Virus record (IMG/VR): IMGVR_UViG_3300010376_000048
Coordinates: 1 to 48,553 of that record
From: a virus
Taxonomy: Duplodnaviria > Caudoviricetes
DNA length: 48,553 nucleotides
Strand: one strand, 5' to 3'
Shown here: in pieces, positions 1 to 48,553 of the stretch
How the letters are laid out: each line of letters opens with the position of its first letter
Position numbering within the stretch: the stretch's first letter is position 1
Notes under the pieces: model-generated
What the model was told of the DNA's origin: nothing
Seen by the model: the letters and a program-made list of their open reading frames with translations, nothing else
Databases searched by the model: none
Made by a program: the position numbers and the translations under genes

Positions 1-40
1 GTTGGGGGGGGAGGCGCGTCCGCTTGGTGGTATCTCCCCT

Positions 41-182
<142 letters not shown>

Positions 183-346
183 CCCGGAGGCCCATTGCCT
201 CCGATTGGAATGCCCCACAATCGCCCAGCGCAGCCCACCTATTCGTTTCCCCACCTGCCCCGCTAGGGTACTAGCGGCCGAATTGAAAAACGCACCAGCG
301 AGCTTCCTAGCGCGTTTTTGAACAAATCGTGAACATTCCAGCCAAC

Positions 347-377
347 AAAAAAGGCAGGGAGCAATCCCTGCCTCTTT
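347..377. terminator. Probable bidirectional intrinsic terminator downstream of the leftward early genes
   Basis: AGGCAGGGA-GCAA-TCCCTGCCT hairpin with an A-run on the left and CTTT on the right. Confidence 0.75.
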
Positions 378-396
378 GCCTCCTATGGGCTTGGGC

Positions 397-675
397 TTAG
401 ACCCTTCGGCCCGCTGCCAGTTGCTTCGCTTCCCACTCTTTGAACGTCTCCTTAGCCTTCGCCTGTGGGACATAAGCGAAGTCAAACTTGCCATTCCCTA
501 ACTTCTTATAACTGATCCTAACCGTCCGTCCGCCTTTCTCCATTGCCTCACGAAACTGTTGCTCGGCTGCCATTAGGATATCAAAAGCTTGGGCGCGATC
601 TTCGTCCAAGTCCGCAGAAGTGACGTCGTTGCGCCAATCAAGATCGATCTTCCCATTATTCCCATTTCCAGCCAT
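397..675 (-). CDS. Hypothetical early protein (ends GRRV)
   Basis: 92-aa ORF with strong GGAGG SD directly downstream of the hammerhead. Confidence 0.8.
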   Translation of the reverse strand: MAGNGNNGKIDLDWRNDVTSADLDEDRAQAFDILMAAEQQFREAMEKGGRTVRISYKKLGNGKFDFAYVPQAKAKETFKEWEAKQLAAGRRV

Positions 676-688
676 TTCAACCTCCTAT

Positions 689-742
689 GGGCTCATCAGT
701 GCCGGACCATACCGGCAGACGGGGCAATGCCCCGTTTCGCCC
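689..742 (-). ncRNA. Type II hammerhead ribozyme
   Basis: Minus strand reads GGGC-GAAA-CGGGGC(AUU)GCCCCG-UC-UGCCGG(UAUGGU)CCGGCA-CUGAUGA-GCCC. All core nucleotides and three perfect stems are present; GUC cleavage is predicted between 718 and 717. Confidence 0.93.
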
Positions 743-984
743 TAAAACTCCCTAATCGTGCTCCACTCTTGACCATTCCACTCTTGAACGACTGCTCTCA
801 CCACCTCAAAGGCCGAATATGTGCTTTCGACCATGTTAACCGCGATAGTCTCTATCAAATCCTGGTGCTGATAATGCACCCTAGTCGAGGCTACCACGAC
901 CTTACCGCTCTCGTCGTATCCCAAAGCTCGGAGTGGATATTCCCAATGTGCTGGTGCGTTCACGTTCTCTTGGTGTCTAGTCAT
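742..984 (-). CDS. Hypothetical early protein
   Basis: ORF with GGAGA SD before ATG 984; the stop codon overlaps hammerhead stem II. Confidence 0.6.
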   Translation of the reverse strand: MTRHQENVNAPAHWEYPLRALGYDESGKVVVASTRVHYQHQDLIETIAVNMVESTYSAFEVVRAVVQEWNGQEWSTIREF

Positions 985-1248
985 GTCGTTCTCCAATGAC
1001 TTCGCCCCCCCCGGCTATATGCCGGACCATCACAACGCTCACACTACGTGGGGCTTGTCAAGAGCATACCTGCTATGCGTTTCCATCCTAGCTCCATCCA
1101 CCAGCTTTGCCTTCGCCACCCCCGGGGCCCAAACTCGATCGGCTCGCGCGGGGGAGAGGTGTCCCGCAAATTTTTTATGTTTCTCCCACCATATATTTTT
1201 TCACATTTTTCCGAACCAAAATAATTTCCTTCCGGAGCAAAATTTAGC

Positions 1249-1276
1249 TTGACTTTTTTGGGGAAGAGGTTATCAT
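1249..1276 (+). promoter_or_regulatory. Sigma70-like promoter for the packaging/virion operon
   Basis: TTGACT-N16-TATCAT with an AT-rich upstream region; same flanks as the promoter at 44636-44664. Confidence 0.65.
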
Positions 1277-1282
1277 GGTAGG

Positions 1283-1450
1283 ATGGGCACTTCGCAAAAG
1301 AAGGAAGCTTGGCGGAAGGTTGAGGCCGGGTTCCGGCAGTGGCGAGACCGGCGGTTGAGGCCGACTTTGGCAAAGGTGGTGTGGCTTGAGCGAGAAGATG
1401 AAGAAGCCGGTGATCCTGAGGTTGAGGGACACCCACCACATGATGGCTAG
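1283..1450 (+). CDS. Putative leaderless 55-aa protein (not in ORF track)
   Basis: ATG 6 nt after the -10 box; MGTSQKKEAWRKVEAGFRQWRDRRL... Confidence 0.4.
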   Translation: MGTSQKKEAWRKVEAGFRQWRDRRLRPTLAKVVWLEREDEEAGDPEVEGHPPHDG

Positions 1451-1919
1451 GCTCTTTGCGGCCGGGCTGCGTCCTGGGCAGGTGGCGGCCAGGATGGGCT
1501 ACTCGCTGTCGAGGGTGAGCGTCCTCCAGGGAGCCCCGCAGTTTCAAGACCTGGTGGCGGCCTATCGCGAAGAGGTGGATGGGCGCTACCGAGAGGCCGT
1601 TACCGACCTCCTCTCGGAGTACACCGAGATCACGGTTAGGAATGGCGTGATGGCCGCGAGGCTCACCCACGATACCCTTGAGGAAGCGGAGCCTGGTGAC
1701 ATCGCGCTGAAGGACCTGACCGCGATTTCAGCCCACACAGCGGATCGGTATGGCTTCGGGAAGCAGCGGACGAACGTCAACGTCAATGTTGGGATTGCGG
1801 ATGCGCTTGACCGCTGTGTTGAGCGCAGTGGCATTCGTCGCCAAAGGGAGCCTAAACTGGTTGAGGCCGCCCCCGCCCCGGTGCCCTTGCCGCGTTCCAG
1901 GTTCGAGCGGAGGATCTAA
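1386..1919 (+). CDS. Probable terminase small subunit (N-terminal HTH); ends FERRI
   Basis: HTH-like GLRPGQVAARMGYSLSRVS, helical middle, NVNVNV beta-strand, position upstream of TerL; start may be ATG 1398. Confidence 0.65.
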   Translation: MSEKMKKPVILRLRDTHHMMARLFAAGLRPGQVAARMGYSLSRVSVLQGAPQFQDLVAAYREEVDGRYREAVTDLLSEYTEITVRNGVMAARLTHDTLEEAEPGDIALKDLTAISAHTADRYGFGKQRTNVNVNVGIADALDRCVERSGIRRQREPKLVEAAPAPVPLPRSRFERRI

Positions 1920-2140
1920 TGCTGATGCACATGGTCCGAAGCGCGAACGTCAAGGCGGTTGGCCACAACCCAATCACCAACGAGCTGTTCATTGAGTTCA
2001 AGGGCAGCGGGCTCTACGTCTACGAGGGGGTCCCCTCGGAGGAGTTCGAAAGGCTGATGGGCGCGCCAGGGATCGGGCGCTACCTAGCGAGGCACATCAA
2101 GGATCGGTACAGGTTCCGTCGGCTCTCCACCGACGGATAG
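1919..2140 (+). CDS. KTSC-domain protein
   Basis: VRSANVKAVGHNP..ELFIEFKGSGLYVYEGVP..FERLMGAPGIGRY...IK matches the KTSC pattern. Confidence 0.85.
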   Translation: MLMHMVRSANVKAVGHNPITNELFIEFKGSGLYVYEGVPSEEFERLMGAPGIGRYLARHIKDRYRFRRLSTDG

Positions 2141-2153
2141 GGGAGTCCTTCCG

Positions 2154-3647
2154 TTGAGCGACGCCTTACTCGCTTGGCTCGGAGATTGCACTGAGGAACC
2201 CCTCGCGTTCGTCCTCGGGGCGTTTCCTTGGGGCGAACCCGGGTCTAGGCTTGAGCACTTCTCGGGACCTGAGCCTTGGCAGGCCGAGATTCTGGAGTTG
2301 ATCGCGGAGGGACTCCCCATTGACAAGGCTATCCAGATCGCCACCGCTTCGGGTCACGGGGTCGGCAAGTCAGCCTTGGTCAGCTGGATCATCCTCTGGG
2401 CCATGGCGACCAGAGCGGACACCAGAGGGGTGGTGACCGCCAACACCGAGCCCCAGCTGAAATCGAAGACCTGGGCCGAACTCGGCAAGTGGTACCACCT
2501 TTGCATCGCCAGAAGCCTCTTCAAGCTGTCCGCAACCGCCATCTACTCCGTTGACCCCGACCACGAACGCACCTGGCGGATCGACATGATCCCGTGGTCA
2601 AAGGAGCGCCCAGAGGCCTTCGCGGGCCTGCACAACCAGGGCCGTCGAATCCTCGTTGTCTTCGATGAGGCCTCGGCCATTGCGGATGTGATTTGGGAAA
2701 CCACCGAGGGAGCCCTGACCGACAAGAACACCCAGATCATCTGGGTGGTGTTCGGCAATCCAACCCGCAACTCCGGCAGGTTCAAGGAATGCTTTGCCGG
2801 GGGCGTCCACGAAGGAATCTGGACGACCTATCAAGTCGACGCCCGGCAGATTGAGTTCACCAACAAGGTGCAGATCGACAACTGGATCAAGACCTACGGG
2901 GAAGACTCAGACTTCGTTCGCATCCGGGTCAAGGGCGAGTTCCCGCGCACTGGTGAGATGGAGTTCTTCTCCGCCACCGAAGTTGAGGCCGCGATGAAAC
3001 GGGAGGTTGATAATGACCCAACGGCCCCGCTCGCCCTTGGCTGTGACGTCGCGAGGTTCGGTGCGAATAATTCTGTCATCTGGCTACGCAAGGGTCGAGA
3101 CGCTCGTAGCATCCCTCGCCAAGTCTTCCAAGGACTCTCCACCGTTGATCTTGCCCAGAAGATATACGCCGCCAATTCGACATACTCTGCTGACGGAATC
3201 TTCATCGACGGGGGTGGGGTCGGAGGAGGAGTGATTGACAATGTTAGGCACATGCACCTGTACTGCTACGAGGTTCAGTTCGGATCGAAGGCTTCGGGTC
3301 TCGGCTTCATCACCGGAACCGAAGGTGAGCGCTACGCCAACAAGCGCGCAGAGATGTACGGAATGCTCCGGGCTTGGCTTCGCACTGGAGCCATTCCCCA
3401 CGACCCAGAGGTTCAGAAGCAGCTCATGTCCATCACCTACACCTTCAACCTGAGGGATGAAATCATCCTGACCTCGAAGGAGACGATGATGAGGGACGGC
3501 AAAGACAGCCCTGATGATGTGGATGCCCTTGCCTGTACCTTCGCCATGCCGCTGGAGAGGCTCAACAACGCGGGGGGCGACGGTCCCCACAAGCCTCTGG
3601 TCGAGAGCGAGTACAATCCTTGGTCACCTGAAAGGATGGTGGCGTGA
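2154..3647 (+). CDS. terL: Terminase large subunit
   Basis: Walker A GHGVGKS, Walker B VVFDEAS, GNPTR coupling motif, RNase H-like nuclease LGCDVARFG...IDGGGVG...SPDDVDAL. Confidence 0.95.
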   Translation: MSDALLAWLGDCTEEPLAFVLGAFPWGEPGSRLEHFSGPEPWQAEILELIAEGLPIDKAIQIATASGHGVGKSALVSWIILWAMATRADTRGVVTANTEPQLKSKTWAELGKWYHLCIARSLFKLSATAIYSVDPDHERTWRIDMIPWSKERPEAFAGLHNQGRRILVVFDEASAIADVIWETTEGALTDKNTQIIWVVFGNPTRNSGRFKECFAGGVHEGIWTTYQVDARQIEFTNKVQIDNWIKTYGEDSDFVRIRVKGEFPRTGEMEFFSATEVEAAMKREVDNDPTAPLALGCDVARFGANNSVIWLRKGRDARSIPRQVFQGLSTVDLAQKIYAANSTYSADGIFIDGGGVGGGVIDNVRHMHLYCYEVQFGSKASGLGFITGTEGERYANKRAEMYGMLRAWLRTGAIPHDPEVQKQLMSITYTFNLRDEIILTSKETMMRDGKDSPDDVDALACTFAMPLERLNNAGGDGPHKPLVESEYNPWSPERMVA

Positions 3648-3874
3648 TGATGTCTTCCTCCCCTCAGCTTCCCCAGGTTCCCCCCGCGCCACCCACGCCA
3701 CCTATGTTTGGGGACACCACTGGCGTTCCGACGAAGCCCAAGAAGGGCGCGCAGCCGGGGCAGGGCCTCTTTGATCAACAGCAAGTCCGTCAGAACGTCC
3801 TGGGTTCCCCGCCAGGGACGACGATCAACCTGAACATGGCTGGCGCGCCTAGCGGAAAGACGGCATTCGGATGA
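3644..3874 (+). CDS. Small Pro-rich protein preceding portal
   Basis: Coupled start/stop overlaps on both sides; position typical of BPP-1/T7-like head modules. Confidence 0.65.
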   Translation: MMMSSSPQLPQVPPAPPTPPMFGDTTGVPTKPKKGAQPGQGLFDQQQVRQNVLGSPPGTTINLNMAGAPSGKTAFG

Positions 3875-4188
3875 CGATGACCGTTCCAGGCAAGGGTGGC
3901 GGCCAGCGCCAACAGGGCGAAGCTCCCCAGCCTTCGCAGACCGATCTGCTGCTTGCCGTGGGCATCATGCGCAACCTTGGGCGGATGCCGGACCAGCAAA
4001 CAGCCCAGGCTGACATCGAAGACCGTCGTCAAGAGCCAGAGGCTGAGTGGGTCAAGCGGTTCATGGAGAACAAAGGCCCGGGCGACCAGAAGGCCGTGCT
4101 TCCTGCGGACATCGGTGAGGTTGGATCGCTCTCCGACCAAGCTGGCTACCATGACATCGTTGCCCCGAAGAAGAAGGGCAAGAAGTGA
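3871..4188 (+). CDS. Hypothetical protein
   Basis: ATGA overlap upstream, TGATG overlap with portal. Confidence 0.6.
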   Translation: MTMTVPGKGGGQRQQGEAPQPSQTDLLLAVGIMRNLGRMPDQQTAQADIEDRRQEPEAEWVKRFMENKGPGDQKAVLPADIGEVGSLSDQAGYHDIVAPKKKGKK

Positions 4189-5930
4189 TGGCTCAGACCG
4201 CCTCAGTCATCCGCATGCCCGACCAAGGCGACCTCGAGCTCCGTCGCCACGGTGAAGGTCGGATGATCGGGCTCCGCACCAACCGCTACTCCTGGTGGAC
4301 CCATTGGAGGGAACTTGCTGATTACTTCCTACCTCGTCGCTATAAATGGCTCATCACTCCGAACCAAATGGCACGAGGTTCTCCAATTAACCAGCATATT
4401 ATTGACATTACTGGGACACTTGCTGCACGGAATCTTGCTTCTGGCATTATGTTTGGCGTCACTGATCCTGCACGCCCTTGGTTCGGCCTCAAGGTTGATC
4501 GCATTGACTCTACTCAAACATCTCCGGTCTCGCTTTGGCTTGCCGAAGTCGAACGATTGATGTTCATGGTGATGGCCGAGTCGAACTTCTACACCTCCCT
4601 GGCCGTCCTCTACTACGACCTCGTCGTCTTCGGCACCGGGGTCATGCTGATCTACGAGGACTTCGATAAGGTCATCCGTTGCTTCAACCCCTGTGCTGGG
4701 GAATACTACCTTGAGAACTCCGACGGCTTTAGGGTCGACTCCCTCTACCGGGAGTTCACCCTCACCGTGTCGCAGGGCGCGCAGAGGTTCGGGCGGGAGA
4801 ACCTGTCCCCAGCCCTTCAGCAGCTCTATCTTCAGGGCGGGGCCTCTCTAACCAGGGAGTTCGTCTGTGCACACGCTGTTGAGCCCAACGACGACGGACG
4901 GAAGTTCGGAGTCCCCAGCCACTTCAAATACCGTGAGTATTATTGGGAATGGGGAGGCTCTGCGTCTCCTCAAGGTGGATCAAGCTACGCTCCAGGACTT
5001 CTACGTAAGGGTGGCTTTCATGAGGCACCTTTCGCGATCCCCCGATGGGACTTGGTGGCCAACGACGCGTATGGACGAAGCCCCGCGATGGATGCTTTGG
5101 GTGATGTGAAGCAACTTCAAGTCGAGACCCGTCGCAAGGCCCAAGCTATTGACAAGCTCGTCAATCCCCCGCTGGTTGCTGACATTCAGATGAAGAACCA
5201 ACCGGCTTCCCTCCTTCCGGGTGGTATCACCTACATCCCCGGAATGATCAGCAATCAGCGGCCGGGGATGGCGCCAGTTTACACCGTGGCCCCTCCGCTT
5301 AAGGAAATTACGGAAGACCTTCAGGACGTTCGGGAGCGGATCAAGGAAACCTTCTTCAACCATCTCTTCATGACCATTTCGCAATATGAGACAAGGAGCA
5401 ACGTCTCCGCAACTGAGATCGATGCCCGTAGGGCTGAGTCCATGGTCATGTTGGGCCCCGTGCTGACTCGGGTCAACGAGGAACTTCTCCAAGTTGCCAT
5501 CGATCGAATCTTCAACATCATGGCCCGCTCCAACATTCTTCCCCCACCCCCGCCCGAAATCCAAGGACGACAGATCGATGTCGAATTCGTCTCCATGCTT
5601 GAGAATGCACAGAACGCAGCGAGAGCCAGCGGCATCGAGAGGCTCTTTGCCATTGGTGGTCAAGTTGCCGCTATTGATCCCGCGGCCATCGATAACATCG
5701 ACATCGACTTCGGACTTGACGAATACTCGGCTCTGCTGCGAAATGATCCTCGAATCATCCGGAGCCCGGATCAGCTCCAGACCATCCGCCAGGGCCGCCA
5801 GCAGCAGCAAGAGCAACAGCAGAGGCAGCAGCAGGCCTTGGCAATGGCGAAGTCGATGAAGGACGCGGCTGGCGCGGCTGCACAGATGCCTCAAGGCCAG
5901 GGAGGGCCCGGTGGCCCGCAAGGAGGATAG
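4188..5930 (+). CDS. Portal (head-tail connector) protein, T7 gp8/BPP-1-like
   Basis: W..LADYFLP, LASGI..G.T.P.RPWF, DLVVFGTG, PRW....DAYGRSPAMDALGD.KQLQ, SATEI..R..E....LGPV; Q-rich C-terminus. Confidence 0.93.
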   Translation: MAQTASVIRMPDQGDLELRRHGEGRMIGLRTNRYSWWTHWRELADYFLPRRYKWLITPNQMARGSPINQHIIDITGTLAARNLASGIMFGVTDPARPWFGLKVDRIDSTQTSPVSLWLAEVERLMFMVMAESNFYTSLAVLYYDLVVFGTGVMLIYEDFDKVIRCFNPCAGEYYLENSDGFRVDSLYREFTLTVSQGAQRFGRENLSPALQQLYLQGGASLTREFVCAHAVEPNDDGRKFGVPSHFKYREYYWEWGGSASPQGGSSYAPGLLRKGGFHEAPFAIPRWDLVANDAYGRSPAMDALGDVKQLQVETRRKAQAIDKLVNPPLVADIQMKNQPASLLPGGITYIPGMISNQRPGMAPVYTVAPPLKEITEDLQDVRERIKETFFNHLFMTISQYETRSNVSATEIDARRAESMVMLGPVLTRVNEELLQVAIDRIFNIMARSNILPPPPPEIQGRQIDVEFVSMLENAQNAARASGIERLFAIGGQVAAIDPAAIDNIDIDFGLDEYSALLRNDPRIIRSPDQLQTIRQGRQQQQEQQQRQQQALAMAKSMKDAAGAAAQMPQGQGGPGGPQGG

Positions 5931-5932
5931 CA

Positions 5933-6145
5933 ATGTCAGCAGGTAGCCTAGGTGCCCAGCGAGTTCGGGAGTCGTTCAACCCGAGCGCTGACTCAATGGT
6001 AGACAAGATCAAACGATACACAGCTGACCTAATCGATCTGTGTGAGGAACTCAAAGGCCTCGATCCGCGTCTAGCTGCATTAGCCCAAACAGCCTACGAA
6101 GAAGCCGCTATGTGGGCTGTCAAGGCGGCAACGACTAGCAAGTGA
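5933..6145 (+). CDS. Acb2/Tad1-like helical hairpin protein (candidate immune-signal sponge)
   Basis: FNPS...VDKIK...ADLIDL...RLAALAQTAYEEAAMWAVKA pattern resembles the Acb2/Tad1 hairpin family. Confidence 0.55.
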   Translation: MSAGSLGAQRVRESFNPSADSMVDKIKRYTADLIDLCEELKGLDPRLAALAQTAYEEAAMWAVKAATTSK

Positions 6146-6146
6146 G

Positions 6147-6353
6147 GTGGCTGTGGTCAAGTGTGAATATGCTTGGTTTAAGTTTGAACTGCCATTGAAG
6201 GAAGGTGTCATCGTTGCCGATACCTTGAAAGTGGAAATGAATAGGATTGGCGCGGACGGTTGGACGGTGTTCCATTTCTCCAGCACCTTTACTCCTACAT
6301 GCGACAAGGAAATCGTCATGGTCTGGGCCACGAGGCAGAAAGATGGCATATGA
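6147..6353 (+). CDS. Small protein, DUF4177-like
   Basis: KCEY...LKVEMNRIGADGW pattern. Confidence 0.45.
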   Translation: MAVVKCEYAWFKFELPLKEGVIVADTLKVEMNRIGADGWTVFHFSSTFTPTCDKEIVMVWATRQKDGI

Positions 6354-6783
6354 CCCGACTAATCGCAAACATGTCAAAGCTGCTGAGCGTTCTGCTAAAC
6401 AGGCCGCGGACGAGGCCAGACAGATCGTCGTTACCATCATGGGTCTTACCCAAGGTCGACGATGGATGCACGACAGGCTCAAAGCCGCCTCAATCTTTGC
6501 CACCACGTTTAATGGCAATGCTCTACAAACCGCCTATAACGAAGGCAGAAGGTCCGTCGGCCTCGAAATCCTCGCGGAGATCATGTCTTCGTGTCCTGAT
6601 CAGTATGTCCAAATGATGAGGGAAGAAAATGCCCGAAGCAGCGCCCTTGAGCGAACCTTCACCGGCCCCGAGCCCGAGCCCGAGCTTGCCCTTGGAGACC
6701 CCGAAGGAGACGACGACTCAGACCGAAGGTCCAGGGTCTATTCTTCTGGAGAAGACAGCGGAGCCCGCGAAGGTCGTACCTGA
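6343..6783 (+). CDS. Head-module protein (BPP-1 Bbp19-like) with acidic tail overlapping the scaffold gene
   Basis: IMGLTQGRRW...IF.TTF....TAYNEGRRSVGL motif; position between portal and scaffold. Confidence 0.75.
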   Translation: MAYDPTNRKHVKAAERSAKQAADEARQIVVTIMGLTQGRRWMHDRLKAASIFATTFNGNALQTAYNEGRRSVGLEILAEIMSSCPDQYVQMMREENARSSALERTFTGPEPEPELALGDPEGDDDSDRRSRVYSSGEDSGAREGRT

Positions 6784-7258
6784 AACCTACGCTGATTACA
6801 AGCTACCCGATGGCTTCGAGCTCATTCCAGAGGTGGCCACTGAGGCCAATAAGATGTTTAAGGCCGCTGGGCTCTCACAGGAGCAAGCGCAGGAGTTTGT
6901 CAATTTTTACGTTGCGAAGTCACAGGAATCCTTCGACCAACCGGTGAAGGCCTGGCTGGCGACGCAAGAGGAGTGGAAAGCCAAGATTAGGGATGACCCC
7001 GAGATCGGTGGTGCTAACCTAGACAAAGTCCGGGTGACTGTTGCCCGGGCGGTTGATGGCCTTGGCGATCCACAGTTGGCGAAGGACTTTAGGGAAGCGA
7101 TGGTCATGACTGGCGCAGGGAACAACCCAGCCTTCGTGCGCCTGTTCTATCGCATTGCCCAGAAGATCACCGAGGGTGGTCACGTCCAAGGTTCGCCACA
7201 ATCGCAGCCGAAGCCCGCTTCTTGGGCTCAGGCGCTTTACCCCAACCTCCAGCCATAA
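6629..7258 (+). CDS. Capsid scaffolding/assembly protein
   Basis: Pro/Thr-rich N-terminus, PETY.DYKLPDG, GLSQEQAQ, DPEIGG, G.GNNPAFVRLF, ALYP end; immediately before the MCP. Confidence 0.85.
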   Translation: MPEAAPLSEPSPAPSPSPSLPLETPKETTTQTEGPGSILLEKTAEPAKVVPETYADYKLPDGFELIPEVATEANKMFKAAGLSQEQAQEFVNFYVAKSQESFDQPVKAWLATQEEWKAKIRDDPEIGGANLDKVRVTVARAVDGLGDPQLAKDFREAMVMTGAGNNPAFVRLFYRIAQKITEGGHVQGSPQSQPKPASWAQALYPNLQP

Positions 7259-7267
7259 GGTCATCCC

Positions 7268-8311
7268 ATGGCAACCCTAGGCGCAACTGCCCTTACATAC
7301 CTCGACTGGGCAAAGCGGGTTGACGATGGTTACCAGATCGCCTCGATCATCGAGATGCTGTCTCAGACCAACGAAATCCTTGAGGACATGCTTGTCATCG
7401 AGGGCAACCTGCCAACCGGCCATAAGACGACCGTTCGGACCGGCCTTCCGCAAGCCACTTGGCGCTTGCTGAACCAAGGTGTGCCGAACGCCAAGTCAAC
7501 GACCGCGCAGATCGTCGACACCTGCGGCAACCTTGAGACCTACGCGGTGATCGACAAGGACATCGCGGACCTCAACGGCAACACGGCCTCCTTCAGGCTC
7601 TCGGAGGTTAAGGCCTTCCTCGAGGGCATGTCTCAGCAGGTGGCTGCGACGGTGGTTTACGGGAACCAGTTCATCAACCCTGAGCGGTTCACCGGCTTCG
7701 CTCCGAGGTACTCGACAAAGAACACCACCAACTCGATGACGGCCAACAACGTCCTCGACGGTGGTGGGACTTCCTCAACCAACTCCTCGATCTGGATCGT
7801 GACGTGGGGTGCGGACACCTGCCACGCGACGTTCCCAAAGGGCAAGGTCACCGGCCTTCAGCATCGGGACATGGGTGAGTGGCCCGTTACCGACTCCTCG
7901 GGCAACACCTATCAGGCCTACCGCGACCACTTCAAGTGGGAGATCGGCCTCGTGCTGAGGGATTGGCGCTATGTCGTTAGGATCGGGAACGTTGATGTCA
8001 CCCAGCTTACCGGTGTGGCGGCAGCGAACCTGATCAACCTGCTGGTCCGGGGGCTCTATCGGTTGCCGACCGCTCCGGTCTCCGCGACCACCATCCAGAC
8101 CTCCGACTCGCCTGAGGTTCGGGCGAACATGGGGCGGACGGTGATCTACTGCAACCGCGTCCTCCGCACCTACCTCGACCTCCAGGCGATGAACAAGACC
8201 AACGTCCTGCTTCGGATTGAGGAGTTCGATGGGAAGCCCGTGACGACCTTCCGTGGCATCCCCATCCGCACTGTGGACGCAGTCCTCAACAACGAAGCTC
8301 AGATCGTGTAA
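7268..8311 (+). CDS. Major capsid protein (BPP-1-like)
   Basis: IIEMLSQTNEIL.D, EGNLPTGHKTTVRTGLP..TWR..NQGV, GL..RDWRYVVRI.N, F.GIPIR.VD. Confidence 0.93.
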   Translation: MATLGATALTYLDWAKRVDDGYQIASIIEMLSQTNEILEDMLVIEGNLPTGHKTTVRTGLPQATWRLLNQGVPNAKSTTAQIVDTCGNLETYAVIDKDIADLNGNTASFRLSEVKAFLEGMSQQVAATVVYGNQFINPERFTGFAPRYSTKNTTNSMTANNVLDGGGTSSTNSSIWIVTWGADTCHATFPKGKVTGLQHRDMGEWPVTDSSGNTYQAYRDHFKWEIGLVLRDWRYVVRIGNVDVTQLTGVAAANLINLLVRGLYRLPTAPVSATTIQTSDSPEVRANMGRTVIYCNRVLRTYLDLQAMNKTNVLLRIEEFDGKPVTTFRGIPIRTVDAVLNNEAQIV

Positions 8312-8321
8312 GGAGCAAGCC

Positions 8322-8867
8322 ATGATTATCGACTTCTTTGGACAGTTCACTGGTGGCTCTGGTGCCCCTGGCAACAACGACGGAGCGACGGACAGCCCGA
8401 CTACGGGAACCCAAGGCTCCTCGAACATCCTCGACCTCCACATGGCTGGCATCCCTGTCCTTGCTTCGGGCCAGGGCGCCAGGGACCTTGGGATCGGTGA
8501 CGACCCGGCCCTCAAGTTGATGGTTGAGGTCACCACCGCCTTCACTGGGGGGACCAGCCTTCAAATCGCCATTCAGGGCTCGCCCGACAATGGTTCTGGC
8601 GCTCCGCTTGGCTTCCAGAACTACGTCTTGAGCGCGGTTGTGCTTGAGGCCAGCCTGATCGTCGGGTCTCGATTGCTCGACATCGATCTGCCCCGGCCCC
8701 CGCCTGGCGTTCCATTCCCGAGGTTCCTGACCCTCGCGTACATCTCCGCGGGAACCCATGGGGCTGGAAAGCTCCGAGCTGCGTTGGTCCTCGATCGCCA
8801 CGATCAGCCCTTGCAGGCCAACGCGATCCTTGGTGGCTATCCCGCTGGCGTGTTCATCGCCAACTAG
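8322..8867 (+). CDS. Capsid cement/decoration protein (Bbp16-like)
   Basis: MIID..., SSNILDL, RDLGIG, V.VTTAFTGGTSLQ..IQGSPDN, RFL.L.Y; AGGAG SD; follows the MCP. Confidence 0.75.
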   Translation: MIIDFFGQFTGGSGAPGNNDGATDSPTTGTQGSSNILDLHMAGIPVLASGQGARDLGIGDDPALKLMVEVTTAFTGGTSLQIAIQGSPDNGSGAPLGFQNYVLSAVVLEASLIVGSRLLDIDLPRPPPGVPFPRFLTLAYISAGTHGAGKLRAALVLDRHDQPLQANAILGGYPAGVFIAN

Positions 8868-8876
8868 GAGGTCGAG

Positions 8877-9359
8877 ATGCGCAAAATCCTCATTGGCGCG
8901 GGGGCGCTACTTGCCCTCGCTCTGGGCATCGGGGTTGGCTTCTATGCCCAAGGCCAGCCCGTCACTCAGCAATCCATCTCTGGTAACGAATGCTGGAACG
9001 CTGGGCAGGGCCCTGGAGGCCCTTCTCAGTTTCTCTGCATCAACCAGGTGCGGAATGGTGCAGCTCTAACGATCTTCTCGGGGTCTGGTGCTCAGACCTT
9101 TACCGCTACCCAAGCCAACTCGACCCTGTTCTGGAGTGGCACCGCCCCTACGACCTGGACCATCACCCTGCCATCCCCAGCATTCGATGGCGAGATAATC
9201 TCGGTCGGCACCGACACTACCCTGACCACCCTGGTAACCGTAAACGCAGGGACCGGCCAGACCATGAATGGTACTTTCACCAGCCAGACGATCTCCGCAA
9301 ACACTTCGGTTGAGTTTCAATTCAACGCGTCTGGCGCCAAATGGTATAGGGCACGCTGA
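8877..9359 (+). CDS. Signal-peptide-bearing beta-rich virion/decoration-like protein
   Basis: MRKILIGAGALLALALGIGVGFYAQG-Q; TITLPSPAFDGE.I and C-terminal WYR motif typical of small tail/decoration domains; 2 Cys. Confidence 0.7.
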   Translation: MRKILIGAGALLALALGIGVGFYAQGQPVTQQSISGNECWNAGQGPGGPSQFLCINQVRNGAALTIFSGSGAQTFTATQANSTLFWSGTAPTTWTITLPSPAFDGEIISVGTDTTLTTLVTVNAGTGQTMNGTFTSQTISANTSVEFQFNASGAKWYRAR

Positions 9360-9613
9360 TGGCAAGGGTTCGACTTACCGCTGCGCTCGTGGTTGGCCAT
9401 ACGAAGCTGAAGGCCGGTGCAACCGTGGCCGATTCTACTGGAGCAGCCCAAGCTGGTGACTTCGTGTGGACCGGCCTCAACTCCACCACCTTCAACAACG
9501 CAATGGTTCCGCTGGATGGGGCAGCGACAACCATGCAAGCAGCATCGAGGTGGCCATCTGGCCCGACGGTACCTTACCCCGACGGGGTTAACTCAGTTGG
9601 AGGTGTTGGCTGA
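9359..9613 (+). CDS. Hypothetical virion-module protein
   Basis: TGATG coupling on both sides. Confidence 0.7.
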   Translation: MARVRLTAALVVGHTKLKAGATVADSTGAAQAGDFVWTGLNSTTFNNAMVPLDGAATTMQAASRWPSGPTVPYPDGVNSVGGVG

Positions 9614-10146
9614 TGGCTAGATGGCAGTTGAAGGTGCCACACTACCTGATGGTAGAGGGCACCAAATGGGAATACTCAGAGGTCGACCGTATCACCGGTC
9701 GGCCGAAGAGGGTGCAATTCAACGTCCCCCGTTATCTCGACCCTGGTGACCCAGCGGATCAAACCGTGAAGGTTCCGGGGTTTCCTGAAGAGGGCAAGCT
9801 CAACGTCACCAATGGCGGAACCCACGAAGCGAACGATGTTGTGTTCGTTGGTGACCCTGGGCCGGATATGATACCCCTTGATGACGAGGCTAAAGCCATT
9901 TCAGCTTCGTTCTCGAAGAAATGGGTCAACCCGATTGAGGACCTGCCGGTTAACATGACCTATGCTGACCGGTTGCTTGAGAGCCTTCAGTCCGAGGTCG
10001 CCCAGCTTCAATCTCAGCCGAAGTCTGCCCCAGCGAGCGACCTTGGCGAGCTGAAGGACCTGATGGTGCAGCAGTCGAAGATGTTCACTGACTTGCTTAC
10101 TGTCTTTGGCGCAATGGCGAAGGCGCAAACCGTTCGGAGGGTCTGA
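9613..10146 (+). CDS. Hypothetical protein (ends TVRRV)
   Basis: Coupled ORF with a C-terminal coiled coil. Confidence 0.75.
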   Translation: MARWQLKVPHYLMVEGTKWEYSEVDRITGRPKRVQFNVPRYLDPGDPADQTVKVPGFPEEGKLNVTNGGTHEANDVVFVGDPGPDMIPLDDEAKAISASFSKKWVNPIEDLPVNMTYADRLLESLQSEVAQLQSQPKSAPASDLGELKDLMVQQSKMFTDLLTVFGAMAKAQTVRRV

Positions 10147-11576
10147 TGCGCAAACTCCTTCTCGCTGCGTTATTGGCGCTGCTACCACATGAGGCCTCTG
10201 CGCAGTCCCAGACCATGCCCCCGCCAGCGGGAATGATTGTGGCCCTCTGCGCCAGTAACGTGGCTTCGCCAACGCCCATCGCTGGGCTTCCCTACATCCT
10301 TCAATGCGATAACACTGGGGCCTTGAAGGTCAACGCCTCGGTCACGGCATCGATTGCTGGCTTTGCTCCAGCAGCCACCTTCGCGACCATCACTACTGGT
10401 GCGGCTTCGGTCTCGACGGCCTTACCTGCGGGCGCTGTAGTACTGTTCCAGAACACCGGCACAACCGCGGTCAGCTGCACCCTTGGGGTTGGCGCTGCCA
10501 CTGCGACGGCAAACCAGAATATCGTCCAGCCTGGGTCCTGGCTTGCTTTGACAGTTGGGGCCAATACCTTCGGGGCTTGCATTCCAACCTCCGGTTCGAC
10601 CGCCAACCTTGTGGTGTTGTCTGGCGGGTCCGGTCTTCCCACTGGCTCTGGTGGCGGTGGTGGAGCGGGTGGTGGCGGAGCTGTCTTCAGTTCCACCGCG
10701 CCAGTCTCGACCATGAACTCTGCGAGCGCCAACGCTGGTCTCAACTCCGCGATTGCGGGCAACTTTGACGACGCTACCACTACCCTCTGCACTGAGAATA
10801 ACTTCTGCTTCCTGCGGATGTCGACCAACCGAAACCTCTATGGAACGATCCGCGACGCAGCGGGCAACGAACGCGGGGCGAACGTCGATGCAAGTGGCAA
10901 TCTTTCGGTTGCGGTCAACAACACTCCGACGGTTTCTGGCACGGTGACCGCCAATCAGGGTGGCACTTGGACCGTTCAGCCTGGGAACACCGCGAACACG
11001 ACCCCTTGGCTGGCGACGATCAACCAGGGCGGCAACTCCGCGACGGTCTCTGCGGCTGGGGCGTTGAGTCACAACACCACTCAGCTTGGCGGCAACACCA
11101 TTAACCTTGGAACTGGCGCTACCAGCACTGGCACTCAGCGGGTTGTGACTGCAAGTGACAGCCCTGAAATAGCAATCCTTAACACCATTTCTACCAACAC
11201 TGCGTCGTCGATCCCACCCGCCCCGGCCGGCAGCGGCAACGTGCTGACTGGCAACAGCTGTGGCTCAGCGGCCGACAATTGCGTGCTAAAGGCATCGGCC
11301 GGGAACCTGTATGGTGTCTATGCCGAGTGCACCTCAGCTTGCTGGCTGATGGTGTTCAACGCCACGGCAAAGCCCGCGAATGGGGCGACGACCGCTGGGA
11401 ACGCCAGTGGCAACCTCGTTGAGTGCATCGATGTGGCCGCGAATAGCTCGCGTTCGCTGACCTACCCAGTGTTCCCACGGGCGTTTACAGTGGGGATCGT
11501 AGCGGTTGTTAGTTCGACGGCCTGTGCCACTTTGACCGCTAGTGCCGTTGGCTTCATCAGCGGAACGGTGATGTGA
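10146..11576 (+). CDS. Secreted-type fibre/adhesin-like protein
   Basis: Signal peptide MRKLLLAALLALLPHEASA-Q; A/T/G-rich beta repeats, VSGTVTANQGGTW fibre repeat; 12 Cys. Confidence 0.75.
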   Translation: MRKLLLAALLALLPHEASAQSQTMPPPAGMIVALCASNVASPTPIAGLPYILQCDNTGALKVNASVTASIAGFAPAATFATITTGAASVSTALPAGAVVLFQNTGTTAVSCTLGVGAATATANQNIVQPGSWLALTVGANTFGACIPTSGSTANLVVLSGGSGLPTGSGGGGGAGGGGAVFSSTAPVSTMNSASANAGLNSAIAGNFDDATTTLCTENNFCFLRMSTNRNLYGTIRDAAGNERGANVDASGNLSVAVNNTPTVSGTVTANQGGTWTVQPGNTANTTPWLATINQGGNSATVSAAGALSHNTTQLGGNTINLGTGATSTGTQRVVTASDSPEIAILNTISTNTASSIPPAPAGSGNVLTGNSCGSAADNCVLKASAGNLYGVYAECTSACWLMVFNATAKPANGATTAGNASGNLVECIDVAANSSRSLTYPVFPRAFTVGIVAVVSSTACATLTASAVGFISGTVM

Positions 11577-12082
11577 TGCTTAAAACCTGGGACCGAGTTA
11601 TGTTCTCCATCGGCATTATTCTGTTGCTGATGGCGCTCAATATCGATGACAAGCCGCAGGCTCAGTACGCTGGGTATGGCAACGATGCCATCCTCAACGC
11701 TGGGCCTGCCAATCCGATCGGCCTTACTACGGCTGGGATGTTTGGATTGGGCTCAACGTGCAAGATCACTCCGATTAACGTGACCCGTGTGATCGTGAGC
11801 GTGACAGGTAACCTCACCCTCACCGCAGCTGGTAACGTGATCACCTCCCTGCGCTTCGGCACTGGTACCGCGCCAATTAATGGAGCCGCAGCGACTGGCA
11901 CGACCATAAGCAGCGTCATGACTTTCTTTGCTGTTAGCGGAGCCTTGGCACAGCCTATCACTTGGACTGGAATCCAGTCCGGCCTGACACCCGGTACCGC
12001 GATTTGGTTCGACGTAGCTGTCACGCCATCAACCGGAACGGTGACTATGCCTAGTATCGGTTGCTTTGCAGCGGGGATATAG
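11576..12082 (+). CDS. Secreted-type beta-sandwich protein
   Basis: Hydrophobic N-terminus ending PQA-Q; T/G-rich strands; 2 Cys. Confidence 0.7.
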   Translation: MLKTWDRVMFSIGIILLLMALNIDDKPQAQYAGYGNDAILNAGPANPIGLTTAGMFGLGSTCKITPINVTRVIVSVTGNLTLTAAGNVITSLRFGTGTAPINGAAATGTTISSVMTFFAVSGALAQPITWTGIQSGLTPGTAIWFDVAVTPSTGTVTMPSIGCFAAGI

Positions 12083-12083
12083 C

Positions 12084-12692
12084 ATGAAGCGCCTCCTTCC
12101 GATCTTGCTGTGTGGCTGCATCCTTGCCTTTGGCCCATCAATTGCTGTGCTGGCCCAGCTCATCACCAGCAGCGGGGGAGGTGGTGGCGGCACACCTGGG
12201 GGGAGCAACACCCAGTTCCAGTACAACAACAGCGGGGCGTTTGGTGGCACTCCTAACCTGACGTTAGGAGGGGCAACGATAGCTGGTGGTCTAGATCTGT
12301 GGATGACGGGGCGCAATGTTATTGTTGAAAAATTTGTCTTTTTCAACGCTAACAATGCGGTGACGTTGGCGAATGGGAACAACGTCAACATCACGGTAAA
12401 CAGTTCTTACAATCGTATCACTGGGCCAAGCGCGGTGTTCAACGTCAATTGCATCACCTTTCCACAGAATGCGGCTTATGGCGGAGCCAGTGCTGGGGAA
12501 ATGGTTGTGTTCTACAATGCGGTGGCGTTCGCGATGACGATCAAGAACGAGGATACCACCAACTGCACGACGGCAGCTAACCGTATCAAAACCCTGACCG
12601 GTGCGGATGTAACCCTGCGGGCAGGGACGAGTTCGGCAACGTTTTATTACGATGGCACCGATGCCCGTTGGATACTTACGGGAACAAACTGA
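12084..12692 (+). CDS. Secreted-type tail-fibre-like protein
   Basis: Signal peptide ending AVLA-Q; PGGSNTQFQYNNSGAFGG fibre motif; ANRI...YDGT..RW C-terminal domain. Confidence 0.75.
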   Translation: MKRLLPILLCGCILAFGPSIAVLAQLITSSGGGGGGTPGGSNTQFQYNNSGAFGGTPNLTLGGATIAGGLDLWMTGRNVIVEKFVFFNANNAVTLANGNNVNITVNSSYNRITGPSAVFNVNCITFPQNAAYGGASAGEMVVFYNAVAFAMTIKNEDTTNCTTAANRIKTLTGADVTLRAGTSSATFYYDGTDARWILTGTN

Positions 12693-12704
12693 TGAGAGGG
12701 CAGC

Positions 12705-12878
12705 ATGACATGGCGGATTTGCGCGATCGTTGGGTTCCTAATCTTGTTCATCGGTGCCGCGAGCGCGTGGCGGCATGGCGCGGCCAACTGCTCCGGTGGG
12801 GGGTTTCTGGTGACGGACGCGCTGAGCTGCACCGACATCTTGACGACGGATGCAGCGGACCCGCTCACCCCGAACTGA
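12705..12878 (+). CDS. Nested 57-aa signal-peptide protein (not in ORF track)
   Basis: MTWRICAIVGFLILFIGAASA-WRHG..FLVTDALSCTDILTTDAADPLTPN; GAGGG SD; C-terminus resembles that of 32638-32877. Confidence 0.6.
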   Translation: MTWRICAIVGFLILFIGAASAWRHGAANCSGGGFLVTDALSCTDILTTDAADPLTPN

Positions 12879-14626
12879 TCAGCTATCTTGACGACGAATG
12901 CAGGAAATTCGTTGCTACCAAACTAATTGACAAGCGGACCGCGCTGATCGGTGGGGCCGGCCTTGCTGCACTGTTTTCCTCGCAGGCCGAGGCAGCTACA
13001 CAGTTCACCACCTGGCCGTTCCTGGCCACAGGGGGAACTAGCGGTGGCATGACGATGCCCGCTCGATTGGCGTTGCAGCGTAACGTCAAGGATTTTGGGG
13101 CCGTCGGTGATGGCGTTGCTGATGATACCACCGCAATCCAGGCCGCCATCAACGCAGCATCGACACAGGGCGCACCAGGGCGCACTCCGGGTGGGACGGT
13201 CTATATACCAGCGGGCGCTTACAAGGTGACTGCTGCGTTAACCCCACCCAACAATGGATGTCGCATCAGGGTGATTGGTGATGGCTCGCTCGCGACGTAC
13301 ATCTTCAGCAACAATCAGATTTGGATATTTGACTGCGCTGGAACGTCTGGAAACGGCGTGTTCCAAGAGTTTTCTCACCTCAACATCGTGAACAACTTTG
13401 CCCCTCTTAGCGCGGGTGAGGATGCTTCCTTCGGGTGCATTCGAATTGGGGGTGGAGTTGCAGGCGTGTCGCCTGGTATCTATGGGGGCCTATTGAGCAA
13501 CTGTGAATTCGGTGGATTTAACTGTGTTCTTGCCAATCTCAATGTATTTCAGACTGTCATGGTAGCCTGTAATGCTACGGGGACTTATGACTGGGGAGGC
13601 GTCGCGTTCGACGTTGGTGGGACGACCTGCATCGCCTGTCATGCTGCCGCCTACTGGAACGGATTCAGGATCGCCAGAAACACCTCCGGTGGGATGCTCG
13701 GTTGTCGTACCGAAAACTGCTACTACGGTACCATTCTTGGGATGGATGAGACTGGGGCTGCACAGAAAGCGTTTGGCGTCGTGGTTGCTGGTCTGACGAC
13801 GGAACGGTGTAGCATTGGCATTTTGGTCAATTTCTGTGAGGAATCCACCATCAGTGCAGTTGTGATTACCGGAACCTATGGTTCCGACAATGGAGCCAGC
13901 AATTTCAATTGGACCGCTGGGACAGTGACGGTGACCGTTAGGGCCAACCAATCTCTTAGCAAGTTCGGTTGGACGACCAACGCCACGACCCGGCAAGTGA
14001 TGATCAATGACCCTGTCGGGTCAGGTACCAACTCGTTCGGAACACCTGGAACAACTGTGACTGGGACGCGGACGAGTGACACGACGTTCACTTATCCGCT
14101 AGCTACCTTTACCGGTGTCAACAACAGAAGCAACGTGGTGTGGACGCTCGGCATCGTGGCCGGTGTGCAGTTCAAGTATTTTGACGGCTCGTTCGTTTGT
14201 AGTGGCGTCGATGCGCGCGGAAACAGTGCTGGCTCCTACGCGACTGGCGGAGTGGGGTTTGACTTTTATGGCGGGAACACTTTTGGGCAGACCAACAACT
14301 GTACGCTGGTTGGATGCAATGCCGGTGTTGGTGGTTGGTCTATGCCTCCTGCCAAATACAAGGCTGGTTATCAATTCACCAATTGCGACAACCCGACGGG
14401 ATCGACTACGGACGTGGCGGGCAACCAGGCGGGGATGAATTTTGCGGACTTGCCGGGGCAGGCCAGCGTGCAACTGACTACCCCCATTGAGGGCATGACC
14501 TATGACATCGTCAACTGCAACACATCGACGTTCTTGGCAGCAGCAGCTGGAGGCGGCTCTGGTGCTACAGCACATCGTCGGGTCCGCTACAACGCGGCAA
14601 CTCCTGGATGGCAGGTGGTAGGCTGA
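12710..14626 (+). CDS. Tailspike / right-handed beta-helix polysaccharide depolymerase; start uncertain
   Basis: NVKDFGAVGDGVADDTTAIQAAINAA...GGTVYIPAGAY pectate-lyase-3-type cap followed by beta-helix repeats; Tat-like segment upstream. Confidence 0.85.
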   Translation: MADLRDRWVPNLVHRCRERVAAWRGQLLRWGVSGDGRAELHRHLDDGCSGPAHPELISYLDDECRKFVATKLIDKRTALIGGAGLAALFSSQAEAATQFTTWPFLATGGTSGGMTMPARLALQRNVKDFGAVGDGVADDTTAIQAAINAASTQGAPGRTPGGTVYIPAGAYKVTAALTPPNNGCRIRVIGDGSLATYIFSNNQIWIFDCAGTSGNGVFQEFSHLNIVNNFAPLSAGEDASFGCIRIGGGVAGVSPGIYGGLLSNCEFGGFNCVLANLNVFQTVMVACNATGTYDWGGVAFDVGGTTCIACHAAAYWNGFRIARNTSGGMLGCRTENCYYGTILGMDETGAAQKAFGVVVAGLTTERCSIGILVNFCEESTISAVVITGTYGSDNGASNFNWTAGTVTVTVRANQSLSKFGWTTNATTRQVMINDPVGSGTNSFGTPGTTVTGTRTSDTTFTYPLATFTGVNNRSNVVWTLGIVAGVQFKYFDGSFVCSGVDARGNSAGSYATGGVGFDFYGGNTFGQTNNCTLVGCNAGVGGWSMPPAKYKAGYQFTNCDNPTGSTTDVAGNQAGMNFADLPGQASVQLTTPIEGMTYDIVNCNTSTFLAAAAGGGSGATAHRRVRYNAATPGWQVVG

Positions 14627-15081
14627 TGGCAGACCTCGATCAGGGCGGTAGCGCCTTTCAGTTCGTGAACGTCAACCTTGGCCCGACTCTTGGTTGGTTT
14701 CGGGGGCAGGTTGAGTCCATGCCTCAGCGGAGGATTACCGTTGGTGGCGCCACTAACATTGGCGCTGGGGATTCCCTTGTCTTGGTTGATGCTGGGGCGA
14801 ACAACGTCACGCTGAACCTTCCGGATGTGACTCAGTGGCTTGCGATTTCCCAAGTCCTTCCGCTGAACATTAGCCAGATCGTGCCCTACGTCCAGGGCTT
14901 TGAGAGGGCGATTTGGATTAAGGACTTCGGTGGCAATGCGGCTACCAACAACATTAGCATTGTGCCGTATGGCACGCAGACCATCGATAAGTTCAACATG
15001 CCCTTTAAGATCGTGCAGGCCCGAATGCTTCTTCGTCTTTACCCGATAGTAAGTGGAGCAACTGGATGGTTAAGTGGCTAG
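14626..15081 (+). CDS. Tail-associated protein without signal peptide
   Basis: VTLNLP...IWIKDFGGNAATNNISIVP.GTQTID motif, seen in small phage tail/fibre-anchor domains. Confidence 0.65.
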   Translation: MADLDQGGSAFQFVNVNLGPTLGWFRGQVESMPQRRITVGGATNIGAGDSLVLVDAGANNVTLNLPDVTQWLAISQVLPLNISQIVPYVQGFERAIWIKDFGGNAATNNISIVPYGTQTIDKFNMPFKIVQARMLLRLYPIVSGATGWLSG

Positions 15082-16208
15082 CCCTTGCTACCTCGTGCCT
15101 GACTGCGCTGTGGCCGGTCTTGGCAGTGGCCCAGGATATCCCTGCCCATTCGATGCCGATAGGCCAGGGTCCTGGGGTTGTTGGTTGGGGCGTTGGCGGA
15201 CCTTGCAATGCAGGACAGGTGTTGGTCTGGCAAGGTGGCCCAGGGGCCGATCCAAGCTGTGCTACTGCGGGGGGCGGTGGCGGTGGCTTTCCTGCGACCT
15301 CTCAACTGTCCTTCTTCGTTGCAACGACAGGGGACAACGCGAACAACTGTATTACGGCTGCGACTGCATGCTTCACAATTGAATACGTTATAAGGCTGTG
15401 CCCAATTGGCACCCGTTGCGTCATCAACATCGCTCCAGGAACCTATGTTGCTTACGGTGACCCCACCCACCCAAGCAACCCCACCGACCCAATTGCGCCT
15501 ATGATAGCGAGCCCTGCGTACAACACTTTCTATTATCGAACAATTAATTTCTCCGGTAAAGACCCTGTTTCTGGCAGCTGCAATGTGAACAACGTGAATA
15601 TCCATGCCGGGGAGAACGGCCAGACCATCTTTGAGTCCCAAGATCATGCCGTGATCTTTGTGTCCTGTTTGACCTTCGTCAACAACCCCATTCCTGGAGC
15701 CTGTGGTGGAAGCCCGTGCACTGGGGTTTTTATGATTGATGGTAGGCAACTTGCGATTGTTGACGCTGATGACATTCAGATCACCAACAACTGGGTTAAC
15801 GGAACCTTCCTTTCCGCAACTGACCTTGCTTCGGTGAACTGTGGCAACACCTTCCGGATGCAATCATTCGGAACTGCTCCGAACTCGCTGAATGCTCTTG
15901 GGGTTGCTCAGGCCAGAGCTAAGCTCAACTGGGCCTGCCAAGGCAGCTTCTTTGCCTCCGGATCATGGACCACTGCTGCGTTTGTTGCGTCTGGTGGGGC
16001 TATGATCGATCTGTCGGGGGGTTCGGGGTTCCCGAGCTTTAACCTCAACACCGGGGTGACCATCACTGGTCCTCAATGCAATATAACCCAAGGGGCGATC
16101 ATGCTTTCGGCTCAACAGCTACCGCCACCGCCTCCAGCTGGGGGTGGAACTGGAATCCCCGGAACCGCTGGGTCCTGCACTACTGGTGGGGGAGGGATGG
16201 TGTTCTAA
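15066..16208 (+). CDS. Secreted-type Cys-rich beta-helix protein
   Basis: Signal peptide ending AVA-Q; FVATTGDNANNC.....CFTI..INIAPGTY beta-helix cap; 14 Cys in mature part. Confidence 0.75.
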   Translation: MVKWLALATSCLTALWPVLAVAQDIPAHSMPIGQGPGVVGWGVGGPCNAGQVLVWQGGPGADPSCATAGGGGGGFPATSQLSFFVATTGDNANNCITAATACFTIEYVIRLCPIGTRCVINIAPGTYVAYGDPTHPSNPTDPIAPMIASPAYNTFYYRTINFSGKDPVSGSCNVNNVNIHAGENGQTIFESQDHAVIFVSCLTFVNNPIPGACGGSPCTGVFMIDGRQLAIVDADDIQITNNWVNGTFLSATDLASVNCGNTFRMQSFGTAPNSLNALGVAQARAKLNWACQGSFFASGSWTTAAFVASGGAMIDLSGGSGFPSFNLNTGVTITGPQCNITQGAIMLSAQQLPPPPPAGGGTGIPGTAGSCTTGGGGMVF

Positions 16209-16870
16209 TGCGTAAGCTCATTGCATTAGCTCTGGCCTTGCTTCCGACCTTGGCGTCGGCCCAGTCTACAAACCAGACCTTGGGAACTGACTTTGGCAAC
16301 GCCGCGTTGTCGACTGGGGCATGCCCGTCGGGCGGTACCAACATATGCTCTACCACCCCAGCTATTGGCGTTAATACCCGCGAAATCGCGACGATGGCGT
16401 CGTTGATAAGTGGGACGAGGCCTCAGATATCCGCGCAGGTGTCGGCTGACACATCGTCAGGGGCAGGCGCGTGCAGTACTGGAATTGTAAGTGGGACCCC
16501 ATGCCAGATCATTTGGAACCTTGCGGATGTTGACACAGCGGGAGGCCTCAACACCTCCACCGGTAGTTATGCCGTTGCCACTCCTGGGACTTACGTCTTC
16601 TGCGCCACCGTTACCTTTCAATACACCCCTACCTTCACCCCAGCCAATGCCATTGTACAAATCCTTAAGAATGGAAGTGTTGTTGCAACGACGAGGGATT
16701 CTTATCCGGTCTTGACTAATCTTCAAGCCGCGAAGACCATATGTAGGATGGCAACCTTTGCTTTGAACGACTTGCTAACAACCAACATTCTTATGATTGG
16801 AAACGCGTTTGTCATTAAGGGCTCTACCACTGGGATCACCACGTTCTACGGAGCAAGGATAGGACCGTAA
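16208..16870 (+). CDS. Secreted-type protein with C-terminal C1q/TNF-like domain
   Basis: MRKLIALALALLPTLASA-Q; IWN...D..GG.N.STG.Y....PG.Y.F, ILKNG, terminal F.G..I; 6 Cys. Confidence 0.75.
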   Translation: MRKLIALALALLPTLASAQSTNQTLGTDFGNAALSTGACPSGGTNICSTTPAIGVNTREIATMASLISGTRPQISAQVSADTSSGAGACSTGIVSGTPCQIIWNLADVDTAGGLNTSTGSYAVATPGTYVFCATVTFQYTPTFTPANAIVQILKNGSVVATTRDSYPVLTNLQAAKTICRMATFALNDLLTTNILMIGNAFVIKGSTTGITTFYGARIGP

Positions 16871-16871
16871 C

Positions 16872-17039
16872 ATGCCTAGCTCATCGAAGCCCCAGGCCAG
16901 GATGATGGCCGCTGCTGCACACAACCCGAAGTTCGCGAAGAAGGTTGGGGTGCCCCAAGGCGTAGCTAAGGACTTCAACCGAGCGGATGCCAAGACCGGT
17001 ATCTTGCGGAAGAAGAAGAGGCCACAGAATGGCGACTGA
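16872..17039 (+). CDS. Small basic phage protein (not in ORF track)
   Basis: MPSSSKPQARMMAAAAHNPKFAKKVGVPQGVAKDFNRAD, a pattern I recognise from small phage structural-region genes; AGGA SD. Confidence 0.75.
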   Translation: MPSSSKPQARMMAAAAHNPKFAKKVGVPQGVAKDFNRADAKTGILRKKKRPQNGD

Positions 17040-17307
17040 AGAAGATGACTTCCAGCGGGTTCATATCGACCAACGGGTTCCACCGAAGATCGATCGGTTG
17101 GCGCTGTACTACCACAACCTGATCTACATCAAGTACTACTGGGAAACCATTGGCCAGCAGGTCGATCCGACGTTCGCGAGGGAAATGCAGCGAGTGCACA
17201 ACGAGCTGATGGAAGAGATTGAAATGGAGCAGGGCCAAGGTGGCCTGCTTGATAGAAGGGAGAAGGCACTTGAAGCAAGGAAGAGCAAGTCTATCCGGCG
17301 CATATGA
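17029..17307 (+). CDS. Hypothetical protein (ends SIRRI)
   Basis: GAGG SD, ATG 17029. Confidence 0.65.
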   Translation: MATEEDDFQRVHIDQRVPPKIDRLALYYHNLIYIKYYWETIGQQVDPTFAREMQRVHNELMEEIEMEQGQGGLLDRREKALEARKSKSIRRI

Positions 17308-17476
17308 CCGAAAGGTCGAGCCGAAGTCGCACGCGATTAACCCTGGGTGGGTTTCGCAATTGGGCACCGCGGTTGATCCAAAGGCCGTGGAGCAGATGCA
17401 TAAGGGCCGGGGCTACAAGGCCCCGGTAGCGGCACCAACCTGTCATCATTCTGGTTCACAAGGGAGGCACAAGTGA
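17270..17476 (+). CDS. Small basic hypothetical protein
   Basis: GGAG SD then TTG start; ends GSQGRHK. Confidence 0.55.
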   Translation: MKQGRASLSGAYDRKVEPKSHAINPGWVSQLGTAVDPKAVEQMHKGRGYKAPVAAPTCHHSGSQGRHK

Positions 17477-17703
17477 CCGACGACACAAAGGCTGAAATGG
17501 ACGTTGAGAAGGTGCACCATCTTCTGAACATATCCTCACTGGCCGCTGGGTTCCCGAACCTGGGGCCGATTCGGGACGCAGCTGCGAAGCTGCTTGCGCA
17601 GATTGCGGCTGACCTGCTGAAGGAGGTTGAGGCCGAGCTTGCGAAGAAAGCGGAAGTCCCAAACCCCCAGTTCGTACAGCCGGAGGAGGAGCACAATGCC
17701 TAG
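17473..17703 (+). CDS. Hypothetical protein
   Basis: GGAGG SD, GTGA overlap. Confidence 0.65.
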   Translation: MTDDTKAEMDVEKVHHLLNISSLAAGFPNLGPIRDAAAKLLAQIAADLLKEVEAELAKKAEVPNPQFVQPEEEHNA

Positions 17704-17968
17704 GGATATCCTCTCCGAGTATGGCCCAGAGCACCATTCTCCCAAACCAGCGCGCGCTGAGTCTGGTGGATGTACTTCGGCTAGAGATGTAAGGGCCTAC
17801 CAACCTCCGAAAGGGCCAACGAACATCAACGATCCGAAGGGCCCAGGGCTCCATGGTGATAACTATGGGAACGCAGGGACGCAAGGGAAGACCTCGATCT
17901 CTTGTGGTGAATCTGGCTCCCCTGGGCTTCATGGGCAGAGCAAAGGCCATGGGACCAATAGGGGATGA
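17696..17968 (+). CDS. Small G/P-rich protein with internal PGLHG repeat
   Basis: GGAGGAG SD; PGLHG occurs twice. Confidence 0.65.
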   Translation: MPRDILSEYGPEHHSPKPARAESGGCTSARDVRAYQPPKGPTNINDPKGPGLHGDNYGNAGTQGKTSISCGESGSPGLHGQSKGHGTNRG

Positions 17969-18690
17969 CCACCGACGTTGACATCGCCAACCGGGCCCTT
18001 CAGCTGGTCGGCACGCGCACGACGATAGCTTCGTTAAGTGACAACACTAACGAGGCTATCCAGTGCAACCTGTGCTACACCGCTATCCGCGATTGGTGCC
18101 ATTCGATCGAGAACTGGAACTTCGCGCGGAAGACCGTTGCGTTGGCCTCCGCAAAGAGCGTAGCGTTGCCGATTGGCACTTGGACCACGGCTTCACCCGC
18201 GCCACCTTGGTTGAATGAGTACACAGTCCCTGGGGATTTCATTCGGGCGATCTACGTCACGAACATGAACCATAACAACAACCCAGCGACCTCGTATGAT
18301 GGTGAGCCCCAAAGATTCGCGGTGGCGACCGACACCATTGCTGCCTTGCAGCAAGAGGTGATTCTTACCAATCAGGGCAACGCTATCCTCACCTACACCT
18401 CTCGGGTGAGTGACCCGACCCTGTGGCCGTTGTTCTTTGAACGGGTTGTGGTTTCTGCCGTTGCACGGACCATTTGCCTTGCACTGACGCAATCGATGCA
18501 GTTGTTTAAGATCTTGGAAGAGAACGCAATCATGATGATAACCCAAGGGGTCCTCCTCAATCGAGCTGAAGGCCTGGCCTTTGAGGATACCACTCCGGAA
18601 TGGGTGAACGCTCGGGGGATTGTCTTCCCTGAGCGGCAGATGAAGGTGATTAAGGCTGTCGATGGAGATAGCGATGGTGGCAAGCGTTGA
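17965..18690 (+). CDS. Tail adaptor / tail tubular protein A, paralog 1
   Basis: DVDIANRAL..VG, WNFARKTVAL, W..EY..P.DFIR, DPTLW...F. Confidence 0.85.
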   Translation: MTTDVDIANRALQLVGTRTTIASLSDNTNEAIQCNLCYTAIRDWCHSIENWNFARKTVALASAKSVALPIGTWTTASPAPPWLNEYTVPGDFIRAIYVTNMNHNNNPATSYDGEPQRFAVATDTIAALQQEVILTNQGNAILTYTSRVSDPTLWPLFFERVVVSAVARTICLALTQSMQLFKILEENAIMMITQGVLLNRAEGLAFEDTTPEWVNARGIVFPERQMKVIKAVDGDSDGGKR

Positions 18691-19423
18691 TATCGCAAAT
18701 CGAGCATTGATCCTGGCTGGATCGGAGGTCTTGCTTCCAGCGCTGACGCAGGACTCAATGGAGGCGAAGACCCTCAACCTTGTCTACCAACCCCTCATCG
18801 ACTATTGCCACACCTTGACAAACTGGAACTTCGCGAGGAAAACTGTGGCGTTGACGGTGAGCAAATCACTTCCTGCCCCACCGCTGCCAAGTTGGGGCGC
18901 ATCGACCATGCCTTCGCCTCCGTGGCAATTTGAGTACCTTCTCCCGACGGACTTCATCAAGGCCCAGTACGTCACCAACCAGGCCAACGTGAACAACCCC
19001 GCGAGGTACGATGGTGAACCCCAACGGGGCCAGGTGGTCATGATCAACACCGGGACCCCACAGTTGGTGGTTCTGACCAATCAGACCTTGGCCTTGCTGG
19101 TGTACACCGCGAGGATTCTGGACCCGACGCAGTGGTCGCCATACTTCACTCAGCTGGCGGTGGAGGTGCTTGCAGCGGAGATTGCCCTGTCTATCTCCAA
19201 GAGCCTTGAGCTTCGTGCACATCTTCGGCAGGTTTCGCAAGAGACCATTGCCTTCGCGATCATGGCGAACAAGGCTGAGGGCCTGATCACCGACGATACC
19301 ACGCCCGAATGGATCGATGCTCGGGGCATTGGGTATCCGTTCAACCAGGGTGACCCGAGACTTGGGGTGCGGACTCCGCTGGCGTTTATGAGGGAGCCTC
19401 AACGCAATGACCGTGGACGTTGA
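18674..19423 (+). CDS. Tail adaptor / tail tubular protein A, paralog 2
   Basis: VDIANRAL, WNFARKTVAL, PPWQFEYLLPTDFI, YDGEPQR, DTTPEWIDARG shared with paralog 1. Confidence 0.85.
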   Translation: MVASVDIANRALILAGSEVLLPALTQDSMEAKTLNLVYQPLIDYCHTLTNWNFARKTVALTVSKSLPAPPLPSWGASTMPSPPWQFEYLLPTDFIKAQYVTNQANVNNPARYDGEPQRGQVVMINTGTPQLVVLTNQTLALLVYTARILDPTQWSPYFTQLAVEVLAAEIALSISKSLELRAHLRQVSQETIAFAIMANKAEGLITDDTTPEWIDARGIGYPFNQGDPRLGVRTPLAFMREPQRNDRGR

Positions 19424-20450
19424 CATCTGCAATCGGGCGCTGGTGGCGATTGGTTGGCCTGGGGTTATCCCTTCGATGACCCAGGATAGTGAGGCCGCGC
19501 AGACCTGTAACCTCGTCTACGCTGCCCTGAGGGATGAGCTGATCCGGCTGGCGCCTTGGAACTGCGCCAAGACCATGGCGAATCTTCAGTTCCTTACCGC
19601 TGTGCCTGGAACACCAGAGAACCCAACTATCGGTACGACTACTTGGCAGAAGCAGTTCCCTGCTCCACCTTGGACTTACGAATACCTCCTTCCGATTGAT
19701 TTGATCCGAGCCCTCTACGTTGTTCCGCAGTACCCAACGGGGTTCTCCGGGGGGATACCGATTACCACTGCGGTGACCGGAGGCATCCCGACGTTTTGGA
19801 ATGGCCCTCCGGTGAGGTTCAATGTGGCTATGGATCAGCCGATCTACACCACTGCTGCCGCGCCTGCTAATATGGGGCAGAATTATAAGGTTGGCGACAA
19901 CATTATCCTTGCTCAGCCAACAGGCATCGATGTGCCTTCGATTCTTACCGTCACCAGCGTGGGCCCTAGCGGGTCGGTGACTTCAGTTGCTCTATACATG
20001 CGCGGTAGCTACAGTGCCACTCCGGTTGGCCCTCAGGCCCAAGGTTCGACGACTGGTGGAGGAACCGGGGCAACCTTCAACCTTACCGTGACCGCTGGGG
20101 TTGACACCAAGGTCCTCCTCACCAACCAAGAGTTCGCCATCCTTGCCTACCTCAAGCGCGTGACCGATCCGAATCAGTGGGATAGTCAGTTCCAGGAAGC
20201 TATGATCTCTGCTTTGGCTTCGCGGATCGCTTTGCCCTTGATGAAGGACCTCAACCTTGCCGAGGCAAAGCTCAAGGACGCCAACATGCGTATTGGCGTG
20301 GCCAGGCAGGGCGATGGGAACGAGGGCCTCACCATCAACAACGTCGATCCGGATTGGATTCGGATCCGGGGCATCGACTATCCGCTGGACTATGGGTGGA
20401 CCCCAAATATGAACGCCCCGTTTGACTGGGGCATGATGCTGACGATGTAA
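19407..20450 (+). CDS. Tail adaptor / tail tubular protein A, paralog 3, with ~90-aa inserted beta domain
   Basis: DVDICNRAL, PWNCAK, PPWTYEYLLPIDLIR, PDWIRIRG; insertion GQNYKVGD...LTVTSV...GGGTGATFNLT. Confidence 0.85.
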   Translation: MTVDVDICNRALVAIGWPGVIPSMTQDSEAAQTCNLVYAALRDELIRLAPWNCAKTMANLQFLTAVPGTPENPTIGTTTWQKQFPAPPWTYEYLLPIDLIRALYVVPQYPTGFSGGIPITTAVTGGIPTFWNGPPVRFNVAMDQPIYTTAAAPANMGQNYKVGDNIILAQPTGIDVPSILTVTSVGPSGSVTSVALYMRGSYSATPVGPQAQGSTTGGGTGATFNLTVTAGVDTKVLLTNQEFAILAYLKRVTDPNQWDSQFQEAMISALASRIALPLMKDLNLAEAKLKDANMRIGVARQGDGNEGLTINNVDPDWIRIRGIDYPLDYGWTPNMNAPFDWGMMLTM

Positions 20451-22735
20451 TGAGCAGCAATTCGATCCAGCCTGACTTCTCTGCGGGCGAGCTTTCCCCG
20501 CAGCTTTTCGCTCGGGTGGATTTGAAGCAGTACCACCTTGGCGCTGCGAAGATGCTCAATTTCTTCGTCGACTTTAGGTCCGGAGCTTCGACGCGACCAG
20601 GGACGAAGTACATCGCCAACTCTGCGGATCAGACCGTTGGAGGGCAACGCGCGAGGCTCTTTCCCTTTCAGGTCACCGATGTTCAGGGCTATGTTCTTGA
20701 GTTCACCAACCTGGCTTTGAACATCTACAAGAACGGGGTTCTGCTTGCTGGGGCTTCGGCCAGCCCTATTACCACGCCCTACGTTACTGCGGATTTATTC
20801 ACCCTTAAGTTCGCGCAGCGAGCAAATACCCTTATTATCACCCACGTAAATTACCCAGCGAAGATTCTCACCTACACCAGCGACACCGTTTGGTCCCTAG
20901 CGAACATCACCTATGGAGCAACCCTTCCGACTGTTCCATTTGCTGGTGAGACTACTGGTCTTGGCACTTACCCAGCCAATAACGGATTGCCTGGTTCGCA
21001 GTCCAATCTTCAAATGGCCTTTGTGGTTGTTGGTACAAGGGCATTGGCAACAGTGCAGTTTAACTACATCGTTTGTGCAGTTGATGCTAATGGTCAGGAG
21101 GGCCCGGGTAGACCTATTATTGGTTCGCTTGCAACGAGTGGTGATATTGTTGGCATAACCATATACCTAAATTGGTATGCAATTCCTGGAGCGGTTGCTT
21201 ACAATGTTTATAAAGCTCCCCCACAATACTATGCTACCGGTATAGCCGGCACTACGCAAGGGTTTGGTTTCCTTGCATCGGTAAATCAGCCGTCACCGGT
21301 TAACACCGTTCCAGCTACAGCAACCTTGGTTTCTTACACCGACACCTATCCGCAGACTCCGAATACCCAGATCGGCACCGACCCCAACTACGCGGAGACA
21401 CCTCCGATCATCGTCACCGATCCATTCAATGGGACTGGCAACCCAGCAGTTTGTGCCTTCTACGATCAGCGGCTTTGGTTTGGGGCGACTGGAGCGCCCG
21501 GGTCGCCAACGGGCTCTCCGCAGACAGTCTGGGCCAGTCAGCCAGGAGCTTACACTGGTTCATTCTTCAACTTCAACTACTCCAATCCCATCCAAGAAGA
21601 CGACGCCATCACCGCGACCTTGGTGTCGAAGGAACTTTCGACGATTAAGCACTTCACCCCGATGTCAGATGGCCTGCTGACCTTCTCTGCCCATGGGGCG
21701 TGGAAGATTACTGGAGGAGCGGCCTTGGCAGCCATCACTCCGGTTAACATTGCCGCGAAGCCCCAAGCTTATAATGGCGCAAGTGATCTGATTCCGATTG
21801 TGATTGAATACGACGTTCTCTACGGTCAGGCTAAGCAATCCATCGTTCGTGACATTGCCTATAGCTTCTACCAGGCGAATTACTTCGGGGAGGATATCTG
21901 TTGGCAATCGAACCAGCTGTTCTTCGGAGCCAAGCTTACTGACTGGGATTACGCTGAGGAGCCATTTAAGATCGTTTGGGTTGTTCGGAATGACGGGGCA
22001 ATGTTAAGCCTGACCTTCGTCAAGACCATGGGGATTGTTGGTTGGGCGGCGCACAATACCCAAGGCTTGTTCCAGGCGGTGGCGGTGGTTACCGAGACTG
22101 CTCCGGACGGAACCCTTGTCGACGCTGTCTACGTTGAGGTTTGGCGCTCAGGAGCTAGCCCACCTGCTAGGTACATCGAAAGGCTTATGGAACGGACCTT
22201 CCCGACGATTAGCGACTGCTGGTGTCTTGATGCCGCGAAGCTATACGTTGGGGCTCCGATAACCGTCGTTACTGGCTTGGGGCATCTTAATGGAATGTTG
22301 GTGAACGCCCTTGCCGATGGGGTCGTCTATAATAGCCTGACGGTGTCTGGTGGCTCGGTGACCATACCCGGCCCTGCTGCGTCTAAGATTTTGGTTGGCC
22401 TTGCCTTTACATGTCAACTCCAGACGATACCACTGGATCTTGGCAACCCTACGGTTCAGGCCAAGCTGAAGAAGATTCCGAGGATGACGATGCAGTTGAA
22501 GGAGGCCTCAAGATTGGAGGTCGGCCGGACCTTCAGCAACATGGTGTTCATGAACGAGTTCTCCCCACCCACCTTGTGGCCTACCAATAGCCTGTTCACC
22601 GGAACCATCCCAGTGACACTCGACTCGTTGTGGGATGTTCCCGGTCAGGTCTGCATCCGCCAGGCCCAACCTTACCCAGCAACCGTCCTTGGGGTGACCC
22701 TTGAGGACGAAATAGGGAGTGATTGGGAAAAATGA
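20450..22735 (+). CDS. Tail nozzle / tail tubular protein B
   Basis: Q.DFSAGELSP.L.ARVDL..Y, N..V...GA..RPGT, FYDQRL.F, W..RNDG, GW..H. Confidence 0.9.
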   Translation: MSSNSIQPDFSAGELSPQLFARVDLKQYHLGAAKMLNFFVDFRSGASTRPGTKYIANSADQTVGGQRARLFPFQVTDVQGYVLEFTNLALNIYKNGVLLAGASASPITTPYVTADLFTLKFAQRANTLIITHVNYPAKILTYTSDTVWSLANITYGATLPTVPFAGETTGLGTYPANNGLPGSQSNLQMAFVVVGTRALATVQFNYIVCAVDANGQEGPGRPIIGSLATSGDIVGITIYLNWYAIPGAVAYNVYKAPPQYYATGIAGTTQGFGFLASVNQPSPVNTVPATATLVSYTDTYPQTPNTQIGTDPNYAETPPIIVTDPFNGTGNPAVCAFYDQRLWFGATGAPGSPTGSPQTVWASQPGAYTGSFFNFNYSNPIQEDDAITATLVSKELSTIKHFTPMSDGLLTFSAHGAWKITGGAALAAITPVNIAAKPQAYNGASDLIPIVIEYDVLYGQAKQSIVRDIAYSFYQANYFGEDICWQSNQLFFGAKLTDWDYAEEPFKIVWVVRNDGAMLSLTFVKTMGIVGWAAHNTQGLFQAVAVVTETAPDGTLVDAVYVEVWRSGASPPARYIERLMERTFPTISDCWCLDAAKLYVGAPITVVTGLGHLNGMLVNALADGVVYNSLTVSGGSVTIPGPAASKILVGLAFTCQLQTIPLDLGNPTVQAKLKKIPRMTMQLKEASRLEVGRTFSNMVFMNEFSPPTLWPTNSLFTGTIPVTLDSLWDVPGQVCIRQAQPYPATVLGVTLEDEIGSDWEK

Positions 22736-23154
22736 GAACCAAAATCATTCCTGCGCAGAAGGTCGACCTTAGGGACCTAATATCTCGGAGTCCAGTGGCC
22801 AACATGGTTGGTGCTGAGGCTACGTTGGCAAGGTGTATCAAAAGCTCTGAGATATGGTGGGCCGGGTTCGTCGATGATCGGGTAGCCTGTGTATGGGGCC
22901 TGGTCCGCCCCTCGATCTTGGTGAACTCGGCCTACCTCTGGCTCATTACCACCGATTTGGTCAAAGAGCACACGTTCATGTTCGTTAGGCGAAGTCAGAT
23001 CGAAGTGGCGAAGATGCTTGAGGTCTGCGATGAAATCATTGGGGATTGCATCCTTGGCGACTATCGGGCCATGAGGTGGTTGAGGTGGCTTGGGGCCGAG
23101 TTCTCTGATCCTGTTGGAGGCCGGGTTCCATTTAGGATTGTGAAGCATGGCTGA
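22732..23154 (+). CDS. GNAT-like internal virion protein A (T7 gp13-like position)
   Basis: G.VD..VACVWG, YLWLITT, RAMRWLRWLGAEF motif after the nozzle gene. Confidence 0.7.
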   Translation: MRTKIIPAQKVDLRDLISRSPVANMVGAEATLARCIKSSEIWWAGFVDDRVACVWGLVRPSILVNSAYLWLITTDLVKEHTFMFVRRSQIEVAKMLEVCDEIIGDCILGDYRAMRWLRWLGAEFSDPVGGRVPFRIVKHG

Positions 23155-23752
23155 TCCGGTATCGCTGGCGGCCCTGGCTGGGGCTTCTGCTTTGGTGAAG
23201 GCTGGGGGAGACATCTTCTCTGGTCAAGCGCAAGCTGCGACTGCGACATATCAGGCTGGTTTGGCGACAATCAACCAAAACATCGCTAAGCAGAACGCTT
23301 CCTATGCACTGGCTGTTGGGGAAGTTCAAGCTCAACAGTCGGGAATGAAGACCCGCGCGGAAGTCGGCACGACTAGGGCTACGCAGGCGTCAAGTGGGCT
23401 TGCGGTTGACACCGGGACCGCTGAGAAGGTCGTTGAAAGCGAAGAGGAGCTTGGGGCCTATAATCAGTCGCTGATCCGCAGCGACGCGGCTAAGCGGGCC
23501 TATGGCTTTGAGGTTGAGGAAACACAGCAGGTCGCTCAGCAGCATCTTTATGAAAGCGCGGCTGCAAATGCAAAGACCGCGGCCATGATTTCTGCTGTTG
23601 GGTCGATCCTTGGTGGGGCCACTTCGGTCGCGGGTAAGTTCGCTGACGCTCAGCGAGTGGCTGGTGGTATGGGCAATATGGCTGGGCCGTTTAGTAGCGC
23701 CAGCCCCAACCTGACTGGTCAATACATGCCTGGTAAAGGACTTATAGGCTAA
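23147..23752 (+). CDS. Internal virion (ejection) protein, small
   Basis: MADP start, Ala/Gln-rich helical, A.SGL..DTGT motif typical of gp14-like ejection proteins. Confidence 0.75.
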   Translation: MADPVSLAALAGASALVKAGGDIFSGQAQAATATYQAGLATINQNIAKQNASYALAVGEVQAQQSGMKTRAEVGTTRATQASSGLAVDTGTAEKVVESEEELGAYNQSLIRSDAAKRAYGFEVEETQQVAQQHLYESAAANAKTAAMISAVGSILGGATSVAGKFADAQRVAGGMGNMAGPFSSASPNLTGQYMPGKGLIG

Positions 23753-26007
23753 TGCCAGTAGTTCCACAGAATCCTTCGCATATTCCGTATTCGCCGGTTC
23801 CAGACACTCCGTCGCAGATCGGAAGGCTGGAGACCCCATCGGTTCATGAGGACGTGACTGGTGGCGCTGCATTTGGGGTTGGGATCGGCAAAGCCATTGA
23901 GGGCCTTGGCGTTGAAGGTGAGAAGGCATCGGACGAGCTTTGGAAGCGCGCGATGGCTGTTCAGGAGCTTCGGAATGAGACCGAGGCCCGTGAAGCAGCG
24001 ACCAAATATGCTCTTGGAGAGGAAGATTCCCAATCAAAATTCATGGCGAGCCTAGGCACTGATGCTTCAAACAACCTTCAAAGTCATATTCAGAACGCTG
24101 ACGCACGTCGAAAGGCAATCCGGGACAGCCTGTCGAATGACGCTGCTCGACGGATGTTCGACGCTGAGTCGTTCAACACCCTGAGATACAACGTCAACCA
24201 TGCTACCGGCCATGCTGCACAGCAACAGAAGCAGGCTTATCTTGATAGCCTTAGCTCTGAGCGGAAGGCAGCGATGGGCGTCATTGCTAGGGCTCCCAAG
24301 GACGAAGCGATGTTTCAGGAGACCTTGAAGGATGCCCAAGATAAGGCCAGGAAGGAGGCCGTTGCCCGTGGCCCGGTTGACGATCAGGTTGTGGCTCATC
24401 ATGTTGCGGATGCGACTAGTGAGGCTTGGGAGAACCGATTGAGCTCAATGGCCGACACTGATCCGTTCACCGCCAATAAGCTGTTGAATGGCAACATCAA
24501 TGTGTTTACCCATGGGGAGAAGCTTAGGGAATTAACTGAAAAGATTACCAGGAAGACCCATGAGATTGTTGGACGAAATGGGGCTTCGGCCGTCAATGCT
24601 GGGTTTGCTCCGTATATGACCCATGTTGACATTGATCGGGCCGCGGGCGTCAACAGCGCCTTGATGGAGGTCGTGAAGGAGGCCCAGCGGGCCAACCCTG
24701 ATCTTAGGTTTACCATTGGCGATCAGGGTGGCGTTCGGACCTTAGAGCAGCAGAAGGTGTTGGTCCGAAGAGGCGTTAGCAGGACCCTACAGTCCAACCA
24801 CTTGGATGGTAGAGCAATTGATCTGATCCCCATGGGCCCTGATGGTAAGCCGAACTACGACGCACCAGATTCGGAGTACCGAAAGATTATCGCTGCAATG
24901 GACGCAGCTTCGGCAAAGTTGGGGATTCCACTTGGTAAGCGGATTTCTTGGGACCTTGCGCATCATGACCTTCCGAGGGGCTACGATATCCGCAACGCCC
25001 CCAAGCCGGTGGAGGAGTCGGAGCGAAGCAGGGTAGATCGTGCTCAAAGGTGGGCTAGAGCCACGTACCCTGACGATCCTGTTATGCCTGAGGTAATGGC
25101 GGACGCGGTTAGGAAGCAGTTCCATGCCGAGAAGGAGATGGATCGGGATGATTCGAACCGTAGGGATGAAGCCTTCACATCGATGTTGATGAAATCTCCG
25201 GGAGAGATCCCAACGACCATGGAGCAGATTAGGGCGACGCCAGAGGGCAAGGACCTTTTGAACAAGGCTCCTGCTACACAGCAGAAGAAATGGCTGAACT
25301 GGCTGTCTACCATCGGCAAGCACGAGTTCGCGCCAACTGAAGAAGCCTACCGAAGGTACCGTGAACTCTCTGGGATGCTTCAATCCGACCTTAAAGAGGA
25401 CCAGGATAAGGTCCTTGATATGGGCTATGACGAGATCATGAAGGAGCATATGCCCCAGGCTTGGCGGACGCAGTTGCTTGAGCGGATGGGGAGGTTGCTT
25501 AAGAAGTCGGACGATCCGCAGCTGGCCAGCGCGATATTTTCCAAGGCGAAGACCTCCTTGGCGCCAATGATGCAGGATGCCGGCATTGATCCAAAGGATG
25601 ACAAGGAGCGGTACTGGAGGTTTATAGATGGCCTTAGGGGAGTGCTGATAGACTTCCAGCAGCAGCATAGGCGTGGGCCAAACCCAACAGAAATGGGTCA
25701 GATTGGCGCCCGGTTGATGCACGAGGAGTATGCTGGAGATTTCTTCTTTGGCCTCTTTAAGCAGCAAAGGATTCTGTCTGATATTCCGATTTCGGATGAA
25801 GTCCATGACGATATTAAGGCCCAGCTGGAGGCTGGGGGACAGACGGCAAATGAATCGTTGATCAGGCAGATCTTTATACTTAACGAGTATAAGAGAATAC
25901 ATCCCGAAGCCCTGGGAGAGAAGCCTTCACCGGCACCGAAGCGTTCGAAGTCAGAGGGTGAGGGCAGCTTAGCCATCCCGCCATTCATAACGCCTGGGGG
26001 ATTCTAA
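23752..26007 (+). CDS. Internal virion (ejection) protein with embedded M15-type peptidoglycan peptidase domain
   Basis: Helical scaffold with central GGVRTLEQQK.LV..G.S.TL.SNHLDGRAIDL...WDLAH (H-x6-D...H Zn ligands). Confidence 0.8.
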   Translation: MPVVPQNPSHIPYSPVPDTPSQIGRLETPSVHEDVTGGAAFGVGIGKAIEGLGVEGEKASDELWKRAMAVQELRNETEAREAATKYALGEEDSQSKFMASLGTDASNNLQSHIQNADARRKAIRDSLSNDAARRMFDAESFNTLRYNVNHATGHAAQQQKQAYLDSLSSERKAAMGVIARAPKDEAMFQETLKDAQDKARKEAVARGPVDDQVVAHHVADATSEAWENRLSSMADTDPFTANKLLNGNINVFTHGEKLRELTEKITRKTHEIVGRNGASAVNAGFAPYMTHVDIDRAAGVNSALMEVVKEAQRANPDLRFTIGDQGGVRTLEQQKVLVRRGVSRTLQSNHLDGRAIDLIPMGPDGKPNYDAPDSEYRKIIAAMDAASAKLGIPLGKRISWDLAHHDLPRGYDIRNAPKPVEESERSRVDRAQRWARATYPDDPVMPEVMADAVRKQFHAEKEMDRDDSNRRDEAFTSMLMKSPGEIPTTMEQIRATPEGKDLLNKAPATQQKKWLNWLSTIGKHEFAPTEEAYRRYRELSGMLQSDLKEDQDKVLDMGYDEIMKEHMPQAWRTQLLERMGRLLKKSDDPQLASAIFSKAKTSLAPMMQDAGIDPKDDKERYWRFIDGLRGVLIDFQQQHRRGPNPTEMGQIGARLMHEEYAGDFFFGLFKQQRILSDIPISDEVHDDIKAQLEAGGQTANESLIRQIFILNEYKRIHPEALGEKPSPAPKRSKSEGEGSLAIPPFITPGGF

Positions 26008-29000
26008 ATGGCCGATTATAGCGAAGCGATCAAAACACTCACCGGTCAGCAGAACCGTTCTGCCAGGATGAGTGTTATGGACTCTGTTGACGCCAATCCT
26101 GACGAGGCTGCTGAGTCGGTAGCTATAAGCAACGCCACTGGGGTTCCATCGACGGCCGTTTATGGGGACTTCGATGAGTTCAATAGGAACTATCGGGGCC
26201 ATATTGGGGCTAACGTTGTTGAGGCTGATCCAGATTTAGTTAGCTACATCAATTCCCATCCTTTGGCAAGTAAGGTCTCTAAGGGAGATTTGGCGAACCT
26301 TGCGGAGGTTTCTAGGAGCTTCAACGCGATGTACCCGTCAGCGGGCCAAAAGTCCCAAAGCGTGATGGGGGAGATCATCGACCAGTGGCAGCGTGTTGGG
26401 GCGCCACGAGGGCAATGGATGTTGCAGAATCCGAGTGACATAGAGTTCTGGGCCGACCATCCGCAGACATACAAATCATTTGCTTTAGCGGGCGCTCCTT
26501 TGGAGAGTGCCGCGCGGACTATGCAGGCCCTAACCGAGACTGGTGGCACCCTTGCTGGCGCTCTTTATAGTGCCGTCACCGGTGACAGGACAACTGGGGA
26601 TTGGATTAGGGCTCATGGCGCAGATGTCTTGATGGACCCAGGGGTCCAGGCTTCCCTTGGACCACTTGGGATGCTTTTGCCGAAGCGGGTCATGCCACTT
26701 CGAATGGATGTTCAACCCTCGTTGAAGGTCCTCACCGACCATCTTAAGATTGGTTCGCCATGGGTTGCCGCTGGGGAAGAACCGCCACCTCGAATTGGCC
26801 CTTTTTGGGACTACGCTAAAATCCAGCAGGCGGCCCTAGATGCGGCGAATTATGACAAGATCAGCAAGAACGTTAAGAAGAGTTCGACGTATAAAATTAG
26901 CCCGGAAATGTTTCAGAACTTCCTCAGGACGAAAGCCTCGGGGACCATTGAAATCCCCGTTGATGCAATTCGTGATCTATATGGCGCAGAGGAAGAACCT
27001 CATCCTCAAGATGGCAAACTTGGATGGATATCGGATCTTAAGCAGCAGATCGATGCCGTTGCACCGGTTAGAGGATACGTTACGGTGGCGGCTCAAGAGT
27101 GGCATGCGAAGGTCCCCAAGGAAGTCGAAGAGGCCTTGAAGTTGGATTTGCTGTTTAGGCCTGAAGGGCTGACTGAGAATCAGGCGAAGGTTAGGGAAAA
27201 GGAGATTCCGAAGGAAGTTGAGGAGATGGCTAAGGAGCCTGTTCCTGTTGGGGAGCCAGCGCAGCCAGAACTGCCGCTTGGTGAGCCGCCAACTCGGTCT
27301 GAAGTCGTTGGTCAGAAGGTCGCCAACGCAATCGAGATGGTCGAACGATCGGCAGGGCTCGACAAGGGCCTCTTCGCCCCAGAGCGGAACCGGCTTGCGG
27401 CTATTAAGAAAGAACTGACCGTTTGGCAACGGGCGCTGGACTTTGGGCTGACCGCGAAGCAGGCGAAGAAGTACATCCAGCGGATTGCGGAGCAGGTTGA
27501 CTCAGATCGTCAAGCACAGTTGAACGCGGTTGTAGCTGACATTGAGCTGAGGAAGACCGCAGAATGGCAGAAGAACGAAGAGAAGGTTCGAGAGGAAGTC
27601 GAGGGGAAGTTTGACGCCCGGCCGGACATAGCGGTGGACAACTTGCTTCGCGAAGGCATCCTGGGCGACGTTAAGCTCGGGGAGGTGCCAAAGCTGGACA
27701 TAACCAAGATTCCAGAGGAGTTGAGGAAGTCCATCCCGAAGGAGTACATGTCGAGGGATGGGTTTGATCCGCAGGATGTCGGCAATCACTTTGGGTTTAG
27801 CAACGCTCGGGCGATGCTGGAGCGGCTGGCGCAACTACATGAAGCTGGAAAGCGGCTGAGGAAGAAACCCGATGTCTACCGGAAGATGCTGATTGACGAT
27901 GAAGTCGAACGGCAGATGCAGTCGAGGTATGGGAAGCTCGACGAACAGATTCTCATGGAGGCTCAGGATCACGTCAGTTCGCTGGGGAAGATTGACATCG
28001 TTGCGGACGAAGTCTCTGCCCTATACAAGTCGATTCATGGCAGGGAGGCCTATCCACATGAACTCATTAACGAGATGCCGGTTGGAAAGAGCGCGTTGAG
28101 GGCCTGGGCGAGAGAGTCATTCGGCAAGCTTAAGCATACTGATCCTGCGGCCGACCTTCAGAGGAACCTCAATCTGGCCAGGCAACATGGGGACCAAGCG
28201 GAGCTCGTCACGAAGGAAGGCGCGGAGCCAGGCCTTTTAGAGGCGTTGAGGGCCAAGCAATCGCAGCAGGTCTCTCTTTACTACGCGATGGAAGCGAAGG
28301 CGTTGGCGAAGCGAAAGACAGATATGGAAAAGCTCGGCAAGCGGTATTACGTCCGGGAGGTTGAGGGCCGAAATCAGCAGTTCACCAACCAGATTCGGAA
28401 CATCATGGCCACGCTTGGCCTACAGTTACGGGGTGGAATGCAGGCTGTTGGGGACCTCAAGGCAGCCCTAGCCAAGGATGACCATCCGAACCTGAAGAAC
28501 TTCGTTGAGTACCACCGTTCACATCTGGATGAACTGGAGGTTGCGGACTTCCTTCAGGACCCGAGCCAGAAGCCTAAGACGTTAAGTCAGCTGACAGTGG
28601 ACGAGTTTAAGGCCGTTCACGACTCGATTAGATCGTTGGACAACAGCAGCAGGAAGTTGGATAAGATCATTAAGGAAGGTGAGGTTTCACGCGTTGAGGA
28701 CCTGGCCAAGCGGATGGCCGAGAGCCTTGAGACCTTTAAGTACATCCCGGAGGAGAAGCTGCGAAGCGGCTGGAGAAAGTTCAAGAGCACCGCCTGGAAC
28801 AGCCTGCTTCAGATGGAAGCGTTGATGCATCGCTGGGACCGTGGCGATCCCGATGGGGTGTTTACGAATTATATCTCAACCCCATTGATGGAGGCGGCCA
28901 ACAACTATGCTGCGTTGGAGAAGAAGTTCTCCGGATTGTTCAAGGCCCTGGCGGACAAAACCGACCTTAAGGAGCAGATCGACAATCCATTCTTCCGGAT

Positions 29001-30888
29001 CATCCGTGCTGATGGCGAGAAGGGTGAATTGAGGAAGCTGAACCGCGGGCATCTTAGAGCCATAATGCAGCACATGGGCAACTCAAGCAACTTTAGGGAA
29101 CTGATTAGAACCCATATGCTTGAGGGCCTCGAAGATCAAGTAACGAAGTGGGTGCACGACAACGCGACCAAAGAGGACTGGAACTTCGTCTCTGGACAGG
29201 GGAAGATATTCAACCAGATCAAGAGGCTTGAGGACCGGCTGTATCGTCATATGGCTGGTATTGAGGCAGAGAGCATTCCCCTATGGGGAGTCTCGACGAA
29301 GTTCGGCAACTACAATGGCTGGTATCATCCCCTTAAGGTTGACGCCCTTCATGGTGGCGGTCAGGCAGCGGTTGGGGTGGCGAAGGACGTTCTAGAGGGT
29401 GAAGGCTTCATGAGGGCGACCACTAGGAACCCATATTTGCTCAGCAGGCGGGGGCTTGATGGTCCGGTTTCCTTGGAGCTTAGCGAGACCCCTTCGATAG
29501 TTCGGACTCGATTGCATGACCTGGCCTTTAGAGAGGCCATTACCGACGCGGCTAAGCTCTTCTACCATAAGGGGGTTAGGGAAGCGGTTAGGACCCGGTG
29601 GGGAGTAGCCTACGAGGAAATGCTGATTCCCTACCTGAAGGATGTGGCGAACTCTCATAACTTCAGGAGCGACGCTCAAGCGATAGGGCAGACGGCTTCG
29701 GAGTTCCTTCGGGCCAACCTCATTGGAACGTTGATTGGCTTCAACCCTGGAACCTTGCTTAAGCATGGAACTACCGCGCTGATCAACAGCATGTCGGAGG
29801 TTGGGCCCTTGAACTTCCTGAGGGAAATGAAGAACCTGTTTCAGGTCAACGCGGAGACCGGGGAGAACAACTGGAGTTTCGCGACGAATACTAGTGAGGA
29901 ACTGGGAAGAAGGATGCGCCATTACATCGAGACCCTTAGTGGCGGCCATGGGGCAGCGCTGGGGGAACTCCAGCCGATTGAAGCCTTGAAGATGGGGAAG
30001 CTCCCCTCGTACATGTCGCTTCGAGAGTCGGTGATTCGGATGGGCGCCTCACCGGTGGCTTATTCCGATCTGTTGTCGGCTGTGCCAACCTGGCTTGCGG
30101 AGTACAAAACCCAAATGGAAGCGGGGGAGCTTCATGGCACAGCGGTCTCTAGGGCCGACCGAGCGGTTCGCAGGGCTCATGGATCGAGCGCGGTTCCCAA
30201 CCGACCAGCGTTGATGCGCAGCCGTTCGGTGTTCTCTCAGTGGGTTACTTCGCTGTATGGGTTCTTCTCCCACATCTTGAACCGTCAGTATGAGATCGCG
30301 TGGAAGATGAGGGACTCAATTGGCGACATTAAGAACAAGGGCGACTGGTCAACTCTACAGAAGAATGGGAAGTTTATAGCCGGTGGTCTGCTGTCCTATG
30401 TGTTTCTTCCCGCGCTTGTTGAGGAATTGGTTACCCCGTTAACCAGGGATGATAGGGAGTCCTGGGGAAGCTGGGCTTGGAAAGGCCTGGCGAAGAACCT
30501 GTCATCTTCGTACCCAGGGGTTAGGGATGCCGCTGACTTCGTCCTTAGCCATCATCGTCGGGAGCCATCGGTCGGGTTGTTTAGCTCCGGATTTAAGGCC
30601 GGAACCGATGTGCTGAGTGATGTCCCAAGGGGCAAGGAGGCCTTCAACCGAGCCCATGCTGCGCAGACCCTGCAACATTTCGTGATGGTGACTGGGGCTG
30701 CAACGGGGCTAATGAACGCCCAAGAAGGTCGAACCGCAAGGTTCATAACGAACTACGCCCTCGGGCGAGAGCACCCCAGGCACCTTGATGAATGGGTCGA
30801 TGGGATTTGGGGAGGGACGGCCAAGATTCCATCGCAGAGGAAGCGGTGGAAATGGTTCAGGGGATTGATTCACGGAGTCGGTCTATGA
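26008..30888 (+). CDS. Large internal virion (ejection) protein, 1626 aa
   Basis: Size, helical composition and position as the third ejection gene; no catalytic motif recognised. Confidence 0.75.
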   Translation: MADYSEAIKTLTGQQNRSARMSVMDSVDANPDEAAESVAISNATGVPSTAVYGDFDEFNRNYRGHIGANVVEADPDLVSYINSHPLASKVSKGDLANLAEVSRSFNAMYPSAGQKSQSVMGEIIDQWQRVGAPRGQWMLQNPSDIEFWADHPQTYKSFALAGAPLESAARTMQALTETGGTLAGALYSAVTGDRTTGDWIRAHGADVLMDPGVQASLGPLGMLLPKRVMPLRMDVQPSLKVLTDHLKIGSPWVAAGEEPPPRIGPFWDYAKIQQAALDAANYDKISKNVKKSSTYKISPEMFQNFLRTKASGTIEIPVDAIRDLYGAEEEPHPQDGKLGWISDLKQQIDAVAPVRGYVTVAAQEWHAKVPKEVEEALKLDLLFRPEGLTENQAKVREKEIPKEVEEMAKEPVPVGEPAQPELPLGEPPTRSEVVGQKVANAIEMVERSAGLDKGLFAPERNRLAAIKKELTVWQRALDFGLTAKQAKKYIQRIAEQVDSDRQAQLNAVVADIELRKTAEWQKNEEKVREEVEGKFDARPDIAVDNLLREGILGDVKLGEVPKLDITKIPEELRKSIPKEYMSRDGFDPQDVGNHFGFSNARAMLERLAQLHEAGKRLRKKPDVYRKMLIDDEVERQMQSRYGKLDEQILMEAQDHVSSLGKIDIVADEVSALYKSIHGREAYPHELINEMPVGKSALRAWARESFGKLKHTDPAADLQRNLNLARQHGDQAELVTKEGAEPGLLEALRAKQSQQVSLYYAMEAKALAKRKTDMEKLGKRYYVREVEGRNQQFTNQIRNIMATLGLQLRGGMQAVGDLKAALAKDDHPNLKNFVEYHRSHLDELEVADFLQDPSQKPKTLSQLTVDEFKAVHDSIRSLDNSSRKLDKIIKEGEVSRVEDLAKRMAESLETFKYIPEEKLRSGWRKFKSTAWNSLLQMEALMHRWDRGDPDGVFTNYISTPLMEAANNYAALEKKFSGLFKALADKTDLKEQIDNPFFRIIRADGEKGELRKLNRGHLRAIMQHMGNSSNFRELIRTHMLEGLEDQVTKWVHDNATKEDWNFVSGQGKIFNQIKRLEDRLYRHMAGIEAESIPLWGVSTKFGNYNGWYHPLKVDALHGGGQAAVGVAKDVLEGEGFMRATTRNPYLLSRRGLDGPVSLELSETPSIVRTRLHDLAFREAITDAAKLFYHKGVREAVRTRWGVAYEEMLIPYLKDVANSHNFRSDAQAIGQTASEFLRANLIGTLIGFNPGTLLKHGTTALINSMSEVGPLNFLREMKNLFQVNAETGENNWSFATNTSEELGRRMRHYIETLSGGHGAALGELQPIEALKMGKLPSYMSLRESVIRMGASPVAYSDLLSAVPTWLAEYKTQMEAGELHGTAVSRADRAVRRAHGSSAVPNRPALMRSRSVFSQWVTSLYGFFSHILNRQYEIAWKMRDSIGDIKNKGDWSTLQKNGKFIAGGLLSYVFLPALVEELVTPLTRDDRESWGSWAWKGLAKNLSSSYPGVRDAADFVLSHHRREPSVGLFSSGFKAGTDVLSDVPRGKEAFNRAHAAQTLQHFVMVTGAATGLMNAQEGRTARFITNYALGREHPRHLDEWVDGIWGGTAKIPSQRKRWKWFRGLIHGVGL

Positions 30889-30898
30889 CGCCTCTTGA

Positions 30899-31144
30899 GT
30901 GGCTGATCGTCCTTATCATCTTCGTCATCTTGGAGCACTGGCCTTGACCGAGGAACAGACCAGGACGCTGATTGCCCTCTTAGCGCTGGCCGGGTTCTAC
31001 GGCCTCATGCTGATCGTGCTGTTGGGATTCGTGAACGTGGGGTCGCCTGAGATGTCGAAGCTGGTTGGTCTGTTCTTTGGCTACGCGATGGCGCTGATGA
31101 ACCCGATCATCGTTAGGTACTTCAAGAACAGGAGGGAAGAATGA
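30899..31144 (+). CDS. Probable holin (two TM helices)
   Basis: Two hydrophobic segments, YF + charged C-terminus; overlaps endolysin start. Confidence 0.7.
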   Translation: MADRPYHLRHLGALALTEEQTRTLIALLALAGFYGLMLIVLLGFVNVGSPEMSKLVGLFFGYAMALMNPIIVRYFKNRREE

Positions 31145-32091
31145 AATTCGCCATATCCAGTGGCCACGGGAAGTACGTCCGTGGAGCTAAGGGCCTGATC
31201 GATGAGGTTGACGAGGCTCGAAGGGTGGTACCGGCGGTGGCTGGCTTCCTTCGCCATGCTGGCCATCAGGTGGTGACGTTCAATGACGATACCTCGACGA
31301 GCCAGAACCAGAACCTCCAGACGATTGTGAACTGGCACAACTCTCAAACTAGGGACTTTGACGCTAGCGTCCACTTCAATGCCTACATCCCGACCAGCGC
31401 GGGCCGAGGTTGCGAAGTCCTCTACGTCACCCAAGGGGATATCGCAGCGAAGGTTTCCTCCGCTATGTCCGCAGCGGGCGACCTGATCGATCGAGGGCCG
31501 AAGAAGAGGACCGATCTCTACTTCCTGAACAAGACGAACAAGCCCGCGATCCTGCTTGAAGTTTGCTTCGTCGACGCGGCTCAGGATGTCGAACACTATC
31601 AGCTGAACTTCGACAAGATTTGCAAGGCAATTGCGGATGTCGCGGGAACCAGCAATAACGAAGAACCGGCACCACCGCCTCTCGGGGTGTCCGCGTTGCT
31701 CACCGCGAAGGGGAAATGTTCATGGTTCGGAGGACCGAATGACAAGGGAGTCACGCCAAGCGAGGGCCTGGCCTTCATCTATAAGTACGAGGACCGACCA
31801 GACCTATTCTTGGCTAAGCAGCCGCCTAATACAACCGGTCTGGCTCGTCGCCTCAATCCTGACGTTTTGTATATTGCTTGTCGATGGGACTATTCGAAGA
31901 CTCCGAAGTCGATGCTCGCGGACAAGGCGATACAGGCCTTGGTGAAGGCGAAGGGGAAGGAACTCTTGGCTTGGCCAGCGGACTGGGGGCCAAACCAATC
32001 AACCGGACGGGTCGCTGACTTGAGCCCTGGGTTGATGAAAGCCTTGGGAGTATCGACCGATGACAGCGTTGAGGTTAGGTACCCTAGCTAG
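31141..32091 (+). CDS. Endolysin: N-acetylmuramoyl-L-alanine amidase (Amidase_3) + C-terminal RlpA-like DPBB domain
   Basis: ISSGHG, E, SVHFNA, PAILLEVCFVD amidase motifs; C-terminal SWFGG...DWGP...RVADLSPGLMKALG. Confidence 0.88.
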   Translation: MKFAISSGHGKYVRGAKGLIDEVDEARRVVPAVAGFLRHAGHQVVTFNDDTSTSQNQNLQTIVNWHNSQTRDFDASVHFNAYIPTSAGRGCEVLYVTQGDIAAKVSSAMSAAGDLIDRGPKKRTDLYFLNKTNKPAILLEVCFVDAAQDVEHYQLNFDKICKAIADVAGTSNNEEPAPPPLGVSALLTAKGKCSWFGGPNDKGVTPSEGLAFIYKYEDRPDLFLAKQPPNTTGLARRLNPDVLYIACRWDYSKTPKSMLADKAIQALVKAKGKELLAWPADWGPNQSTGRVADLSPGLMKALGVSTDDSVEVRYPS

Positions 32092-32395
32092 TCTGACGAT
32101 AGCTTCCACCATGGCCATTGTCATCATGTGGGCAATGGTGCCTGACATCAGTGGGGAGACGTTGTTGCCACCAGCCTCCCCTTCGCCCTTCGATGACCGT
32201 ATAGCTGCGCTGGAGCGTGCCGCGCTCGACGATGCCTTTCGCCAGCAGGTTGCCCATCTCTATCTGACCTGGATGAAGGATTCAACTGAACAACCCCAGC
32301 GAGCAGTGGCTGGGGAAAGGAGGGCTCGTAAGGCCTATATTGACGCTATGGCTGGGATTGAGGAACGTGAACGTAGGTTTCATCAGCAACACTAG
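32060..32395 (+). CDS. Membrane-anchored helical protein, possible spanin-like lysis accessory
   Basis: N-terminal hydrophobic segment then alpha-helical region; follows endolysin. Confidence 0.5.
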   Translation: MTALRLGTLASLTIASTMAIVIMWAMVPDISGETLLPPASPSPFDDRIAALERAALDDAFRQQVAHLYLTWMKDSTEQPQRAVAGERRARKAYIDAMAGIEERERRFHQQH

Positions 32396-32404
32396 GAGGA
32401 AGTC

Positions 32405-32641
32405 ATGATCGTACTTATCACTGATGACGGTTGGACTCTTGCGGTAGCTGCATGGTCGCTCGGTGGCGATCCAGGACACCCTGACAGGACGTTCTTGAGC
32501 TACTTCTGGGGCCAGAATGGCACGAGCCAGGCTTGGAGCGTAACGCTCTACAAGCCGGTGCAGGATGTGATGGACTTGCTTATCAACACCGCTGCTGAGG
32601 GCATCTGTGATCTGCGCCCATTGCAAATCGCGCCATCGTGA
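32405..32641 (+). CDS. Hypothetical protein
   Basis: AGGAGG SD. Confidence 0.65.
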   Translation: MIVLITDDGWTLAVAAWSLGGDPGHPDRTFLSYFWGQNGTSQAWSVTLYKPVQDVMDLLINTAAEGICDLRPLQIAPS

Positions 32642-32877
32642 GGTGGCGGCTCGCCATTCTTCTGCTGCTTGTCTTCCCAACTCGGGTGGCTGATAGCCAG
32701 TTGGGGCAGATTGAACTTGATTCGACCAACACCCTGAAGTGCCACCCGGCTTGGAAGTGTCCACCTCCTCCGCCACCGCCACCACCCCCACCCCCACCAC
32801 CTACAACGAGTTACCTTCTAGACAGCGCTGGCAACATCCTGACCACAAATGCTGGCGATCGGCTGCTAGCGGATTAG
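32638..32877 (+). CDS. Small secreted-type protein with a P14 tract
   Basis: Signal peptide ending ADS-Q, C-x5-C, 14 consecutive Pro in mixed codons, YLLDSAGNILTTNAGDRL tail. Confidence 0.6.
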   Translation: MRWRLAILLLLVFPTRVADSQLGQIELDSTNTLKCHPAWKCPPPPPPPPPPPPPPTTSYLLDSAGNILTTNAGDRLLAD

Positions 32878-34091
32878 GGCTTGGGGAGGGCCTTGAAGAA
32901 CCGGGTGTTGGTCTTCTTGTCGATGCCAGTCACCGCGATGTCGCCTGAGCGTTCCATGACCCCAAGTACATGACCAATTGAGTTGAGCGGCACCCGTTGT
33001 CGCGCATACCGAACAATCTTGTGTTCTGATACTACACCCCTGACAGCTTGTTCGGTCAGCATGAAGTAATAGATCTCATCGATTGCTTTGGCGTCAGCTC
33101 CGGGGGCTCCGGTGTGGAATATCTCGGGGATCATAAGCTCTGCATCTACTAACCAGCTGAGGGCTTGGTCGAAATCCGCTTTGGTAAGAACGAGATCATT
33201 ACCTCTATTGACTGCCGAAACCATAGACAGCTTGTATAAATGTGTCCTTCTTCTGGTGTTGTAGTGGGCAAGCTTAGGGTGGTCAGGTACGGGCGCTTGC
33301 CCGGCTGTCTGCCAGTTCCTAATACAATCCTGGTAACTTTGTGTGGCCGTAAACTGCCCGACGAGGGAGTTGATGATTCTGAGGTCATGGATTAGGTCCG
33401 TTGGTGATGGGCGATTGCGGTCGGCAAAGTCGTCAACGTCAATGGCGTCGGCTGAGAACACCAAAATAAGCCTGGAGGTGAAGCCTTGTTCCCAAGCAAT
33501 CTCGGGGACGAACTTCATCAGGTTGGTTGGGGTGGCTCCAGCGATGATGCTTAGTTGTGGCTTCTCTATCTTGATCCTGATGTCCTTGATCCTTCGGGCC
33601 TGGGAGTAGGGCTCGCAGTCGTAGAACTTCGTGAGGCCGGGGATTAGTTCTGGATCGTACTCGTGCATGAACGCGCCAAGCTCGTCGGCAACTATGTACA
33701 TTGAGTTGTAGTCTAGACCACCATACGGAGGGGTGGGGATGACGCGCTTCGACTCAACGAGGGAGTCAACGAGGGAAGCCATGGTCATTGAGGTTGGGGC
33801 GTAAGGCATTTCGATGGCTTCCCCAAGCCTCATTGCGGCCATGATCGATCTGGTTTTGCCGATGCCCGGTCTGCCGACCATATAGACGTATAGGTTAGGA
33901 TACAGGTTTGAAGATGTATGTATCCAGACTTTCTGCTCCAACGTCGCCCCGAGCATTGATATCGCAGACCATCGTCTAAAGATTTCAGCCGAACCCAAGT
34001 CTTCCGTGTGTTCTATAAACCGGTCGATCCAAGAGTCCAACTTCCTTCTCCCGATGCCGTTTGTCGCTGGGTACGTAGTCCTTAAGGCCAT
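32874..34091 (-). CDS. AAA+ P-loop NTPase (DUF3987/MCM-like), probable replicative helicase
   Basis: Walker A GRPGIGKT, Walker B YIVADE, IIAGATP, GFTSRL Arg finger, C-terminal winged-helix-like segment. Confidence 0.75.
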   Translation of the reverse strand: MALRTTYPATNGIGRRKLDSWIDRFIEHTEDLGSAEIFRRWSAISMLGATLEQKVWIHTSSNLYPNLYVYMVGRPGIGKTRSIMAAMRLGEAIEMPYAPTSMTMASLVDSLVESKRVIPTPPYGGLDYNSMYIVADELGAFMHEYDPELIPGLTKFYDCEPYSQARRIKDIRIKIEKPQLSIIAGATPTNLMKFVPEIAWEQGFTSRLILVFSADAIDVDDFADRNRPSPTDLIHDLRIINSLVGQFTATQSYQDCIRNWQTAGQAPVPDHPKLAHYNTRRRTHLYKLSMVSAVNRGNDLVLTKADFDQALSWLVDAELMIPEIFHTGAPGADAKAIDEIYYFMLTEQAVRGVVSEHKIVRYARQRVPLNSIGHVLGVMERSGDIAVTGIDKKTNTRFFKALPKP

Positions 34092-35496
34092 TTGGGTTTT
34101 CCTTCGACCAGTCACCCTTGTTCCATCCGACCTTACAATCGTAGGGAATGGTTAGGCTTCGGCCATGAGCCAGGGGGACTTCATAGCGTAGCTGCTCAAG
34201 AATTCTAGGAACGATCTCATCTTCCTTTTCCTCCGGGTACTGAACTGTGATTGCGTCGTGGTCGTGCATGTACAGGGCTGCTGTTCGTTGGTGAAATACA
34301 TTGAGCATGCCGTGGTTGACGATGTCCGCAAGGGACCCTTGGGGATCGTAAGCAATAGCCTTGCGAAGCGTTTCTTGATCGTCCCTACGGCCAAAGAACC
34401 AGCGCTTCCTGCCAGTCAAGTTAACGAGCCATCCTTTCTGTTTGATTTGGGTTTCGACCCAGGCGTGCCATCGGAGGTGCGCTGGGTAGGCCCGGAAGTA
34501 TTTGATTTGGAATTCTTCAACAGGCCATACCTCGACCTTCGCTTGTTGCGCAAGGGTCGAAGGCTGACCCGCGTAATTTGAACCATGGCCAATCTTCTTC
34601 GCCATAAACCTTCGCGAATGACCACGGTAGTAGGGCTCCTCAGCAAGAGCCTTATCCCTGTTGAGATCACCAGTCCAAGGTAGATTGGGCCAGCACTGGC
34701 GGGTAGTTGCAGTGTGAATATCCCCGGTTTCACACGCGTCAAGATATCTACCGTCTTTGAAGAGGTTCCACTCGGTTGCTCCCACACAATAGCTTTCTCC
34801 TTGCTTGGCGTCAAACTTCGCCAGCTTCATTCCTTTGTCCGCGATGAAGATCGACCGAAGGCTTTCTTCGACATTTTGGAGATTTCCTCCCGTACCAAAC
34901 TCTGAAAGGCTGCTGCTAAATCTACCAGTGTTAGTTCCAGCAATGTTGTATGAGGTTCTAATTCGACCGTCAGGATCAATCTCCGTTTGGAGGACGGAGA
35001 TCTTCTTGCCAAGGTCAGCAATTCGGTTAATATGTGAAATAAATGGCCGCGCGATGAGGTAAGCTTCCATCTTCTCTCGTGCGTTTCGGTCGGTGGTCGG
35101 TCTCCCCCATTTTCGAATAACTGGAATTTTAAGATAATCATAGAACAACTCCTGTAGGTCCTTGTAGCTGCGCCAGTTGAAGCCATGGAACCCCACACCA
35201 TCGGCCACGAGCCTGTAGAGTTGGCCCTCAAGTTTGGTGATTCGGCTTTCGAATTCCCCAATGACCTGCTGCCTTCTGGCTAGATCGATTTTAACGCCAC
35301 GTAGGCGCATCTCTAAGACCGGGCCCTGTAGAGCCCTGGAGAAGGCGTAGGTTGCCGAGGTGTGCTCGCTAAGCTGTGGAAGCAGGACTTCGAGGACCTC
35401 GGTGGTGACGCAGGCATCGAGGCCGTTGTAGACCTGACTCCGTTCCCATGGTCGAAGGGATTTGGGTTCAACTTGGTCAGTGTGGATGATCTTCAT
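33985..35496 (-). CDS. polA: DNA polymerase family A, polymerase subunit carrying only the Exo III motif
   Basis: YNGLD (Exo III), TNTGRFSS, NLQN, motif A DAKQGE, motif B R.MAKKIGHGSNY, motif C HDA. Confidence 0.92.
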   Translation of the reverse strand: MKIIHTDQVEPKSLRPWERSQVYNGLDACVTTEVLEVLLPQLSEHTSATYAFSRALQGPVLEMRLRGVKIDLARRQQVIGEFESRITKLEGQLYRLVADGVGFHGFNWRSYKDLQELFYDYLKIPVIRKWGRPTTDRNAREKMEAYLIARPFISHINRIADLGKKISVLQTEIDPDGRIRTSYNIAGTNTGRFSSSLSEFGTGGNLQNVEESLRSIFIADKGMKLAKFDAKQGESYCVGATEWNLFKDGRYLDACETGDIHTATTRQCWPNLPWTGDLNRDKALAEEPYYRGHSRRFMAKKIGHGSNYAGQPSTLAQQAKVEVWPVEEFQIKYFRAYPAHLRWHAWVETQIKQKGWLVNLTGRKRWFFGRRDDQETLRKAIAYDPQGSLADIVNHGMLNVFHQRTAALYMHDHDAITVQYPEEKEDEIVPRILEQLRYEVPLAHGRSLTIPYDCKVGWNKGDWSKENPNGLKDYVPSDKRHREKEVGLLDRPVYRTHGRLGFG

Positions 35497-36065
35497 TTCC
35501 AAACACCATTCTTATTGATCGGTTGTTTGGTATCTGGCGTCCAGGTATCGGCTCTGCCATCACTATGCTCCTTGCACCATTGTCGTAGATATTCCTGGAC
35601 ACCTTTGAACCATGCTTCTTGTGCAGTTGTCACCAAGTTCATTGTGCTGTACTTGCCGGTTTGAGCGTCCCGCATGTACTCTTTAATTTCGCCTGTTGCC
35701 CTTGCCATCGGCAAATACAGCCAAGCTGGTGTAATACATATCGATAGCTTGTCCGCTACGCATAGCCTAGAGAATTGCACCCCGTGTCGCTTGGCTAGAA
35801 ACCTCGAATGATATAGGCAGAAGTCATGCCAGGTCTTTCCAAAGAGTGCCCCCATAATTTTAGCGCCGATGTATGGATGTAATTCACCTTCTGGTCCATC
35901 CATATTGGGCTTGCCGATATATCCGATATCATGTACGAAGAACGCTACCCATAACCTCGGGTCCCATGGAAATCCGTACAGTTTCCACCAAGCTCCTGCA
36001 ACGAACCATGGGTGTATAGCAAATTGGTGGGCTCCGAATAATACACTCTTTGTTCCGACTTTCAT
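35493..36065 (-). CDS. HD-superfamily phosphohydrolase inserted between the polymerase halves
   Basis: H...HD...H...H...AD metal motif (HP, VHDIG, LHP, YHS, VADKL); TAATG and ATGA coupling; looks more AT-rich than neighbours. Confidence 0.75.
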   Translation of the reverse strand: MKVGTKSVLFGAHQFAIHPWFVAGAWWKLYGFPWDPRLWVAFFVHDIGYIGKPNMDGPEGELHPYIGAKIMGALFGKTWHDFCLYHSRFLAKRHGVQFSRLCVADKLSICITPAWLYLPMARATGEIKEYMRDAQTGKYSTMNLVTTAQEAWFKGVQEYLRQWCKEHSDGRADTWTPDTKQPINKNGVWK

Positions 36066-37084
36066 TAGTCATCCCTCTTAATCGTCGCCTGATGGCGTAG
36101 CTGCTTCCACGGCCCCTCGTCGGTGTACACCGACCCGAGGAAGCCTAGGCCCTTCAAGCTTTCGGGTTGAAGCGCATGGTGAAGGAGCATTGTGTCATGC
36201 TCCGCGTTGATCGTCTTTATCTTGTAGGCTCGCCAGAGGAAGGCGATGTCGTAGAGGCCGTTTTGGAAAGTTTTTGTAGGACGCTCGCGCGAACAAACAT
36301 CGGACACAAATCGCCAAGCATCCTTTTCGTCTCGTAGAGTAGGCCAATAAGATCGACTAGCCTTTCGCGCGTCAAAGAATGGGACAACGAGTGCGCAGTT
36401 AGGGTTGGGGCTAAAGCCAATGCATGTAACTTGGTTTCCAGCTGTTTCAATGTCAACTCCAAGTCGGTCAGCTGGAGTGATGTATCTTTGGTCAAATTCA
36501 TAGAGGTCCTCCAGGGTTGGTTCGATCCATATCTCTCGTTTGGGTCTGCGGATGTCGGGGTAGGCACTCTCGCGTTTGGCCTTGATCAGGTCTGCGATGA
36601 CGATGGGCCGGTCGGACCAGTTTCTAAGCACGTACGCTGGATGATACGTAGGGAGAAGCTTGTATCCGGCAACCGTATGGCTTGAAATAGTAGTAGTTCC
36701 CCGGAGTTTACTAATTCCAGTTGTACCGCACAAGGCCCAGATAGCTGTATTGCCGAGAGCGACGATGAGGTTGGGGTTGACTTCGGTGAGTTCATCTGCG
36801 AGCCTTTCCAGTTCTTTCCGGTACTCTTCATGGATGTATCCACCTTCGAGCTTAGGCCAGCCCTTCAAGGAAGGGTAGCCGTGGAGGGTTGAGAGGTCGT
36901 TCTTTTTCTTCGGGGTGTCCCCAGGCTTCAGGTTGAACACGTTGGTGAGATAGCAGTCGGCTCGATGGATGCCGGCTTCCTGGAGCATGAGGGTTAGGTG
37001 CCAGCCTGAGGCCCCGACGAACGGGGTTCGTTGACGAAGTTCCTCTTCGCCCCAGGCTTCACCGAGGATCAAGATGTCAGTCAT
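36065..37084 (-). CDS. UDG family 4-like domain fused to the N-terminal part of the PolA 3'-5' exonuclease
   Basis: LGEAWG, PFVGASG, YLTNV, TYHPAYVLR (UDG); DIET (Exo I), QNGLYD (Exo II), HDTML. Confidence 0.88.
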   Translation of the reverse strand: MTDILILGEAWGEEELRQRTPFVGASGWHLTLMLQEAGIHRADCYLTNVFNLKPGDTPKKKNDLSTLHGYPSLKGWPKLEGGYIHEEYRKELERLADELTEVNPNLIVALGNTAIWALCGTTGISKLRGTTTISSHTVAGYKLLPTYHPAYVLRNWSDRPIVIADLIKAKRESAYPDIRRPKREIWIEPTLEDLYEFDQRYITPADRLGVDIETAGNQVTCIGFSPNPNCALVVPFFDARKASRSYWPTLRDEKDAWRFVSDVCSRERPTKTFQNGLYDIAFLWRAYKIKTINAEHDTMLLHHALQPESLKGLGFLGSVYTDEGPWKQLRHQATIKRDD

Positions 37085-37343
37085 CTTTCACCCTATTCGC
37101 GACCAGCTTTGCATAGCCAGCGATGTCGTCCCAATGATCCTTGTGGTTAGGGTTGCCAGCGAGAATTCGTCCGATCTTGTGCTGGATCATTTCAAGGGCT
37201 TCCTTCTGTATGGCCGTTAGCTTGTTCCAACTTACAGCCCCCTGTTGCATTTGGTCCTTTAAGCTTTGAGTGATCCTCGCGTGATCAGTGAAGTCTCCGT
37301 GCACCTTAATGCGCTCGTTGAGGATTTCTTCAGTGGTAGGCAT
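37077..37343 (-). CDS. DUF6378-like protein
   Basis: IL.ER...HGDF, EALEMI.HKIGRIL.G.PNH.DHW.DIAGYA.L pattern; AGGAGG SD. Confidence 0.8.
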   Translation of the reverse strand: MPTTEEILNERIKVHGDFTDHARITQSLKDQMQQGAVSWNKLTAIQKEALEMIQHKIGRILAGNPNHKDHWDDIAGYAKLVANRVKDD

Positions 37344-37357
37344 TGGTTCCTCCTGTT

Positions 37358-37488
37358 GGCCCATCAGCCCTACGATCCCCGCGGGCCTCCGGGATTTGAC
37401 GTGGCGGGGCGCACGCTAGCCCCAATGTAAACCTATGTTACCATAGGCTTTTCCCTCCTAGGAAGGGAGTGGTCAGCACATTGGGCTA
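37358..37488 (-). ncRNA. Candidate structured RNA (three-way junction plus kissing-loop/pseudoknot domain)
   Basis: Intergenic; minus strand folds P1 UAGCCCAAUGU/ACAUUGGGGCUA, P2 UCCCUUC/GGAGGGA, P3 AAGCCUAUG(GUAA)CAUAGGUUU; then loop CCCCGC complementary to GCGGGG. Confidence 0.5.
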
Positions 37489-37962
37489 TCAACCTAGGGG
37501 CATCGTCCGGTCTACGTTGGCCCATGTAGTCTTGCCGTCTTGGCTAGGGTTGTGGACTACGTGGGCTAGGAACTCCTTGCCGATTACCTCCATGAGCATG
37601 TCCCTGAGAGACTTTGGGTTCTTCTTACTTCCGCCATCGATACCGAGGTCGTCGGACAGAAAGTCGAAGAGTCGGTAAGCGGCACTTGGCGTCGTCCAGA
37701 ACTGATGCCGAACCGAGATTTCCTGTAGTGACTTGAGGCTACCGTCCTCCCGTGTTAGCGCTGCCCTAAGGTCGTCCTCGCTAACATCTTCGGTTGGAGC
37801 GGTAATCCAGAACACGAACCTAAGCATGTCAGTTCCCGTTCGGGTCTTATCTTCCTCCGGCTGGTTCTTGATGATGCATGCGTAGGTTCCGACTGGGATC
37901 AAGGTCGGCCGGTCGATCTCTGTGACTGGGCGATCAAGGATGGATTCAAAGCTATTGCTCAT
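37489..37962 (-). CDS. Probable single-stranded DNA-binding protein (DUF669-like)
   Basis: IPVGTY.CII, L.DFL..LG, GKEFLAHV.H OB-fold pattern; follows the Sak4-like ATPase. Confidence 0.7.
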   Translation of the reverse strand: MSNSFESILDRPVTEIDRPTLIPVGTYACIIKNQPEEDKTRTGTDMLRFVFWITAPTEDVSEDDLRAALTREDGSLKSLQEISVRHQFWTTPSAAYRLFDFLSDDLGIDGGSKKNPKSLRDMLMEVIGKEFLAHVVHNPSQDGKTTWANVDRTMPLG

Positions 37963-37965
37963 GGG

Positions 37966-38787
37966 TTAGACCTTTCTTAAGGCTGGTTTGGGTTGTGCTC
38001 TGAGAACCTTGAAGAAATCCGCGAGTCCTGTTTCGATGGGATAGCTTGGAGCCATTTCGAAGGGCTTGGGGTTCTTAAGGTCGATCATTGAAGTCGCTAC
38101 TGTTTGGATCGTGCGTTTACCTCCTGGTTGGGTTTTACAAAGAGCGACGGTGTTGAAGTACATTGGAACCTGCGGGGAGAGTGCGGACCCAACTGTGATT
38201 GGGTAGCCCTTGAGGCCATCCGTTTGCTCCATGTACTTCACGTGGGCCATGACGATGAGGTTGGTTCTGAACCACTCGCTGGTTGTGATTTTGAGGATCT
38301 CTTCGATCGCGTTCTGGGAGTCGAAGTAAGTAGCACGCTTATCGTAATCACCTGACTTCCCTTTTGGAGTGAGAGGGACTCGCCAATCGAAGCAAGAATC
38401 TGAAAGCATTGTAAGGGAGTCAACGACGAAGATAGTGTCTGGACCCCACTCTGCTGGCTTCCCGAGATCGAGGTCATCGTACCGCCAGTGATCGAGCATT
38501 TTGATAAAGTCAATAAACGCTCGCGGACTACCGTCCAAGGTAGGTCCAAGAGAGGTTGCTTTTCGCTTGTCTCTGAAGGTCCGGTATTCCACGTTGCCGA
38601 TCTTGCTGGGACAGTCTTTGAGGACGAACTGCTTAAGGACTTCGAGGCCATTGTCAAAATCCGCTATCCGAAGCTTGTACCCGGCACAAACGAGTGAGGC
38701 GAGTGCCCCAGTCTTGCCGGACCCTGGGTCTCCCATGATGAGCATCTTTGTGAACTCATTGCTTTGGTGGTCTGCTAAGCTTGGCAT
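37966..38787 (-). CDS. Sak4/AAA_24-like ATPase (single-strand annealing recombinase)
   Basis: KMLIMGDPGSGKT, D.DNG, IFVVDSLT, NLIVMAH. Confidence 0.85.
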   Translation of the reverse strand: MPSLADHQSNEFTKMLIMGDPGSGKTGALASLVCAGYKLRIADFDNGLEVLKQFVLKDCPSKIGNVEYRTFRDKRKATSLGPTLDGSPRAFIDFIKMLDHWRYDDLDLGKPAEWGPDTIFVVDSLTMLSDSCFDWRVPLTPKGKSGDYDKRATYFDSQNAIEEILKITTSEWFRTNLIVMAHVKYMEQTDGLKGYPITVGSALSPQVPMYFNTVALCKTQPGGKRTIQTVATSMIDLKNPKPFEMAPSYPIETGLADFFKVLRAQPKPALRKV

Positions 38788-38908
38788 GATACCTCCTGAT
38801 TAGTTCCTCAAGAGCAAGGATGTCCTCTTTCTTGAACCATATGTGCGCTGCTCTTCGCAGGGTGTCGACCAGCTCTGTGTCACTTATCTGGGTTTTAAGG
38901 GATTCCAT
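38756..38908 (-). CDS. Small hypothetical protein (not in ORF track)
   Basis: MESLKTQISDTELVDTLRRAAHIWFKKEDILALEELIRRY...; GGAG SD; fills the gap. Confidence 0.55.
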   Translation of the reverse strand: MESLKTQISDTELVDTLRRAAHIWFKKEDILALEELIRRYHAKLSRPPKQ

Positions 38909-39891
38909 CTCTCTCCCCTTTCGAACTTGGACTTTAGCATCTGGTCCCTCACGTGTGGGGCCGATCGACAGACTTCACGGAACTCACAGCCACCATACTT
39001 ATCGCAGGCTGTATCGTTCCTTCGCCAACGGCCCCGGAGGGCGCAGTCTTCGGCATCTCGGAGCCAATCCTCCAGGTCTTCGAGCCACTCTTCATTGCGC
39101 ATTGGGTTCCTGAAGGTGAACCCCCTGACGAACCGAGAGAACTCTTGGGTTACCTGGATCACATCAATCATCACCCCCTTTACCGGTGACTTAAGCATGA
39201 TTTCCCCAGCGATTGGATAGAGTGACATCTGGTTGTCGGGGTCGTAGCCCTCGAAGTAGTAACTCCCTGGGGTTGAGTAGGTGGTCTTGGTGTCCAGGAT
39301 GAAGGGATTGTCAAGATGACTGACGACTTCGTCTAGGTGGCCACAAAGGACGTAGGGCTGGCCGACCAGGACTCCATCTTCCATCTCCGACGTGGGGCCA
39401 TAATCAAGGTTGATCCGGAAGCTCAGCTCCATCGCCAGCTCTCCGTTCTTAAGCACGACGGTTTGAACTGGGTCTTCCTGGTAATGGTCGAAGTACCAAA
39501 CCATCGTTCGAACTAGGTTCTCCCTTGACTTCGCCTTTTCAGAAGGTTTGCGTGGCAGGTTGATGTAGTGGTGGCCCTCGAACTCAACCTCCCAATCAGA
39601 GGTCTCAACCAAGATGTCCCGGACGGTTTGATGAAGGGCGTCATCATGGTCTAGGCCGTCAGCACGAAGCTCTTTGTAGAAGCGTCGGGCTTCATGCACC
39701 ACAATGCCGAAGGACAAGTGGATGCTTCGTCCTTTGGGGACCCAACCCTCATTGATGATGTAATCATAGAGCTTCGGGCATCGCTTGAAGAGCCCTAGGC
39801 TGGTGGCATCCCATGCGAACTGGACGTTGTTCAGGAATGGGGATAGCGCGGTTGAACTTTGGGCTTCAGTGGTGTATTCGACGAGTGTCAT
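38884..39891 (-). CDS. PD-(D/E)XK (RecB/Cas4-like) exonuclease with Fe-S cysteines
   Basis: FKRCP, GHLD...ILDTKTT, QMSLY, C-terminal CDKYGGCEFREVC. Confidence 0.88.
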   Translation of the reverse strand: MTLVEYTTEAQSSTALSPFLNNVQFAWDATSLGLFKRCPKLYDYIINEGWVPKGRSIHLSFGIVVHEARRFYKELRADGLDHDDALHQTVRDILVETSDWEVEFEGHHYINLPRKPSEKAKSRENLVRTMVWYFDHYQEDPVQTVVLKNGELAMELSFRINLDYGPTSEMEDGVLVGQPYVLCGHLDEVVSHLDNPFILDTKTTYSTPGSYYFEGYDPDNQMSLYPIAGEIMLKSPVKGVMIDVIQVTQEFSRFVRGFTFRNPMRNEEWLEDLEDWLRDAEDCALRGRWRRNDTACDKYGGCEFREVCRSAPHVRDQMLKSKFERGERWNPLKPR

Positions 39892-40469
39892 ATCCGCCTC
39901 ACTAAATTCTTCTTTGGAAGGACGACTTCGGTTTGCTTGGTGTCGCCTTTAGGCTCAGGATTTGCCGAACCTTCTCGATGTCCACCAACTGTTTCTCCTT
40001 CTTCGGCTTCACTCCTGCGTCCAGGGCCTCCCGTTGCTTCCGGACGGCTGAGATCAGCAGGTTGATTTCCTGGTCTGTCAGGCTCTCCGCGTCCTTGCTC
40101 CATAGTTCGTTGATCGTGTTCTGTTCCATTGTCTACCTCGTTTAAGCTTTCGACAGTGTATCGTCGCTCGTCCGCGATCTCAACGTAAAGCCAAACATTC
40201 GGCCATTCGGCCTTGATCCGGGTGACTAGCCGATCGTACTCCGATTGGCCATGCATTGGGTGAAGGGGATCGAAGTAGATCTCCATGTTGGCGTCGCGAT
40301 CCAAACTTCGGGCCTTGTGCATCCGAAGTCGAAGGTGACGGGCTTGACCAAGAGCTAACTCGAAGGTCTCGCCCTCAATCTTGACTCGGACTCCGCGACC
40401 AGACTCGATGGCCTGATCCATGATTGAGTAGCAATCTCCGTAGGCTAGACGAGCGGAGGAGACTACCAT
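39888..40469 (-). CDS. Hypothetical protein whose C-terminal ~80 aa overprint the next gene (ends LVRRI)
   Basis: ATG overlaps the helicase end; globular-looking N-terminal ~110 aa. Confidence 0.65.
   Translation of the reverse strand: MVVSSARLAYGDCYSIMDQAIESGRGVRVKIEGETFELALGQARHLRLRMHKARSLDRDANMEIYFDPLHPMHGQSEYDRLVTRIKAEWPNVWLYVEIADERRYTVESLNEVDNGTEHDQRTMEQGRGEPDRPGNQPADLSRPEATGGPGRRSEAEEGETVGGHREGSANPEPKGDTKQTEVVLPKKNLVRRI
39902..40129 (-). CDS. Nested hypothetical protein (ends FQRRI)
   Basis: GAGG SD, amphipathic helical sequence. Confidence 0.7.
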   Translation of the reverse strand: MEQNTINELWSKDAESLTDQEINLLISAVRKQREALDAGVKPKKEKQLVDIEKVRQILSLKATPSKPKSSFQRRI

Positions 40470-41899
40470 TCGATGCTCCGAGAGTCGATCTCGTAGAGAG
40501 ATTGCTTCGCGCGGGTGGTGATCACATACTTGAGGTTCATGTCTTGCTCGTCGCCACCACATAGCCAAGGGTCGAGGTGGTAAACGGTGTCCCATTCGAG
40601 GCCCTTGGACTTGTGGCCAGTGGTCAACTGGATTGTGCCTTGCTGGGAGAATATCCATTCAAGGTATTTGCAAGTCTGCCCGAGGTTGTCGCCATGCTCC
40701 GCAAGGATGGCCATGCAATCTGCCGTGTCGTTGGCGCTCTTGCTGTCTTTCTCCAGCTTCAGCTCCCTCCATTTCTCGATGGCCGATATGACCTGAGGTC
40801 GGCTCATTTCTTCCGGTCCAAGCTTTTTGAGTATAGCAAGTATACGAGGCCCAATGTCACTGCCGATAACCCTAACCCCACGGCCAGAGCCAAGAAGGCC
40901 AAAGGCAAGACGAAAGAGTGGAGCGTTGTTTCGGCAGATAATAGTGCAATCATCTGGGAACTCCCTCATTTTGAGGCTGGTTAGGCGCTCAACTCGGCCT
41001 CCGGGCTTGATCCATTTGAAGTTTGGAACCCTCCACCTAGCGGCCTCAACCACCGCCTGTGGGCACCGAAAGCTAATGGTTAGCTCGTAGGGCTCCATGT
41101 TGTACCGAGTTTGGGCTAGGTCCATACCGCTTTGCACAGCTCCCCTGAAAGCGAAGATAGATTGGAACTGGTCGCCCACCCCAATAATCCTACCTTTCGC
41201 GAGCTTGTCGAGCATTGCATAATCAATGGGGGAGAAGTCCTGTTGTTCATCCACGAGGATAGTTGAAAACTTTGGGAATGTTCCTCCAAACAATCCGGGC
41301 ATGTACTTTTGATCGTCATAGTCAATCCAGCCTTTGTAGGCTGCTCGAATTGACTCGGTGAGGACTCGGTCTGTAAGGTCTTGTGCCAACCGTGTTGGTC
41401 GTTCATCGAGACGGGCGTAGAGTCCCTCAGCGTCAATAAGACGCTTGGCGTTAGGGAACTTTCCGTTAGGGATGTATCCGAGGGCCTTCGCCATGCCAAC
41501 ACTAGATACCACTGTCCAATACTCCGGCCAAGCTTCTTCTTGACAAGCCTTTGAAAGTTCCTTGATAACGTCGCGGAATATCTGCCCTGACTTCTTGGTG
41601 TCGGGTTTGCCCATGCTGGGTATGGTTGAAGCCCATACACGGTGACCGAGACCGTTTGCAGTTCGTATAGCAGCCGCTCCACTGAGTCCTTCGCCCTTCG
41701 ATCGTTTGTCCTCGGCCTCTTCGACAACTCGTTTGCTGAACGCAACGTATAAGTATGGCTCTGGCGGAAGTATGCCACTGATTAACTCCAAGGATGAACT
41801 TTTCCCGGTTCCAGCGTAAGATCTGATTTGAATGTTCCCTCCGTGCTTACGAACTCCGTTTAAGATCAGGTCTTGCTCATCGGTTGGTTTCAGCTTCAT
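40463..41899 (-). CDS. Superfamily 1 (UvrD/Rep-like) helicase
   Basis: PT.EQ, AGTGKS, LVDE.QD, VGD.FQSIF.FRGA, SFRCP, ICRNN, T.HKSKGLEW, YV..TRAK. Confidence 0.93.
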   Translation of the reverse strand: MKLKPTDEQDLILNGVRKHGGNIQIRSYAGTGKSSSLELISGILPPEPYLYVAFSKRVVEEAEDKRSKGEGLSGAAAIRTANGLGHRVWASTIPSMGKPDTKKSGQIFRDVIKELSKACQEEAWPEYWTVVSSVGMAKALGYIPNGKFPNAKRLIDAEGLYARLDERPTRLAQDLTDRVLTESIRAAYKGWIDYDDQKYMPGLFGGTFPKFSTILVDEQQDFSPIDYAMLDKLAKGRIIGVGDQFQSIFAFRGAVQSGMDLAQTRYNMEPYELTISFRCPQAVVEAARWRVPNFKWIKPGGRVERLTSLKMREFPDDCTIICRNNAPLFRLAFGLLGSGRGVRVIGSDIGPRILAILKKLGPEEMSRPQVISAIEKWRELKLEKDSKSANDTADCMAILAEHGDNLGQTCKYLEWIFSQQGTIQLTTGHKSKGLEWDTVYHLDPWLCGGDEQDMNLKYVITTRAKQSLYEIDSRSIEW

Positions 41900-42446
41900 T
41901 TAGCTTCTCCCATTCCTCAACGCTTCGGTCGTTCTGCATCGCTACCTTAAGTTCAGTGATTTCGTCCTCGTCGTAGGGATACATCGCCAGGTCCCGAGGG
42001 ATTGGCTTCTCCATCTCGATTACGTTCTGCCGCTCGTCAAGGATCACCTGGGGGTCGATGATCCTGGAGTAAAGGTCCCAACCTTCTGGTCCAAGGAGTT
42101 CGATAACGCGGTCGTGCTCTGCCCGGTTACCCAGGTGGTGACCACGAGAGTCGGTACTGTAATCCAATCCAATGCCGAGGAAGGTTCGGGCGGCCCACTC
42201 AGTTGTCTCGTGTCGAACGAGGCACTCAGCGCAGTCGACTCCATCAATAACCGTCTGGATGTCGTTCGAGATGTAGACCCTGGTTCCGTCTTCATTCATT
42301 CCTGCTCCGTAGGGGATGAAGAAGGTCCTGATTGGGCGAAAGTGCCAAGCGTCCTTGAGGTAGTCATCGAAGGCCTTGAACTGTGCTCGAAGCTTGGCAA
42401 GTCTGCCTTCCGGAGCGAGCGTGTCGTCAATGTCTCCTGCGACCAT
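41877..42446 (-). CDS. Hypothetical protein with zincin-like HExxE motif
   Basis: IPYGAG...DG.RVYI, LVRHETTE, GHH...AE; AGGAGG SD. Confidence 0.6.
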   Translation of the reverse strand: MVAGDIDDTLAPEGRLAKLRAQFKAFDDYLKDAWHFRPIRTFFIPYGAGMNEDGTRVYISNDIQTVIDGVDCAECLVRHETTEWAARTFLGIGLDYSTDSRGHHLGNRAEHDRVIELLGPEGWDLYSRIIDPQVILDERQNVIEMEKPIPRDLAMYPYDEDEITELKVAMQNDRSVEEWEKLNEAETNR

Positions 42447-42619
42447 TTGAGTTCCTCCTGTCCCCATCTGTGGATTAGCATGTCCGTGAATACCCTGGCT
42501 GAGTATGTTAGAGATGGGTAGCCTTCGAGAGCGTTCTCAAGGGCTATTATCTTCTCCCCCAGTGGCTCCGGCCCACGGACGAATTCGTCGATCATTCCGA
42601 TCAATCTGTCAACGTTCAA
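42296..42619 (-). CDS. Hypothetical protein
   Basis: AGGAGG SD with TTG start overlapping the upstream stop. Confidence 0.5.
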   Translation of the reverse strand: MNVDRLIGMIDEFVRGPEPLGEKIIALENALEGYPSLTYSARVFTDMLIHRWGQEELKWSQETLTTRSLRKADLPSFEHSSRPSMTTSRTLGTFAQSGPSSSPTEQE

Positions 42620-42813
42620 TGCATCCTCCTTGTTGCGATCTTTGCAATCATATGGCCCATGAACTTCATCTTATCCTCAATCATGAGCCACATTTTGGCT
42701 TGGTCTGGGTGATTGTCGCGGCTGAGGTGGGCGAGCATCGCTGCGTCCTCTTGGGCCAAGCGAATATGTTCGATAAGCTTGGCGAAGGTTTCACCGGTGG
42801 TGGGGATGCTCAC
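42616..42813 (-). CDS. Hypothetical helical protein
   Basis: GAGGG SD, GTG start. Confidence 0.55.
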   Translation of the reverse strand: MSIPTTGETFAKLIEHIRLAQEDAAMLAHLSRDNHPDQAKMWLMIEDKMKFMGHMIAKIATRRMH

Positions 42814-42832
42814 GGTATGGCCCTCTGGGTGC

Positions 42833-43045
42833 TCATTCTGTCCACTTTCTTGGCAGCCCTGGTGGGGGATCATGGGGTTCGCCTGGATCAATATTGAGCC
42901 AGACAAAAGACGACTCCACTACGTATCCGCGCCTGTATTGGAGTTCTAAGATAAGAGCGTCCAGAGCGTCGGCAGAGAGGTAAATAGAGAACGGTGTTGA
43001 GAGTTCCCTCTTGACACCGTCTTTGCAGATGACTAAGCCTATCAT
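42833..43045 (-). CDS. Hypothetical protein
   Basis: ATGA overlap with the upstream ORF. Confidence 0.55.
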   Translation of the reverse strand: MIGLVICKDGVKRELSTPFSIYLSADALDALILELQYRRGYVVESSFVWLNIDPGEPHDPPPGLPRKWTE

Positions 43046-43200
43046 TGTGCCACCTGAGTCTGAGCATCGAAGACAATCTTCATCACGACGTGGGGGTTCT
43101 CCCCGTAGAACGCCATGGCGTCCTCCGCTGCACGTTGGGTGTTGAACCCGAATGCATAGCACTCCCCGGTGTTGACGACATGGATCAGAAGCACCCACAT
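43042..43200 (-). CDS. Small hypothetical protein (not in ORF track)
   Basis: AGGAGG SD, TAATG coupling; MWVLLIHVVNTGECYAFGF... Confidence 0.6.
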   Translation of the reverse strand: MWVLLIHVVNTGECYAFGFNTQRAAEDAMAFYGENPHVVMKIVFDAQTQVAQ

Positions 43201-43514
43201 TAAATCCTCCTCTCAAAGCTAGTCAGTCGCCTTGGCTTAATCAGCGCTCGAACAGCGGTGATGTCGACGAGTGGCTTGTCATCAAGAAGGGGCTTTGTCG
43301 GCCGCCACTCCTGTGTCAGTCCTTGATCCGCTCGGACTAGGCTCAACGCCAGGACTTCGTACATCGACCGGCCTTTGACTGGCAGGGTCGTCAAGTTCTC
43401 GTCTTCGATCAGGCGGAGGTTTGCCTTCCATGTTGACTCGCTCAACTGCCCGATCCAATTCACCAGCCAGCCCGCTTGGGATATGTCCTGAAGGACCTTC
43501 GCTAGGGGTTCCAT
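43200..43514 (-). CDS. Hypothetical protein (ends FERRI)
   Basis: Globular-looking sequence (GWLVNWIGQ...WKANLR) overlapping the upstream ORF. Confidence 0.6.
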   Translation of the reverse strand: MEPLAKVLQDISQAGWLVNWIGQLSESTWKANLRLIEDENLTTLPVKGRSMYEVLALSLVRADQGLTQEWRPTKPLLDDKPLVDITAVRALIKPRRLTSFERRI

Positions 43515-43770
43515 TTGCCTGCACCCATTGGGTGATGACCTGGGTGATTTCCCCGGCCTTCTGCGCGGTATCAGCATCTCTCCGGATAGCGTCACATGCT
43601 GCATCGAAGATCACCTGCTTAGTGGCCTTAACCGATTGAAGGGTTGAAATCATCGTGTCGATCTTCTCAGTGACGAACTTGTGCATTCGCTCGAGCTGGG
43701 CGATTGAGTTCTTGGCGACTGAGTCGCTAGTGTTGGTTGAGGTGGTTTTGCTGTGGTCAAAGATTGTCAT
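43282..43770 (-). CDS. Hypothetical coiled-coil protein with low-complexity overlapping tail
   Basis: ATGA overlap at start; helical N-terminal half. Confidence 0.55.
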   Translation of the reverse strand: MTIFDHSKTTSTNTSDSVAKNSIAQLERMHKFVTEKIDTMISTLQSVKATKQVIFDAACDAIRRDADTAQKAGEITQVITQWVQANGTPSEGPSGHIPSGLAGELDRAVERVNMEGKPPPDRRRELDDPASQRPVDVRSPGVEPSPSGSRTDTGVAADKAPS

Positions 43771-43939
43771 TTGGCTTCACCATCGCTCGGGCTCTGAGCA
43801 CCCACGACGGCTCCGAATTTCTTCCCTTCTTCACTGAGCCATTGTTCATACTCGTTTCGTAATGCTTCAGGGCTTCTGCTATCAACCTGGCCTTGTCCAG
43901 GTTCAGCCACAGGAGCTTCGTCACCTCTGCGTTTTGCAT
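43757..43939 (-). CDS. Possible nested small protein
   Basis: AGGA SD before ATG 43939; lies mostly within 43767-44096 in another frame. Confidence 0.4.
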   Translation of the reverse strand: MQNAEVTKLLWLNLDKARLIAEALKHYETSMNNGSVKKGRNSEPSWVLRARAMVKPNDNL

Positions 43940-44096
43940 ATCTCTTCCTATTAATCTGGTAATTGATGATTTCAAGGACAGCCTGCATAGCCGCCTTATA
44001 ACCATCTTGGAAATCCGAGTTAGCTGGGTATGGTGGCCCTACCATTAGTGCGTCTTTTACAATCACTTGAGTTGTCTTGATCCTACGCTTCTTCAT
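43767..44096 (-). CDS. Hypothetical protein
   Basis: AGGAG SD; stop coupled to the next gene. Confidence 0.55.
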   Translation of the reverse strand: MKKRRIKTTQVIVKDALMVGPPYPANSDFQDGYKAAMQAVLEIINYQINRKRYAKRRGDEAPVAEPGQGQVDSRSPEALRNEYEQWLSEEGKKFGAVVGAQSPSDGEAK

Positions 44097-44322
44097 GGTG
44101 GAACTCCTTCATGAGGACATCAACCTCTGCCTGTTCATCGGCAAAAGCTTCGTCCAGGGCTTTGAGTGCTAAATCAATGTCCGTCATCATTCGCTTCTTT
44201 CGCCATTTGGGTAAGCGCGAATTGTGTTCTACATCAAAAAATCGGATGTTATCCAGGTGAAACTTGATGATGGACTTGTACCTGAGTTTCATTTCGGTTT
44301 CTCCGCGTTCTTGGTTGGTCAT
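44083..44322 (-). CDS. Hypothetical protein
   Basis: ATGA overlap; alternative start 44292 with GGAG SD. Confidence 0.6.
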   Translation of the reverse strand: MTNQERGETEMKLRYKSIIKFHLDNIRFFDVEHNSRLPKWRKKRMMTDIDLALKALDEAFADEQAEVDVLMKEFHHEEA

Positions 44323-44597
44323 CCGAGATATCCCTTCTTCCGAAGCAGCTCCGTGATTGTCGCGTCGCGCTCTTTCGTGAGTCCTTGCGGAGGCGCTTTG
44401 CCCTTCGTATAGGTCACGTGGGCTTGCCCATTGGTCTGCCGATCAGCCTTCGCGAACTTCTTGATCAGGTTGACGCCCTTACCAAGCCCGCCTTCGGTCA
44501 TCGACAGCTTCATGATGTATGGTTGGCCGCCTGGTGGACAGGCGAACTGCAAGTAAAGGTGGCGATCGTCGCACCAAATGAGAGCTGGTTCGCTCAT
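44319..44597 (-). CDS. First gene of the leftward early operon, hypothetical
   Basis: GGAGG SD directly after a strong promoter. Confidence 0.7.
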   Translation of the reverse strand: MSEPALIWCDDRHLYLQFACPPGGQPYIMKLSMTEGGLGKGVNLIKKFAKADRQTNGQAHVTYTKGKAPPQGLTKERDATITELLRKKGYLG

Positions 44598-44635
44598 CTC
44601 GAATAATCCTCCCGACCCATGTGGTCCATTGTACC

Positions 44636-44664
44636 ATTATACACTATCCGGGGGAAAAAGTCAA
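44636..44664 (-). promoter_or_regulatory. Near-consensus sigma70 promoter driving the replication operon
   Basis: Minus strand TTGACT-N17-TATAAT. Confidence 0.85.
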
Positions 44665-44898
44665 GCTTTATTTTGCATCCGAGCAAATAAATCTTCCATC
44701 GGACAGGTGAAATGGGAATTTCAGAAGGTTCTAGGGCGAGGCCGGGGGCCGGACGCCAGAATCGAGGGAATGGAAGAGAGGAGCTATGCACGGGGCGCAT
44801 GGCAGGCATGCGAAATGAGCGTGGCTTGTGCCATAATTCCGCCACAATTCCGTGCCTTAATAGGGGCGTGGCGGATGGTCCGCCCAGGAGGAAGGGAA

Positions 44899-45114
44899 AT
44901 GAGCGAAAGAAAGGTTTGGATTGGACGAGTTCCATGCTTTGATGATTTTGGGGAGCCAGTAACCGACAAGTTCATAGATGGCAAAACTAAGTTCGGGCCT
45001 TGGGCAATCATGGCGCCAGCCTCCTATAATGTGCATGGCGTTGGAATTGGCCTTGGTATGGGCCAAGTATACGTGAAGGACTATCCGACTAGTGTTTGGT
45101 ACAAACTTAAGTAA
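44899..45114 (+). CDS. Hypothetical early protein
   Basis: AGGAGG SD; FIDGKTKFGPWAIM...GLG.GQ.Y. Confidence 0.7.
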   Translation: MSERKVWIGRVPCFDDFGEPVTDKFIDGKTKFGPWAIMAPASYNVHGVGIGLGMGQVYVKDYPTSVWYKLK

Positions 45115-45125
45115 GGGAGAGGGAA

Positions 45126-45284
45126 ATGACCGAGCGAGAGATATGGGATAAGCTTCGAGTCACAATATTGGAGCTTGCGAATTACTTTGATGAGGATTTC
45201 ATCTCAGAGGAATATGAGACTGAGTTGACCATCGTGCTTAAGCAGTCAAGAGAGCTCAAGGCTTGGGAGAGGAATGATGAGTGA
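45126..45284 (+). CDS. Small acidic protein (not in ORF track)
   Basis: GGAGAGG SD; 52 aa. Confidence 0.6.
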   Translation: MTEREIWDKLRVTILELANYFDEDFISEEYETELTIVLKQSRELKAWERNDE

Positions 45285-45453
45285 GATCATCACCTTTGTG
45301 GCGGCAATGCGGAAGTTCTTTGGTCTGCTTCCGGGGGAAACCTTCACTCAATTTGTGGAGGAATTGAAGTCTCTGAACGAAGCTGATAAGGTTGAGTTGA
45401 CGAAGCTGCTGAAAACCGTTGGGTTCTCAGTCATCGAGCGGAGAATTGGTTAG
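45277..45453 (+). CDS. Small protein ending IERRIG (not in ORF track)
   Basis: GGAGAGG SD; 58 aa. Confidence 0.6.
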   Translation: MSEIITFVAAMRKFFGLLPGETFTQFVEELKSLNEADKVELTKLLKTVGFSVIERRIG

Positions 45454-45468
45454 CACGATCGTGCATAG

Positions 45469-45494
45469 GGGAAGGCAATGGTGCCTTCCCTTTT
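45469..45494 (+). terminator. Intrinsic terminator
   Basis: GGGAAGGCA-ATGG-TGCCTTCCC-TTTT. Confidence 0.7.
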
Positions 45495-45513
45495 CATCAA
45501 GGAGAACTAGGCT

Positions 45514-46185
45514 ATGGCTACGTTTGTTGAACGCGAAGTGGATGGTGAGGTGAAGAGGTTCTACCAGATCAGGATCAGCAAAGCGAAGGCGGATGTTGAT
45601 GTTTGCTTTGCCGATCTTCCCGAAGAGGTTTATGAACAGGCCCTTGTTTGGGGCGTTGAACACTATGCGAATGGCGGAATGACGAAGATCACGAAGAATG
45701 AAATCCCGGATGACGAAGAGCGGCAAGAGAAGGCCCTTGAAGTCGGAAGCAAGAGGATTGCCGATATGCTCAAGGGCGATATCAAGATCCCTGGCAAGAA
45801 AGCCGAAGGAAAGGCCTCAAGGGAGGTTATGGTCGAAGCGCGTCGCTTGGCCAAGGCTTATCTCGTTGACATCCTGAAGCGCAGCGGGATCAAACATACT
45901 ACGGTTCCCGCGAAGACCAAAACCCAGCTTGCGAATGAGATCATTGAGGGTGATCCGGATATCGTCAAGCTGGCCATGCAGAATGTTGAGGAAAAGAAGA
46001 AGAAGGCATCCAGCATCAAGAGCCTCGATGACTTGCTGAAGGACCCGAGCAAGATTGTCTCTCAGCAGCTTGTTGAGAAGAACAAGAAGAGGAGCGCCAA
46101 GGCAAGCGAGGATGCTGTTCTTAGCGTCACCCAAGCTGGCTTGATCAAGCCCAAGGCTCCCGCGGTTCGGCCGACGGCTCACTAA
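45514..46185 (+). CDS. Hypothetical charged protein, 223 aa
   Basis: AAGGAG SD; K/E-rich; followed by a terminator. Confidence 0.8.
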   Translation: MATFVEREVDGEVKRFYQIRISKAKADVDVCFADLPEEVYEQALVWGVEHYANGGMTKITKNEIPDDEERQEKALEVGSKRIADMLKGDIKIPGKKAEGKASREVMVEARRLAKAYLVDILKRSGIKHTTVPAKTKTQLANEIIEGDPDIVKLAMQNVEEKKKKASSIKSLDDLLKDPSKIVSQQLVEKNKKRSAKASEDAVLSVTQAGLIKPKAPAVRPTAH

Positions 46186-46200
46186 CGTAGTGTAACCCCT

Positions 46201-46227
46201 GGGGAGCGCCAATGCTCCCCTTCTTTC
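46201..46227 (+). terminator. Intrinsic terminator
   Basis: GGGGAGC-GCCAAT-GCTCCCC-TTCTTT. Confidence 0.7.
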
Positions 46228-46239
46228 AGGAGAAGGACG

Positions 46240-46851
46240 ATGAGTGAAGAGCATACCATCTTCAATGTTGATGTGACCAATGGTGGTGTCATGCAAGGCA
46301 TCTTCGGTAAGGTTGTGGATGCACTGGTCGAACGAAGCACGCTAGCTTCGAGGGTGGTTGAACTCAGCGATCAGATAGCCAAGCTGAGCGAAGAGGTCCA
46401 CAATCTCAAGGATACCATCATGAGATTGGAGCTAGAGTTGGCCGCTGAGCGTCGGGAGAAGATGGAGGCTGTTGAAACCCTTGAGGGCTCAAGGAGCATT
46501 GCGAGTGGATTGGCGACTGACCTGACCAATGCTCAATCTACCATGGGAGAGCTTCGAACTCAACTTAGCGAAGAGCGCCAGAAGAGCTTCGAGCTTGGTG
46601 GGAAGTTGCGAGGTGCCAGTGCTGATCTCGACAGCATGCGGGAGGATAGGGACTATTGGAAGCGACGCTACGACGTGCTTGCCGACGAGAACAATCAGCA
46701 GTCCTCGTTGATTGAGAAGCAAAAGGAGGAGATTGCGAAGTTGGAGCAGAAGAACGCTGAGTTGACTTCGACCATTCAGCGGATCAATGAGGTTCTTGGT
46801 GGGGGATTGGTTGGAACCAGTATCTCCCCTGGGATTGTGGTTGCAGCCTAA
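46240..46851 (+). CDS. Long coiled-coil protein (ends VVAA)
   Basis: Heptad repeats over ~160 aa; AGGAG SD. Confidence 0.8.
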   Translation: MSEEHTIFNVDVTNGGVMQGIFGKVVDALVERSTLASRVVELSDQIAKLSEEVHNLKDTIMRLELELAAERREKMEAVETLEGSRSIASGLATDLTNAQSTMGELRTQLSEERQKSFELGGKLRGASADLDSMREDRDYWKRRYDVLADENNQQSSLIEKQKEEIAKLEQKNAELTSTIQRINEVLGGGLVGTSISPGIVVAA

Positions 46852-46884
46852 GGACGCGCTGGTCACGAAAACGTGATTTGACGG

Positions 46885-46918
46885 CCCGGCCGGAGTGCGA
46901 AAGTATTTTCCGGCCGGG
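46885..46918 (+). other. Stable intergenic hairpin with GAAA tetraloop
   Basis: CCCGGCCGGA-GTGC-GAAA-GTAT-TT-TCCGGCCGGG; terminator or processing site. Confidence 0.55.
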
Positions 46919-46968
46919 ACATTCCGGCCCTTCTTTGTGGCGATCTAACCTTGAAAGGAGTAAGAGCC

Positions 46969-47166
46969 ATGAAGTCCGAAAGCAGAGATGGACGTTGGAT
47001 TGTTAGCGATACGCGACCAAGGGCGAAGAAGCCCTACTGGTGTACGAATTGTGGTTGTAGCATCGCCAATAGGGAAATCCATCAGAAGATTGTTTGGAGC
47101 GATAAGGATGGCGTGCTTCATTCCGATCGCTTGCATCTTCGTTGCCCGACGGAGGATCGGTCATGA
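46969..47166 (+). CDS. Small Zn-finger protein
   Basis: CTNC...HLRC; AAGGAG SD. Confidence 0.7.
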   Translation: MKSESRDGRWIVSDTRPRAKKPYWCTNCGCSIANREIHQKIVWSDKDGVLHSDRLHLRCPTEDRS

Positions 47167-47375
47167 GGACGAGATCGGAAGTAATCACCACTATGGTCAG
47201 GATGAAGCTTCGGGCAAGTGTTAGGGAATGGCTGAAGGAAAAGGGCTATAAGCCTAGCCACGTTCCAGCTAGTGTCGTAACAGAGTTGGTTGATGAATGG
47301 ATGAAGCTGGAGCCTGGAATTCGCAAGCGAGTTAGTCGGGATATACGCGCAAGTAAGAGGAGGGTTGGGTCATGA
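47163..47375 (+). CDS. Small basic protein
   Basis: GGAGG SD, ATGA overlap. Confidence 0.65.
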   Translation: MRTRSEVITTMVRMKLRASVREWLKEKGYKPSHVPASVVTELVDEWMKLEPGIRKRVSRDIRASKRRVGS

Positions 47376-47441
47376 GGAAGATTGGTGGAATATGGTGGTG
47401 GCAATGTCGTTGGTTCGGCTTTAGCTTTTGGAGAAAGCGTC

Positions 47442-47645
47442 ATGCCTGAGATGAACAAGCTCCAATTTGGCCGCAAGTTCATCCGGACTTGTCAAGAATG
47501 TGGCCACAAGCAAGAGGATGAAATGCCAAGGGTTGTCTGGTCAAAGAAACAATATGAGGCATTTACCGATCGTAAGTGCAAAGCTTGTGGAAGCATTGGG
47601 CTGGATTATGGCTCGCTTAAGGAGGACGATCATGACAAAGAATAG
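47442..47645 (+). CDS. Small Zn-ribbon protein
   Basis: CQEC...CKAC; GGAG SD. Confidence 0.7.
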   Translation: MPEMNKLQFGRKFIRTCQECGHKQEDEMPRVVWSKKQYEAFTDRKCKACGSIGLDYGSLKEDDHDKE

Positions 47646-47901
47646 CTGGCATTATAGAAAGTTCGACTATCATATCTGCGACTTAGATAAGCACTCACTA
47701 GTCGGATGCTGGGAAAGCAACCTACTTCAACTTGTAAACGCGATGTTTATACAATTCCCAGAGATGGAATTCCTTAAGACCTTCGATTGTGAAAGAAGGA
47801 CTTGGGAGGTACATCAGAGGCCAAGTGCCCTTGAGTGGGTAAGGTATTGGCAACAAGGAGGAAAAGATGCGAGAGTTCCTGATGACTTGCCTGGCGGTTA
47901 G
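47632..47901 (+). CDS. Hypothetical protein
   Basis: AAGGAGG SD before ATG 47632. Confidence 0.6.
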   Translation: MTKNSWHYRKFDYHICDLDKHSLVGCWESNLLQLVNAMFIQFPEMEFLKTFDCERRTWEVHQRPSALEWVRYWQQGGKDARVPDDLPGG

Positions 47902-47969
47902 CCTAAGCTTGCAGATGTTCGAGGCTGCGCTCGCTTATTGGCTTTGGCGAGCATTGAGGGAGGTTGACC

Positions 47970-48140
47970 ATGAACATACCTGGCGAATTTGAGTGGTATG
48001 CCGCTACCGTGAAGTTCGGGGAAGGCCCATTCGATTGGTGCTACGTTGAAGTTAAAGGCCAAAGTCCCGAACATGCTCTCGCTAACCTCCGAAGGTTGGT
48101 TGGCGATAAGGTCAAGATCAACTACGTGGAGATGATTTGA
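47970..48140 (+). CDS. Small hypothetical protein (not in ORF track)
   Basis: GGAGG SD; MNIPGEFEWYAATVKFG... Confidence 0.65.
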   Translation: MNIPGEFEWYAATVKFGEGPFDWCYVEVKGQSPEHALANLRRLVGDKVKINYVEMI

Positions 48141-48146
48141 TGTTTT

Positions 48147-48179
48147 GGCCCTTAGGCATCGCCTAGGGGCCTTTTCTTT
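48147..48179 (+). terminator. Intrinsic terminator
   Basis: GGCCCTTAGGC-ATC-GCCTAGGGGCC-TTTTCTTT. Confidence 0.75.
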
Positions 48180-48180
48180 G

Positions 48181-48209
48181 TTGACAATCTCAATTGAACA
48201 GCGTAACCT
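48181..48209 (+). promoter_or_regulatory. Sigma70-like promoter
   Basis: TTGACA-N17-TAACCT upstream of the last gene, pointing into the terminal repeat. Confidence 0.6.
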
Positions 48210-48229
48210 CATCATCAAGGGAGGACGTT

Positions 48230-48412
48230 ATGAAGAAGCCCAAGAAGAAGATCGAGACCGGCCGCGTCTGCGCCATCTGCGGCAAGACTACATCCCCAAG
48301 TGGCCAGAAAGACACCTACGGCTTTGGTAACATTTTGCGCCTCAATGGCCTCTTCCGTGGTCGCGATAAATGCCATCGGGAATGCGTCCAATCCCTGGCT
48401 AAGCGACGCCCC

Positions 48413-48418
<6 letters not shown>
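48230..48418 (+). CDS. Small Zn-finger protein (ends KRRPV)
   Basis: CAIC...CHREC; GGAGG SD; stop codon lies in the first iteron. Confidence 0.7.

Positions 48419-48553
<135 letters not shown>

Follow-up and report, generated by a model that had tools for sequence, protein, structure and literature searches.

It is assumed that tailed phages finish their virions inside the cytoplasm. Virion proteins with Sec leaders are known from filamentous phages, whose pIII and pVIII remain membrane-anchored and are added at extrusion without lysis, pIII forming disulfides in the periplasm. Among podoviruses, the anchor-branch systems of KP34 group A, K1-5 (gp37), and G7C (gp66/gp63.1) share, in the available text of the two papers, a short virion-bound protein without a receptor domain of its own, a second fibre with a conserved N-peptide, and the occurrence of fused and truncated states within one clade (PMC6872550, PMC13352976). 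KP34 group A combines a truncated first receptor-binding protein (RBP) with a second RBP that carries the conserved N-peptide, and K1-5 uses gp37 as an adapter; in these systems a gp10 D2/D3 (XD2/XD3) domain lies behind a T7-type anchor (PMC6872550, PMC13352976). Signal peptides are unmentioned in the accessible part of the KP34-system paper (PMC6872550). The capsid spike Pa223 gp52 consists of an N-terminal attachment arm of ~40 residues, a long triple beta-helix, and a C-terminal knob, and the words “signal” and “disulfide” are absent from the available text (bioRxiv 2025.06.11.659172). A literature search, limited mostly to papers outside subscription, yielded no publication in which a tailed phage exports its appendages.

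The 48,553-nt stretch of viral DNA analysed here (the window) is an uncultured podophage of the epsilon15/BPP-1 type. It has the gp7/Bbp17 capsid and the Bbp16 cement protein (PF20911 and PF21190, both above cut-off), and its portal, scaffold, capsid, cement, adaptor, nozzle, and ejection genes follow the conserved order of epsilon15, phiV10, and BPP-1 (Uetakevirus, Rauchvirus). Its capsid protein is ~47-53% identical to those of cultured phages, phiV10 and BPP-1 among them, and 84-89% identical to those of 80 IMG/VR loci; an estimated ~730 stretches in IMG/VR match it. Of 51 genome loci, 5 carried capsids with >80% identity, each on a MAG contig (1.9-48 kb) and from unrelated taxa. A search without a positive control did not find the amidase of the window in two sets of 401 genomes, one from a single class and one from a single phylum, chosen around two of these capsid-bearing MAG loci. 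Promoter and terminator scans of the window gave results at or below the shuffle level. The features considered below are as follows, with genes designated by their start coordinates.

7268..8311, + strand, major capsid protein of the epsilon15 gp7/BPP-1 Bbp17 type, cytoplasmic core (PF20911, E=5e-133)
8322..8867, + strand, Bbp16-type cement protein, bordering the block on the left (PF21190, E=4e-6; phrog_427)
8877..9359, + strand, leader-bearing 160-aa protein, candidate capsid decoration, with an N-terminal hairpin arm containing a Cys pair and an XD1/gp9-type beta-sandwich
9359..9613, + strand, signal-less conserved 84-aa protein (family of 30, 0 leader calls)
9613..10146, + strand, signal-less conserved 177-aa protein (family of 75, 0 leader calls)
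10146..11576, + strand, leader-bearing 476-aa fibre-like protein with 12 Cys, cut at ASA|Q (family of 6, Cys counts all even)
11576..12082, + strand, 168-aa protein with an atypical leader and 2 Cys (no Pfam or PHROG family match)
12084..12692, + strand, leader-bearing 202-aa protein with 2 mature Cys, cut at VLA|Q, with a Gly-rich linker, a short fibre motif, and a C-terminal beta-sandwich
12705..12878, + strand, leader-bearing 57-aa peptide with 2 mature Cys, cut at ASA|W, with a Leu/Asp-rich tail
12878..14626, + strand, beta-helix tailspike/depolymerase-like protein with a Tat-like leader and 17 mature Cys (PF12708, E=2e-14)
14626..15081, + strand, signal-less, Cys-free 151-aa anchor candidate with a conserved 28-aa N-terminal arm and a T4 gp9/XD1 beta-sandwich (alignment A1)
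15066..16208, + strand, leader-bearing 380-aa fibre/spike with 14 mature Cys, candidate partner of 14626 (alignment A2)
16208..16870, + strand, leader-bearing 220-aa protein with 6 Cys and a weakly C1q-like C-terminal domain (phrog_15750)
17965..20450, + strand, three tandem tail-adaptor paralogues of 241, 249, and 347 aa, right border of the block (phrog_394, three times)
20450..22735, + strand, signal-less tail nozzle (phrog_376; ~28-33% to BPP-1, phiV10, and others)
30899..32091, + strand, small membrane protein, holin-like by its hydrophobicity and location, and an amidase endolysin of the cytoplasm (Amidase_3, E=1e-21)
32638..32877, + strand, leader-bearing 79-aa protein with a Cys pair, cut at ADS|Q, with a polyproline stretch and a Leu/Asp-rich tail

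In the gap between cement and adaptor, phiV10 has two short signal-less genes and Caulobacter phage SR18 has one, with no leader call in the genes tested, and a collection of cultured phages contained no homologue of 14626, 8877, 15066, or 9613. The original prediction had assigned Sec-type signal peptides to eight ORFs of the window (8877, 10146, 11576, 12084, 12705, 15066, 16208, and 32638). All eight were present at the starts given, seven of the eight junctions or starts being set by our own gene caller or manually from the sequence, and 10146, 11576, and 16208 were coupled to the preceding stop through TGATG/TAATG. All eight passed a self-written n/h/c-region heuristic, used here in place of SignalP. 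This heuristic made a single false call in 807 labelled core genes from related phages and no call in the window's own 27 genes on the replication side. The leaders have a positive n-region, a hydrophobic h-region, and small residues at -3 and -1; that of 11576 is weak and atypical, with an acidic c-region and a cleavage score of 3.5. In 8877 the heuristic cut falls early, at residue 15, and the family alignment sets the mature start at Gln. The proposed Gln after the cleavage site was found in seven of the eight, the exception being 12705, with Trp at +1. The pattern also extended throughout the clade: leaders were called in 206 of 536 block genes of close relatives, compared with 0 of 34 downstream core genes, 20 of 689 upstream calls, and 7 of 123 block genes of distant relatives. 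Gln occupied +1 in 149 of 200 non-redundant leader-bearing block proteins, against a 5% background, and is given no score by the predictor. A rule of this kind, with Gln at +1 of most SPI substrates, has been described for Bacteroidetes in the accessible text of PMC5837995, and it does not identify the host here. The scanned phage genes included no match to glutaminyl cyclase or Dsb families.

The mature Cys counts, listed in the same ORF order, were 2, 12, 2, 2, 2, 14, 6, and 2, exactly as originally counted; the chance of eight even values out of eight is 1/256 at even odds. In a census of 630 non-redundant block proteins, in which 70% de-duplication and one tree made up the whole handling of kinship, the 200 leader-bearing proteins comprised 179 with even, 8 with odd, and 13 with zero counts, and the signal-less proteins comprised 101 with even, 169 with odd, and 160 with zero counts. 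Four Cys pairs in the 8877 family, 42 of whose 49 members had a leader call, were gained or lost jointly (27/1/0/20, 12/2/0/34, 3/0/0/45, and 2/0/0/46). The leaders, the parity of the Cys counts, the co-variation of Cys pairs, and the +1 Gln all recur throughout the clade and strongly support the predicted export to an oxidising compartment. It would be very surprising if these leaders were not export signals and the proteins were assembled in the cytoplasm, their cysteines being oxidised by air after lysis. That reading draws on the heuristic nature of the predictor and on known disulfide-rich tailed virions, for which the available text of PMC13576161 gives Milano, the SPP1 stopper, and PD491P1; it does not account for tripartite leaders that end in A-x-A and are followed by Gln in those 149 proteins, for within-family homology that starts at the predicted cut, or for Cys parity limited to the leader-bearing proteins of the same operon.

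Among the 200 leader-bearing proteins of relatives, 1 had a lipobox and 4 had a later TM-like stretch, and a scan for these two features found neither in the mature chains of six of the window's leader-bearing proteins. The proteins thus appear soluble and untethered, unlike lipoprotein or membrane-anchored exclusion proteins, and, unlike pIII and pVIII of filamentous phages, would belong to a lytic tailed particle. Such proteins might never join the virion and might instead act as free periplasmic or released lectins, depolymerases, or receptor maskers that prevent superinfection or breach the matrix surrounding the host, with the late-operon position setting only timing and amount. Lambda lom and T5 llp are precedents for envelope genes beside tail genes, and every export datum fits this alternative equally well. 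We consider it unlikely; the missing lipobox and membrane anchor set these proteins apart from such exclusion proteins, and the search of the phage genes found no integrase.

The two modelled proteins, 14626 and 8877, had virion appendages as their best solved fold matches. The 14626 model, a nine-stranded mixed beta-sandwich, aligned with residues 79-175 of CBA120 TSP4, which correspond to XD1 (Z=12.0, rmsd 2.7, 97 aligned residues), and it thereby shares the fold of the T4 gp9/gp10 N-domain. An Atlas structure match to T4_gp9_10_N (PF07880) had suggested the gp10 XD2/XD3 branching domain, an assignment that was dropped because the TSP4 alignment places the domain at XD1. The 14626 domain thus differs from the XD2/XD3 domain of the anchor-branch systems, and its arm has no relationship to the usual anchor of podovirus fibres. 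It also differs from XD1 of TSP4, which is internal and trimerising, with the chain continuing from both faces, in being C-terminal, at the chain end (PMC8825819, available text). Since this fold, according to our fold search and the same text, is also a glycan-binding domain in the secreted bacterial proteins StcE and CpaA (PMC8825819), it is no proof of virion location, and this occurrence is a further point for free secreted factors.

The 14626-type domain occurred in two states, either fused to a signal-less fibre or stand-alone directly before a leader-bearing fibre. A leader-bearing gene came next in 30 of 32 stand-alone cases and in 0 of 18 fused cases, and the anchor state changed 6 times on the tree, at least 3 of these changes being forced. 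Conversely, the anchor domain lay upstream of 48 of 50 distinct partner N-termini, including 26 of the 28 newly seen ones. The N terminus of 15066 is a conserved QDI-type peptide with two invariant Cys, and two anchor clades matched two types of partner peptide (20 QCNG-type and 10 QDI-type). A conserved N-peptide of a second RBP tied to a short first protein is also the hallmark of the anchor-branch systems, to which 15066 adds a leader and a conserved Cys pair. Modules were shared between exported partners and signal-less anchored fibres in 4 of 11 QDI-type and 6 of 18 QCNG-type cases, some of these anchored fibres matched PHROG tail fibres, and the module-sharing stretches were only modestly richer in Cys (39 vs 29). 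No match to anchored fibres was found for 15066 and the beta-helix protein of the window or for the small families F9 (0/27) and F20 (0/5). The two-way coupling suggests a specific interaction between anchor and partner, of which shared ancestry could explain part. If the proteins never reached the virion, there would be no explanation for the retention of a Cys-free cytoplasmic domain, one that heads signal-less fibres in relatives, immediately upstream of a leader-bearing fibre whose N-peptide matches it.

The suggestion that 14626-15081 is a docking site gained real support: the virion-fibre fold and the fused and coupled states agree with it, and against it, XD1 domains do not bind trimeric partners in the solved structures, whereas XD2 and XD3 do, according to the available text of the TSP4 paper (PMC8825819). 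This property would suit an arrangement in which only part of the set is on the virion, for example the decoration type encoded after the cement gene, and 14626 is a terminal knob on capsid or tail rather than the dock of 15066. The Pa223 capsid spike, which 8877 resembles, is organised as an N-terminal attachment arm bearing a distal knob of XD1-type fold (bioRxiv 2025.06.11.659172, available text), and leaders were called for 85 of the 92 genes that follow the cement gene, regardless of anchor state. The 8877 model (pLDDT 84) has its Cys on both strands of one hairpin, and its top fold matches were the Pa223 spike and CBA120 TSP4 (Foldseek E ~1e-4, probability 1.0, TM ~0.5). We nonetheless judge this arrangement, with 14626 as a terminal knob, improbable, because the coupling is nearly obligate in both directions and two anchor clades pair with two peptide types. 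A comparison of the 8877 arm with the QDI peptide gave no support for homology (probability 1%).

The standard podovirus fibre N-domain, in a profile from 20 relatives, matched nothing at E<=10 in the six frames of the window. Among spanning loci, 15 of the 21 with stand-alone anchors lacked it, vs 2 of the 10 with fused anchors; by eye, the phiV10 tailspike also begins with it. Of the 21 stand-alone loci, 6 retained a conventional tail fibre without a signal, so exported fibres are not always needed, a point that favours free secreted factors; the same explanation, however, leaves the window genome without a recognisable tail fibre. The signal-less nozzle or the insert of the third adaptor could bind a receptor unaided. 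The extra adaptor rings are real in that three paralogues are present, but the triplication is peculiar to the window, and their proposed role as docking sites was rejected, as all 27 distinct relatives have a single adaptor, including one with 9 leader-bearing genes.

For the exported proteins, a virion location is favoured over a cell-surface apparatus on the sequence evidence, and it is probable that appendages folded in the periplasm dock onto finished particles at lysis. The capsid, the tail core, and 14626 would be made without leaders in the cytoplasm, and the eight accessory proteins with predicted leaders would pass to the periplasm and likely fold there with disulfides; signal peptidase I would cleave the leaders, host Dsb enzymes would oxidise the cysteines, and the N-terminal Gln would cyclise. 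Opening of the inner membrane by the holin would then mix the two pools. Attached to the particle by its 28-aa arm while still in the cytoplasm, 14626 would later capture the disulfide-bonded N-peptide of 15066 on its free XD1 face, a capture substituting for the covalent link of relatives, and small exported beta-sandwich proteins encoded next to the cement gene (8877) would probably decorate the capsid directly. A fuller version is put forward more tentatively, as possible but somewhat doubtful: a two-compartment virion with a cytoplasmic core and 14626 as socket, on which every fibre for host recognition and every capsid spike, stockpiled in the periplasm in oxidised form with a blocked N terminus, clips on during lysis, in which covalent anchor-fibre fusion has repeatedly been switched with a non-covalent socket-plug pair, and whose particles stay unarmed until the membrane breaks.

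If true, docking at lysis would give phage assembly a periplasmic branch, in a very common soil clade, and would tie infectivity to the host Sec, Tat, and Dsb systems. Many soil phage genomes would then seem to be without tail fibres because their exported fibre genes resemble secreted bacterial proteins. What appears new from the genes is the two states of signal-less 14626 and its coupling to a leader-bearing fibre; the 14626/15066 pair makes the idea testable cheaply with two small proteins, and the relatives with fused states are natural controls. Leader-like N termini also occur in Tunturi_1, a cultured podovirus of the acidobacterial Tunturiibacter (PP887698), in which gp12, gp13, gp14 (annotated tail spike), gp16, and gp17 pass the heuristic, with 20, 10, 20, 1, and 32 mature Cys, respectively. 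It had no match to any of 10 family profiles from the window clade, and “signal peptide” and “disulfide” do not occur in the available text of its paper (PMC11924767).

The original prediction had counted a beta-helix domain among the seven leader-bearing ORFs of the block; the recognisable beta-helix spike is a separate frame, 12878-14626, which matches 16 PHROG families, for the most part tailspikes. This frame has no ATG, GTG, or TTG after the preceding gene. Its probable start is an ATC that overlaps the stop of 12705 (TGATC), and a contig from another run, covering 12761-12993, has the same ATC; 80 loci with homologues matched only in the common beta-helix cap (8 inspected). Its leader, on this uncertain start, is a Tat-like KR variant ending in AEA (consensus S/T-R-R-x-F-L-K), and its mature Cys count is odd, at 17; both points weigh against the reading of docking at lysis. 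Tat-like leaders were also seen by eye in four relatives (L008, L035, L040, and L064), and some relatives carry RR motifs.

For 10146, neither Pfam nor PHROG gave a match that passed the cut-off, and 12084 had only weak matches, to Phage_depo_C (E=0.03) and to the exported-fibre family F13 (E=1e-4). The C1q-like domain proposed for 16208 was discernible but fell below cut-off (PF00386, E=0.006). PDB sequence searches with alignments A1 and A4 and with 16208 gave no useful match, a YjgF match at E=0.003 being contradicted by the fold search. Homology of alignment A1 (the 14626 family) to A4 was weakly supported (probability 23%). The Leu/Asp-rich tails of 12705 and 32638 look alike by eye.

The window seems to comprise a complete or almost complete phage genome, with the following genes.

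+ strand: terminase, portal, scaffold, gp7/Bbp17-type capsid, Bbp16-type cement, three adaptor paralogues, nozzle, ejection proteins, and amidase
− strand: DNA polymerase A, primase, helicase, and recombination genes

No integrase match was obtained among the genes scanned. Because the closest cultured capsids (phiV10, BPP-1, and kin) were 47 to 53% identical, versus 84 to 89% for the best 80 of 594 IMG/VR relatives, the phage is assigned on capsid sequence to a clade of epsilon15/BPP-1-type podophages that is large and uncultured. Soil metagenomes are the source of the runs containing the window sequence.

Export leaders were called with a self-written predictor and a simple self-written gene caller, in place of SignalP; the heuristic took a positive n-region, an uncharged h-region, and small residues at -3 and -1, and left Gln at +1 unscored. 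Its false-call rate was 1/807 among labelled core genes in relatives and 0/27 among the replication-side genes of the window. The eight ORFs of the original prediction, named here by their starts (8877, 10146, 11576, 12084, 12705, 15066, 16208, and 32638), all had predicted leaders, and the stated counts of Cys in the mature chains (2, 12, 2, 2, 2, 14, 6, and 2, respectively) were reproduced. Among the seven preceding the adaptor, all said to begin with signal peptides, each was called, but the leader of 11576 was atypical and 12705 proved to be a peptide of 57 residues whose +1 position is Trp. The beta-helix spike, previously placed among these ORFs, instead occupied a separate frame, 12878-14626, whose leader is Tat-like and whose mature chain has 17 Cys. 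This frame had no standard start codon after the preceding gene and probably starts at an ATC codon (12878-12880) that overlaps the previous stop and is identical in one contig from another run; the stop-start overlap reads TGATC, and neighbouring genes have TGATG. Twin-arginine-like leaders were also present on block genes, i.e., genes between cement (8322-8867) and adaptor (17965-20450), of four relatives (L064:7906, L008:6320, L035:10430, and L040:6208), so Tat export may operate in the clade alongside Sec.

By the same heuristic, the pattern extends across the clade. Of 85 close loci, the 83 that had a called capsid gene entered the count; leaders were called in 206/536 of their cement-to-adaptor genes, versus 0/34 genes downstream and 20/689 upstream, the last figure including spurious + strand calls over - strand genes; 46 distant loci gave 7/123. 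SR18 and phiV10, which share their core with the clade, had no leader call among the genes tested. Cys content was compared in 859 distinct block proteins from capsid-selected and anchor-selected loci, excluding the window and proteins of <50 residues and taking the block from the locus start where no cement gene was present; 630 remained at 70% identity. Of these, 200 bore leaders, and their Cys counts were even in 179, odd in 8, and zero in 13, whereas the 430 leaderless proteins had 101 even, 169 odd, and 160 zero counts. Gln followed the predicted cut in 149 of the 200, versus 5% in the following residues, a preference resembling the Bacteroidetes Q-rule (PMC5837995). A lipobox was found in 1/200 and a later transmembrane-like stretch in 4/200. 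Four different Cys pairs of the 8877 family were each gained and lost together, and the commonest pair lay on both strands of one predicted hairpin. The leader/Cys feature is real, conserved, and under clear selection. Disulfide selection restricted to the leader-bearing products of a single operon would be difficult to account for without real export to an oxidising compartment. False leaders are rated very improbable, and export of the leader-bearing block proteins is very likely.

The gene directly 3' of cement had a leader call in 85/92 distinct cases, and six of the seven without a call were labelled 8877 homologues. These genes (families F1, F4, F9, and F10) were small, conserved in length, and found with either state of the anchor gene described below. 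The 8877 protein consists of a short arm followed by an XD1-type domain, the beta-sandwich fold of the T4 gp9/gp10 N-domain and CBA120 TSP4 XD1, and its top solved match was the Pa223 capsid spike, whose N-terminal 40 residues are given in a preprint as the capsid attachment. From position and fold, a natural guess is that 8877-type proteins decorate the capsid.

The most informative part of the system is 14626 (14626-15081), a signal-less candidate anchor lying directly before the leader-bearing fibre/spike 15066. Alignment of its family showed a conserved 28-residue arm and a beta-sandwich; the 14626 model (pLDDT 79) matched CBA120 TSP4 residues 79-175 at Z=12.0, followed by a T4-like baseplate protein, a tailspike C-domain, and the Pa223 capsid spike, and among predicted viral structures it matched gp9/gp10 and fibre proteins. 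Of 56 distinct anchor copies, 37 were stand-alone, with at most one Cys, and the other 19 ran on into longer signal-less proteins, 4 of which had just the arm in common. The arm is also found joined to unrelated C-terminal domains (L019:4016, L076:4460, L035:13137, and L033:14486), which suggests a portable module for particle binding. The following gene had a leader in 30/32 stand-alone anchors with a next gene and in 0/18 fused ones. The Fisher value for this contrast ignores kinship, but more than one event underlies it, since the anchor state changed six times in a tree of 52 full domains, with at least three changes forced by well-supported branches.

The partners of stand-alone anchors start with a conserved Cys-bearing peptide (20 QCNG-type and 10 QDI-type), and the two types track the two main anchor clades. 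A search from the partner side, biased to close kin because its queries were genes behind anchors, returned 50 distinct N-termini, of which 49 had a leader once start codons were sought more permissively; an anchor domain, some of them partial, lay ≤800 bases upstream in 48/50 and in 26/28 of those previously unseen. Fibre modules were shared with fused or ordinary signal-less fibres in 4/11 and 6/18 partners, and the window's 15066 had none in common with them. The ordinary podovirus fibre N-domain was not found in six frames of the window; it was missing from 15/21 spanning stand-alone loci and present in 8/10 fused ones. The clade would contribute a specific, testable candidate socket-and-plug pair, 14626/15066. 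According to two reports (PMC6872550; PMC13352976), anchor-branch systems of Klebsiella and coliphage podoviruses have a truncated first protein bearing a second fibre via a conserved N-peptide. The 14626/15066 pair would work likewise, but the branch in those systems is XD2/XD3 and 14626 is XD1, hence not a member by domain.

The explanation favoured, with somewhat better than even confidence, is that exported appendages are oxidised in the periplasm and dock at lysis onto particles carrying 14626. The observations are the leaders, the parity and co-variation of Cys, the folds, the coupling of genes, and the lack of the standard anchor, and from them we infer the remaining steps. Late in infection the leader-bearing proteins would cross the inner membrane and build up in the periplasm after cleavage, oxidation, and possibly cyclisation of Gln, while 14626 would join the particle in the cytoplasm; the holin would then open the membrane, so that the pools mix within the cell ghost and the fibres attach to the particles. 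It is likely that the exported proteins become part of virions. Counted against docking were that the XD1 fold also serves to bind glycans in proteins secreted by bacteria, that a normal fibre is kept in 6/21 stand-alone loci, and that XD1 is described in PMC8825819 as incapable of binding trimeric partners, since the chain runs on from each of its faces. In 14626, unlike the XD1 described there, one face is free. The main rival, that these are free exported factors never part of the virion, is rated unlikely though appreciable, given the anchor-partner coupling, and a mixed case is more doubtful still.

Filamentous phages have exported virion proteins. Disulfide-rich tailed virions are also known (PMC13576161), with neither periplasm nor signals mentioned in the excerpts of that article. 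Nothing bearing on the subject came from PMC3556154 or PMC13419713. Docking of exported appendages, if true, would be a mode of tailed-phage assembly without a description in the literature searched, which had limited coverage; exported appendages of tailed phages likewise had none there. Tunturi_1 offers a cultured test system for predicted exported appendages: its gp12, gp13, gp14, gp16, and gp17 passed the leader heuristic (20, 10, 20, 1, and 32 mature Cys, respectively), with no detectable homology to the families of the window's clade.

Extra adaptor rings had been suggested as docking sites, an idea that fails, as all 27 distinct relatives have one adaptor (~270-aa and ~360-aa forms). 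The window has three tandem paralogues at 17965-20450, the third with a ~90-residue insert matching a "head decoration" PHROG. Between block and adaptor (16872-17968) lie five small, charged, signal-less, clade-conserved genes (F3, F5, F6, F8, and F11) with no Pfam or PHROG match among those scanned. Two signal-less conserved proteins at 9359-10146 look by eye like the phiV10/SR18 small post-cement gene (L267:7749-8084; L265:9294-9725). A Leu/Asp-rich tail motif ends the small predicted-exported peptides 12705-12878 and 32638-32877 and may be another docking peptide; a similar stretch was seen by eye before the anchor domain of the signal-less L138:8911. Some relatives' blocks encode a multi-pass membrane protein of ~350 to 370 aa (family F19, seven members; L015:13578, L179:5966, L167:2176, and L163:5014), which could modify exported proteins or the host surface. 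Inverted repeats at both ends (51-182 and 48422-48553; 95% over 132 bases, long poly-T/poly-A runs included) may reflect mis-assembly or be genuine inverted terminal repeats, which would be unusual in this type of phage. DNA polymerase A is split over two genes (33985-37084), and in the 339-aa upstream one a uracil-DNA glycosylase domain is fused to a segment that matches the polymerase PHROG.
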